A stretch of 64,000 nt of DNA, taken from the NCBI GenBank assembly GCA_012295275.1, contig CM022672.1, positions 4,154,001-4,218,000 of the forward strand, in the 5' to 3' direction. Each line of letters starts with the position of its first letter. Positions within the stretch are counted from its first letter, which is position 1. Positions 1-64,000 of this stretch are shown here, one piece after another. The DNA is from Chrysomallon squamiferum (taxonomy: Eukaryota; Animalia; Mollusca). The notes beneath the pieces were generated by a model. That model was not told the DNA's origin and searched no databases. It was given only the letters and a program-made list of their open reading frames with translations. Both the position numbers and the translations under genes were made by a program.

Positions 1-517
1 TACATTTTAAAATTTTGTATAGTATCATTTTGAATGATGAGCTTTAAATGTTCAGTTATTTATCTAAATTTAACAAGAAATTGCAATAACAGTAAATAAA
101 AAATAAAAATTCTACAACTGTTAAATTTTGTTATCTAAATAATTCATCATTTTTCTGTGAGAGCACAATTTTACATAGTACATGTGCATGTACATGTCAT
201 TCTTCAGTGTACTGCATACATCAGTTTCATTTTATAAACATCTCTAATTTTTATCTGGTATTCTGATTATTAATTAAATTTCTAATTAACAAATTAAAAT
301 ATGTTTTATATATAGCTAAAATTCTGATGTGTCAGGTAAATTATTTTTTTAAAAAGGAAAAACAATTGAAATGTGTCTTTTAATGATAATACAAGTTTGT
401 TTAAATGTTAACATACCAAATCTTTGTGACTAAAATTTTGATAAAACGTTATAAATATTTCATTAATGTGTATAAATTTCAGTTGACTGATTTTTATTTT
501 TGTACTGCTTTATTCAG

Positions 518-613
518 ATAAATAAGTTAGAGAAAGAATTAGAAGAGAAAAGAAGACATATAGAAATTTTTGAAAATTGGGCAAACAGTGTTGAAAAGAT
601 GCTGAAAAATAAG
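518..613 (+). CDS. RIM-BP-like gene exon (coiled coil)
   Basis: ttcag|ATA...AAG|gttagt, 96 nt, INKLEKELEEKRRHIEIFENWANSVEKMLKNK. Confidence 0.8.
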
Positions 614-3611
614 GTTAGTGTTGTGGTTGTTGTTGTTGTTGTTGCTGCTGTTACTGTTGTTCTTATTTTTCTTCTTATTCTTTTCTGACAGCCAGTATTT
701 TATTTGTGCTGGAATATCATTCATTTGTTTGTACATTTACTTTTGTTACGAATTGTTGATGTTCTCATTTTTTATGATAAATGATGTGATACCTGTTTCA
801 GATTTATTGTCAACTATTTCCAATTCCAAACTTATTTATTTTATAACATTTTTCAGTATGTCTAAATGTCTAAATATCCATAAATAAATACATACTTTTT
901 ATTAAAATTTAAGAAAAAATTGAAAAGTGATTTTAATTTAAAGATCTTAAAAATATAAATTGTATATGAATTTTTTTTTTATTAAAAAAAAAAAAAAAAA
1001 AAACAAATAAGAAATATCCAAAAAAACAACAGTTTTATCCATCTTTGAATTAATTATAAATTAATGTTTACATTGATGATATTCAGGACAAACGAAATGA
1101 TCGAAACATTGTGCAAATGATCCAAAGTGAAACAGTGAAACTGAGATATGAACTTCAGAACTCAAAATACAGACGTGAAGAACTGTTAAAAGACCCGGCA
1201 GCCATGAAAACTGAACTTGACAAGCAAGACAGGGAAATAGCTGCCAAAGTAAGAAACAATATTTTATTATTATTCTAAAATCAAATTATACATAGATGAT
1301 GTAGATATATGCTTTTATATGTTTATTTTGTTTCTACATCTGTTTTGTGTGTTCTGTTTTATTTAATGTTTTTATTATGTTTATATATATGTATAACTAA
1401 ACAAGTAAATAATTACTATTTTAATTTACTTGTTTTTATTATTTTAATATTTTATATTTTTTATTTTGTTTTGCTGTAGTTATTAATCAGATTTCACTTA
1501 ATTTCGATTTAAGTAAATTTCAAAATATATATCTGTCAAATAATCATCATGCAAAAATCTGTGTTTGATATCAATAATTATTTTTCATACATTTGTTAAT
1601 TTACTTGGTTTTAAAATTTATTACTTACAATTTTACATATTTATTTATTTATTTATTTATTAATTTTCTTTTTTTAATTAATTAATTAATTTATTTTTTT
1701 TTTATTTTATTTTATTTATTTTTTTTTTTGTGTTTAATAGAAAATACTGATAGATTCACTGACTACAGAACTAAACCAGTGGAAACAGGAATGTCGGAGT
1801 ATTGAGGAAATGAGGACTAACGCACTAGACTCTCTCCGCTGCCTGGAGATGGAGGTTAACGACCTTCAGGAGACAGAACATCAGCTTCAACAAATGAACA
1901 TTGAATACAATAAACTGAGAAAACAGGTGAACATTAACAAATTTAGTAAAAAAAAAATAAAAAATAAAAATTCTGTTTTATTGGATGGGGTTTTCTGGCC
2001 TGATGAAATGCTTTTCTAAGAAAATGATTTTTTAATTGATCTTTTCTACTGCCTTTTTATCAATCATTGGCTGTATTTATTTTATTATTATTAATTTTTT
2101 TTCAGGTTTTACTGTTATTTATTTATTTATTTATTTATTTTATATCTTGAAGTTGATAGGCGAAGGGTTTTTAAAAAAAATGTTGTATTCCATATCATGA
2201 TGAAATATATTTCAGTAATACCAAGTCTTTGTTGCAGTGTTTATAGAGTATTTTTATTTATTTATTTTTTGTTTTGTTTATGTTTATTGTTACAAAATCT
2301 GCTAATACTATCCTTTTAGCTAAACTATTTTTTAGTATTAATTTAGTTTCATCTTTACCTTGTCCAAACTGTCTTAGTGCATTATTATTATTATTATTAT
2401 AAAAATGTTTATCTGATATATTTACCCAAACCATTTCCAACTGATTTGTTTTTTTTCTTCATTAACCTAATCTTAATGTAGACTAGATTGTTTTTGGTTT
2501 TGACTTTAGCTTATTTAAAACCTTTCTGTACAGACATTTGTCAGAAGTTATTGTTTGCCAAAAATATTTTATAGAAATGTTTTATTTCCAAATTCATTTT
2601 AAAATCCAGGAATGCCAAAAAATTATTTTCTAGAGATGTTTTAAGTTTTATTTCCCAATTCATTTTAAATTTCAAAACCAATGACAGCTGGTAAAACTGA
2701 AAACACTCTTTGAGACTTACCACAGCGAGAACTCTGATCTGAAAAATGAGGTAAACCACTTGAGTTCTGAAAATGAGAAACTTTCTCTGGACGTTCTCCG
2801 TCTGAGCTGTGTTGTGGAGGAGAAGCAGCTCCTAGCTGCTGAAATAGAGGAGCTAAATACTGAAATTACACAACTGAAATCTGACAAAGATGATCTACAT
2901 CTGGATGTTGCCCATTTGAAACTGATTATAGAGGAAAAAGAGAAAGTTGTAGCTGAATTTGAAGGAGTGAAGGATGAAATTGAGAGAATAAAAAATCTGC
3001 TGCAAAATAGGGTACATGCACTGTACACAGACACTGCATGAGATAAAAAAAAAAAAAAATTCACCTCCTCAAAAAAAACTCCCAGAAATTCAGCTTGAAT
3101 AAATGTACTGTCACATGGAACATAGAAAGCATATAAATATGATTCACATTTTATAATTGGAAATCTTCATTCTGATTTGGTGGTTATGATTTCCATTCAT
3201 ATCAAATTCACAGCACTTGTCTATTATTGTTTGATTTTTTGAAATTCTATCCTGAATGAATAGATATTTTAGTTTTTACTTAATATTTTGTTTTTTACAG
3301 TTTTCTGTCCTTAATTGTTGAAATGTCACATATTTGCTTTATTTTTGTGTATGAGTGTTTAGAATCATTTCAGAAATTTTAATTTTATTTTATTTCTTTA
3401 TATATTTTGTAGATATTTATTTTTATTTAGTCATGAAGTTAGTACAAAATGTATTTAAGAATGAAAATTGTTTTTTTCCTCACCTGATGAATTTTTTTTT
3501 TCACAGCTTTGTCATAAATATTGATTTTGTTATATTATTATGTTTATAAATATAATAAAAATAAAAATAATAAACTTCAGAATTTTTCATTAATGATAGT
3601 AAATGATGTTT

Positions 3612-3642
<31 letters not shown>

Positions 3643-4701
3643 CATATTTTTTTTTTATTTATATAATTTGTTTCATTCTTTTAATGCAATATAAACAAAA
3701 TTTTCATTTTACATTTTTCTTGAAATTTTCACATGACTATTTTTAATTATATTTAATGAAAACTGACTTAATATTTAAAACATTCAAATCAAAGAAACAG
3801 AAATAAATTTATTGATTACTCAACATAATTTGATCAAATATGAAATCAGAATGAAAAAATTACTATTGTTTTCTGTAACTAAAATAAAAATTTGTCTTCA
3901 ATTATCGTAATGTAAATATTTTTGTCTGTTTATTGCTGCTAAGATGGACCGAGTGGAAACTTTGAAAGAGGAAAATGCTAAACTTCGTGAAAGTTTAGAA
4001 GAATTGAGAAAGGAAAATGATGGTTTGAGAAATGTTAAAAAAGACTATGATGAATTAAAAGCAAGGGCAAGTGTCATATTTTTTGCTTTTAAAGATTTTA
4101 TGTGTGAATGGTTTGTTGTGTTTTTTTTTTTTTTTTTTTTTTTTAATATGTTATTTGTATTTTTATTTTTTATTTATTTTTTCTTACTTTTTTTTTTTAT
4201 GTTTGCAGTGTTTTTTATATATATTTGTTTTGTTTTTATACCAGTAAATCTTTTTTTTTATTTTTTTTTTTTTTTATTTTGTGAATTGCTTTTAATATTT
4301 AGTAATTTGTTGTTTTTTTGTTGTTTTTTTTTTTTTGTTCCTTGTGTGTAGAAACTAGAACTGGACGATTAGATTTTTTTTTATTGTTATTTTCATTTGC
4401 TGGTTTTTGTTTTTATTTTTATTTTTATTATTGTTACTATTTTTAATATTATTATTATTAATTTTTCATTTTTAAAAAAATAGAAAATAAATTTTCTTTT
4501 TGTTTTTGTTTTTATATATTATTTTTATTTTTTATTATTTTGTTATATTTTATTTCTTTATTTTCTTTATTGTTTTTGATTTTGTTCTTTAGTTAAACTG
4601 TTTAACAGGTTAATTAAATTAATAAAAAGTCATTGATTTATCATTTAATTTTTAAAATAATCAAATATTTGTTTTTAACCTGTTCCACAATGGCAATACT
4701 T

Positions 4702-4748
<47 letters not shown>

Positions 4749-7700
4749 TTTTTTTTATTATTATTATTATTATTATTGGGGTTTTTTTGTTGTTGTTTTT
4801 TATTTTTTTATTTTAGTTATTATCTGTAATCTATTAATAGTTAGATGTTTTTATTAAAATTAACTGATTTTTGTTTTATATAATATTTTAATGTTCAGTT
4901 GTTGCTTTGACAAAGGCTATAAATATTCAAATATAATAAAAAAAATTTGAACAATGAAAAACAAAATTGAAATGTTATTTATTTATTATTATTATTTAAT
5001 TTTTCTTGTTTATTGTCAAAGATGGTAAGGAATTCACCTATGTTACTTATTTTATTATTTTTGTCCAGTATGTAAATTAATAAATGTGAAATTATTAATT
5101 AATTTATACTTTAGTTTGAAATATTACAAAATGATTTGAAAAAAGCAACCCAAAGGCAGGAAAATGAAGATGAAAATAGTACTAATAGACCAAAATTGGA
5201 TAGTTTACCTTTTGAAAACAAGATGACAAAGTTACACAATATCATTAAAAATGGTGACACAGAAAATACCAGTACCATTAGAAACATGGTTATGGAAGAG
5301 AAAACTAATGATTTGCAGAATGATATTGACAGATTAGAATCTAGAGTAGAACATTTAGAAGCTGGGAAATCACTGGATCAGAATGCAGAACATAAACAAT
5401 TTTCTAATAGTGTTTCTAGAAAACAAATTGAAGGAACTGTTACAGAATACATTAGTAAAAATTCTGAAGGACACTGTACAGAGGATTGCAGAGGTCAACG
5501 TGCACAAGAAAAGAGTTTTAACCACAGAACGAATCATTCCAGGGTGGACTTTGGTGAAAAGGAAAGGGAATCTGAAAATATGTTTGAAGATGAAACTGAA
5601 GATTTATCAAAGAATGCAGCAGAAACTGTTTTTCCTGTGAGAACTTATGAAGAGTTCTTGGCTGAGTCTGGACTTAAAAGACCTGAGATTTTTGTCCCCA
5701 AAAGACCAATAGGAGAACATTTAGAGAGAGAATGTAGATACACAGATAAATCAACTAGCACTGAACCATTTGAGGATAGTTCAAATAAAACAAACAAGTC
5801 TGAAGTTCCATCATTTCAATGTGGGAATGTGAAAAATGAGACCAAACAGTCAGAAAATGAATCAGGAAATGTTTCTGAAAATGTTAATCAGCAGTCATCA
5901 AATTCTACTGAAATAAAAATTTTGCTGACGAGATGCAGAGAACTGGAGAAACATAAGTCTGACCTTCAGGCTGAATTGAAGGTAACACAGTCAAAATTAA
6001 ATAAAATAATGCATCTGGAAACTGAAAACAAAAACTGCAAGAAAAGATTTCCACCTTGTGTGAAGATCTGCAGTGTATGGAAAAGGTGAAAGTGGAAAAT
6101 TCAAGTCTTAAGCGGCTGTGCGAAGAGAAGAATGTGCAGATTGGGAAGTTACAAGAACAGATCAGGTCGCTGGAGAGTCTGGAGATGGAGAACATTGAAT
6201 TGAAGCATCAGGTGGAAGGAAAGATTCTTGAACTTCAGTTTCTCAGTTCTGGAGATCTGAAAGGAATGCAAGCCAAACTGAGAAAGCTGGAAACTGTTGA
6301 AAGAGAAAATCAGGTGTTAAATGAACAGTTGGAAGAAAAAATAGCTGAATTGGAGAAACTGAAACTCATGTTTTATGAGTACAACTCCTCTGTCAATTTT
6401 GATTTGACAACTAAAATGGATTATGCTGCAACTGAAGATATTGATCCAATAATGAGAAATCATTTTAGTTCTAAATTTGAGGATATAGGAGTGGGATCTA
6501 GCAGACACAGAAATCGAAACTGTTTTTTTACAAACAGAAAGAAGAATGAGAAGAACTGTTCAATCACTGGAAAAGATCAGCAGAGAAATGTGTCTAGAGT
6601 TAGTAATTCTGTACACACATCCACACAGACTGACAATGATAACACAACAAACTGTGCTGCTGATAATTCAAACATTCTGACTCTAAATATAAAAAATTGA
6701 CTGGAGAGGATAAATCCAGAGATATTCCAGATTCTAAAAGTGTTTCAGAAACATCTGTAAAAGTCAATGGTGCATTTGAATCAAAGACAGTGCCTTCAAA
6801 ATGTGCAGAGGAATTTGCTCAAAAGTCTAAAAATCTATTTAAAAAACCCACTGAAAGTGATGAATCCAAGACAAGGTCTATGTTGATAACTCTGAGATCA
6901 AAGCTGCAGAAGCTTCAAGAAGTGGAACAGAAAAACTTGACAGTGCAAAAGAAACTTGAAGACTCAGCCAAGTTGTTGAAACAAAGGGTAAAATAAACAC
7001 ATTGTCTCAACAGACATTTAGTGAGAAGCACTGTCACAGTGTGCATGGTTGTACATCACTTGTTATTCTAAAATAAAATAGCTCACAATATAAACTGGTG
7101 TTATGGTGCAAAGTATTGTGATGATAAGACAAAACATAATGCACACATTTATTACTTTATATATTTTATTACAAAAAAAAAATCACTGAAAAAGGAATGA
7201 GTAAAATATTGTGTACTACCACTGCCATTACCATTTGCACAGAATAATGTAAATCAGTTTGACATTCACTTTTTACTTTAAATTTTATTTTTGTATACAT
7301 TTTTTAAACAATGAAAAAAAATCTTGTGGTACAAAGAAAAAATTTCAAGTTAAGGTAAAATATTGCAGTGTCAAATATTTTTACACTTAAACATTTATTT
7401 ATCACAGTGTTGTATTCTAACAAAATATATAATTTACTTGTATTTTTTTATTCTGTTATTTTATTTTATTTTATTTTTATTATTATGTTGTTGTTTTTTT
7501 AGAAACATGGAATATATTATACACAAAATTTTTGTTGAGGCATTTGAATTTATGCTTATATATTTGTTTTATTTTTTTATTTTTTTTTTTAATTAAAATT
7601 TTTTTATATTAACTGAAGTTTATATTTTGTACCACAAAACAAATTTCTCTTCACTGTTGAAAATATTACACCTATCATTTTCTTTCAAAATATGGATGAA

Positions 7701-10700
7701 TGTTAAAATAATTGAATTGTGTGTGTATGTTGTAGTATTATTATATTTTAAGTTTTGAAGTAGGTTGTTGTTTTTCATTTATTATATACATGTTGTAAGT
7801 TTTATGTGTTTCTTTTTTCTTTTTTCTTATTACAATGATTTGTTAATAACATTTGTTTTTCCTGTTGCATATTAATAATGGCAAGTTATTTTGATATATT
7901 CTTTATCTATATTGTTAAAATATTTGCATTTCATTGTCCAATTTTAATTTTTTGATTAATGTTATTGTTTCTAATTAAAAATAATTGAATGTTTAAACAA
8001 AATGAAACGTGATAAATTTTTAATCAATATTTTTTAATAATGGATATTATTATATAATATATATATATGAGGAAGAAAATGAGACATTTTAAAGAGAATA
8101 AAAGGTAGAGAAAGACTGTAAAAAGTTAAAATATAAAGACAAGAAAGAGAAAAAGAAAAAGACAGGGAGAGAGAGACAGAAAATAAAAAAATAAAAATGA
8201 TATCTTTGAAAATAAATTTTTCTTTTGAGGAAAATCTAGAGATGTTTTCAGTTCATAGGTCTGTCAATAAAATCTCTCTTTTTATATGAATGTTTCTATA
8301 AGTTTCTAATGTTTGATTATATGTCTGTGTAAGTATTTACTAAGTACAAAATAAGTAAATAAATAAATTGAGTTTTACATGTTTTCTTCTTCCAGAAACA
8401 AACACAAAACAAGAAAATAATTTTTTTTCTCTTTTAATTACAGTTTGATGAATTGGAAAAACAGAAAACTTTACCAGACATAACAGCACTACAGACTCAA
8501 GTAACCCACCTAGCAGAGAAATGCAGAGAAAAAGATGAAACCATACAACAACTTATGAAAGAACTTCAGACATTAAAATTGACAGGGGAGACTACTCCAT
8601 CTTCTTCAGATATTCGTCAGAAAAGTAAAGAAACAGACCAGTACATTCACCATTCACCATCATCTACACCAGTATCAGTAAGTCATCATCATCATTTTTA
8701 AATATTTTTGTTCTTCTACCACTACTATTGTTATTACTTTTACCACTATTGCTACTATCAGCTTATAGTTGTCATATGACAAATATTTAACAGACTGTTT
8801 AAAAAAAGGTTATTCTGGAGGTCAGAAAGAAAAGACTCCTGACTGAAATTTCCATTTATGTTGCTTTTGAGGGCAGGGAACCTTGTTTTTTTTCTTTTAT
8901 TACATTTTTTCTTTTATCATTTTTGGGGGGGAGGTGATGATGAGAAGGTATGAAATATTTTTTACTCAAGATGTAAAAAATGAGACACAATTTAATCAAA
9001 TTTAAATTAGTTTCTTGTTTTTTCTTTGTATTATTATTATGATTTATTTTATTCTATTATTATTTTTTTTTTTTATTATTACTATCATCATCATTATTAT
9101 TATTATTACTGTTTATATTGGGCAGGTTTGTGGGGTTGACCAAAAGATGAGAAACATAATTAAAGTTATATGTTGTTTGTTTTTTTGTTTTTTTCAGATT
9201 GTTATTTCTCCAGCTGATAAAGATCTGGAAACATCTCCACTGAGCACACAGCCCAGTGAGTTTTGTTTTAAAAGTTTTTTCTTTGACATTTTTGTCTGCC
9301 AAATCCTTTAAAAGTGTTCTCATAACAGATTACCCCAGTATGTAGTACTGTCAATAGGTTTTGTATGATGTACGTTTATCTGATTTAGTGTTCAGTGTTA
9401 TTCAGTGATATTTATTCTGTTATATGGTCAGTAAAATCTTTTAACAATTTTAATACTTGTATCTTACATATTCTTGAATACCTTCCTTTACACTGTCCAG
9501 TTCTAAAAAGTATTTCTTGATACCTAAGGAAGGAAAATAGTAAAAATCTCTGGTCATTTATTCTTATACTTTATTATTAGCAAATTTTGGTTATAATTAA
9601 CCAGAGCAACCAGTCACTTTAAGATACACGAAATATATTTAAACTTTTTTGTTTCTTTACTTAACAGATATATTTTGATCAGATTCAAATATACAAATTT
9701 TCTTTTAATTATAAAAACATGTTTGTTTAATTAAACTTTAAAGTAGATAAAATGTTTTAATTTTAATTAATTTTTTTTCAAAGTGTGTACCTCCACCCCA
9801 GTAAAGGATTCATCTACCCACATACGTCACACATCAACAACTCAGACCTGTGAGAGCACCAGTGTTACTTCAGCTACACAGACATCATCATCCAGCAGAC
9901 ACAGACTTCTCCCACGAAGTCGTAAGTTTTGTTTATTGTATAAAATTATTTTTATTTTTGTTTTGTACTTCATTTGAATATTAGTGATTACTCTTTTATT
10001 ATTTTTTATTATTAATTATTTATTTGTTAATTTATTAAAACTATTAATTTATTCAGTTTATTTTTTGGTAATTTTGTCTTAACTTAGTTTTATATATGAA
10101 TTTTATAAATAAAGTAATAGCATCTCTTATTCCATTTAACCAGTTTTTTTGAAATTTGCTTTTGAATAAATTTTATTTTATTCAGTGATAATAATCATAA
10201 TAAATTAATTGGTTAAATAGTAAAAATCAAAAAAGAGGGGGCTGAAATACAAAATATTGTTTAAAGATCTGATTTAAAATTATTTAAATATTTTTTATTC
10301 TATATATTCATAGCTTCTCCACAACCACCAAAGAATTTCCGCATTTCAAGGCTCATTGGAAACACAGGCATAATGTTGTCATGGCAACCAACAAAACTAT
10401 TGGAAGATGAGAATAGCAACAGTTCATTTGTCATTGGTTACAAAGTAAGTGGAAAAAAAACAATTAAATAATACTACAAAGAAAACAATAATAACAGTAC
10501 TAACAATTAAATAAGTACATTAATTAATTAATTAATAAACAAATATTAAAACAACTCAAGTAATTACCACAGCAAAAATCTGAAATATACCTATTAAATA
10601 AATAAATAATAATAAAAATAACCATAAAAATAAGAAAATCAATTAATTATAATGAAAAATAAATATCAAAATTAAATAAATAAAAACAACATATAACTAT

Positions 10701-12057
10701 TTACAATAAATAAATGATAACGATTGAAAAAAAAAATAAATAATAACATGAATCAAAACAATATCAAAACTGAAATTAAACAAGTAATAGTTATGATAGC
10801 AATAATTACAAATGAACATTTCACATTTCAGCTGTTTTTGGATGGTAGACTGGTCCAGCAGGTATCAAACCCACGCACTTCAAAAACTGTGATAGAAAAC
10901 ATTGACGTTGCTGAACCTCATCACTTTGCCATACAGACAGTAGCAGCAAACAATCAGACGTCATCGCGGGTGGAGTTGATTACGAAGGTATCGCTCCTGT
11001 GGTGACAGCGATTCAGTGTCATCACTGGACACATCCATCATGTCCAGCATTCAGTTTGATGAGAACTACAAGCGACTGGTCAGTGGGCGATGTTTGCATT
11101 TGTTAATGTTGTTGTCATTATTAAGTTAGTTTTATTACCGTTGATTTTATTATGAAATTGTTGTTGTTGATATTGTTACAGTATTATAAATTTATTATTA
11201 TTATTTTAAAATTGTTATTTATCATTTTGTATCTTCATCGTCATCATTATTAGTGTTATTAACATTGAACTGTGATTTTAAAAATACGTTTTTGAAATGA
11301 TTCATTTATTATTATTTAATAATTTTTGTTTTTCAAATTATTATTATATTATTATTACAATGTTATTTGTTGAATTTATCATTTCAACATTTACTACTTA
11401 TAGAAAAGTAATTAATTAATTAATATTTTATTTTTTTATTTTTTTTTATTTATTTATTTATTTCTATTATACCAAACCCCAGAAATACATTTTTGACATC
11501 ATCAAAAAAATAATTGACTGTTGTTTATGGCTATCAGACAACAAACTTCACAAAACTGAAAATAACTAAACCAATAACTGATTGTTATTTGTAGCTAGCT
11601 ATGACTGCAACAATCAGAAAATGAATGATGATTAAAACAATAACTGACTGGTTTATTTATTTTTTTTATTTTTTATTATTGTAGTTTATGGCTGTTTATG
11701 ACTACAACCCTCAAAAGCAACCAGATCAATATTACTCAAAGTACGAGCTGGCTTTCCGAGCTGGAGATATTGTAGCTGTGTATGGTTCACAGAGATCTGA
11801 TGGGTACTACCATGGAGAGGTGAGTCACAAAACTAATTAAAACTCACTGATCTACATCACATGTTTGCTTTAGTCTGGCTTTAGTTTGGCTTTAGATTTA
11901 TTTATTTTTCAGTATTGTTGTTGTTGTTAGTAGTAGTAGTTATAATAGTTTTAGTAGTAGTGATAGTAATTTTATAATTTTTTGTTTTTGTATTTAGAAA
12001 TTTATTCCATTATTATTAGTAGTAGTAGTATCATCATCATCGTCGTCATTATCATTA

Positions 12058-12107
<50 letters not shown>

Positions 12108-12373
12108 TAATTTTAATATAAATTATTTTAGCTGCTTATATTTGGATTTTATTTTTAGATTGATGGAAGGAGAGGGCTGGTACCAAGTGGTTTTTTAGAA
12201 GAAGTGCCACCCAGTAGAAAGTTTTCTCCAGTAAACATAGTTTCCTCTCATCTGAGGGTTCTTTTAAAAAAACCCCAAAAAACCTTCACCAGGAAAAACA
12301 ACACAAGCCCTTTTGTTTAACACTTGTTTGATCTTCAGATCATCTCATAAAATTGTATTTTAACCTTATAGGG

Positions 12374-12413
<40 letters not shown>

Positions 12414-12730
12414 ACAATTAAAAATATATGGTTGTAGAAAAATTTTTGTGCTCAGTATAGAACAATAAAGCATGTTGAAAATCATGTTGAACATTTCAAC
12501 TTCATAAACAGATCATAATTATTTTAGTTTCTTTTTTTTATTCTTTTTTTTATTTTATTTTAATTTTTAATTTATTATTATTTTTATTATTATTATCATC
12601 ATATATAAATATTTTTATTTATTTATTTTTTTATGTACAGAATTCCCTGTCTCCATCAGTTAGTCCTCAACCACAGAGGTCACGTAGTCCTCGCACTCCA
12701 GACAGCAGGAGACGAACACCAAGATCATGA
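518..12730 (+). CDS. Multi-exon gene (5'-partial): long coiled-coil protein with C-terminal FN3 and SH3 domains, RIMS-binding protein (RIM-BP/TSPOAP1)-like
   Basis: Manually spliced, phase-compatible exons: 518-613, 1087-1248, 1741-1926, 2688-3011, 3944-4066, 5115-6987, 8444-8677, 9198-9255, 9784-9921, 10314-10444, 10832-11078 (or -10987), 11685-11819, 12159-12230, 12641-12730 (TGA). FN3: PQPPKNFRISRLIGNTGIMLSWQP..SNSSFVIGYKLFLDG. SH3: FMAVYDYNP..ELAFRAGDIVAVYGSQRSDGYYHGEIDGRRGLVPSGFLEEV. Both resemble RIM-BP domains. Confidence 0.8.
1087..1248 (+). CDS. RIM-BP-like gene exon (coiled coil)
   Basis: ttcag|GAC...AAA|gtaaga, 162 nt, DKRNDRNIVQMIQSETVKLRYELQNSK... Confidence 0.8.
1741..1926 (+). 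CDS. RIM-BP-like gene exon (coiled coil)
   Basis: aatag|AAA...CAG|gtgaac, 186 nt, KILIDSLTTELNQWKQECRSIEEMR... Confidence 0.8.
2688..3011 (+). CDS. RIM-BP-like gene exon (coiled coil)
   Basis: gacag|CTG...AGG|gtacat, 324 nt, in frame with ORF 2760-3041. Confidence 0.75.
3944..4066 (+). CDS. RIM-BP-like gene exon (coiled coil), GC donor
   Basis: ctaag|ATG...AGG|gcaagt; the GC donor gives the phase 0 needed by the next exon. Confidence 0.75.
5115..6987 (+). CDS. RIM-BP-like gene large exon (disordered + coiled coil) with two -1 frame breaks
   Basis: tttag|TTT...AGG|gtaaaa. ORFs 5136-6089, 6056-6700 and 6697-6996 join if one A is added to the A-runs at 6030-6034 and 6691-6696. Confidence 0.8.
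8444..8677 (+). CDS. RIM-BP-like gene exon
   Basis: tacag|TTT...TCA|gtaagt, 234 nt, FDELEKQKTLPDITALQTQVTHLAEKCREKDETIQQL... Confidence 0.8.
9198..9255 (+). CDS. RIM-BP-like gene exon
   Basis: ttcag|ATT...CCCA|gtgagt, 58 nt, phase 0 to 1. Confidence 0.7.
9784..9921 (+). CDS. RIM-BP-like gene exon (Ser/Thr-rich)
   Basis: caaag|TG...C|gtaagt, 138 nt, phase 1 to 1. Confidence 0.7.
10314..10444 (+). CDS. RIM-BP-like gene exon, FN3 N-half
   Basis: catag|CT...AAA|gtaagt; PSPQPPKNFRISRLIGNTGIMLSWQPTKLLEDENSNSSFVIGYK. Confidence 0.85.
10832..11078 (+). CDS. RIM-BP-like gene exon, FN3 C-half and linker
   Basis: ttcag|CTG LFLDGRLVQQVSNP...FAIQTVAA; frame break near 10980-11000, then GDSDSVSSLDTSIMSSIQFDENYKRL|gtcagt; alternative in-frame donor after 10987. 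Confidence 0.7.
11685..11819 (+). CDS. RIM-BP-like gene exon, SH3 N-part
   Basis: tgtag|TTT...GAG|gtgagt; FMAVYDYNPQKQPDQYYSKYELAFRAGDIVAVYGSQRSDGYYHGE. Confidence 0.9.
12159..12230 (+). CDS. RIM-BP-like gene exon, SH3 C-part
   Basis: tttag|ATT...CCA|gtaaac; IDGRRGLVPSGFLEEVPPSRKFSP. Confidence 0.85.
12641..12730 (+). CDS. RIM-BP-like gene terminal coding exon
   Basis: tacag|AAT...TGA; NSLSPSVSPQPQRSRSPRTPDSRRRTPRS*. Confidence 0.7.
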   Translation, partial: NSLSPSVSPQPQRSRSPRTPDSRRRTPRS

Positions 12731-15700
12731 CATGCTACGTGTACAGTACAACTCTGAAAACAGTCAGTGAGTTTTACCATCAACCCTGAAACTATCTACA
12801 TCAGACAGTCTGATGACAGTATGGAACAGTCTGTGACATTCAGTGTCGATAAAGAAGTACAGGCAGAATACAACACTGAAAACAGTCACCGAGGTATCTA
12901 CTTATCCACATTAGACAATCTGATGCTAATTTGGAACCTTCTTTTGGAGATATTAATGTCAGTATTGAATAACATTTTTGGATAATATTCATCATTGTTC
13001 TTGAAGTTAATATGAAATTATATTCTTTATGACTTCTGAAGTCAGTACAAATAATTTCATTGTATCTCTTGAATTCAGTATAAAATAACATTCATTATAA
13101 GTCTTTGTAGTCAGTGAAAAATAAAATATATATGGTCTGTTGAGGTTAACTTGATAAATACCTTTTTGACTCTTGAGGTTAACTTTGAAAACTTCATTTT
13201 GACTGTTAGGTTAAAGACATTTGTTTAAGACACATGAAGCAAACATAAAACAAAGTTACTGTTGAATAACCTCAATGCTGTGATAAGGTCAACAAAATAA
13301 CATCTTTGTGGGTTTTGAAGTTAAAAAAAAAAAAAAAAAGTAAAAATAAATAAATAACCTCTGCTTTCAAACAACAGGGGTGAAAAGAAAAAAGAAAAAG
13401 AAAAAAAAGCTTCAATGAGTTGTATGTCATACAACAAGTAAGACAAACCAGACAGTGATCAAGTGATACATTATAAATGAGTGGACTCTGCTGATCAGAG
13501 TTTTAAACATGCTGGTCCTGTAAGATATACAGCCAGATATATAACCAGGATATTTCTGTCAAATGAACTGGGTATCTAACTGTTTAATTCAATTGTTAAA
13601 TATTTATATTTTAAATGGTAAAAATAACCTATACTAATAACATTTTGAACACAGTAAAAATGTATTTATTTTTGTTGTATTTTAAGGTTTTTTTTTTTTT
13701 TTTTTTTTTTTTCACCATATATTTGAATATTTGCTAAAACTAATTTGCTTTGGTTTTGAATGGTTTATTTATTTATTAATATTTCTTTTTTTCTTTTTGT
13801 AAATTCACTTTAGGCTTTCAGCAGTAATAATTTAACTTTTATTTGAAATTATCTTTAAAATTTGTTTTTAAGAATTTAAGGATTGTTTATAATTCAGATT
13901 ATAACAGCTTATATGCATGTACTTAAATAACTATAATTATTCATAGTCTTTTTCTGGTGTGCATAATAAAATTATTGTAAACGAGTGGAAATGGTTAATA
14001 TGATCATTGTTCAGTATAACTGTGTAACCTGTTATGGTTGTGTTCTCTGCATTATTTAAAATGTTATAGCTGTTAATTATAAACAATTAACTAACTTTTT
14101 AAATTAGTGATAGAGATTGCACTGAAATTCATAGTTGTGCTTGGAAAAAAAACATTTATAAAAAAACATTTGACAAAAAGATTTCGTAACACATTTTAAA
14201 AAAAGAAATAAACATTTTGATACATATTTCATTTTGACATCGTTGTCGGACTGATGTAAGTCTTAGTGACAGTTTTGTTATTTAAGTTGTGGAATGATAA
14301 TTTTTCTGGATTTTTCTTCAAGTATCACTTGATCCAACATCTACATATGATGGTTTCGCCCAAAGTTTCGTTACATTTCACTTGTTCTTATACATTTCAG
14401 CATCTATAAGCATTTCTTTCACTGCCCATGTAGTGTGGAAAGATTTGGTTCTATGGACATATGTCCACATTTCGTTTTTGGTGCCTTTTATTTTTGTTTT
14501 GTATTCATTCCATTAACGTAGGTTTGTTGTTGAAGTAATAATTTAAGAAATCATGCATACATACTCGTGTACAAATAATATGTTTAGTTTATTAACGATC
14601 TCTCAAAGTGTATATATACATGTTCCCATATTTATTTGTAGATTTGATAGTCTAGTCTGTTAAAAAATACATATATCACCCAGGCAGTGACTATTTATTG
14701 TATGCAATTAGCTTCCAGAGCAAAATATCAAAATATTTATTTACTGCACAATATATATGTTAAAAATGTATGCATTTAATAAAATATTACTTTTGAAAAT
14801 TGCAATGCATTGGAAAAATAATTACAAAATGTTTTTGTTGGTTTTTTTTAACTTTTATTGTTTTGTTATAAGAATCATTTCATAAATTTGTATCATTGTT
14901 ACTATTTAATATTTGGAATTAAAACAAAAATATGTACAAAGTTTTTCCATTAAAATGTTTTATACCAAAGTATTTCATTGTTTTCAAATTGTCAAATTTA
15001 TATTACTATGCAAAAAAGAAAAAAGAGAAAAGGTTCTCATGAAACATGTTTTGTTTCAAATTCTTTATTACTGCACATTACACAAAAAATAAAAAGGTTT
15101 AAATGAAATGATATGTATGTTGTTTTTATTTGAAAATATATTGTCATGGAAATGTACAATACTGATGGCTGGTTTCAAAAATCTTTATAATATATTAGAC
15201 ATTTTAACTGTAAGTTCACATTTTGTGTACCAGTATGTTACTTAAAATGTGGGTAGATAACTGTTTCAAAAACGAAGTAGCAAGTTAGACTGGATAATTG
15301 TAGTTGTCATAATAGTTCCTTTTTTATTTTATTTGTTATTTTATATTTATTTGTTAATTTTTTTATTCTGAGGAACTTATTGACACAATGTTACTAGATA
15401 GCACTTCCATGTTTCCCTTGTTTTAATATTCCAGTTAATCAGCTAATTTCTTAAATACTTTCATTATGATGTGAATTTTGTTTTTAATTTATTTTAATAA
15501 TTATACAGTTGTTTGTTGTTTTGTTCTGCTTCTTTTTTCTTTTTTTTTATATTTCTAAAGTTTAAGAAAAGCAATTAATTCATTGTATTCCATTATTTAA
15601 ACATATAATAAAACACTTGTATTTTTATTATTTTTGTTTTTTATAACATTCAAATAAGGTAGAATAGCAATTTCTTAATTGTAAAGATACTTCTTCACAT

Positions 15701-15817
15701 TTTTAGTTCTTATAATTTGAAATTCAATCAAACACTTGGGCATTCTTTCTCATATGTTTATATTTTGACGGGGGGAAAAAAATGTTTTCTCAAAATCAAT
15801 GTAGCTTTCATACTTTT

Positions 15818-15998
15818 TAAAATGCTTCTTATATTATTATAATACTTTATTATTAGCAAAGTTTGGTTTACCACGAATTTTTCACAGTTGGGTGAAGTAT
15901 AAATAATTTATTAAAAATGCTTCTTATACTTTGTTATTGGCAAAGAATGGTTTACCACAAACACAATCACAATTGTGTGGAAGTATACGAAATTTATT
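15818..15998. repeat. Imperfect ~95 bp tandem duplication
   Basis: aaaatgcttcttata...gcaaag..tggtttaccac..tcaca.ttg...gaagtata occurs twice. Confidence 0.75.
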
Positions 15999-17473
15999 TA
16001 TGCTAACAGTTTACATGACCAGAGGTACATTTTAACAAGAACAAGTAAGTAAATAAATATATTTATAACCAAAAAGAGAAATACTTCAACAAGGAAAAGA
16101 ACAATCACTTGCAAATAAGACAAAATATTGTGTATTGGCTTTCTGCTAGCACCAGCAGTGGTACAAATACAATAATAGTGTATTTAAGCTTCATATGCAC
16201 CACGAAAGTACAATTTTAACAAAACTAAATTAATTTGTAGTGTATATTACAATAGTTAACCATACAATCACAGTTATATTCAAGTGAAATCTTTATATAA
16301 GGAATGTTTAATTTTCAATGGAAAATCTATTATTATAAAATAATTTTTTTTATTATAAAATGTTTTTTTCAAACCTTTCAGGACAGGAAATTATCATAAT
16401 ACATGAAACGTACATAAAGTTTGAGATACAAAAATCTTTTTAGTATATAATGAAATAAAAGCATCAGAAATCAAAGAATTTATTATACAATTTATTGAGC
16501 AATATAATAATACAAATAAAATATAGAGAGATTCAAAACTTACTCTACGTTTTTGTATGATATTTAAGTAAATATTTCAGTAAATATACAAATAAAAGTA
16601 GAAATATCACAAACAACTTTACATTTTATAAACATGTATACAGTTTTTTTATTCTCTACAGTTTTATAAAAGGCTTTTAAATTAAATATCTTAAAAAACA
16701 TATCCTTTAGGTTATTTCTATAGTTTCATTTAATTATTTTTTTCAATTGTTTTTATTTTATTTTACTATTATTATTTCTTTTTTTTTTTTTTTTTTTAAA
16801 TTCTTATTATTTCTGCTTTAGTAAAAATTACAAAACTATGAGGTGATATTTATTTATTCTTTAAATCTGTTTTTTAATTTTTGGGTTTATTTTTCTTATA
16901 TTATTACTGACTTTAATAATTTTAGTATTATTATTATTTTTTTAAAGTAATCATAATATAACCTAATTTATTCTACAAAATTTAAATATCAACTTTACCC
17001 ATAATAATAACAATTTCTTGTGAAAATATACAAGAAGAAATCACTAATAAGACATCTGTGAAAAATATAATAGCAAAAATAAAAGCAATAGTGTCAAATA
17101 CACATCATGGAAATAACAACTGTCGATAATAATATTTGAATCAGCAATACTAGCAATAATAGTTGTAACAGTTACAGAAATATTGCACTAAGCTTTGTAG
17201 TAGTTGTAGTGAGAGTAGCAGCAGTTTCAAAAGCTGCGTCAACGGAGCAGAACAATAATAATCATAGAGAATATATTTTTGATTAATAAAACACTCTACA
17301 ATTAATAGTTATATGAAAAAAAGCAAGAAACAAAAAAAGTATAGTTGTAAAATACAGGTGCTGTAACAAATGTTGTAAAATATTATATCAAAGTAGCAAT
17401 CAGGTCAGAGTCATCATGGTGGTCCAAGAACAATAAATATAATTTTTGATTACAAAATTGACTGCTATATTAA

Positions 17474-17524
<51 letters not shown>

Positions 17525-18529
17525 TAATAAATATATTTTGATATTTGTTGTTAAATGTAATTTTTATTATTAAATTTACTAAAAATATTATATATATATA
17601 TATATATTTAAACTGTGTTTTCTTCAAAAACAATGAACATTAGTTATTTATTTATTTATTCATTCATTCATTTTAATTAGTGATTGGATTTCAAACATTT
17701 GGAATTCTGATTTATAACATTCTGGAATATTTTATGAGCACCTTTTCGTACCATTTAGTAAGTGGTTCATGAGATCCTAGCCGGATTGGAAAATAATACA
17801 AAACATAATTAAGAGAAGGAGGAGGACTGTGTAATTTATCAGATCTATTTTTTAGAAAAACCACCTCAGCTCAACAGCAAAAACAACAACAACAACAAAA
17901 AAAAAAACACTTACAAAGAAAATGTAAAAACAGTCATTTTCAAGAATAAACGAAATACATTCAAACAGGAACGTTGTAAGGTGGTGATCATAAATATTTT
18001 TTAAACTTCATAATTAACATCAGCAATGTGATTGGCTAAAACTTAATAATTAGTTAACTCAACGTGTAACACTTGCTAAGACTGTAATTGGCCAACACAT
18101 TTGTTGTTAAAGTATGGTTGACAATGGTTTACATTGCTTCATTATTCAAGCATTGTTAAATGATGTTAGTGTTTAATACTTCTTTAAGTAATATTATCCA
18201 AGCACTGATGAAAATTTTAGTCATTCAGGTATTATTAAGAAAAGTTATCCAATCATATATTTTTATTAATTATTTATTTTTATTAACCAATCTTCACTGG
18301 AAATTCATTTTATTAACCTAACACTGATGAAAAATTCTAACCAATCGTTACTAAGTAACACCAGCCAATCACATTACTACTATTTATTTTTGTAAGCCAA
18401 TCAGAAAAGTCTTTATCTAACCAATCATCATCAGCAAATCATTGTAAGGCTCAGCTGAATTGGCCAATCGTCATACTGGTATCTTAGGCATTAAGAAGAG
18501 CATCAAAGCTGCTTTCATGTTCGACTACG

Positions 18530-18766
18530 TCAGACATCGTTCTCTGCGAGGGCTCCTATGATTTCGTCATCTTGGACCTGAGTTATCTCTGTGGGTGTGG
18601 GAGCCTGTAGGCGGGGCACAAGGCTGTCTGCGCGGACCAGCTGCTTTCTCTGATACAGTGGTGATGAGTCGTCCTCGGAGGCTCGGCGACATCGCTGGAT
18701 GATGGAGGGACACTGCTCTGTGAGAAGCAAGTTAGAATCATGGCCGACAGTCGATTCGTGTGGCAT
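18530..18766 (-). CDS. NT5C2: NT5C2 last coding exon
   Basis: ctcag|[12 protein letters not shown]...ENDV*. Confidence 0.9.
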   Translation of the reverse strand: MPHESTVGHDSNLLLTEQCPSIIQRCRRASEDDSSPLYQRKQLVRADSLVPRLQAPTPTEITQVQDDEIIGALAENDV

Positions 18767-19392
18767 CTGAGAAAGTGAAAGTAAAATAAAAGTAAAATTA
18801 ATAAATGTATAAATACAATAAAAAAAACAGAAAGAGAAATTTAATGTATAAAAATAAAAATAAAAATAATTATAAAAAAAAAATAAAAAAAAAATAAAAT
18901 AAAAAATAAAATAAAATAAAATAAAATAAAATAAAATAATAAAATAAATAATAATAAATACATAAGCAAATAAATAATAATAATAAAAATTAAATAAAAT
19001 TAAATAAAATTAAATAAAACAAAGTGAAGTAAAAATAAAATATGTCATAACATACAATATATATATGGGGTTGTATGTGTGTATATATTAGAAATACAAA
19101 AATGATGAAAATAAAGAATTAAAATGAAAAAAATGCAGAAAAAAATACAAATTAAATTAAATTAGTAAACATAAATAAATATAAAACGAAGTAAAAAAAA
19201 TATATATATATAATAAAAATTAAAAATAATAATAAGTACAAAAATACAATGAAAAAGAAGAAAAATGTAAAAACAAAACATTTTAAAAATAAACTTTAAA
19301 AATTATAATAATAATAATAAAAAAAAGAAATAATATAAATACTGAAAAAAATAAAATAGTACAAAACTAAATAAGAAAAACAAATAATATGG

Positions 19393-19443
<51 letters not shown>

Positions 19444-21759
19444 TGTGTGTTAAAGAGTTACCAGCATGGCAGGTGCTCGGAAGACGTAGCTGAAAGGGTA
19501 GTTTATCAGATTCATGAAAGACGCAGCGTACAGATCAGCGTATCTCATCACCTGACTGGCAAAAAATGTCTGTCGAGAGCCTGGTGAATAAACAGATAAA
19601 TAGACAGACAGACAGACAGACAAATAGAGAGATAGATAGACAGAGAGACAGACAGACAGACAGACAGATAGATAGACATAGAGAAATAGACAGACAGACA
19701 GACAGATTTAAAAAAAAGAAAATCAATACTTTTTTCAACTTAAATAGATATATAAAAATTATTTCAATAATTAAATAAACAAAAAATAAATAATAGTAAT
19801 ACTGAATAGTTTTAATAATAACAATAATAATAATAATAATAATAATATTTATAATAAAAAACTATTAATTATGACAGTAGTAACGCATTCGAAGTAACAG
19901 AACTAGACTGAAGATACTAACCACTTCTGAACAGACTTCCCAGAATTCCATATGACATGTCCATTTCATGTGTCACTTGCTGGAAAGGTAAACAATCAAA
20001 TTCAGTTTGACAACAACATTTATAATAACTGCCTGTGTATTTATTACTTTACTGACATTACAGAACACTAAAGTATATTTAACTGAAAATTCAAATTATT
20101 CAGGACAAGTTTGCTAATTTAAAGATGCGTAATGGACTCAGTATATTTAACCACACAACTGAAAAGGTGAATAATTTTGTAAAATTACACACACACACAC
20201 TAAATCTATAATTTAATTGATTCTATGTCTCTGTTTACATTTTTTGTTTCACCAAAGGACACTAAGTATATTTAACTGGACTTTCACATGATCAAGTACA
20301 TCAGTTAATTTAAAGTTGTTGTAAACACAGAATGTGAAATCTCACCCGTATTTCATGCTGGATGGCGTAAATGTCTGGTTTCTCTGAACAGCTACTGTCC
20401 AAATTCCTGAAAAAATAATTTTCAAAATAATTTAATAGTTACTTGCAATAATTAAACAAACCAACCAACAGAATAAATAAATATAAAATGAAATGAAATG
20501 AAATTAAAAATCATAATAGTAATAATAATAAAAAAATTTGTAACAACATTTCCTAATTAAAGAAAATAAGTAAAATGTGATGAAAATGAAGCCAAGTTAA
20601 AGATAATAAAGAAAATAATTAATTAAAATAAAATATATAGCAAAAAAATATATATATATAGTAAATATATATTCTCTTTTTTCTCCATTTTCTAATTAAA
20701 AAATAATAATAATAATAATTTTAAAAATTCTCCAATTTACCACTTACAGTAAAACAAATTTAGAAACAAATTTCTCTTCTCTAGTCTTCTAATAATTTTG
20801 TTTTTACTAATTTAAAAGATTCTCCACTTTTGCAGTTACAGCAAAAAAAAAAAAAAAAAAAATTTGCTAAATAAATATCTCTTATTTTCTTCAATCTTCT
20901 AATGAAAAACAAAAAAAAGACAAAATAAATATAGCTAAGTTAAAAACAGCTGCGATTTTGTAAGTGTAGGAAAACGTACTTGTACATCTCTCCTATTTTA
21001 CAGTCAAGCTCTGCCAGCTTGGAGTACAAAGCTCTCCTGCTAGTCCAGACATTTAGTTCTTGAGAAAGTTCTGGAACACAAAGAAATGTCCGCCAGCCCA
21101 CTTTCTTTGACTTCTGAATGTCACCGAAAATGTGATCACCAACATACAACACTTCATTGCCATACGTTCCCATCAGTTCCGAGAACACATCAACAGAACC
21201 TGAAATGTCATTTAATGTTTGAGTGCTAAATATGACAAGGTAAAAAATAAAAAGAACTAGTTAATAGTCAACAAACAAAACGAAAAGACGAAGTAGTAGT
21301 TTTTATTATTGTATTTCATTATTGCTCTTGTTGTTGCAGTTTAAAACTGATTTAAAAGAGTTTATGTTATTTGATATGACATCGTATTACTGTTTTCATC
21401 ATTATTACTATAACTACTGCTACTGCTATTATTACTACTACTACTATTACTATTATAACAATAATAATTTATATAAGAAAAGAAAGGAAATAGCTTTATG
21501 ATATTAATTTCATATCTTATTTTTATTAGGAAAGATTGGAAGTTTATTTTTTTTTAATTTTAATATCTGCTTTGTGTCTATATCGTAATTGTAAAATTTT
21601 GTATAATATTATGAATATGTCACTAATACTAAAGACTAATATGCAGACCTCCAGAATAAATATGGTCCGATGAAATGGGCCCTGTATGGGTTCCAATTTT
21701 TAGTGATCCAGTTTTCTGAACAAGCAAAAATAAATAAATAAATAAAATAATAATAATAA

Positions 21760-21792
<33 letters not shown>

Positions 21793-22452
21793 TTTAAAAT
21801 GTAAAATAACAAAATAAATTTAAATTAAATAAATAAAAAATAAAAATATCTATTTAAACAAATTATGTAAACAATGTTATAATTTTTTTTTTCCAAACAA
21901 CTTTTAAGAATAAAATTAATAATCACTGTTAGGTAGGTCTTGTAATTTTCAATCTGTAACTTTTTTTATATATAAAATAAACATCTTTCTATCATAAATA
22001 GATATGTGAAAATAATTCTAAAATGTATTTGTAATTTTAATTGTTTTTGTTGTTGCAAATTAAAAAAAAAAAAATTTGAGACAACTCTTCTAACCTTGTC
22101 AACCTGACGGAGTATTGTCCCCTGCTGAAAGAAGATTGGTTTGCTTGTGTCACAGAAAATGTAGTCAAAGTAAGACATCCATTCTCGTTTGGGCGATCCT
22201 TCCTACAAAAACAGTTTATCTCATATGTATATAAAATCTTTTTACTAGCAGATTTTGAAAAACTTTTCATTTTTAAAGCACCATTCCAATTTTGTTTTAA
22301 TATTTTAGTAAATTTTAGGCAACATACACATATCCTCAAAATCAGAAAGAAAAAAAAGATGGAATTTCACAATACATATATATATAAGAAAATAAATTAC
22401 CTTTTGTGGAGGATAATCCAGCAAATAAGTCATAATTTTCTAAAATTAAAAG

Positions 22453-22503
<51 letters not shown>

Positions 22504-25500
22504 TAAAAATAAACAACAAAAATAATCATATTAACAGCTCTTGCTGCATATTGAACATAATTACATAAAAATTATAATTTATTATTTAATGATGAAGGGA
22601 ATTTTTTTCATTAACCTTTAAAATATTTTTATTTTATTTTTTTTTTTTAAAGCACTTCATAAATTTAAATAAGTAAATTTTTTAAACTGATCAAAAAATA
22701 CATTTATTTTTATTTTCTTAATGCTTCTAATATTAAAATAATGTGAAACTGTTATTTAGGAAGAGAACTATGACGTTTAATTTTTAAAATATAAAATATT
22801 TTCTATAATCAACATAACAAAAGTTTCTTTTTCATTCACAGATTCTGACTAGCTGATTAGTCTTAAGATTTGTATATTGTGAAAACAGTTCTAAAATTAA
22901 TACATACATTTGTGAAGTTGAAGTCACTGTTCGTGGCAAGAAATACTTTGGCACCGTGATGTCTTAACCTTTGTTTAAAATATTAAAATTATTTATAAAA
23001 AGTGATTTGAGGCTGTGAAAGCATTTGTCATTTCCTTTTCATTCACAAATATTTATAATAAGATTTTATTAAAATATTAAGATAGTAGTAATAATAATAA
23101 TAAAAATAACAATAATAAAAGAAAATATTTTTATATCAGAATATAATTTTTTTTTTTTTTAAACATTTAACATTACACATTAATAAATAAATATTAAAAT
23201 AAATAAATATTAAAATAAATAAAAAAATAAATAAATAAATATTAAAATAAAATAAAATAAAATAAAATAAAATAAAATAAAAAAATAATTAAAATGAATT
23301 TGTTCTTTTAAAAAAACCCAGTATTACATAAAATAAGATATTTTAAGATACCAGATAATCATTTTATTTACTATATGCAAAAATACTTTAACATTAATAA
23401 AAATTTGTAATTTTAAAATATCACATACACAATTATAATTGCCATAAGAATATATTAATTTTTGAAACTTTTGAAATTTAGATAATTAAGAAATTTACGT
23501 GATTAAGAAAAGAAATTATTTATATTACCTAAGTATATTAATTTTATTATGTTGATATTAATGAATTTTTTTTAATTACCTGTCTAAAATGACTGGCAGT
23601 CTGTCATCCTTCAAAACATAGTCTTTGACATGTTTCACTGTTTCTGTCTTCAGTGGTCCCTGAAAACAAGTTAAATAATTAACATAAACACACACACACG
23701 TTTTTATATATATATAGATAGACACACACACACAAAGACAACTAAATAACAGATTAAATTAAATTAATTTATTAAAATGGAAACAAAACAAATTAAAAAA
23801 AAAAAAAAAAAAATGTAACAAAATAAAATAAAATCTAATAAAATAAAACAAATTAAAGTAAATTAAAATAATAAAATATATATATATTTTTTTTTAAATT
23901 AAAACAATAACTCAAAAACAAAACAAAATAAAATTAAATTAAAATACAGCATAATAAAACAATATAAAAACAAAACAAACTGAATTATACTGAACAAAAT
24001 ACACTTTCACCCTAAAGAAATTTAATACCTAAATTACAGTTATTATGATTACTATGAAATAAGGAACGGCTTAATGGATTAAAACCTCCTTTACTCAAGC
24101 AGTTTGAGTTATTTCCCTTCGACTAATTTGAAGATCTAATTGAAAATCTGACTAGTGGAAGTAAGACCTGAACACTCTTTAGGTTTTTCACTGGTAACAA
24201 GTAAAACCAAAAGTAAATTTACCCATAAATGTAGACACAAACAAATATATACATGCAAATAACAAGTATGTGTTTGTGTTGCATATATCTTTTACAGTAT
24301 GCAATTAGAGTGATAAGTGATATATATATATTTAGTTGTTGGCATTTGACTGAAAACATATTTGATAAAATCTTACATCTTTTGCATGGATATAGTTTGT
24401 AACTGCCAAAACATCCTGATAAATTGAGGTGAAGGTCATTGTAAGGTCACCATATTTGACGCCAGTTTTGGTTCTGAAAATTCAGTTTAATTTTTATCAT
24501 TATCGGTGTTACAGCAAATACATCCATTGTTAGAACAAAACAACAAATGAAAGAAAGAAAGAAATAAAGAAATGTTCAATATGTTTATAAAAGTGTATGT
24601 AAAAGTAATAATAATAAAAAATGAAAACATGACAATTATCTTTACTAGAAAAAACCAGAAATTAATTTAAACAAATAAAACAAAATAAATAAACTAAAAA
24701 TTAGCTTCCTAAAGAAATAAAACAAAATAAAGAAATAAACATTTAAGTTAAAAAAAAAAAAAAAAAAAAAACTGAATAATATATTTATTTTTTCTTTCAA
24801 ATAGGATGATATACAATCACTAAAACTTAGACAAAATACTGAGAACAAAAACAAATGTAATTATATCTCTTATTTTGTCAAATGTTTATCACGCTATCAA
24901 GACACAAGGAGACATCAAGGGTCAATGATTTTTACCTTTAAATATTTTCTGTCACAGATAGAGGATTTTTATTTTTTTTTTTTTTTAATTTTTGAGAAAA
25001 AAAAAAAATCCGCTGATTCAGCTGACAGCAACATCAACAATAATGTCAGAAAAATTTCAAAAATGATTATACAACTTAAATCTTCTTTTCCATAACTGAT
25101 GCGAAAAGATACTACAACATCAGAACTGATGAGATGATAACATAAAATTAACTGCAGTTGGACAATAATATAATATTTCAAAACAGGCAAACAAAACAGT
25201 ATTACAAGCTAAAAATGATATCAAAATTACAAAAAACAGCCTAATGTAGTGTAAAACATCAGTTTACCTGATGTATTCATCGCTGTTGCAGAAGAAGTCA
25301 ATAAGACAAGCGAGGATGTAGAGAACTGAAATAAACAAAGCAATCAACTGTCACTGTGCTTAGTCAAGTATTTTCATTGCTGTAGCGTGCACTTGTTAGT
25401 TATTACATAAAAACAGTTTATAGAGAATTTAGAGTACACTTACTTGTTCACTTACACATCAACATATAGCTCATATCCAACCAAACAATAATACACACAA

Positions 25501-25626
25501 TAATGCTCTGAAACAGAAAATTATCAACATCTCATATTTTATACACATTAATACTATATACAAACAACAGTCACTCATATATACATAGATACATACAGAC
25601 ACACACACATAAATATACATACATAC

Positions 25627-25665
<39 letters not shown>

Positions 25666-26124
25666 AACAGTAATTCACTAAAATCCATCTAAATTTACAG
25701 TCATTATTAACCTTGCATTTATTATGAATAAAATTATCATTAATAACACCATATTTTAAAAATTCAGTTTTCTTTCTAAGAAGATTAGTCTGTCAATGGC
25801 TGTGGTATGTTTTTATCTTTTTATGGAAAGTTGCATGTTAAAGAGATACTGAATAGAAGACTAGACTGAAAAACTATGCACTGTGCATGTAGACCCCACT
25901 GACAGTCTATTCTGCTGGCTCCCTTGTGTGAATTTCCATCATGAAGATAACTAATTGAAAATCCAGTGAAATTAATTATCTTTATCACTCTGAACAATCA
26001 CACTGCAACTGAAGCAGTTAGCACAAATGTGTAAGATTTTACATAAATAAATAAGTTAAGGAGAAAAAAAAAAAAAAAACGGAATTTGATTAAAAACTAA
26101 ACAAATTATACATCCAAGTAGCAG

Positions 26125-26160
<36 letters not shown>

Positions 26161-28664
26161 CAACAATAATGATAAAAAAAAAGAAAAAAAAGAAAGAATA
26201 ATGAAAAAAAAAAAAAAAAAAAAAAAGAATTAAAATACAAAAATTTAAAAAGATTAAAACAGGATTTTCTCATTGAAAACTAAACTAAATTAATTTGAAA
26301 ATGGGTAAAAACAAAAACCAAAAGGAAAAAAAAACAAATAGAAATTCAGATTTTATCTTCAATGACAAAAGAAAAACAAATTAGAAACTAATTTATTGCA
26401 CCATCTTCAGTGATTTCTTGGTTGATGTTGTTAATACAGCACTTAAAACAACACAGCAGGTGATGGTGCTTTTTTGTAAAAGGAAGGATTTAAAAGAAAA
26501 GAAAAAAATACAACAGAATATAAGATCAGTTTGAATATGGTGCAGACTTGTTGCAGATTTTCTTTCCTAAAATTTTCATTACAATATATATATATTTACA
26601 TATAATAAACAAATACATTCAGTGTAGATAAAGTGTTAGTAAATAATTACTAGTGAAAATTTTACATGCTTAATCAATATTTTTTATTTGGATTAGTGTT
26701 TACATTTTCATACAATAACTGATAGGAAACACGAATGCAACAAAACAGTAATAACAGATAACTAAAATAAAATAAACATATAAACAAACAAAAAATTAAA
26801 TGAAATAAAATAAATTAAATAAATTCATAAAATAAAATAAATTTAAAGATTAAAAAATATAAATACGTATTTAGTATTTTCAAAATATATTTATTTATCA
26901 TTAATTTAAAAAAAAATAATAATAAAAGTAAAAAAGAAACAAATTAATAAACAATTACACTATCAAAAATTAAATAAAAAAATTAAGATAATTTATTTAG
27001 AAACTGAAAATGAAGTGAAATCAAAACAACACTAGAAGCAGATAAAACTCAAAGTAGGATTATTTCTCATTATCTCTTGATAAAATAATCTCATTAAAGA
27101 AACAGTAAAAGTTAATCTTTCTAAAAATTATCAGGAAATAAAAAAAAAAAAAAAATGAAATGAAATGAAATAATTAAACAAACAAAAAACCCTTCATTTT
27201 TTTTTTTTTTTTCTGGTTTCTTCAACATGATTAAGATTTTTGTTTATGTTTAAATTTATTATTATTGTTATGGTTATTATTTTATTTATCTATCTGTTCA
27301 GTTTATGTTTTTTATTATTACTATTTTGTTTTTCTGTTTTGTTTTGTTTTGTTGTGGTATTGTTTTTCCTTTTTTTTTCTTTGTGGGGGTGTTTTTTTAA
27401 TTGTTTAAATTCTGAATATAAAATCTGGTGAAATAATAAAAGTATTACAAATATTTTATTATTTTAAATTGATAATATAAATTCAGTAATTAATATTTAA
27501 AAATACACAAACAAAATGAAATACATTTTAAAGAAAATTGTAATAACAAAAAATCAATGTGATTTTTATGAATACTAAATAAAGCTAAATTTAAAAAAGC
27601 AAAAAAGTAAAAAAATATATATATATAAAATAATAAAAAATGTATGAATATAAGAGAATAAATAAAATATCCTAAACAAAACCAACAACATTTATTAATT
27701 TTTTAAATAATTAAATCAGAATGGACTGACAAGAAATATTTCAAATAACCAAGCTATGAGAAGTATACTACATACAGATACCTCAATCTAACATACCATT
27801 TGAGTTAAAATATGTTTAATAAAACTGCTAAGGAATACTGATTTCAGTTATTTTCAATAATTTGTTTAATTTCATTTTACATTATTTTGAAACATGTAAT
27901 AACACCTCTAGAACACAAAAAATAATTTTATATTGTTGCTTATTTTATTTCAGACATTTTGTACTTGTGACATGAGTATGAATTTCACAGTAGACATTTT
28001 TTATCAACAGCTCCATCTCTTTAATGTCAGATAAGAGTAACAAGTTGGAACTGGAAATATTACACTGAGCTACCAACCAGGTTTGATCCTGTACTGAAGA
28101 GGCACAAGTTGAGCATTTTACTTACTGCAAAGCCACCAGTGAAAGATATTTCAGTTTTTATAACAAGTTTTTACAAGTTGCATTTCAACTTGACAGACAA
28201 TTTAAACATGTGGCAACACCTGCTTCTGAAGATTTGAAAAACACAACAAAAAATTAACTGTTTGTGACAAGTGAAAATATGTCAATTTGTCCTGTCTTTT
28301 TTTTTTTCCCTGCCCATTTTAAACTTGAAGAGATATTTTTTTTCTTTAAAGTCTATTTTTGTTTTCTTTCGATATGCTTCAGATAAACCAAATTCTTTTC
28401 TTTCATTTTTAATAAATAAATAAATCAATTAAATAAATATATTTAACTTTCTTTTGTTATGTGCAAATTTTTTTTTTTTCCCTTTTTTTTGAAATTAGGG
28501 CTTTATTTATTATTTATACATAAAAAAATATATTTATTTTTATTATTACAATTTTCTTTAAAATTTATATCTTGTGTTGACAATTATTTTTATTATAATT
28601 TTTTTTTTTAAAGTATTTGTTTTATTACTGTTATTATTATTATAACTTTCACATAATTTTATTT

Positions 28665-28696
<32 letters not shown>

Positions 28697-29071
28697 CAAA
28701 CAACATACTCTTCCACATTTGTTTTTCATTGACATCTCTTTTGCCCCATAGAGTTTACAACTAAAACTAACCCGTGTGTTTATTTTCATGTTTCTGATCT
28801 AGTGTATGCAAGAAGAGAGTTTTTACCTGGTAACTCGTACAAGGTGTTGAAGATTCGGAATCTGCTGTCGCTCAGGTGAACAAACTTGTTCGGATACAGA
28901 ACATGAATCTCTTTTCTGAAAATATAAAAATAAAATAAATAATACAAATTTAAAACAAAAATCAATTCGGACACAGGTAAGATGTGGCTAGGTAGATGTA
29001 ATATTCTCACATTATAACTGTTGTCTGAATGGTCTTATTACTCACTTTTCAATGATTGCTAGTCCGTGATA
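18530..29071 (-). CDS. NT5C2: Cytosolic purine 5'-nucleotidase (cN-II, HAD superfamily), multi-exon, 5' part missing
   Basis: Phase-consistent GT-AG exons in transcript order: ~29071-29046 (truncated), 28915-28827, 25325-25268, 24473-24377, 23659-23580, 22968-22908, 22439-22401, 22202-22095, 21715-21649, 21199-20980, 20406-20346, 19979-19922, 19580-19462, 18766-18530. Diagnostic motifs: [88 protein letters not shown]. Confidence 0.95.
19395..19710. repeat. (GT)n and (GACA/GATA)n microsatellites flanking an NT5C2 exon
   Basis: (GT)n 19395-19450; (GACA/GATA)n ~19593-19706. Confidence 0.85.
19462..19580 (-). CDS. NT5C2: NT5C2 exon
   Basis: [40 protein letters not shown]; accag|...|gtaact. Confidence 0.93.
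19922..19979 (-). CDS. NT5C2: NT5C2 exon
   Basis: [19 protein letters not shown]; ttccag|...|gttagt. Confidence 0.92.
20346..20406 (-). CDS. NT5C2: NT5C2 exon
   Basis: [20 protein letters not shown]; tcag|...|gtgaga. Confidence 0.9.
20980..21199 (-). CDS. NT5C2: NT5C2 exon (HAD motif IV region)
   Basis: [44 protein letters not shown]...; tttcag|...|gtacgt. Confidence 0.95.
21649..21715 (-). CDS. NT5C2: NT5C2 exon
   Basis: [22 protein letters not shown]; ttcag|...|gtctgc. Confidence 0.9.
22095..22202 (-). CDS. NT5C2: NT5C2 exon
   Basis: [36 protein letters not shown]; tgtag|...|gttaga. Confidence 0.92.
22401..22439 (-). CDS. NT5C2: NT5C2 short exon
   Basis: [13 protein letters not shown]; ttttag|...|gtaatt, 39 nt. 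Confidence 0.88.
22908..22968 (-). CDS. NT5C2: NT5C2 exon (HAD motif II)
   Basis: [20 protein letters not shown]; caaag|...|gtatgt. Confidence 0.92.
23580..23659 (-). CDS. NT5C2: NT5C2 exon
   Basis: [26 protein letters not shown]; ttcag|...|gtaatt. Confidence 0.9.
24377..24473 (-). CDS. NT5C2: NT5C2 exon
   Basis: [32 protein letters not shown]; ttcag|...|gtaaga. Confidence 0.9.
25268..25325 (-). CDS. NT5C2: NT5C2 exon
   Basis: [18 protein letters not shown]; ttcag|...|gtaaac. Confidence 0.9.
28827..28915 (-). CDS. NT5C2: NT5C2 exon
   Basis: [29 protein letters not shown]; ttcag|...|gtaaaa. Confidence 0.9.
29046..29071 (-). CDS. NT5C2: NT5C2 truncated exon remnant
   Basis: YHGLAIIE(K)|gtgagt aligns to cN-II 'VCAHGFNFI'; its phase-2 donor matches the next exon; the upstream part of the exon is absent. 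Confidence 0.6.
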
Positions 29072-30499
29072 ATTTATGGTAAATTCTTACTGATGTAATT
29101 ATGGTAGTAATTGTGGTGAAGACAATTGTTGTGATGGTAACAATGAAGGTTCTGGTGGTAATAATGATGGCTATAAAGATAATTTCTGGTTGTTTTATTG
29201 ATAAAGATTTCAAAAATTGTAGTTGCTGTTGTAATGATAAATTATGGTGGTGACTGTAGTTATAAAAATAATTTCTAGTGGTGCTTATGGTGATAAAGAT
29301 AAGTTGTGATGGCAGGAATTACACAGGAAGTGGTAGTAGTTGTGGTTTTGTGAGATGATAATTTAAAACAGTGGTAACAATGACTGTGGAAATTCTGAAC
29401 TGATGCTGACAGCAGAGATTATTCTGAAGATTGTTACTGAACAAAGTGCACGTAACTTCTACCTGTACTTCTGTGTAGGTGAAAACTTCAAAACTAAAAC
29501 TGAGTAGTTTTATAAATGTTCTAAAGTCAAATCTTGGTGGATATTTCAAAACACAAAACAGTCCAGTGTGAGGAACTTCATCATTAGCCCATACTCAAAT
29601 CTATCTGAGTATTTCAAAACTCATAAAAATTCAGGCCGAGTTATTTGACCTGTACTCAAATCTGAATGAACATTACTCAAATTCATCTTACTACAGGAGT
29701 GTCACAACTGTGTATACTCAACGAGAAAAAAAGTATATAAAAAAAAAATCCATTAAATAAAAAACAAAAAAATTAAAAATCAACCAACAGGATTCATCTC
29801 TGAAGGTTGTTATTCTAATTACATAAATTTATTTTTCACTTCTGGCTTCAATCCAGATCAACATCCTTCGAGTTATTATTTAACAAAGCTCGCCATACAC
29901 CTCCACTTGGCCAAACTCCTCCAAAAACCCATCCCAGCTGATCTGTGCTATTTCCTCCCCCAATTCCAGAGCATCTCATTGTTTATTTGCTAGCTTGTTT
30001 TTGGCAAATGCCAGAACAAGCAACAGTGCTGTGTGTTTCTGATCTGATTCAGTTGTCACTTTGATAAGGATGGGTTGTGTTTTTAAGGGAAGATGCCAAG
30101 TGGCAGAAAAAAAGAGACAAATTAAAAAAAAAAAAAAAAAATAAAAAGATAAATATGTATTCTGGCTAACACATTCAATAGCATAGTGTAATCATCATTA
30201 GTTATGTTAATAAAGTTTGATTATCTTCCAGTCATTTGTTAAAATAAAAAGCGCATGGGAAAATTACAGGATGCCACATTGCTGTTTTTTGTTCTGATTA
30301 AATCTGGTTTGCATTAATTTATAACGATATATTAAATTTCTCCAGACAGACACACAGACAAACCACACACAGACATAGACGGATGCAGATATTTTATCCA
30401 GAAAATTTTCTATCATTATAAAGAGATAGAAAAAACAAATATTTCATAAACAAAATGGTTTGTGCTGCCATGCTATGATACGTTTAAAAGAAACAGACG

Positions 30500-30830
30500 T
30501 AGTAGTAATGATAGTAGTATCATAATAGTAACAGTGGTTGTAATACCAGTAGCAGCAATATTAGCAATAATAATAGTAGCAATATTAGCAATAATAATAG
30601 TAATGATGTTTGTAATGGTTGTAGCAGTAGTGGTAGTGATGTGGTGGTAGTTGTAGTAGTAGTAATACGAGAAATGGGTAGTAGCAGAAACAGTAAGAAT
30701 ATTAGTTGTAATGATAGCTGCAGCAGTAGTAGTAGTAGTAGTAGTAGCAGTAGCAGTAGCAGTAGTAGTAGTAGTAGCAGTAACAGTAGTAGTATTAGTA
30801 GAAGTAGTAGTAGTTATGATGATGATGCTA
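30500..30830. repeat. (AGT/AGC)n trinucleotide low-complexity tract
   Basis: Direct reading. Confidence 0.85.
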
Positions 30831-33640
30831 GTAGTGTTAGTTACAGAAAGCATGAAGAGGAAAACAAGCAAAGAAGTGAAGTGACAGGAGAGCCCTAGGG
30901 ACTGACTGTTTCATCTCAGACAAATACCTGCCACACAGAATCTCTACATCTGGCAACAAGCCAACCTCCACTGACACCCGCCTCATTGTTCCCACCTGAA
31001 ACCCATCAGGAAGTGACCTCTGACATATATTTACCTTTGACCCCAGGAAGCAGAACCTGCTTGAGGTTCTATTCCCAGAAGAACAGAGCTGCAGATGGTT
31101 TGGGATTAGATATAAGTAGAATTTGTTAAAGCTTCTTTTTTTTGTCTTATTTATGATGATGAAGAGAAACCAAAAAAAAGTTGAAGATGTGTTTTACTGA
31201 TTCGAAGGATTTTGAATCTAGTTTTTCACTGCATCATCAACATGGTTAATGACAATAAATAATTGAGAAAGGAAGCCATCAAACCTTCTCAAATTAGCAG
31301 AAAAGCAATCAGTTTAACTCAAACTATCATTATAAAAAAAATATATTTAAATTATTAAAAAGATTTAACTGTTAATAGTTGTTTAAAAAAAAATAATTTG
31401 AAATATGTTTTATTGGAAAAGGCATCTGAAATTTGGAAATAATGGCTATTTCGTTCTCAACATTTTAAACATTTTTGCTGGTGATACTGACATGTTCAAA
31501 TAACATGAAGCCAACATTCATTGATTCTGAATGTGCACATTGTGGATAAACTGTTATTTCAGATAGGAAATGAAGGGTGAATTAAAGGAAACATAGGAAT
31601 TAGGAATTAATTCTATTTGATATATTTAAAAACTGATGTGGTTTTCATTGGGGAGGTATTTTTTTTTTTTCAACATTTAGAAATTGTTTATTTTTATTAC
31701 ATTATTTTGCCATATCATGTTGTTATCCATTTTATTTTATTTTAAAAAAGAGTAAAAGATTAAAATCAGAAGAAGAAAAAAATAAAAAAGAAGAAGAGAA
31801 ATTTATCATCATCATCAAATATCACTGACTGATGTAAATGATATTTTCTTCTGATTGACTGTAAGGATTCTGATTTAATTTTAATTTTTAATTTTTAATT
31901 TTTTTTACAAAATCTAAAAAACAAATATGTAATAATAAAAAAATAATAAATGAGCTAAATTAATTTCAATATTAATATTAAAACAGCAAAAATCATGAAG
32001 ACAATTTTACATCCGAGTATTGATTTTGCAGAGAAATATAACAATCATAGTAATCTTGAATTAAACAAAAAGTATGTGAAATTGAAACTTTAAAAATGAG
32101 TGGCTGAAAAGAAACCAAATAAATACTCAATTTAATCACGAGATAAAATATGAAATAAAAAAATAAAAAAACAAAAATCTTAGGATGTGCTCCAAAACAG
32201 AGATCGTGTGTTATTTGTTTTATATTTGGAAAATGAAAGTTCCAAGCAATTAACTAAGTGCTAAATGACAGAAAGTCATTTAGGAAATCAAAAACACGTG
32301 CAGTTTTAGTTACACTAGCAAAAATAAAAATAAACAGATGAAGATGAAGAAGTAAGAATGAAACAGATATTAAAAATAAATGAAAAACAAGAAGAAGTAA
32401 AGGTAACAACAATAATAACAATATCGATGATAATGATAATAATAATAATAATAATAAAAATTGAGATCAGTAACAATAGTAATAATTATGATGATGATGA
32501 TAACAATATTACTACTAATAAAAAAATAATAATAATAAAATTAATAATAATAATAATAAAATTACTGTACATGCAAGAACACAGAGGTCCACTGTAAGAT
32601 GTACTTTTACTGCATTTGATACAATTACTATTACAATTTTATATCATTAATTTAGTTCTTATTATTCCTCTTATTATTATTGTTATTCATTTTATTATTT
32701 TATTAGTAAAAGTATTATTAGGCATACTAATATTATTATTATTACACATTTAATATTATTGTTGATATTATTACAACAATTATCACTATTACTGCTACAA
32801 CTACAACTACTGTTACTATTATTATTAAAATAAATACAGGTATATCATGAAAACAAACAGAAAAAAAGAAGAAAAACTAAAAAACTATTAAAAACATCAC
32901 TCATGTCAGATAAAAACCTAAAAAGACAGCTACTACTTTTATTACTATTATTAATAAATGATTTAAAAAAAACACAAATATATAACAGATAAATTAATAT
33001 ACAAATAAACTTGTGGTGGTATCTTTTTTCTTTTTCCTTTTTTATTTATTTTCTTCTTCTTCTTTCTTTCTTTCATCTTCTTTTTCTTTTTTTCTTTTTT
33101 TCACACCTAAATATATTAACTAAGCTGATGGAATATTAAACTTCAAAAAAAAGAAAAAAAAAAAAAGTTATCACATCTGCTTCTATTGCACACATGGGCA
33201 ACATCTGAGAAAGAAAGATTTGAACTAAATTGTGGATACGATTCTATTTGTTATATTGTGTATTTGCTTGCCTAAGAACCTGGAAAAGATGGCTTTATTA
33301 ATATATTTAGATCATGAACGTTGCCAATGACTTATGCACTGAAAATAGTAAGTTTGAAAAAACAGAAAGTTTTTAGATGTGAGAGAGACAAAAAAAGAAA
33401 TATTGAAAGACAGAGAAAGAAAGAGAATGGAGTGGAATCTGAAGTGTGCCCATGCACCAGTAAGTATAATGTGAATAATCAGAGACAGACAGTCAGACAG
33501 ACAGACATACAGAGAGAAAGAGAGAGAGAAACATTACTTTTTGTGTATGTTAATGTAGATCTGTATGTGTTTGTGTATATATAAATAAATCTATATTTAT
33601 CTAGACATACACACACACACACATATATACAGACATTCAG

Positions 33641-33676
<36 letters not shown>

Positions 33677-34046
33677 GTTTCTATATGTGGTGTGATTATA
33701 CATACGTAACTACATGGAATCAGTCACTCAATATATTTACTGAAAAATGTCTGAATTAGTCTCTGAACAATTCACACACAGATGATGATGTGTCACTGGT
33801 TTTGACTCTGTAATAAAATTAACTATTAAAGTGGACAGTGGGTATTGATCTCACATTCATTCACACCACAGATGATGCTGCAGCACCGACGTGAACTGCA
33901 TTGTAGTGTGAGATGAAGAAGTGATGAAGACGATGCAGGTGTGAGAAGTAAATTCCACATCAGTGAGCAGAAGTGTGCCAGAGATCCTGTCAGAAGAAAA
34001 CACTCGAAACACAAGTATTCTCTTTTACTCCACTGAGTACAGACAG

Positions 34047-34050
<4 letters not shown>

Positions 34051-34104
<54 letters not shown>

Positions 34105-34170
34105 TCAGACAGAGAGAGACAGATAGAGAAAGAGAGACAGAGAGAGAGACAGAAAGAGAGTTTGAGAGAG
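34051..34170. repeat. (GA)n / (GACA)n microsatellite
   Basis: Direct reading. Confidence 0.9.
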
Positions 34171-35240
34171 AAAAAAAGAAACTGAAAGCAAAGAGTGAGG
34201 GAAAGTGTGAGCAAAGAGAAAAAAGAGAAAAATAAATAATTCTCACAGTGAATACAGATGAAACATTTTTGCCAAATAAAACCTATTGTATATAAAAGAC
34301 AAAATAATATTGAGAAAAACTGGGAGGGGGTCTTTTATTTTCTTATTTTCTTCTTCTTTTCTTTTGCTTTTTTTTTTTTTTTTTTTTTTTTGAAAGAGAG
34401 AGACAGAAAGAGAAACAAAGAGAAACTGAAACAGAGAGAACAGAATGGTTCAAAATGATGATTGCTTATAATAAAATATTTAAAGAATATATTAATTAAA
34501 TACAAATCATTTATTCAGCATAATAGATACTTCCTTACAAAACAATAATAATAAAAAATAAATTATAAAAGAGCCTTTCTTCCAAACTCACATTGTTGAG
34601 TGAAAACTTTAATCAGAGGAACAGTCAACAAGTTTCTTTTACATGTCTTCTCAGAGTCATAGCATGCTTGTCGTGGGTCAACGTTTATGAGAAATTCAAA
34701 TGCAGACATCTTAAAAATGTAGCAAATGTATCCAATTCAAAAATGAAACACATATGGAAAATATTATTTTTTTCTTTCTTTAAAATATTTGTCTTTCTAT
34801 CAGATTGTTTTGTATTTTTAATTTTTTTCCTTTTCGGGGGTTTTTTGTACTTTTTTTTTATCAGGAATTTGGAAAAAAAAAAAAAAGGTTTAAAGTTGTA
34901 AATCAGATGATGATTCTAGAAACCGTTGCTTTTCGTACATTTCTGTTACACGTAAATGAGTGAAATTTAAAATTCTTGTACCAAGGCACCTTCCACAAAT
35001 TTACATGTTTCTTCCCTCCCCCCCCTTCACTTCGTGTGATTTATGTGGTTCCTACCCTACACACACCATCTCTTGACAGATGATAAATAATCCACTTCAC
35101 AGAGTCTGCAGTGTAGAATATCTTTTACAATAAATCTTAAATTTACAATGTGTTTTATAACTTCCATATCCACATGTATTTTTTTCATACATAATATTCA
35201 TGCACAGTGTACAGATTCAGACAGAATCATGTGGTGCATG

Positions 35241-35282
<42 letters not shown>

Positions 35283-35590
35283 TGCAGACACAAAAACACA
35301 CATACAGTCATTGCTGTTATTATATTTTATTATTACTTTTACTACAACTATGCCACCACCACTATTAATGCTAAAACTGCTACTACCACCATTACGACTA
35401 TTTAATTTTACTACTACTGCTACAACTGCTGCTACTGCTACCATGACTATTATGACTACTGGTACTAGTTACTCAACTACCATACTACTTCTACTACTAT
35501 TATAATTATTACAACTAGAACTACCACAAGTACAACAAAAATTACTACTACCACTACCATACCACTACTACTATTATCATTATTATTATC

Positions 35591-35622
<32 letters not shown>

Positions 35623-36170
35623 AAACCCCTTTACAAAACATACATCAAATAAAGATTTTTTTTTTTTTACATTAACTTCTTTTCTTGTCTTATACAAGTG
35701 GCTACTATTAATTTATTTGAAAGGAGGTAACATCTCACTTCATCCTATTTGCGATGAAATAAACACAGCACACCTGTCCCAGGTAATCAGTTCGTCTACT
35801 TACCTGTGTTTTAAAATCTTTTGCCAGGTAATTACAGTGTCGGGGCAGGGAATGTAAACGAAGTCGGTGGAAGACATACACAAAGGAAGCGAGGAATTAA
35901 CAAAGTTTTCACTTCAAACTCAGCTCTTAATTAGCTTTAAATCAAATTATTAATAAATTAAAATGGGAAAGGCTGATAACCTAATTTTTCTTTTGTTTAT
36001 TAAATGGAGGTGTGTGTGTGTGTCTGTCTGTCTGTCAGTCTCTTTTCTTTATTTGGAAGATTTTGTAAATAAAGTTGAAAGAGTTGTTAGAAACAGATAG
36101 GAAATTTGGTTTTCAGACTAAATAATAATGATGATAATAATAATAAATATATAAAAAAAAAAATTAAATT

Positions 36171-36311
36171 AGAAGAAGAAGAAGAGGAAGAAGGAGAAGG
36201 AGAAGAAGAAGAAGAAGAAGAAGAAGAAGAAAAAGAAGAAGAAGAAGAAGAAGAAGAAGAAGAAGAAGAAGAAGAAGAAGGAGGAGAAGAAGAAGAAGAA
36301 GGAGAAGAAGA
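36171..36311. repeat. (GAA/GGA)n purine tract
   Basis: Direct reading; source of the poly-E ORF artefact. Confidence 0.9.
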
Positions 36312-39300
36312 TGTAGAAAAAAAAAGAAGATAAAATAATAATAATAATAAAATAAATTAATAAATCAACCAAAACAAACTAAGATGATGTTAGGAAGATC
36401 ATCTTAACAATAATAACCAAAAATAACTAAAATTAACTACACCAAATCTTTCAAAATCATAATTCTTATCAAGCCACGTACACCTAATACCAGTCAAACA
36501 AACTCCGATACTACCATCTACACAACATCCTGTGATTAACCCTTGACAAACGTCTTCTGAACTCAACTTAATCTGCAGTCACAGAGAGAAAAACCTGCTC
36601 TGAGATTAGTAACTAGTCACTTCCAACATGGAGTACATCCTGCTGTCAGCTAATCTGAGTGTCAGCATTGTTAAAATTAACAATTATCACAACGTCGACA
36701 TCCTCAGGTAGGTAGGTGTTGCTGCATTTCCTGCTTAGCAGACATCTTGTATTCATTAGGATGTTTACAAGGTGTAAGATTAAGAACTAAAAATAATTTC
36801 TTTTATTATTTTGTATTATATTTTTTTTTTTGTGTGTGTTTCTGTGTTTGTATATGTACATGTGTGTGTGTGTTAAAACAAATAAATGCTGAAAATAACT
36901 TTGATTTTGAGGTAAGAAACCAGTTTTATAAAATCTAAAAAATTAGTTTTTATTATTATTATTATTACTACTACTACTACTACTACTACTATTGTGATCA
37001 TTATTATTATTATTTTTTTTTAATTTTATTCTATTTCTTTTGTTGTTTGTCTTTTGTTTTTTCCTTCTCCAGTTTCCTTTCTTTTGTTTATTATTAGGAA
37101 TATAATATCTGATTACAGTTAATTTAACACAAGTTTGATAAACTGCTAAAAAAAAAAAAGCAGTCAGGTAGGTAGATTAAAAGACATCTTTGCACCTAGA
37201 TTCTGTAAAACATTCATTTTAAAAACTTCATTTTTGCTAAATCAATGTCAATTTTTTCTTAAAAAGTAAACAAGCAGATTCATACAGATTTTGTAAAAAT
37301 AAAAAATAAACCCAAACTCCAATGTTATCTGTGTTTTAGATTTTTTTAAAGAAAACATAAAAATATTAATTGATATTATCTCTATTATTTCAAATATTTG
37401 TCAATAATAATAATGCTTTGAAAACGTGTTTTTAAAAAGATCATGCAGTTTAAAAAACAAAACAGCAAAAACAATTAGTGCTACAATAGAATACTGTTCT
37501 TTGAAGATCAAAACTGGGTTTTTTGTTCATGTGTGGCTTCTGAAAACTGAAAAAAAGCATTATCAATTAATTGATGCTGTCATTCAAATTCAAAGTATTT
37601 GTCAAAAAAAAAAATATTTTTAAAACTGCAAACTAAGTTTTTCTCGTTTTTTTATCTCTGTCTCTCTTTTTCAAACCCATAACGGACAATAAGAAGATAA
37701 AGGTGAAAGCTGTTTTGTTTTTTGTTTAGAAAAATAAAAACTTACGTCAATTAACTGATATTATCATATACATTTTAAACATTTGTCAACCAAAGAATCT
37801 AAAAAAGTTGTTTTCAAAAGTCAAAACTGCAAATCAAAATTCTGAAAAGATGATAACAAAATTTAGATACTGTTTTCTTAAAGGTAAAAAAATTTTGATT
37901 TCGTATTTTGCAGAAAAAAACAAAACAATTGTCAATTAACTTATACTGCTGTCACTGGCATTTCAAACATCTTTCTGTTAAAACAGCAAAAATGTTTTTT
38001 CAGATTGAACAAAAGAAAAGTATCTAAAAAAAAAAAATAAAAAAAAAAAAAAAAAAAATTCTTTTTATTAAAGGTAACGATACCAGTATTTATATACAGA
38101 TATATATATATTCTTGAATAAAAAGAAGAAAAAAAATTATATATATAAAATTGTTCCTATAATTAAAATAAAAAGTGCATGTAAAAGTTTAATAAACAAT
38201 GGTAAAAAAGTATTTTTCATATTACTGTAAGATTTGTAAAAAATAAAATAAAGTTTTTATTTACTAATATCAATCTCACACTTTTAGCACTTGTCAATAA
38301 ATATAAACAAAAATATATTTTTTTTAAAAGTGAAAGATAAAAAACAAAATATATACTTCAAAAAATATAAGATACAATGTCCAATTTTATAATCATCTAA
38401 ATTATGTACAGTTAATACCAACATCAACAACAACAGTAATATAAATATATAAATAAATAAATAAATTTAAACAAATAAAAAAAAATTTAAAATAAGAGAA
38501 AATAAATAAATTAATAATAAAATTTCAAAAAAAACAAAACAATTAATAATAAAATTTCAAAAAATAAATAAATAATAATAATAATTAATAAATAAATAAA
38601 ATACAATAAATAAATAAAATGCAATAAAAATAAAAATAAATAAATGAAATTAAATAAAACTATTATTTATATTGGTTTGAAAAAACTGAAGTTGCTGAAA
38701 TTCAAGTCTAAAATTTTCTTAAAAAATAAACATTTATTATTACTATTTTGTTGTTTATTTAGATAAAAAAACAACACTTTTAATTATCGCTTCTCTAAAC
38801 TAATCTATTAAGTGAAGTGATAATTTAAAAAAAAATTAAATAAAAAAAAATCTTTAAAATTATACATTTATATTATATGATTCTGAAAAACAATTATGAA
38901 AATTTAATAATAATAATAACATTAATGATGATGATAATAATAATTGTTCTTTTAGTCAAAAAGGTAACAGAAAAAAAAGAAAAAGTATGATGAAGATGAA
39001 AAGCAGGAAAGAATAAAAATAAAATATAAAGAAGTAGGCAAAAAAAGAAAAAGAAAAAGAAAACAGTAAAAAGAATAAAACATCTGCTTCATTAACTGCT
39101 CCTCCATCTTTTTACTTTGAAGGTCAACTCTTTTTACAAAAGTTAAGTTAAAGAACCAGACAGAAACATTTTCACCATACTCTCTCTCTCTATCTCTTTT
39201 ATTTTATTTTATTTTTTTTTAATGGAGGAACTACAGTTATTTTTGGCAGGGATGGAACCAAAGTGGATTTAAGACAGCAAAAAAAAAAAAAAAAAATACC

Positions 39301-39363
39301 CACACATTTTTCTCACCTACTATGTTTTGCATTATCGGGTGATTTGTTCAAGAAGCTCTTTCT

Positions 39364-39487
39364 ACCTGTAATTACAGGTGTTCTGTTTTACCTATAGTTT
39401 AATTACAGGTGTTCTGTTTTACCTGGAGTTTAATTACAGGTGTTCTGTTTTACCTGCAGTTTAGTTACAGGTGTTCTGTACCTGCAG
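39364..39487. repeat. 31-bp minisatellite, 4 copies
   Basis: Unit ttacaggtgttctgttttacct(a/g)nagttta(a/g); CAGGTG at 39375, 39406, 39437, 39468. Confidence 0.9.
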
Positions 39488-39790
39488 TGGTCAGACAAGA
39501 CTAACACCACATGTCTGATTAGAGACTTTGAGAACAGATTACACCTGGCTCTAAATGTAATTATCACCTGTTTTTTTATTTAGTCATGTTCAAAATACAA
39601 TACAAATAAAAATAAAAAATGTTCAAAATACAATACAAATAAAAATAAATAAAAAATAAATAAATAAATAAATAAATAAAATGAAACTAAATAAAAATAT
39701 AAATAAAATAAATATAAATAAACAAACAAATGAATAAATAAGCAAATAAATAAATAAATTAATTAATTAATTACTAATAATAATAATAAC

Positions 39791-39837
<47 letters not shown>

Positions 39838-42054
39838 TCTCAGGAAAGAAAAGAAGAAAAGGTGTATTGACTCTAACAAACGTAACATCTTCCCTAGTAT
39901 TTAAATTATAGTTGAAGTAGCTAACACACATACTGAACACATACTACAACACACATACTGAACTGATGAAAACTGGACACAGAGTAACTGAAGATTCTAC
40001 TACATCTCAGTGTACAGTGACCATCAAAGTGGTCAGTATTAAAACAGAGGAAGTCAAGAGTTTACAGCTGTACGTAAGTTGGTATATTAAAAAATATATA
40101 TTTTGCTTATGACAAACTTTTTATTTGTTTCTTGTTACAGTGTATCTGTGATAATGCATTTATTTTTTTATATTTCAAAATGTTTTAGTGCCAGTCCTTT
40201 CCTAATAATAAAGTATAAAAGTAATATAAAATGAGTCACAGTGACTTGATATACATATGCAATTCATTTACTGACATAACTGTTTACAAAGATGTGCCAG
40301 AAACCTAAAAATGAATGAATTAAAATAAATAAATAAGTAAATTAATACATTAATAAATACTAATAAAACTTTCAAAAATAAATTTTATTTTAAAAAGTGA
40401 TACATTTTTTTTTTTTTAAATTAAAAATTAATATAATCTTACAATTATTTTTTTGTTTTAACTGAAACACATACCAGTAACATAAACAGGACATACACTA
40501 AAAAAAAAAAAAAAAACTCAAAAAAAAAAAACTCAGTGGAGATTGCAAACAACTAACTGTTTTAATGTGAGAAAATTAACTCCACACTTTAACAACTAAT
40601 GGAGCTAAAACCAAAAACGTAACTTGTGACGGTTCGTTTATCACCACTTCTGCCATTAAACAGCACTAGACAGAACATCATCACCCAGCTTCCATCTCAC
40701 TACCTCCAATCAGTATCTGCACATCGTTAATTCAGCGCAGGTGTAAAACTACAGGTGTCAAGCTACCATGCATTAGGCGCAGGTGTTAATGATTACACAG
40801 CAACACACGTCAGACACATGGGATGGATTTAATATTTTCAAAGCAATTTTCATATTTTATTGGCTGCCGATGGGTGAGAAAAGATGGTGGGAATTAGTAG
40901 ACTAAGGTTCTGTAGAAGATAATGAAGGAATATTTCCAAAAATTATGTCAGATTTCTGTATTAGCGGTTTTGAAATGAGGTGTAAGTTATTTCTGACATT
41001 TATTTTGCAAAAGAAAAAATTTATATTTATTTTTGCTATATAACAGTAAGGAATGTTTTAGATAGGAAAGGCAAGAAAGTGTATACCATAAGTATGTAAG
41101 CTAATATCTGATACAAGTTAAACATTCAAATTTATTTTTTTCTGATTATTTGATGAAATTAATAATTTTCTTTATTACATGTAACATAAAAATAAATAGA
41201 CCATCATTTTCATATATCTTGCTATTATTAGAGCAGTATTTGGAACTGGAAATAATCCAAAAGCAGTATTGACCTTGAAACCTGAGCATTCTATCCACTA
41301 AACCACTCTTCTCGGTTTCCCCTTCATCTTTGTTTTTATCATGATGTAAGCATCTGGGACCATCCAGAAATATATCTGTGTTTACAATCACATAATTATC
41401 ACACATTTCTTTATTTATTTACCCCCCAGCCAGATTAGAACTCACTTCCTAAATATAACATGAAATCTGGACTTTTCCTTGACATTTTGCACTTCTCCAA
41501 CAGACCAGAGTAATTATGAAATGTTGTGCAAACTTTCAGAGCTGTAATGTGGAAAAACAAAAACCAGGGGAAGTTACAGACTGATTGAGATACTTCAGTA
41601 CCCTCGTAATACTTAGTTGAGACTGACAGAAAGAATATTTCTTCTGTGACATTTCAAGTGTTTTCATACTAATGAAAAGCTTGCTCAAGATATTTTTGTT
41701 TTCAGTTTAAGCACCAGTTCCAGTGAAACAGCCCATTTATGTATGTTTTTAATTTATATATGTTTTTGGAGGAACAGGAGTTATTATTTGATGCTATAAA
41801 AAAAATCTGATGAAATATTTAACAATTTGGCAAGATTATCCATTTTACTATTTTAACATGATCATGTGACAGAAGAAACCAACTATTAGCAAGTATCTTT
41901 TGTATGCATTTTGAAACAATCAATAAAGGACCTTTATATATATTGGCTGCAATGTGAAAAGGCCAATTTACATTAAAATATACAAGCACTTAAATATATA
42001 AATACAAAATACATTTTATGTACCAGTTTTATACTCTGAACTCACACTCAACAA

Positions 42055-42216
<162 letters not shown>

Positions 42217-42689
42217 GTCTGTCTGTCTGTCTGTCTCTGATTATTCACATTATAAGTACTGGTGCATCAGCACACTTCAGATTCCACTCCATTCGCAGAT
42301 GTGTAAACAGTATATACCAAACTGATGTATTTATACTCAGCTCTGTTTAATTTGTTTTATACATCTTCTTTCAGAAGTTGAGTGTTTACAACATGCACTA
42401 CTGATAGACTTTCTGCTGTTAGACCTTCTAAACAAAACAGACTTGATTTTCTACTAGTTAAAAACTTGTCTGAGGAACAGTCAGTGGAATACACCTCCAC
42501 TATGTGCTAATTGGACAATTTCACATTCCAACCAGTACCCTTAGACAAAGTCCATGATAAGTGCTGTCCTGACTGTTACAAGCTGCTTATTGCTAGTCAA
42601 TAGGAAATGGGGACTGTGTGTTAGCAGGAAATTTAGTCTTTTACTTGTAATAATATTAATTAACACCTGTAAAATTATCAATTAATAAT

Positions 42690-42978
42690 TTATATCTCGT
42701 AAAAATAAAATCAAAAAATGATATCTCACAATATAAATACAAAAATCAATACATCACAGTATAAATTAAAAATTTGTATCTCACTGTATAAATACAAAAT
42801 CTATACATCTCAGTATAAATTAAAAATCTATATCTCACAGTATAAATACAAAATATATAATACATCTCACAGTATAAATGAAAAATCGGTATCTAACAGT
42901 ATAAATTTTAATCTGTATCTCGCAGTATAAATTAAAAATCTGTATCTCACAGTATAAATTAAAAACCTGTATCTCACA
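42690..42978. repeat. ~27-bp minisatellite, ~10 degenerate copies
   Basis: Unit tatctcacagtataaattaaaaatctg. Confidence 0.85.
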
Positions 42979-43750
42979 TGGCAGGTTATTGTTTTACATG
43001 TTTAGTTTCAGGAAGATACACCTGCTTACCGTTTACATTCTCATTTCTCATGTTTACATTTTTTTGAAATACAGATAAACAAAACTTTACATGCATACTG
43101 TGAGAAAACAATACCTCTTTGAGAACTCAGCTCAGCTGTAGCACATGTGACTTACCAGAAATAATTACATATGCAGACATTTTCAGACATTTATGTTTAA
43201 TTTTTTTTTTTTTTATTCTTTATTTATTGTTCCACTTCTGCTAAATCCATTCTGTTTCAAGTCAAAAAAATTAGGACACATTTTTTACATAATAAATAAG
43301 AATCTGGGTCTGATTGCATGTCTGCTGTAAGAAAGTGCAAGGTGAAGGTCGTTTGAAAATGAAGGTTGGTTGTAAAGATACAGAAATAGTTGAAATAAAG
43401 ATGTTTATTGTCACGGGAAAAAAAAAAAAAAAAAAAAAAATTGTAGATATCTGATGATTAAAATGTATTTTTATTTTATTTTGTGTTCTGAAAAGAGAAG
43501 TGTAATGACTGATAAATTGTAATTAATAATATAAAGATTAATTTAAAAAACTGATGTAATAATTCAGATGAAAGAAGAACAGTTTACAATGTAAGATGTT
43601 TATTTAGTTCACTCAAAATTAATTACACTGACACTGACAATAAATGTAACAAATCAGTTAGCAAATCTTACAAGTGGTGCAGATGAAAAAGAAATTATAA
43701 ACAAAAAATAAAATAAAATATAAAAGATAAATAAATAAATAATAAAATAA

Positions 43751-43786
<36 letters not shown>

Positions 43787-45265
43787 TATAATAATAATAA
43801 TAATAATAATAAAAATATATATATAAATAAATAATATTCATAAAAAAAACCCAATAAAAAAAAAATAAATTAAAAAAAAAATAAGAAAAAAGACCCCACA
43901 AGCACAAAAAACAAATGAATAATAATAAAAAAAAAATTAAAATTGTGGAACATAATCTGAATACAAAAATGTATTTAGCTCTCTGTTTAACAAGAAATAA
44001 ATATAACAGTCAGCTGGAATTTACACAAAATGTTCACACAGACACACTTAATAAACCTGCATACCTGCCAGTGAAAAAAACAACAACACATTACTTAAAA
44101 CTGAAATTAATCTTTGCTAAAAATACCTAGACACACAAAATATTCTCTTTTTTCTCCTGCTGCCAATTAAACCAACTATTTTGTGAATACATTAATGTCT
44201 TCAGTCTAATTTATGTATTATCAAATTACATTAGTTTCACTGCTACAATCAGAAACAAAACAAACAAGCATGTTAATATATAGATCTCATTAAAAGAAAT
44301 AATTTTACAAAGTCCTTCAATTTGCTTCTGTCTAATGACGCATTCATTTACTGCAGTGGTTGAGGTAGTGATAGGAGTAATTGTTATTTGTGGGTCTAGT
44401 AACTGTTTGTTAGTTGTAGCAGTAGTAGCAGTAGTAGCAGTGATAATAGTGGATTTAGTCAACTGTAGTAGTGTAACAACAGTGGTAAAGTAGTAGTAGT
44501 AGTAGTAGTAGTAGTCATAATGGTAGCAGTAATAGTAACAGTAGCAGAAGTAATTTTTGCAGTAGTTGTGGTAGTAGTAGTGGTAGCAACAGAAATAATG
44601 AAAGTAGTAGAAGTAGCTATAATGTTGGCAGTAGAAATGATGATAGTATTTGTAGCAGCAGTAGTAGAAGTAGTATTTGAGATGATGTAGGAAGTAGTAG
44701 TAGTATTGGTAGTAGAACTAACAACAATAGTATAATATGAAAAATAACAGAATTGAAAATATTAGTATTTATATCATATAATATTAGCTTTTATTTATTT
44801 ATTTATTTATTTATCATTTTTTGTGATAAAATTTTAATTATATTTCATTAACTTTATAAAATAAAAATGGCTGACAACTCTCTCTCTCTCTGGTTACCAG
44901 TCTAAGCCAGACCAGTTCGTGTCAGTGACGAAGAACCAGTCTATGGCATTAAAACAGAAAGCGGCTGTAAAAATAACCTTGAAAAATTTGGTTTTAATTA
45001 GCTAGCTGCTGACATGGTTCCTGAATGTAAAAAAGACAATTAAATTTATTTTATTAGTCAGTGAATGTCACATTAGCATCTGCCAGGCTCCTCTACCTCA
45101 AACACCTGTCTGTCATAGAGGGTATGAAAACTTTTTGGTTTATAATAGTAGTAAAAGTAATTAGTTTTAATATAAAACCATAGTAATAGAAGTAATAGTA
45201 AATAATTATATTTGAAGTATTCCTTAGCAGTAACAGTGATAGTAATGATAATTATAATGTACCCA

Positions 45266-45300
<35 letters not shown>

Positions 45301-47123
45301 TTTGTAGTATCCTTAGCAGTAATGATAGTAATGATAATTATAATATATCAACAGTAGTGGTAGTAATAGTACTAGTATTTAAATATCCAGTGCCATTAGT
45401 AGCAAAGGTAGAAGTAATAATAATTAATTGTAACAATGTATCCAGTGAAACTAATTAGTAATAGTAAAATTAACAATAACAATAGTAGCAGCAGTAGTAA
45501 TAATTAATTATAATACAAGCACCCCTAAAATCACAGTTGTGGTAGCTGTAACTAATTTTAATATAAGTATGCTTAGCAATAATGATAGTAAAATTAACAG
45601 TAACAGTTGTATAGTTGTTTAGTGACAACAGTAGAGTGAGTGGTACTAGTATAAATAGTAGTATAAGTGGGTGTAATAGTAATTGTTGTTGTTGTTGTTG
45701 TTGTTGTTGTAGCAGTGGTATGAGTAACAGTGTATGAACACTATCAGTAAAAATATAAATAAATAAATTTAGAAATATATAAATGTTAAAAGCAAAATCA
45801 TAAATTTATTAATTTTATATATGATTTTAATAAAATTAAAATAATAATAATCATCATTTTCATTATCATTATCATCATGCATTTATAGACAAAATTACCC
45901 AGTTTGTTCTTAAAAATTAAGAATTTATATTTTTTTACTTTCATGAGTATTTCTGTACTTAATAAGCGGAAATCTTTTTTTTTTTTTTTTTTTTTTTTTT
46001 TCAAATGATTTACTGATTTAAAAAAAGAAACACTTATTTTATTTCCAATTTTAAAAAAGAGGGTTTAAAATTGTCTTCATATATTTGTCAACCATCTTTA
46101 TACAAAAAGTAAACATCAGGCAAAAAATAAATTTAATTACTGTAAATTACAAATGTGCAAAAAAGTGTTCAGACAGACACACACACACATACACACAGAC
46201 ACATTTGATTTTTGTATGATCAACCATGCATTTATATGTTGTTATTTTTCTCTCTATTTTGTTAGTGTTTTTCACAAAATTATTTTGTTACTGTTTCAAC
46301 AATTACTATTACTGTTATTATTGTTACTTCATTTTTGTTATTATTGTTGTGTTTGACATTGTTTTTTATTTTTATTATAGTTTGTCTTTTAATAATAAGA
46401 AAAAAATATCATTTTGCAAAACAAGTTATTTTCTATTATACCTTTTTTATTCCACTTATCTAATTTAATCTTACTGTTACTTTCTTGTTATTGTTATTGG
46501 TGTTTTTATTACAGATATATTACCCATCATATTTTTGTTTCTTTCTTTGACATCTTTTATTCAAGTCTGTATGACTTTACTGAACTACAATGTCCTAAAT
46601 CTGAGCAAACATCTAATGCACATATGGCTTATAGAAGTTAAAAAAGAAAGTAAAAATATACAAATGAAGAGAGACTGTTATCAACATGTGCATTGCTTTG
46701 GCTTATCATATTTAAGGCATCAGTTCTCTAGTCTTTGCCATCTGGTGCCTCCAAACACAAACGGAGGAACTACCATAACAAAGAAACCTTACTTCCTGTC
46801 CAAATGATCTCATTACAGATTTGATGATTTCCTATTTGGAAAATATGTCAACTTCTGCTTTCAACATCTGTGTGCATAAATATTGTTAAAATGTGAATGG
46901 ATAACATCTTTTTTTTTTGCTCCTTTGTTTTCTTTCTCCATGTGTTTGCATGTGTGTCTGCAGTGGGAACAAAATTTAATGAGCTGGTCAAAACCAATAA
47001 AATCTATTTTAATATATTGGGGTTTGGTTTTCTTCTTTTTCTCAACATTTTTTTGTTCTCTTTTTTTTTTCTTTATTATTATTATTACTATTACTACTAT
47101 TATTATTATTATTATTATTATTA

Positions 47124-47154
<31 letters not shown>

Positions 47155-49268
47155 GTTATTATTATATATAATAAAAATATTAATAATGTATGTGTGTGTG
47201 TGTGTGTTTGGTGTCCCACAGGCCATACATTTTAATATATATATTTTAATATATAAATTTTAATATATGGAAATAAAATTCAAATAAAGAATGAGAAAAT
47301 TAAAGGTCTTGGGGTTTTTCTTGGGAGGAAACGAAGATGAACTGATGAAAAGGACAAAACTGGTGTTACACTAATGTCTTAAACTCTCAAATGTTTGTCT
47401 ACTGCTGTACCCATGATTAAACTTCTACTTGTTAATTTCAGTGACTGGAATATTCTAAGCAGTCTTATCTGTTTATTGAGGGAAACATTTGAAATCCATA
47501 TTTGAAAAGCAGATTTATTTAATTCTGACACCACAATATATAAGGAAAACAAATCCTCAGTACCAATCAAAATGATCAATGTGACTAATTTTGATAGGTA
47601 GGGTCACAAGTATTTCTTAACAGTAAACAAAATAACATGCAAAATGCACATATCTATCAACAACCATAAAATAAAATATAGAAGTGTTTACACAGCGTAT
47701 ATGACGATTGTAAAAACGGTCTATTTGAAACAGACAACATTAGTCAAAGATGAGTGACTGGGTTCTACATAATGGAACTCTCTATTGATAAAGTTAATTT
47801 AGTGCCAGCGCTGTTTATTACTACGACTACAGGACAGTTGGTCTCCTGTTTACGTTTTATTACCCAAACTGGACAGTAACCTTTGACCCATGAACTCGAA
47901 CATGAAAGGGTTGGTAGTCTTCAACATAAACTTATAAAATATTTATAGCTTTCTGTTATAGATCTAAGATTGATGGCATTAGTCTGATATACATACACAC
48001 ACACATACACACACACATATATATAAACATACATAAAGACACATACACACTGTTTTAAATCCTATAACTTCCAACCTTAACTTTTAAACAAGATATTTTC
48101 TATAACATATTATAATCACATTTTATTTTCTATTTCAGGAACAACTGCTGCTTTAACACAATATTTCAAAAATGGGATCACTGTAAAGTTGAAGACTTTC
48201 ATCGTGACAAAGACATATTTCTGTTAAAATATTTTACTCACATCACTTAAAGAAACAGAAAATTCCAATTCTGATAAGCCTGTGATCTATGAAGTGATGT
48301 CATAATATTTTTTTAATGTCTGAACTGTTGTATTTGTAACAGAGCTTTTAATTTGTCATACTTTATTATTAACAATGCATTATCATAAATTCCTTAAAAT
48401 AAAATTTGTAAATTTATACCGTTTTGTTTGAACCACCAAAAGGACACTTCAGTGCTTATAATTTCAAAATTTTAGAAATTTCACTATAAAAATAAAGAAG
48501 AAAAGGTCATCAACAAATTATAATTTTGTTTTTACATCATGCATAACTCAACTGCAACAATCCAAACTTAATACATTTATATACTCGCATTCGTTGTAAG
48601 TGTTTCGAAGTGCATTTCACAACCATATTTACCTGTCTGCTTTAAACAATAAAAGTTTCAACAAAGTTTACTAAACAAACAGAATGTGCCTGCACTGAAA
48701 TATAATAAATTTAATTTCCTAATGTTATAACAAGTCAACAGTGTGTGAGTGAGTTGAGTTTTTGCCAACACACACACTTTTCTCAAACTCTCTTTACGTT
48801 CAAGTGTTCAGTCTCAGTGCAACCACATGTGTTCATATTCTGTTTCATAATCTCCTAGTGATGTAAAACATTTAAACCATATTGTGCAGAAAGCAAAAAA
48901 TCTATCAAGCCATTTCCATCATCTCCATTCGGTATTTTGTTACGTATTAGTTCGAGGTTTATTTTTAATAAAAAAATAAACGATGAGAAAAAATTAGGAA
49001 AAAATGTGTGAAAGAGAGATGGAGAGAGAATGAGAAACACACAGAAAGTGATAATTCTCAGTATATTTATCTACATATTAAAAAGAGAGATGGAAGGATA
49101 CAGAGAGGAACAGATAGAAAGATATCCAAAAATAGTCAGACATTATAAACATTTTAATGAGAAACAGAAAGAAAGAGAGAAACAAGAAGAAGAGGGGATG
49201 AAAATGACAACATTTTCCACAGGGAAAGAAAGACATTGGAAATGACAAAAACAAAGTACACAGAAACT

Positions 49269-49462
<194 letters not shown>

Positions 49463-49898
49463 AACGTAATGAGGAAAAATATGTATACATAATAAAACAG
49501 AAGAGAGTAGAGAAAATTAAGATGGAGAGAAAGACTTGAATCAGGCCAGATGCCCTGAAGTCTATAACTCCAGCCTGACCACACCCTGTGAAAGCTGATC
49601 TGCTTGAAGTCTGTGTGTTGTATGATCTGTGTGTGGTAGTTTTATGATTTGTGTTTGATATCACACTTAATGCTGAAACTGTGGTAAGTTTTCACAATGT
49701 GGAGCATTTTACACCTAACTGTCTCATTCACTGCAGACACTTTGGAGCAGTATATCTCACTGACTGCTTTTTAGAATGTGAACATTTAACAAACATATTT
49801 TAAAAACATGACATCATCTGAAACCTGTCTATAAAATGGAAGTAAAGTGACTGATACATCTTCAGTAGGTCGTTCTAAAGTGTGTCCATGTGCACATG

Positions 49899-49932
<34 letters not shown>

Positions 49933-50715
49933 CATGGACATTCTGATATGAACTTACTAGTTCATGACAACATACACATAAACAGAACAATATTAAAAAG
50001 ATACACACACAAACACTGATGCAAACCACAAATCTAGTTTTGATTAAAACCTCCTTAAAATATATCATCAGACCAGAAAATGTCCCTGAGATGGTCAAAT
50101 CGGTCATTCCACCTGCAATTATCTATCAAGTTTACCTGCATTATCACTTACCCCACCTGTATTAAAGGTAGATTAGATCATCATCTATCGCCTTGAAGTG
50201 ATTAATCCACTTGAATCTGTGGAGGCTTTAACCAGTTAATCTAATCACAGGATAAACTTCCGCTTCACGAAGATTAAGTGTTGTGTTAATCTGTGATGAT
50301 ATTGTTGAGATTAAGTAATCAGATTATCTGTAGGTGTTAATAGGTTATCATACCACAGAACAGATTAAATAATAGCTGATGCTGGATTAGTGATGTTTTT
50401 AACATTCTTGTCACAGAGCTCTATTGTAGAGATTAAGTAATCAGATTATCTGTGATGTTAATAGTTCTATTTGCTGTAAAGCAAGTTTAACTTGAAATTT
50501 GTGAGTTTGGTTAACACCTTTGATGCTGAATGACGAGAGATCTCCACAATGCAGTACGTCTATTTTTAACAAGTTTCCATTTTCATGTTGAATGCAATAT
50601 TCCACACAGAAACATTTAAAAATACAACAACACCAAAATAAAAACCCAAAACATTATAAATAGTCAATTCTGTTACTGAAATATATTAATCTGCTGTTAT
50701 GATGATGATGATGAT

Positions 50716-50873
50716 TACTATTATTATTATTAATTGTTAATTTTATTATTATTAATAAGGGCACACATATTTTTTATAATTTCTGAAAAGATATTTAAAT
50801 TCTATTTTCATAATTTCTATTATTATTATTATTATTGCTGTTGTTTTTGTTGTTGTTGTGAACGACATAATAA
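50716..50873 (+). repeat. Left copy of direct duplication flanking the viral element
   Basis: cacacatattttttataatttctgaaaagatatttaaattctattttcataatttc(tat)n..gacataataa; matches 55063-55252. Confidence 0.9.
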
Positions 50874-51313
50874 ATATTGGTGTGACTAACTTCGAGCAAC
50901 ATTAACAGGGCCATAGGCCATGGCAGCTTCGTTAGCTCAGACACTCAGGCATTGCTCAAAGTTACTCAGGCTTAGACATTGCTTGAACTTACTTGCAAAG
51001 AGCCATTGCTACCCACCTGCCCACCCAGTTACTAGTTCTACTCCTGGAATTATTATAATAATGAGAGGTTTATTTTGGGGGCTCACCAAAGTCCCCTTTT
51101 GGGGGATTTTGAGATAACTTATCTATTTTAGTGACATACAAACAGGTAAAGCAAAGATAACATGACGAGTGTAAACATTTCAACTTTTTATTCAAGGAAG
51201 CACTTAAAATAGCATCTGGTTAACATGACATAATAGCAAACGAAATAAAAAATAATGAATGTTCACAGTTCTGTAGTAATGACAGAGATTTGGTACAATA
51301 GTTTTTTCATGCA

Positions 51314-51319
51314 TTTATT
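51314..51319 (-). terminator. Polyadenylation signal of the viral transcription unit
   Basis: AATAAA overlapping the TAA stop of the last viral frame; further AATAAA at 51192-51187. Confidence 0.45.
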
Positions 51320-51866
51320 GGTCCAGGATAACAGTCTTTTGGCTGTCTTCTCTGTCTTCATCAGCAGCATCATCCAAGTTGCAACAGCCATCATCTGAGA
51401 AAAAAGCTTGACTTTCTGCAGGCTTCTGTGTGCTTCATTTTTTTAGCTTCCCCATTTTCATCAGAGTCAAAGTGCAGTTTCTTTTTAGGTAAAGGCTGTC
51501 CCTTAGGCTTTTGTAGGCAAAGTGATCTCGGCCTTTTAGATGCTTTTGCTTGTTTAGTTGTCGTTTCTTCATCTTTGTCTTGGCGAAAGAAAGGTTTGCC
51601 TCTAGGACAGGCTGGTTGTCTCTGGTATTTCTAATTCTGACTGCATCTGGTGTCATCCATTGGTCTATGGTCTCTTCGAGCAGTTGGTCTCCTTTTTGAA
51701 TTTGAATTTAGGATCATAGATGTAGTTGCCACCTTCATTGGTGGTGAACCTCCTTAGCTGTAAGTATTGTGGATGGAAGAGGGTGTACCCTGGAATTGCT
51801 GATGAGGAGAGAGTAGTGTTTCTTTCTGAAGGAGTTAGCTTCGTTGAGCAGCATTTGGTGAGTCAT
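51315..51866 (-). pseudogene. Decayed small viral gene downstream of capsid
   Basis: accATG at 51866 after a TATA box. Frame-broken segments MTHQMLLNEANSF.., ..IPGYTLFHPQYLQLRRFTTNEGGNYIYDPKF.., ..KASKRPRSLCLQKPKGQPLPKKKLHFDSDENG.., ..LDDAADEDREDSQKTVILDQ*; the stop lies inside AATAAA at 51319-51314. Confidence 0.55.
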
Positions 51867-51879
51867 GGTAAATTCAAAT

Positions 51880-51931
51880 GAATACTGGGTTAGCATGCAA
51901 GCGGGTTATATATAGCGAGATAAGCTTATCA
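51880..51931 (-). promoter_or_regulatory. Viral internal Pol II promoter: GATA palindrome, TATA box, Inr-like
   Basis: On -: GATAAGCTTATC (51930-51919), CTATATATAA (51915-51906), CCAGT/TCATT ~25-30 nt downstream, then accATG. Confidence 0.6.
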
Positions 51932-51937
51932 GTTTCT

Positions 51938-53725
51938 TCAGATATTGTGCTGGATGACGCGTTGATCCTTGTTTTTCATGTCAAATCTGTTTGAGATGTT
52001 GTTGTCCCAGCAAGCTGTTGTCTTCCTCAGGGCACGTTGTCTGTATGTTCGTGCTGAATATTGTCTCCATATCAGGTTTCTGTTTGTGTGACCCCTGTCT
52101 CTTTGTATACGGTTGTTCCACTCTTGTTTGCTTTTTCCTTTTCTTTGTTTATGCCAGGTAAGTGTTTCCTGTCTTTCTACTAGGCCTGTCATGCCGTAGT
52201 AAAAGCCTCTTGGATGACTGGTGTAGACTCCTCCTATTCCTACTGGAATGTAGTTGGGTACATAATGGCTTCTGTAGAAGAATTCTATTTTGGAGAAGTA
52301 AGTGATCTGCATGTTGGCGTGGTAGTTGTAGAATTTCTGACTGGCATCGTTTATGGGTTCAACATCAGGATAGCATCCTATTAGGTAGAGAGGAGGTCTT
52401 TTAGTCGATGGTTGCAGGAGTTTACCATGTTTGCCTCGTCTTGTCTTTTCTTCGTTTGGTGCTATGCTGACAAAGTCTAGGTACTGTTGGCCTTGTATGT
52501 GAGCTCCAACTGGAATGACTCCTTTGCGTCCTCTTACTTTCATATTTTCTGTGACATGGTTTTCGTCATCTCTGAGCGTGCGTCCTTCGTTTCTTCTAAC
52601 TTCACTTGAGAGGTATTGGTAGCGTATTAAGTCTTGAGGAGCGCTGTATTCAGAGCCTTGGTTTTGTGATAGCTGTTCCCGTGTGAGCCAGGGTGTGAGA
52701 GGTCCTTTTTGCACTTGTGGATTTGTTTCTGTGTACTGGTTTTTGCTGTCTGCTCCAGTGATGTGCGTGAAGTCAATGTCATGGCTGGATGCTCCAGGAA
52801 ACAGTATCAGAGGCTTGATGCCTATTTCAAATTCGCAAGACATGCCTCCTTCGCTGGCTGTGAATTCTCTGTAGGCTGGATGTTTTTTCATTTGGTAGAT
52901 GTGGTCCGGATTCGAAGAAGAGAATTTAGGAGGATCATCGCTTTGTTTTTCCCAGGCACTGTGTAACAGCATCATGGCTTCGTCTGATGGTAGTAGTATA
53001 TGTCTGTCAGGTAAGTCTTTTAGTTGTCTATCGGTTGCATCATCCAAGCATTCTTCGTCTTGGAAGTTTCTGTTGTGACTCAAGTCGGTGCAAGTCATGT
53101 CTGGCAAACAGTAGTCTCTGTTGACATCTATGAAGGACCAGAGTCTTGCATTTGGTGGAGGCAGTGCTGGAACGTTGTTCGGATCATTTTTCTTGTTATT
53201 TAGTATGTGCATCGTCATATTCGGAATATGGAATCCAAATGAATGTACTTTGTAGCCTATGCATTCATCGGGTAAGTTCCAGTCGGATGGAATGGTGCTG
53301 GCTTCTTTGAAGAAGTATGGTATTATTTTTCCTCCATGGTTGAAGGTGAGAATGGCTTTGTCTTGGTCTGTGAGTGTGTAAGTGGAGTCGTCTGGGTAGT
53401 CTTGGAATAGTATTTCTGCTTTTCTTGTTTTGGAGAATGTCATGAAGGAAGCGAATGTTCGTTTGAATGTCTTTTTCACGCTTACAAAGCGTGTGTCTGC
53501 TGTTTTTGTTATTCCTCCGAAGCTGGAGAATAGGACGTCATTTTGTTTGGCATCTGCTGCTGCATTCTCAGCTATGATGTCTAGGTTTTGATTTGGAATG
53601 TCGGTTTGAGTTCCTATTCCTAGGTCTTGATGTGGATTTTGTTGGCTTTGGGAGAGTTCCTCTTCATAAGACTCTTCATAGTTCATGTCTCCTGTTAGGT
53701 GTGTTTGGCTTCGTGTTCCATACAT
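51938..53725 (-). CDS. Parvovirus-like single jelly-roll capsid protein (VP), uninterrupted ORF
   Basis: First ATG at 53725 (track starts at GTG 53734; frame open to 53878). Motifs in the order seen in parvoviral VP: KTFKRTF; IIPYFF..STIPSDWNL (cf. AAV TPWGYFD..FSPRDWQRL); YKVHSFGFHIPNM (cf. FRPKRLNFKLFNI); LWSFIDVNRDYCLP (cf. VQVFTDSEYQLP); PPLYLIG..NYHANMQITYFSKIEF (cf. PPPQILIK..QYSTGQVSVEIEW). Recognised by eye, not by search. Confidence 0.8.
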   Translation of the reverse strand: MYGTRSQTHLTGDMNYEESYEEELSQSQQNPHQDLGIGTQTDIPNQNLDIIAENAAADAKQNDVLFSSFGGITKTADTRFVSVKKTFKRTFASFMTFSKTRKAEILFQDYPDDSTYTLTDQDKAILTFNHGGKIIPYFFKEASTIPSDWNLPDECIGYKVHSFGFHIPNMTMHILNNKKNDPNNVPALPPPNARLWSFIDVNRDYCLPDMTCTDLSHNRNFQDEECLDDATDRQLKDLPDRHILLPSDEAMMLLHSAWEKQSDDPPKFSSSNPDHIYQMKKHPAYREFTASEGGMSCEFEIGIKPLILFPGASSHDIDFTHITGADSKNQYTETNPQVQKGPLTPWLTREQLSQNQGSEYSAPQDLIRYQYLSSEVRRNEGRTLRDDENHVTENMKVRGRKGVIPVGAHIQGQQYLDFVSIAPNEEKTRRGKHGKLLQPSTKRPPLYLIGCYPDVEPINDASQKFYNYHANMQITYFSKIEFFYRSHYVPNYIPVGIGGVYTSHPRGFYYGMTGLVERQETLTWHKQRKGKSKQEWNNRIQRDRGHTNRNLIWRQYSARTYRQRALRKTTACWDNNISNRFDMKNKDQRVIQHNI

Positions 53726-53739
53726 TTTTTTCACTGTTT

Positions 53740-54576
53740 TTTTCTGGTAAAGTTTCAGGTCAGTTTCGAAGAGTGTCTGCGTTTTGTAGTTGTTTGTATA
53801 CTTCTGGAGTTGGAAATTGTGTGTTGAATTGATTTCTGAAGTCTTGCCAGAAACTGTTTGCTTCGAGTGGTGAGTATCCTAGTATTTGTTGTGCTTTTAA
53901 GAAGTTTTGTTTTATGCTTTCCCAAAGAATATGTGCTTGTTGTGGTCTTTCTCTCTGTCTTTTTCTCAGTTTGTTGATGATATTCTCTCTGTAGACTGCT
54001 TGTTGTGTGTTGACTATTCTTCCTACTTGTGGTCCTAGTCTTTTGGCTTTAGTATCTAGCTTATAATTCCTATACCTGTTTAAATGTTGTACAAGAATGC
54101 TGATGTCAACTGTTTGTGTTCTTCCGTCTGTGTGTTCTATGGATGTATTTGACGCGTTTTGTATTATCCAGTTGTTGCTAGTTTTATATTTCCTATACTA
54201 TAAGTCATATACTCCACTGTGTAACCACTTCTTAGGATTATTGGTTCTGTATCCTTCTTTTATGTCACTCCAATACTGGTGTTGGTAGATATTTGTTCAT
54301 ACAGTGTTCAGTGCTTACTTGATTGAGTTTTCTTTTCCTGTGAAGTCTAATATTTGACCTGTGTTGTCTTTGTTTTTCCACACTAAGTCTTCTTCTTTGT
54401 CTACTGGATGTAGTTTTTGGTTCGTATTTGTCTATTCCCTCTGGGTTTTCGTAATCTTTTGTAGATGTTGGCCCAGTTATTGTGTCTGGCCTATTTCTTC
54501 CTTCTTCTTTTAATTTCTCTTCTTCGTCTAAATAATTATAGAGTTTTGAGGAGCGCTCTTGACGAAATGTGTCACC
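53740..54576 (-). pseudogene. Decayed viral ORF upstream of capsid (possible VP1-unique extension or separate gene)
   Basis: One frame ~54420-53740 reads KLHPVDKEEDLVWKNK...HQYWSDIKEGY...NNWIIQ...LRKRQRERPQQAHILWESIKQNF...FWQDFRNQF with in-frame stops at 54317, 54299, 54200 and 53762; a frameshift near 54420 links to an upstream segment (KLYNYLDEEEKLKEEG...). Confidence 0.6.
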
Positions 54577-54943
54577 TTAAAAGCTCTGTTATGTTGTGAT
54601 ATGCGTGTCTGATTGGTGCAAACCTACTGCACCTAATTTGAACGTTAGCATATTACCTCTTACTGCTGTCATGTGACAGGATGTTAGTTTGAATTTTGAA
54701 CTTATTAAGCTTGGTCAGGTAAATGATAAGGAGAGATGTAATGTTAGACTCGGTTTAGATGAGTCTGCATAAGTTTATTGGTGCTGACAGATAGCTAATG
54801 TACTCGTCAGGTGTTAACTTTCTTAGTAAATGCTAACAAAAATGTCGCTATAATGGGGCAGCTTTTTTTATAATATTTTTTTTATTTTACTTTTTTTAAA
54901 AATATTTCAAATGTTATTTTTTTTTTTTTTTTTTTTTTAAATA

Positions 54944-55062
54944 CATTGGATAGGGCAGAGGCTTTGAAATGCGTACACCGTCAATGAAGTTGACATTGTC
55001 TACAGCCTGTCTTAACTGCAACAGTATGTGCCTTTCAAAGCCGCCACCCCCTCAATCCAATG
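54944..55062. mobile_element. MITE (~119 bp) with imperfect TIRs and TA flanks, Tc1/mariner-type target
   Basis: TA|CATTGGATAGGGCAGAGGCTTTGAAA...TTTCAAAGCCGCCACCCCCTCAATCCAATG|TA. Confidence 0.75.
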
Positions 55063-55163
55063 TACTATTATTATTATTTGTCATTAGTTTACTATTATTA
55101 ATAATTACACACACATTTTTTATAATTTCTTAAAAGATATTTAAATTCTATTTTCATAATTTC

Positions 55164-55215
<52 letters not shown>

Positions 55216-55252
55216 GCTGTTGTTTTTATTGTTGTTGTAAGTGACATAATAA
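55063..55252 (+). repeat. Right copy of direct duplication flanking the viral element
   Basis: Same sequence as 50716-50873 with a few substitutions and a longer (ATT)n. Confidence 0.9.
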
Positions 55253-56844
55253 TTATTATCTAAGCATTTGTAAACCAGTTAATTTTAAAATTATAAATAA
55301 TATGTCTGTGTGAGTGTGTGTTAGTGTGTGTGTCCTCTAAATATCCCTAGATCAAACCCATGTGGGTGACCAACTCTTCTGTTTTTAGACTGGTACACAA
55401 CACATATTATGACATAAGTATATGGCGCCAGTCTTTAAGATGAAAGGAACCACAAACTCATTTGTCCATACATTAGAACAAAGATTAAAGACTTGTAATG
55501 GCTTACTGCTTTAAGGCAGAACATTCAGAGTAATAATGCATAACTGTTTTGTTTATTATGCTAATTCAGTGAAATCTGTTATATGTTTTTCTGTCTGTAA
55601 AGAATGAGTAAAACATTCTAAAATGCAGCTATCTTCAAAACTTCCTTTTCTTTCTTTTGTACTCCTATTTATTATTTTTAATTTATAAATTATTTTTTAT
55701 ACAACTTATGTTGTAGTGATTTTTTTTTTAATGTGGAGTTTTATATGAACAATGATAAAATATTGAATATCTGTTGCAATACTTCTCAATCAAATAAAAA
55801 AAAATAATAATAATAATAAAAAAAAAAAATTAAATAAGTAAGTAAATAAATAAATAAATAAAAATAAATAAAAAATAAATAACAACATTAAATAGCAAAG
55901 CTTTTAAGCCATGTATTTTTACCAGTAGAATTTCATACATTAATGTTTTTTGATAATTTAATTTTTTTTTTTTTTTTTTTTTTTTTTTGTTGTTGTTGTT
56001 GTTGTTATTGTTGTTATTGTTATATTATGTTACATTATTGTTTGGTTTGTTTATTTTTTGGATTTATAATGCATTTACTGTTATGTGTGTTTCATTTTAT
56101 TTATGTATTTATTTATTTATTTAATTTTATTTTTTCTAACTTTTTAAAAGTAATATTAATTTTAACCAGTTAAATGATTATTCATAGAGTAATTTAAATA
56201 AAACTTTAGTTAAATGCACAATTTGTCCTGTACTTATAAAAACAACAGTAATAATGTTCTATACTAATGTTTCATCTCCTTTTATGGCATAAAAATGGAA
56301 TTATGGGTAACAGACTGAAATCTTAAACACCAGAACTAATTTCCTCAAAATCTTTAGTCAGTGTGTGAAACAGGAAGTAACTCTTCAAGATCTAAGGGAG
56401 AAAAAAAGAACCAGGTCAAAGTTCAAGGAGAAATCTAAAGCTTTGACATGTGTGACCTGTTCAAAGCAACAAGTGGAACATTGTTATACTTTGTTATACA
56501 AGACCACATTTGATTGGTCAGTTTGAAATAGACTGGTGTTCTTAATAACACTGGTACAGACACCTGTTACATATGTTTGAAATGAACACCATGGTGATTT
56601 AACAGCATGAATGTTTTCTAATTGTTTACCTTCTCTGTAGTTTAGCATAACATTACACTTTAGGGTTCATTCATCCAGTGTGTTCAAACAAGAGCTGTGA
56701 TTTTTCTAATCCCCTATAGCAGCAATGCTTTTAGCATCTCTGATTACACCACTGGCTCCAGTCTGGATGTATATGCTTTCTTTTTACATCAGATTATACT
56801 GGTGTGTTTTGTGTTCACTAAACCCTAATTACTCTCTTAGTATG

Positions 56845-56871
56845 CAATAATAATAACAATAATAATAATAT

Positions 56872-56931
<60 letters not shown>

Positions 56932-56933
56932 AA

Positions 56934-56981
<48 letters not shown>

Positions 56982-57095
56982 TAATAATAATTTAATAATA
57001 ATAATTTCAATAATAATATGTTAATAATAATAATTTCAATAAAAATATGTTAATAATAATTATATTAATAATAATTTCAATAATAATAATAATAA
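56845..57095. repeat. (AAT)n/(AAG)n compound microsatellite
   Basis: Direct reading. Confidence 0.85.
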
Positions 57096-57777
57096 CAAGT
57101 GATCATTTAAATCAGTTAACCTTAATGAACCAAGACATTATAGCTAATAACACAACAACAGGGAGTTTCATTACACCAAGTTTTCTCAGTCAGAGAGCTG
57201 TCAGACCAGAGAATCAAGTGTTAATTTAAACAACCCAAGTGACCAACATCCAACTGGACAATTACCAACACAAAAACCTCGGCCATCATCAACATGAATG
57301 GACACTCACAGGGCCTGTGACCTGACTGTGAAAGTTTTTGTTGTGTGGTCAGATCCCAGTCCTTGGTCCCAGACCTTGGTCCTAGTCCTTGTCACCGAGA
57401 CATGACACCCAGGACAGATGCACGAGACTTGGGTTTGTGTTTCGGTCAAAGGCTGACATGTCCAGTGTGGGCTACAAGTAGTGGACACTGGCCATTGTTG
57501 GCAGGACACAAGAGACACCCCCTTCACCCCTTCAAGGTGTTTGCAAAAAGAACAAATCGGAGATCTCTGCCCCTCTTCCAGAAGTCAAAAAGGGTAATTT
57601 AGATTATACTGAGTAGTGGAAAATGATTTCTCTAAAGCTGGAGAGAAAAGACGGCAAAAACATAAACAGAAATCCATTCATGCAGATATCATATATCAAA
57701 TATTCACATACTGACAAAACGATACACACACCCATATACCCATAAACATATATACTCTCTTTATATGTATATATATA

Positions 57778-57822
<45 letters not shown>

Positions 57823-58067
57823 TAACACATGCACACATACATACATACATATACACATAAATTCTTACATACACTTTATACATTCAAACACTAACATGCA
57901 CACACACACGCACATACATATTAAAACAAACAGACAAAATTCTAATTAATTTTAAATTAACCATTCAATACAGTTTTGAAGAGTTTTATATATTTAAAGA
58001 AATATTATTTTTTTTTAAAATGTATATAAACATTATATTTTATTTAATTAATGTTTTTTTAAATTTT

Positions 58068-58098
<31 letters not shown>

Positions 58099-59091
58099 AC
58101 TTTTCTACCTGGAGAATGAAATTAAACAACACGACAACAAATATAAAAACTGATGCTTGTTTTCTTTTTTTTGTTCAGTATACAGTGTTGTGAAGACACA
58201 GACCCTGTTGATTTTCCATCCCTTAGAGGCTTCCCCATCCCTAATGGACACACCCTTGTTCTTTACCACCTGTTGAACTCAGCAGTGACCAGAGTGACCG
58301 GCAAACAACAACAATGATTGGAGAGAAAAGTTGTGGGTTTTTCTCAGGCTTGTGTTCTAATGAAATCCTCACATCTGATGTTAATTTTCAGCTTTAACTT
58401 TAATAAAATCTTTTAAAATACACAAATAAAGTGTTTAAGTAAATAAAAATGATGTCAGTATTTGACACTGACAGTTTTTCTTAAATTAGAACATTTTAAA
58501 TAAAAATAAGTCTAACATGTTTTAAAATAAAATGTAGAATAATATATTTCTAAAACTAAAAAGTGATCTAATACATTATATTTAAATAAAATTAAGTCTA
58601 GTATGACAAAAAGTAAAATAAATAAAAATGCTGTCTAATATATAATTTTAAAATAAAACTTAGACTAATGTATTAATGAAAATATAATTTAGTCAAGTGT
58701 AATAAAAAGTAAAAAACGTTACTTAAAAATAAACAGTGTGAGTAATTTAAGTCCTATGAAAGCAAACTTTTATCAGTCAAGATTTACCACACATTCAACA
58801 TGGACAGAATGTCTTTGTGACAAATTATTTTATTTAATTAACACAAATCTTCAGTTATTATCTGTTTTACAAATATAGTCTTTTACATACTAATAAAGTG
58901 CATCCTTCATGGTTCAAGCACATTTGTTGTGCACATGATCTCTGATAGAAGCAATGATAATGATACCTCAAAGTTTGTTACAATATTCAAATGAACTAAT
59001 ATATGAATATTCATTGAATAAACTAATCAACATATTTTACTATTAAAACAGCTGCTTTGTATCAAAGATTAATTTGTATCATTACATCAGA

Positions 59092-59292
59092 GAGAAAAGA
59101 AACCTGTTGTAGCAACATCATAGAATATTCTTTTTCATTAAGCAGCAAGAGCTTTTTTCATGGAATACCACAATTTGATAAATCAATCATGAAAGCCCTT
59201 GTTGGACTGTGAAATAAACCAACGTTCAACAGACCAAAAAGTATTGATCCAGTGATCTATGATTTCTCAGATGAGAGCTCTGACCACTGAAC
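59092..59292 (-). mobile_element. Highly decayed tRNA-derived SINE-like remnant
   Basis: Ends in attgatcc...gagctctgaccactgaac (reverse complement of a tRNA-like A/B-box head) then poly-T; body resembles, from memory, gastropod SINE bodies; not verified by search. Confidence 0.3.
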
Positions 59293-59643
59293 TTTTTTTT
59301 TTTTTCAGGTGACACCTCACCTGTACCTCAAATAAGAGACAGGTGTGGACAGGTGTTTTACGATCTCCCTGGTGTCTATTCATGGGAAAGAGGAAGTGGA
59401 CGTTTATGAGGGACACAGAATACCGCTATATATTACACCTGTGCAGAATTCTCAGGTAGAAGCACAATGATGTCTCTCCAGGTGACACAGGCGACCTGCG
59501 GGGAAAAGCTCTGGCTTTGAAAGTGTAATAACACAGCAACTTGTAGGAAATTAAAATCCAAATTAATAGAGGAATTATAAAATGAAATAAAAATACGTTC
59601 CGATTTCAAATGAATGAAAATGGCATTTAATAAAAGCAAAATA

Positions 59644-59765
59644 GAAAATGTAAAGAAAATTATTTATTGTTTAAATTTGGTTAAAGTTGGTTTAATAATA
59701 ACATAAACAAAATATAAAATGTAATGAAAATTATATTTTGTTTAAATTTGGTTAAAGTTGGTTCT
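59644..59765. repeat. Imperfect direct repeat (~50 bp, 2 copies)
   Basis: aaaatgtaa.gaaaattat.t.ttgtttaaatttggttaaagttggtt occurs twice. Confidence 0.75.
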
Positions 59766-59892
59766 AATGGTGAACTATAAAAAAAAAATTAATATGAATT
59801 ATTTAAACAGAACTTAATTTGACCAAAAGAAAATCATACAGAGAAGTTTTAGTGAGAAATAAAACAATATGAAACAAAAAACTTTTAAATAA

Positions 59893-59928
<36 letters not shown>

Positions 59929-61619
59929 GCAAAATAGCATTTAAAAAAAAGTGAAAAACAAAATATGACAGAATAAAATAAAATAAAATAAAATAAAATA
60001 AACTGAAATAAAATTATCAAATGAATTAAATGAAAATAAAAAGTTAAATAATGTAAATAATTTTTTTGCTTTTTGCATTAGCTGTAACAATGAAATGAAA
60101 AGAGCAAAAATTAATATAAAATAAAATAATGTCAAAGAAAAGAAACATAAAACAGAATAAAAGAAAAGAAAAATTCAAACAATTTAAGTTTTTAATTTTG
60201 TATTAGCTTAAAAATTAAAAAAATAAAATAAAATGATATAAAAATAAAGTGAAATAAAAGAAATTAAAACAAAAGAAATTAAATATTCACTTTGAATATT
60301 TTTAAAACAGAAATTGTTATAAAATTAATATTGAAAAATATATATAAATAAAAGAAATGTAAATATATATATAAATAAAATTGAACAATTTTTTTTTTTT
60401 TAAATTTGTCATAACAATGTTAAAAAATTTATAAAAAATTAATTTAAGTAAATAAATAATTTAAAAAAAAATTAATAGAATTTTAAAATATTTTTTTTCT
60501 GAAAACAAGTGATACTGCCTACAGTAAGCAGTGAATTTTCACTAATTAAAAAATAAAAATAAAATTCTGTTAAAACGTTTTCTGAATGCTATTAAAAATA
60601 GGAATTTCAATAATGTAAATAAATAAATAAATAAACAATAAATGTTTTCTAAAAGAAAGTAATAAATAAAAAGAAGAAAAAAAATAGTTTCCAACATTAT
60701 AAATCAAAAATAAACATAAAAACATGTTGTTTTTCTGAACAAACCTATTAAGTTGTTTTTTAAAACCATTTTTAAAGAAACCTAAATTCTTTGAAGTTTA
60801 AAACAAATTAACATAAAAAGTTGCATAATTAAAAAGCAGATTCGGCTTTCAAAAAAAAAGATGAGTTCCTTTATTGTAATGGATACAACTTCTGTTGAAC
60901 AGAAGCATAAATTAAATGATTAAAAAAGTATATCTGTGTGGCAGACATACATTTGTAGAAACAAAAGTCTTACTGAAATCAATGTTCTGTTTCTAAAACA
61001 AATGTAGTTTTTTTTTTCAAAATATATTGATGGGAGAAAACATAAAAATGTTTACTGCAAACTGTTTTGACAGTAGAAAAAACCAAATTTTTCATGTTTC
61101 ATTTTTTTTTTTTTTCACTTTTTATTTTTACATTTTATAAATTACATGAAGAATCCTGGCATATAAAAATCAGATAAATTAGTAAGAACACTCTTAAAGC
61201 AAAACTGCAGAAAATAGACAGCAAAAGCAATTATTTAACAAGAAAAGGTTAAATCTATTTATTTTTAAACTAACAACTCACATAAAATACTGAAAACCAT
61301 TAAATAAATGAATAATTATCCAAAATAAAATGAAAGATTTTTCAAAATTTTTAGTTGGTTTCTAAAATAAAGAACCATAACTATTCACATTCCATTTTCA
61401 TTTTTTTTTTTATAATCATACTTAATTTTTGAATTGTTTTTTAAAATGTTCATAAGCATCAGTTAGCAAAGGTACAGGTATAAACAGAAAAACAAAAACA
61501 AAAACTTTTATTTAGAAAGATTACAGACATGACACAAACAAATGTATCTATGACATTCACTTACATATTTAACTGTTTGTATACTGAATAAATATGTATA
61601 TATTTTTGTATATTTAATT

Positions 61620-61725
61620 GTTTTGTGAGTGTGTTTGTGAGTGTGTTTGTGTTTGTGAATGTGTTTGTGTTTGTGAGTGTGTTTGTGGTTATGTGAGGTG
61701 AATTTGTGTTTGAGGGGGTTTGTAA

Positions 61726-61792
<67 letters not shown>

Positions 61793-61814
61793 AGTGTGTG
61801 TGTTGTGTGTGTGT

Positions 61815-61870
<56 letters not shown>
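61620..61870. repeat. (GT)n / (GTGTTT)n microsatellite
   Basis: Direct reading. Confidence 0.9.
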
Positions 61871-61872
<2 letters not shown>

Positions 61873-63014
61873 ATGTTTATTAATGTCTTAGCAGGTTAAG
61901 TCAATGCATCTGGACCTTTGTAACATCATACATCTTTATCTATTAATCAAAACCTGCAGATTTGTGATTACACATATCAATGAATTCATACACTCATACA
62001 TACATACACAATCACAATAAACTTTTGCACTTCCTAAGATTTGAACAAACCACATTCTACTTTTCTTTCCTCAAGTCATACAAAAAAAAAAACATTATTA
62101 TTTTTATTATTATTATTTTTTGAATATTTACTATAAATAAACAAATGATATTCATATTTAAATTTACTATCTGAATAATAATCTAAGCTAACTGCTGATC
62201 CAAAAAATCCAAAACCTTGCTGGTTTTATCATTCTCACCAACAAGTGGGTTTTATTTCTGACCTGTCCTGACCCCCTCACCCCCTTTCTCTGTCCCCTTT
62301 GTGTGTGCAGGATCTCTCCTTAGCCTGGATATTAAGTGGAAGATTATTATTGTGGTCTCAGGTAGCCCAGACAAATACACAGACATTAGAAAAAGTAATA
62401 GGTGTGTGAGAATTAATGTATCAGGTGAGAGAGAGAAAGACAATTTAAAATCACTTGAAAGTTCATGTCTGTGATTTATATATATATATATGATCGAAAC
62501 AGATGTGAATTTTATATACAAGTATGTATATATGTATTTATCTATGTATGTAGGCTCAAAACAAACATGAATTTTATATACATGTACATTTGTGTGTACC
62601 TATATACAACACACAGTGAGAAGTAAAATATACGTAATAATTATAAAGATAATAAAACAAATCCTTAGATATATATATACACATCTCCAGTGAAAATTGA
62701 AATATGTCAGACTTTGGCACATTATCTTACATGACTCCAGTAGACGTGTGTTTACAGCCAGTATAAAGTAATGACAATCGCGATGTGCTTACACTGTGAG
62801 AATTAAGGTTTAATCCTGCAGTTTGTGTCTGTTTAGTGCAGTTAGGTGATTGAGAGAAACTGATCTGAGGAAATTCTGAGAACGTCTGGGTGAAAGTTAT
62901 TGCATATCTCTGTATAAACATGAGTTATTATTTTACACGTAAACACACACACATGTATCATATACGTACATACATTAATATACATAAATACATGAAAAAT
63001 AACATTCATAACAC

Positions 63015-63292
63015 AGAGCATTTGTAACATGCAGCATTTCAAACAGGGATCATTTCTAACACAGAACCTCAAACTGGGACCATTTTTGACATACACCATT
63101 TAAACCAGGGACTAATATAGCACTTCAAAGTGGGACCACTTCTTGCAATGATCACCATGAAAAATGAACCATTTCTAACATCTAGCATTTTACACAGGGG
63201 CCATTTCTAACAGTGAACCTCAGACTAGGGGCCATTTGTAACACTGACCACCGCAGACAAGAGGTTTTTCATGCACCACTTCAAAGTGGGAT
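63015..63292. repeat. Degenerate ~30-bp tandem repeat
   Basis: Recurring (a)ca(a/g)ac(a/t)ggg(a/g)ccatttctaaca unit. Confidence 0.6.
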
Positions 63293-64000
63293 GGATTCTG
63301 ACATGGGACCTCTTCAACATTTATGGTCCCACAAAGAATGGCTGCCAAAAGATGACTGGATGTAAGCAAACAGGGGGATTTTCTCAAGTGAGTGAGCAGC
63401 ACAATGAAGTGAAACTCAGTGGAGCAGTTTGTCAACAGGTCATTACCGTGACAGATGTTTCCACAAACAAGGCAGACAAGATGGTCGTCCACCTAGGAAA
63501 CTGCCATTGTGATTTATTGGTGCCAGTTCATGAAGATAATTTAACCCTTTTTTGAAAGTCATACTCCAGGTATGAAGATGTGATGGATGGCTAGAATGAA
63601 TGAATGAATGAATGAATGAAATAAAGGAGAGAATGAATTAAAAAAAAGAAAAAGAATGAACTAAAGATGAAATTTTTTTTTAATGATTTAATGAAAAAGA
63701 AAAATAATCAATAAATCAACCAATCAATCAATAAATCAGTCAGACAGCTGGTTAATCAATCAGTGAGTTAGTCTGTAGTTTAATGTTAACTCTTTATATT
63801 TTTATATTAACTGCTGTGTTTCATTCATTTGAATTTTAAATAATAGTACAGGAGAAAAAAGCCAAAGAAGCAAATTTTTGGTTTCTTTTATTAAATTACT
63901 TGTTTATTTTCTTCCTCACTTTATTTCTGTTGTTTTTGTTGTGTTTATTTATTCACCTAAATTCACCTTAACAGAGATTCCGCTCAGAATATACCTAACT

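Follow-up and report, generated by a model that had tools for sequence, protein, structure and literature searches.

How a snail genome came to hold a predicted parvovirus capsid gene between two hairpins, with no parvoviral replication gene beside it, is the question raised by one locus of Chrysomallon squamiferum, which we analysed within a 64,000-nucleotide window (CM022672.1, positions 4,154,001 to 4,218,000; all coordinates below are those of the window). The first-pass annotation had described an endogenous element with a parvovirus-type capsid and no Rep, a description that our analysis supports, and had proposed that it may be the structural segment of an undescribed virus or a capsid-only satellite. 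We put somewhat better than even odds (a probability of about 0.55) on a different origin, in which an internal deletion removed the NS1 cassette of a large parvovirus; such a deletion from a large monopartite genome is the main rival that the first reading overlooked.

Ends of the element and its host flanks

The element occupies 50879-55064 on the minus strand, about 4.19 kb, with a hairpin at both ends. Bounds of 50875..54862 had been given previously, but the element reaches 55064, and a second hairpin stands there. This left terminal hairpin (54942..55064, minus strand) is Y- or T-shaped, with a folding energy of -30.2 kcal/mol and a z-score of -6.80 that none of 200 shuffles equalled; the opposite strand folds at z -5.96, and all five flank controls gave values of z +0.4 to -1.6. 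The right terminal hairpin (50883..50968, minus strand) is Y-shaped (-16.5 kcal/mol, z -4.19, matched by no shuffle among 200), with the opposite strand at only z -1.43. Other alleles have a shorter, rearranged form of the right hairpin, with loose contig ends at 50968 in three of four runs. A flip/flop inversion of this hairpin misfits the coordinates, which indicate a fold-back form, and was rejected; an antisense NS promoter at the same end was dropped as based only on chance-level motifs. No 8-letter word is common to both hairpin regions, so the element lacks inverted terminal repeats (ITRs), and the longest match between its ends is 9 nt. A linear genome with hairpin ends is a trait of the Parvoviridae, present here as read from integrated DNA alone.

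Each hairpin adjoins a copy of duplicated host sequence, the upstream copy at 55063..55257 pairing with the downstream copy at 50716..50878 (both minus strand). The copies comprise about 160 nt of host sequence with 16 mismatches in 162 paired columns, and two non-repetitive cores of the duplication are found in these two copies only within the 64-kb window, making a target-site duplication likely. Faulty assembly does not account for the junctions, as a public contig from run X3 (54591-55130) runs from the left hairpin into host DNA; a contig from run X1 (50866-51047) covers the right hairpin without any difference. The element is also compositionally distinct, as first described, with a GC content of 0.40-0.45 (five 1-kb bins, 51001 to 54000) against 0.38 or less outside it.

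Next to the left hairpin lies a 77-nt A-rich tract (54863..54939, minus strand; 74% A), which bears small insertions in another allele and is possibly a deletion scar or a microsatellite expansion. It is followed by a putative non-coding, promoter-like stretch (54673..54862, minus strand) with motifs that we take to be a CRE half-site, a GATA site and an E-box. All six frames carry 7-13 stops each over 54575-54940, and comparison with Rfam gave no match.

A capsid unit and a second small unit

The capsid-like ORF (51938..53725, minus strand) is intact as annotated, with 595 uninterrupted codons, and is predicted to encode a parvovirus-type single jelly-roll capsid. The structure model has a pLDDT of 61.7 and a pTM of 0.63, against a poor pLDDT of 29.8 when folded from the single sequence alone. 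In structure comparison all 20 of the 20 chains with Z of at least 8 are parvovirus capsids, the next match falling to Z 5.7, and Foldseek concurs; the structural check proposed with the first reading thus returned a single jelly roll, and the possible failure to fold as one, raised there as an objection, did not materialise. The top matches are capsids of Syngnathus scovelli chapparvovirus (9nek; Z 15.7, rmsd 4.8, 302 aligned) and Bombyx mori densovirus 1 (3p0s; Z 14.2, rmsd 4.0, 271 aligned), from which the window capsid differs in having 8-11% identity to them and no sequence match, nor did it match any solved capsid by sequence. The weakest of the 20 is the capsid of Acheta domesticus segmented densovirus (AdSDV; Z 10.1, rmsd 4.1, 229 aligned), and homology to the VP of its genus, the brevihamaparvoviruses, was not found (9% identity to 8erk, no sequence match). 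As modelled, these likenesses are of fold only, and assignment to a subfamily from them is impossible.

Upstream of this ORF lies the region previously named ORF-A (53740..54672, minus strand; frames 54576-54265 and 54197-53760), which probably forms the 5′ portion of the capsid gene and is split between separate frames. Its 3′ frame, which differs from that of the capsid ORF, carries the family's N-terminal capsid domain (53802..53963, minus strand). A profile of 29 relatives searched against 2027 window peptides found this domain at E 2e-5, the next match having E 1.2; it scores 22.1 bits, where the highest of 1000 shuffles reached 13.0, and is 32% identical to the relative P0040 over 50 aa. 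Because of this domain the layout reduces to two units from the three genes proposed, and the refuting case named at first pass, an ORF-A homologous to an NS1 C-terminus, did not materialise, the matched part being a capsid N-terminus. The 5′ two-thirds of ORF-A has no known homologue; its 5′ frame did not match the PLA2-bearing relative P0031, and the ORF-A frame retrieved unnamed clusters alone from the Atlas, all below 0.9. The region is gap-free in contigs of X1, X3 and X8, and in X4 over 53897-54805. Its description as decayed and intron-free is uncertain: the splice-donor-like sites ranked 1 and 2 of 76 both lie inside ORF-A, which speaks against it, whereas the RNA contigs are unspliced.

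The second unit is ORF-C (51315..51866, minus strand), which is broken into overlapping open stretches of 43-90 codons, carries four different indel events among alleles, and has neither a homologue nor a family match; it is either a remnant of the NS cassette or a small accessory gene. The promoter and polyadenylation motifs reported for it are in place. A GATA inverted repeat followed by a TATA box (51907..51931, minus strand; TATA at 51914-51907) stands upstream, and two AATAAA signals (51187..51319, minus strand; at 51319 and 51192) follow, the first overlapping the ORF-C stop. A second GATA inverted repeat lies near the right end (51112..51124), and these two occurrences, both within the element, are the only ones in 64 kb.

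Across the six frames of 50860-54900 we found no Walker A, GPxxTGK, PLA2 (YxGPG, HDxxY) or PolB motif, and four HUH-like trimers without context, in agreement with the reported lack of SF3 helicase, HUH and PLA2 motifs; Pfam and NCBIfam gave nothing below E 0.05 in sets of 6, 9 and 8 window frames. An NS1 with HUH endonuclease and SF3 helicase is a trait of the Parvoviridae, and since none was found in the element, we class it as parvovirus-derived rather than as a full member of the family.

Relatives of the capsid

The family of which this capsid is a member comprises at least 49 clusters and is unclassified. Word-based protein searches that took the capsid or its alignment as query gave no hits, and relatives emerged only from a full HMMER scan; scans of viral_contigs and genome_contigs and a phage tblastn returned no relative of the capsid, and a metagenome scan returned a single, apparently chimeric contig of 1011 nt. 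The best relatives are 28-31% identical over the core, and two are named, QKE54994 (E 1e-43) and QKE55004. Among 56 Logan rows for relatives, the contig exceeds the whole element in 39, reaches at least 6000 nt in 24 and at least 7000 nt in 7, with a maximum of 7489 nt (sizes counted on 52 of the 56 rows, the other four being 1024-1894 nt).

By accession order, counted from QKE54992, both named proteins fall within the block MT138329-MT138334, all of which are classed by NS1 (PMC9001828). Two of these atypical parvoviruses from goose cloaca, MT138329 (7244 nt) and MT138334 (7497 nt), carry a structural ORF upstream of NS and a third ORF (PMC9001828). The link from protein to genome is accession arithmetic, NCBI naming both 'hypothetical protein'; on this basis QKE54994 and QKE55004 probably derive from the two genomes of 7.2 and 7.5 kb, in which NS1 follows the structural ORF in cis, and may be their third ORF. 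These viruses, which exceed 7 kb, are the probable source of the capsid-family relatives; they differ from the element in carrying NS1 and the third large ORF within 7.2-7.5 kb, in their capsids (about 29% identity, in another clade) and in being free viruses.

In our trees (a quick IQ-TREE run, and FastTree without P0038 and P0040) the window capsid falls outside the clade of large-genome viruses (support 98 and 0.998), on a separate branch with genomic copies from sea slugs, a placement with weak support and long branches. These copies, from Elysia chlorotica (RUS86780) and Plakobranchus ocellatus (GFO18425), share the capsid family and sit on 700-kb host scaffolds, but are partial proteins. 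The Swazi bat megaparvovirus lineage likewise has large genomes with extra cassettes, a VP without PLA2 and endogenous copies, but its gene order is PLA2-unknown-NS1-VP and its capsid has no N-terminal extension (PMC13426907); accessions of our relatives are absent from the supplements of that paper. A search of openly available papers brought up no account of the element or of its capsid family.

Origin and fate of the insert

The element is present in 9 runs from 3 studies of one organism, 6 of 7 examined runs cover it, and contigs span the junctions, so that viral and host DNA are contiguous and the insert exists as alleles that differ by as much as roughly 4%. In X9 the stretch 53010-54483 is uncovered, and X2 shares 0.87 of words with no contig on the element; such holes prove nothing. 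No allele in the six covering runs has extra sequence, no joint to any such sequence being seen, nor does any show an NS1 directly upstream, the arrangement that would have pointed to simple truncation. Exon scans for the 5′ end of the host nucleotidase gene did not locate it (148 of 180 candidate peptides; 30 in another scan).

Internal deletion is favoured because contigs of the relatives reach 7489 nt and probably carry NS1 in cis. The parent would have been a monopartite virus of 6-7.5 kb from an unclassified lineage, using rolling hairpin replication and with its capsid gene upstream of NS1. It would have lost some 2-3 kb, whether in a defective genome that relied on a helper's NS1 for copying and packaging or once inserted; repair of a germline break would have captured the molecule and duplicated about 160 nt of host DNA, and the deletion may be marked by ORF-C or the A-rich tract. 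Unable to replicate alone, the insert would now be drifting as a host allele. Internally deleted defective parvovirus genomes, such as those of minute virus of mice, are known from cell culture, and they too retain both termini, lose the interior and are copied in trans. In favour of the deletion, ORF-C with its own TATA box stands where the NS gene of MT138329 and MT138334 would begin, both hairpins adjoin the flank duplication, ORF-C bears indels and the capsid differences look neutral. Against it, neither an NS1 trace nor a deletion junction is demonstrable in the element, the window capsid is distant from the large-genome clade, the alleles carry no extra sequence, and ORF-C resembles a whole small gene in having a TATA box, a start and, overlapping the stop, a polyA signal.

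Alternatively, a segmented parvovirus not related to AdSDV could have left its structural segment integrated here, its NS1 supplied in trans from a partner with the same hairpins. We regard this as a tentative second choice. The element is a complete hairpin-to-hairpin molecule of packageable size, the second hairpin strengthening this part of the first-pass proposal, and its plan is that of the AdSDV vp segment, in which an NS1-less capsid unit and then a second promoter and ORF lie between T-shaped, non-ITR hairpins (PMC10267136); putative promoter and polyA motifs are present in the element. The AdSDV segment differs in its 3.3-kb length, its 378-aa brevihamaparvovirus capsid, its downstream ORF being PLA2 and its partner being known. 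AdSDV itself arose amid monopartite relatives, so a segment is compatible with large monopartite cousins, and the separate branch with sea-slug copies could accommodate one; yet viruses of the sister clade look monopartite, the literature examined describes one segmented parvovirus, and among the loose ends listed (15 of 16; 19 of 43) no contig shares an end and then enters other sequence, although a partner need not be integrated. A capsid-only satellite that borrows NS1 from an unrelated helper parvovirus would also have both ends and a capsid gene with NS1 missing, and is indistinguishable from a segment on these data; with no precedent in the literature examined, and contigs of most relatives too long for capsid-only molecules, we think it very unlikely. 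The bidna-like part of the first proposal is weakened by the hairpin ends and the lack of inverted terminal repeats. Bidnavirus capsids are parvovirus-like, and Vesanto virus has up to twelve segments of 3.3-5.8 kb, but those segments bear inverted terminal repeats (PMC8363768), and self-priming hairpins are unneeded for protein priming; a segment with a protein-primed polymerase is largely refuted and less probable still than a satellite. Least probable is an ordinary insert truncated at its 5′ end. In parvoviruses NS1 usually precedes the capsid gene, as such a truncation would need, but no frame is open across the upstream 365 nt and the left hairpin adjoins the flank duplication; with both ends present, simple truncation is ruled out unless that hairpin is host DNA.

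Even if the deletion is real, the locus reveals the capsid used by a lineage of large-genome parvoviruses that is unclassified and has no sequence match in Pfam or among solved structures. It also links this lineage with the germlines of animals, including sea slugs, and retains the hairpins of both termini, ends that metagenomic assemblies often miss. Were it a true segment, a less probable outcome, the germline would preserve as a fossil the entire structural segment of a multipartite virus whose lineage, as yet unnamed, probably infects molluscs, and which had a long capsid protein made by splicing and a separate accessory gene. Segmentation would then have had a second, independent origin, making two or more among parvoviruses, and contigs with only a capsid or only NS1, at present discarded as incomplete, would deserve re-examination. 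The choice between deletion and segment is decidable from public contigs.

Whatever the origin, the host might maintain the open capsid frame because it has a use for the protein, such as antiviral interference, which we consider improbable. Among 21 listed capsid sites that differ between alleles, 7 are synonymous against 5.6 expected (P 0.32), a neutral share, and one low-depth contig has a 1-base gap in the capsid. An apparent low-diversity island in the capsid was gone once X4 and X9 were added. RNA-run contigs are deeper within the element (8-13) than on its flanks (0-5), but both runs are from one study and contigs cannot demonstrate transcription. Given flank copies that differ at 16 of 162 columns, simulated decay of 4% left an intact 595-codon frame in 6% of 500 substitution-only runs and in 0 of 500 with frameshifts, whereas 1.5% decay spared the frame in 13-34% of runs, and the microsatellite-rich flank may mutate fast. 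Both well-supported indels in the capsid (+18 and -24) keep the frame.

Ends and flanks of the element

The element at 50879-55064, whose genes lie on the - strand, is endogenous and of parvovirus origin; it belongs to an unclassified lineage, has both ends complete and lacks NS1. A literature search found no account of it or of its capsid family. The first-pass annotation had described a compositionally distinct island, which agrees with a GC content of 0.40-0.45 over 51001-54000 and at most 0.38 outside, in the AT-rich genome of its animal host; the coding strand of the element has a strong A skew. The island had been ended at 54862, too early: beyond that point lie a 77-nt tract that is A-rich in composition and then a second, Y-shaped hairpin of 123 nt (left hairpin, 54942-55064), with a z of -6.8 compared with +0.4 to -1.6 for five flank controls. 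The right hairpin (50883-50968) has a z of -4.2 on the - strand but only -1.4 on the + strand. When 720 windows over 44-62 kb were ranked by energy, the left hairpin took ranks 3 and 4 and the right hairpin rank 8, and a TA-repeat stretch at 57.7 kb outranked the left hairpin. The two hairpin sequences are unrelated to each other. Each hairpin adjoins one copy of a ~160-nt host sequence, and we therefore take the element to be a whole hairpin-to-hairpin molecule of ~4.19 kb. These flanking copies, which differ at 16 of 162 paired columns, are read from their sequence as a putative target-site duplication, the alternative being an earlier tandem duplication.

The right hairpin occurs in two allele classes with an identical host junction, and X1, one of the public sequencing runs whose contigs match the element, has both at similar depths (34.5 and 30.3). 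In X1, X4 and X9, a contig departs this hairpin at 50968, on the opposite strand, and then enters the same flank. The coordinates suggest that the second form is a shorter fold-back of ~72 nt, ~14 nt less, and not a plain inversion. Pointing inward from this hairpin on the + strand are a CACCC box, GATA sites and the start codon of a 16-codon frame (51021 and 51112-51170), followed by AATAAA at 51244; these motifs, which are at chance level, may be what is left of an antisense unit.

The capsid and its N-terminus

The capsid ORF (53725-51938, - strand, 595 aa) is intact, as first reported. Its model, built with 31 sequences, has a pLDDT of 61.7, with weak regions that include residues 1-70, 351-440 and 545-595. 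The predicted fold is that of a parvovirus capsid: each of the 20 chains that reach Z>=8 is a parvovirus capsid, the next chain having 5.7, and Foldseek agrees. The best structural match is 9nek (Z 15.7, rmsd 4.8, 302 aligned), whereas the capsid of Acheta domesticus segmented densovirus (AdSDV), 8erk, is the weakest of the 20 (Z 10.1, rmsd 4.1, 229 aligned). For one relative the Atlas lead agrees weakly (0.87). The full HMMER scan gave 49 clusters of relatives at E<=0.001, 25 of them at <=1e-30. Identity to the best relatives is 28-31%, and the capsid is placed not within their clade but with sea-slug copies, on a branch that is long and weakly supported; the two host-genome relatives bearing names are sea slugs, which makes a molluscan host plausible. 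Pfam scans of 28 relatives gave no capsid match, and one of them, P0031, has an N-terminal PLA2. P0031 (984 aa), in which PLA2 is fused before the family's N-terminal domain, lies on a 3276-nt contig hardly longer than its ORF; this contig is a fragment or else a molecule carrying just the capsid. P0039 (297-kb ENA contig) and P0040 (560-kb ENA contig) are probable further endogenous copies of the family.

In long relatives, a short conserved domain at the N-terminus shares the frame of the jelly roll. A profile of this domain from 29 of them matches the frame 54197-53763 in ORF-A (54576-53740), upstream of the capsid ORF, with an E of 2e-5 among 2027 window peptides and a score exceeding all 1000 shuffles; the profile also matches ten relatives left out of its building. 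We therefore assign 53963-53802 to the capsid N-terminus, in a frame that differs from that of the capsid ORF. For the remainder of ORF-A no homologue was found. The proposed three-gene layout thus gives way to a capsid unit, spliced or not, followed by ORF-C (51866-51315). ORF-A and ORF-C had both been called decayed, and both are sets of short frames; ORF-A may be spliced onto the capsid, with odds of about even. Of 76 donor-like sites scored with frequency tables, the top 2 fall within ORF-A and have phases suited to the next frame, and the ORF-A frame breaks are common to X1, X3, X4 and X8. Against splicing, the matching acceptors take ranks 24 to 67 among 245 and the third donor rank 42 of 76, the RNA contigs are unspliced, and small indels lie immediately before the capsid start in one X4 allele.

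Absence of a replication gene

Motifs of NS1, PLA2 and PolB are absent from the six frames of the element, in line with the earlier claim that it has no Rep, and Pfam and NCBIfam searches of its frames gave nothing below E 0.05. The suggestion of a bidna-like segment with protein priming is unlikely, because the segments of Vesanto virus bear inverted terminal repeats (PMC8363768) and the ends of the element have none. The left hairpin rules out a simple loss of the 5' end.

Segmented parvoviruses are rare and losing the cytotoxic NS1 is an easy route, so we favour, at a probability of roughly 0.55, loss of NS1 by deletion from a larger genome, and hold it possible but distinctly less likely that the element is a true segment, a second case of parvovirus segmentation. 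Deletion is favoured by the relatives' Logan rows, 39 of 56 of which are on contigs longer than the element (maximum 7489 nt). Two named relatives, QKE54994 and QKE55004, both labelled hypothetical, come after QKE54992, a bar-headed goose parvovirus capsid, which by accession order would put them among a run of goose genomes that carry NS1. By the same arithmetic, MT138329 (7244 nt) and MT138334 (7497 nt) are their probable sources; these genomes are described as having the structural ORF upstream of NS, plus a third ORF (PMC9001828). In favour of a segment, the molecule is complete with no trace of NS1, the capsid is distant from its best relatives and outside their clade, and the plan mirrors the vp segment of AdSDV, which has a second promoter (PMC10267136).

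Rolling-hairpin replication is proposed for the parent virus, whose NS1 would have worked on these ends. The molecule may have relied on NS1 in trans, or NS1 may have been lost after insertion. Capture would have taken place at a repaired germline break, and the element would now be inert save for possible capsid transcription.

Alleles, RNA and host surroundings

The stretch is present in nine runs from three studies of one organism, one of which may be the window's own source. Contigs span both element-host junctions, which supports the element being endogenous; it is covered in six of seven runs compared, and no joints to other sequence were seen in those six. Its alleles differ by up to ~4%, like the flanks, a pattern that fits one old insertion. 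The capsid reading frame is intact in the window, and neither of the two well-supported capsid indels disrupts it; under a null of decay, this would be unlikely if divergence were 4% and unremarkable if it were 1.5%. Capsid allele differences look neutral, with 7 of 21 listed being synonymous and 5.6 expected. RNA-run contigs are deeper within the element than on its flanks, in a single study and with contig depth not equal to transcription.

Elsewhere in the window, a multi-exon coiled-coil gene at 1741-11005 (+) has a RIMBP2-like Ig domain match (E 1.8e-5). Exons of a cytosolic 5'-nucleotidase (PF05761) lie at 19453-22982 (-), with more likely exons seen by eye at 23.6, 24.4, 25.3 and 28.9 kb, probably extending the gene to about 29000. 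Two GC-richer stretches, 57200-57600 and 63220-63560, contain frames on both strands that stay open for 90-108 codons and lack a Pfam match.

Follow-up and report, generated by a model that had tools for sequence, protein, structure and literature searches.

The element and its host surroundings

The window analyzed was a 64,000-nucleotide stretch of Chrysomallon squamiferum contig CM022672.1. Intron-containing animal genes were found in it, a RIMBP2-like gene and a 5'-nucleotidase, and 4 of 58 open pieces had a clear family. The 5'-nucleotidase family exons lie at 20943-22202 on the minus strand (PF05761, E = 1e-21). Upstream of the RIMBP2-like exons, three overlapping open frames with coiled-coil character (324, 224 and 109 codons; 5115-6996 and 8438-11002, plus strand) have the appearance of a single large host exon whose frame changes twice, due to assembly error or to decay as a pseudogene.

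By its sequence, the feature under study is an endogenous parvoviral element of about 4 kb on the minus strand (50879-54860), with approximate ends. Its GC content is ~40%, against ~25% in the host, and it shows strand skew. An AT-rich, microsatellite-containing direct repeat flanks it on the left (50716-50878, plus strand), with a second copy on the right (55063-55257, plus strand) identical at 147 of 160 aligned bases. The remaining 13 mismatches, with three gaps, confirmed the earlier statement that the flanking copies have diverged. As a third partial copy exists, at 32405-32491, the repeat is an uncertain clock, and dating from it was used as an upper calibration only; from its sequence it may be a dispersed family rather than a target-site duplication.

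The element ends form weak folds (scored with no shuffle control), no inverted repeat linking them was present among the 25 longest of 134, and Rfam and tRNA scans gave no match. Immediately to the left of the element, short direct repeats occupy 50270-50460 (32 nt, 97%, spacing 122). A GC-richer, single-copy stretch of 120 bases (54940-55062) is bounded by a poly-T run and the right repeat; it is either a viral end or host sequence, and a retrotransposon tail was ruled out by its single-copy depth in X1.

Nine runs under one organism label, from three studies, contained the stretch, and seven of these (designated X) were compared as contigs, the best match among which may be the window's own source. 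The element was present in all seven, all nine runs having been chosen as containing it. Copy number was judged from contig depth, and element depth equaled flank depth in X1 and X2. Contigs of X2 and X5 join the element to the right-hand host flank. With intron-containing animal genes in the window, these joins and the equal depth place the element in the host chromosome as a heritable insertion. No joint skipping the element was seen in the four runs compared with flanks, where contigs cannot show absence.

The sequence-only reading had set an intact capsid gene between two ruined viral genes, ORF-A upstream and ORF-C downstream. The three internal stops claimed for ORF-A are there, all within 120 bases of a single frame in its 5' half (54198-54640, minus strand), where another frame is open for 103 codons (54576-54265). 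The ORF-C region (51290-51870, minus strand) is made up of short open pieces in three frames, and a capsid-trained codon model gave a capsid-like signal in no frame. As to their being viral genes, the 3' half of ORF-A proved to be capsid sequence (see below), but its 5' half and ORF-C had no homologue in protein, Pfam, PHROGs or PDB searches, which were weak (one spanned lengths 117-373). Possibly the 5' half of ORF-A was never a single gene. As neither neighbor has a homologue, their ruin is uncountable and the claimed asymmetry is therefore not quantifiable from the window. The argument from ruined neighbors is thus weak, and the conclusion of selection that was drawn from it is instead moderately backed by variation in other samples.

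NS1 was matched in none of 12 read-through frames searched against Pfam, 6 against PHROGs and 1 against PDB sequences, so the element is regarded as a parvovirus-derived fragment and no complete genome; it may hold a diverged, fragmented NS1 remnant. The 54576-54265 frame contains a Walker-A-like word, which the Pfam search did not support as such a remnant, and an ambisense NS on the plus strand likewise gave no Pfam match. PLA2 was not detected in the element by Pfam search. A parvovirus with its capsid on a separate segment is described in PMC10267136, and by analogy a separate capsid segment could be the source of the NS1 absence. Scans of viral contigs for a related viral locus with gene order found none, and those of metagenomes gave one 1-kb fragment.

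Consensus matches alone mark promoter-like motifs (CCAAT and a palindromic E-box; 54612-54677, minus strand) and two AATAAA polyadenylation-like hexamers (51187-51319, minus strand). The element occurs in contigs of two metatranscriptomic RNA runs from one study, which are unstranded and may contain DNA. Both sets of motifs stand near the ends of these contigs, which in both runs end or drop in depth near 54620-54640, by the promoter-like motifs, a weak hint of transcription. Depth was 8-13 over most of the element and 0-4 in the flanks, values that do not give an expression level.

The capsid frame and its displaced N-terminal part

An open-reading-frame scan of the window gave a minus-strand frame of 646 codons with no stops (53878-51938), as had been claimed from the sequence, and homology identified it as a parvovirus capsid. 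At local base composition the chance of such an open frame is ~1e-15; the frame was singled out for study for being open, an ascertainment that bears on the tests below. Its first Met is codon 52 (53725) and its next is codon 65. From the first Met, the open major-capsid (VP2-like) frame runs for 595 codons (51938-53725, minus strand), assigned on homology, fold and conserved columns, with the jelly-roll core at ~53557-52220 on the same strand. The first 51 codons of the long frame (53726-53878, minus strand) are without Met and likely represent an out-of-register reading. Columns conserved in the family were kept at 36 of 42 positions.

An exhaustive protein search with the capsid returned 48 homologues at E ≤ 0.001, 25 of them at E ≤ 1e-30, and identity to these 25 was ~30% over the jelly-roll core. 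A word-indexed search returned one relative (39% identity), and the capsid by itself matched nothing in sequence searches of Pfam and PDB. In a protein atlas the core was placed among densovirus and parvovirus capsids (0.95). A structure model built from a 37-sequence alignment had a mean pLDDT of 67, versus 29 for a model made with no alignment; the top fold matches of the model were parvoviral capsids (best E = 4.7e-9 in PDB and 8.5e-14 in BFVD), and all 45 of the PDB fold matches listed were parvoviral capsid entries. Going by homology and the predicted fold, the 646-codon frame encodes a parvovirus capsid with a single jelly-roll.

The closest relative was P0052 (38% identity over 529 columns), with which the element groups as sister in a quick tree of 31 rows (SH-aLRT 99). 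P0002 and P0052-P0063 are 13 capsid proteins, some full-length and some broken, which lie several to a contig on four contigs of 8-452 kb, and this cluster is likely a multi-copy endogenous parvovirus of another genome. P0004-P0035 form a parvovirus capsid family (650-980 aa) with a conserved N-terminal helical motif. No Pfam capsid match was obtained in the 28 long members of this family scanned, and one member carries a PLA2 domain ahead of the motif.

The capsid gene as a whole did not turn out to be intact: its N-terminal motif lies in another frame, across one break. The motif was located at ~53927-53787, within an open, Met-less frame of 145 codons that ends in a stop at 53760 (53760-54197, minus strand). 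Its profile match (E = 2e-6) was the sole match among 2027 six-frame segments of the window, and the upstream frame itself gave a BLASTP E of 8e-6. Because the motif sits there, this frame, the 3' half of ORF-A, is taken as the capsid gene's own front end. The capsid-trained codon model scored -5.7 for the long frame over its first ~50 codons versus +2.1 for the upstream frame, and the frame change falls between ~53790 and 53730. Of the 28 relatives with at least 580 aa, 25, the sister P0052 among them, have the motif and the capsid core in one ORF, as do 26 of all 34 examined.

X1, X4 and X6 matched the window across the junction, as did X3 over 53743-53872, so the break is real and shared. 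Assembly error was ruled out by the agreement of X1, X4 and X6, and programmed frameshifting at A-runs by the termination of the upstream frame before them. The two ORFs of the element resemble in size the split capsid ORFs of PfDV and AdDV. In parvoviruses, the capsid is assembled by the common C-terminal region, and functions in entry belong to the N-terminal extensions (PMC6521121).

Variation among runs

Versions in the seven other runs differed by up to 2.6%. Substitutions were taken from the best-supported 40 of 75 and 40 of 102 difference rows, and from codon 52 onward 35 substitutions were listed. Three of these, all amino-acid changing, stand beside an 18-nt indel and were dropped as possible alignment artefacts. 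The remaining 32 comprised 13 synonymous and 19 nonsynonymous changes and no stops, where 8.7 synonymous changes and 1.2 stops were expected (omega = 0.54, interval 0.26-1.2, P = 0.059); when the three were retained, 13 of 35 were synonymous (omega = 0.63, P = 0.11). The selection ratio proposed earlier as a check thus came out below 1 in the listed rows, but its interval includes 1. Within core codons 108-540, a region chosen after looking, 11 of 23 listed substitutions were synonymous (P = 0.021), and the C-terminal tail, with 1 of 7, looks unconstrained. One X3 contig, for which the list was complete, had 7 of 14 synonymous (P = 0.089). Shifted control frames showed no excess in the listed rows (7 and 8 synonymous versus ~9 expected).

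Alignable amino-acid changes (15 of the 19 listed) fell on columns of mean conservation 0.28, versus 0.39-0.45 expected under mutation-type-matched global and local nulls (P = 0.0013-0.014), and one listed change falls on a 97%-conserved column. Frameshifting indels account for five of the rows listed for the main version of X9 (four or five events), all within the 1025 bases upstream; across 1737 bases of the frame there were none, the indel there being an in-frame one of 18 nt. This clustering had P = 0.007-0.04, or 0.03-0.14 with a minor frameshifted version included and up to 0.27 with a doubtful X6 deletion.

A neutral fossil, little older than the diversity of the host alleles, its frame open by chance and ascertainment and now decaying, is an unlikely but weighty account of these data. 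Neutral survival of the open frame was computed analytically, with no correction for the choice of an open frame, at 0.006-0.21 for 1.3% change per lineage, the values of 0.13-0.21 being those with low indel rates, and at no more than 0.008 for 4%. Damaged versions also segregate, as neutrality would have it. In X9, codon 316 carries a 4-nt insertion (depth 12.5 versus ~35), and codons 511-518 are lost in a 24-nt deletion that removes eight residues adjoining a conserved strand (depth 23.4/41.4). A 1-nt deletion at codon 607 in X6 (depth below 5) is absent from the same version in X5 and is possibly an error. Disrupted alleles in other individuals had been named beforehand as evidence against domestication, and on this point the X9 versions count in part against it. 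Substitution density in the frame was not reduced either (2.6% in X9 and 1.4% in X3, not below the 0.35% upstream in X3 or the 1.4-2.2% of the flanks), and the capsid gene has already been broken once. Against neutrality, three partly independent tests on the listed rows deviate from it (Fisher-combined P = 0.001-0.03), and listing rows by depth should not favor synonymous changes.

Diversity across the element was uneven. At 52075-54905 lies a block where X1 shows very little diversity, with 2 differences over 2831 bases, and where it is also low in X2, X4, X5 and X6; the block adjoins ~2% diversity at 51000-52100 and could reflect a sweep or a common haplotype. At 51931-52104, in the capsid C-terminal tail, the version in X5 and X6 shows 11 differences over 174 bases, one of which was among the rows listed.

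Improbable, too, is a viral origin of both patterns, in which the X3- and X9-type versions stem from a second insertion or from conversion by a sibling strain, and the N-terminal part and the major capsid are natively separate and joined by splicing. Split capsid ORFs are spliced together in PfDV and AdDV (PMC6521121), the frame break is common to all versions covering that region, and the motif and core share one ORF in nearly all long relatives, P0052 included, which is contrary to a native split, as is the passage of two RNA contigs across the junction with no gap. Loop-confined variation elsewhere has been read as viral selection (PMC6232428), the cluster of closest relatives consists of several intact and broken copies on long contigs, and for X3 and X9 the comparison covered the element alone. 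A second insertion is opposed by the finding of no copy less than 90% alike over the frame in X3, X5 and X6 (80% cut-off), and by the variants of the X9 version, which recur piecemeal in X1-X6 as a mosaic, including runs whose locus is bridged to flank. We infer that the versions in the seven other runs are alleles of one locus, older than the flank diversity of 1.4-2.2%.

Retention of the element as a piRNA or siRNA source against related viruses, with the open frame incidental, is very improbable: both RNA runs contain the whole element, beyond the capsid frame, and the low-diversity block of X1 spans capsid and upstream region alike, but such a role would not lead one to expect an excess of synonymous changes, indels that keep the frame, or changes that spare conserved residues.

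A candidate domesticated capsid and its known counterparts

Taken together, the evidence for weak host purifying selection on the capsid core is moderate. The reading preferred here, held with confidence somewhat short of even, is that the host has kept the major-capsid frame by such selection while the N-terminal part lies out of frame. Because damaged versions segregate, the selection appears weak or relaxing. More tentatively, the animal may have dropped the replication gene and the N-terminal extension and kept the jelly-roll core, making particles or decoy subunits of its own. Under the preferred reading, a transcript would start from the retained viral promoter region, and translation from the internal Met would give a capsid protein lacking the N-terminal extension. 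The putative function of this product is that of an antiviral decoy against a related circulating parvovirus, with whose capsids it would co-assemble or compete, giving non-infectious particles. If the more tentative reading is true, a domesticated capsid has been caught while still polymorphic for loss, so that gain and loss become testable in populations. With open as well as damaged alleles at a single-copy locus, natural genotypes could be compared to see whether a capsid-derived element protects its host. The element also documents an unclassified parvovirus lineage in this host.

Among capsids, likeness to those of unclassified Parvoviridae (P0052, and QKE54994.1 of Parvoviridae sp., which is P0008) consists in core homology. 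Unlike theirs, the N-terminal motif of the element is out of frame, and their glycine-rich stretch is absent from it, as it is from P0052. Solved capsids (Zophobas morio black wasting virus, 8t9x; Syngnathus scovelli chapparvovirus, 9nek; AAV) are matched in fold, with identity to solved densovirus and parvovirus capsids of 10-13% and TM-scores of 0.27-0.36 by query length.

Endogenous parvoviral elements with intact, expressed ORFs have been reported, chiefly Rep-derived (10.1101/2021.10.25.465781, PMC10384997, 10.1101/572735), and densovirus integrations, some of them transcribed, are described in tapeworms (PMC6880638). For capsid-derived elements, one survey considers that co-option remains unknown, and it states the general idea of a host capsid as antiviral decoy (10.1101/2021.10.25.465781). 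No tested case of a co-opted parvovirus capsid was found in a literature search whose scope left subscription papers and supplements outside. The degu and elephant Rep and the guinea-pig enRep-Myo9 are likewise parvovirus-derived open frames in animal genomes and candidates for co-option, but these elements are Rep/NS1-derived and vertebrate, whereas the present one is a capsid. Most of the co-opted parvoviral genes known to date derive from Rep/NS1, from which a capsid candidate would differ. Fv1 and endogenous JSRV Gag are capsid-derived restriction factors, and the proposed logic is shared with them, a host capsid protein interfering with a related virus; both are retroviral Gag, whereas the element is parvoviral and its decoy role is putative.
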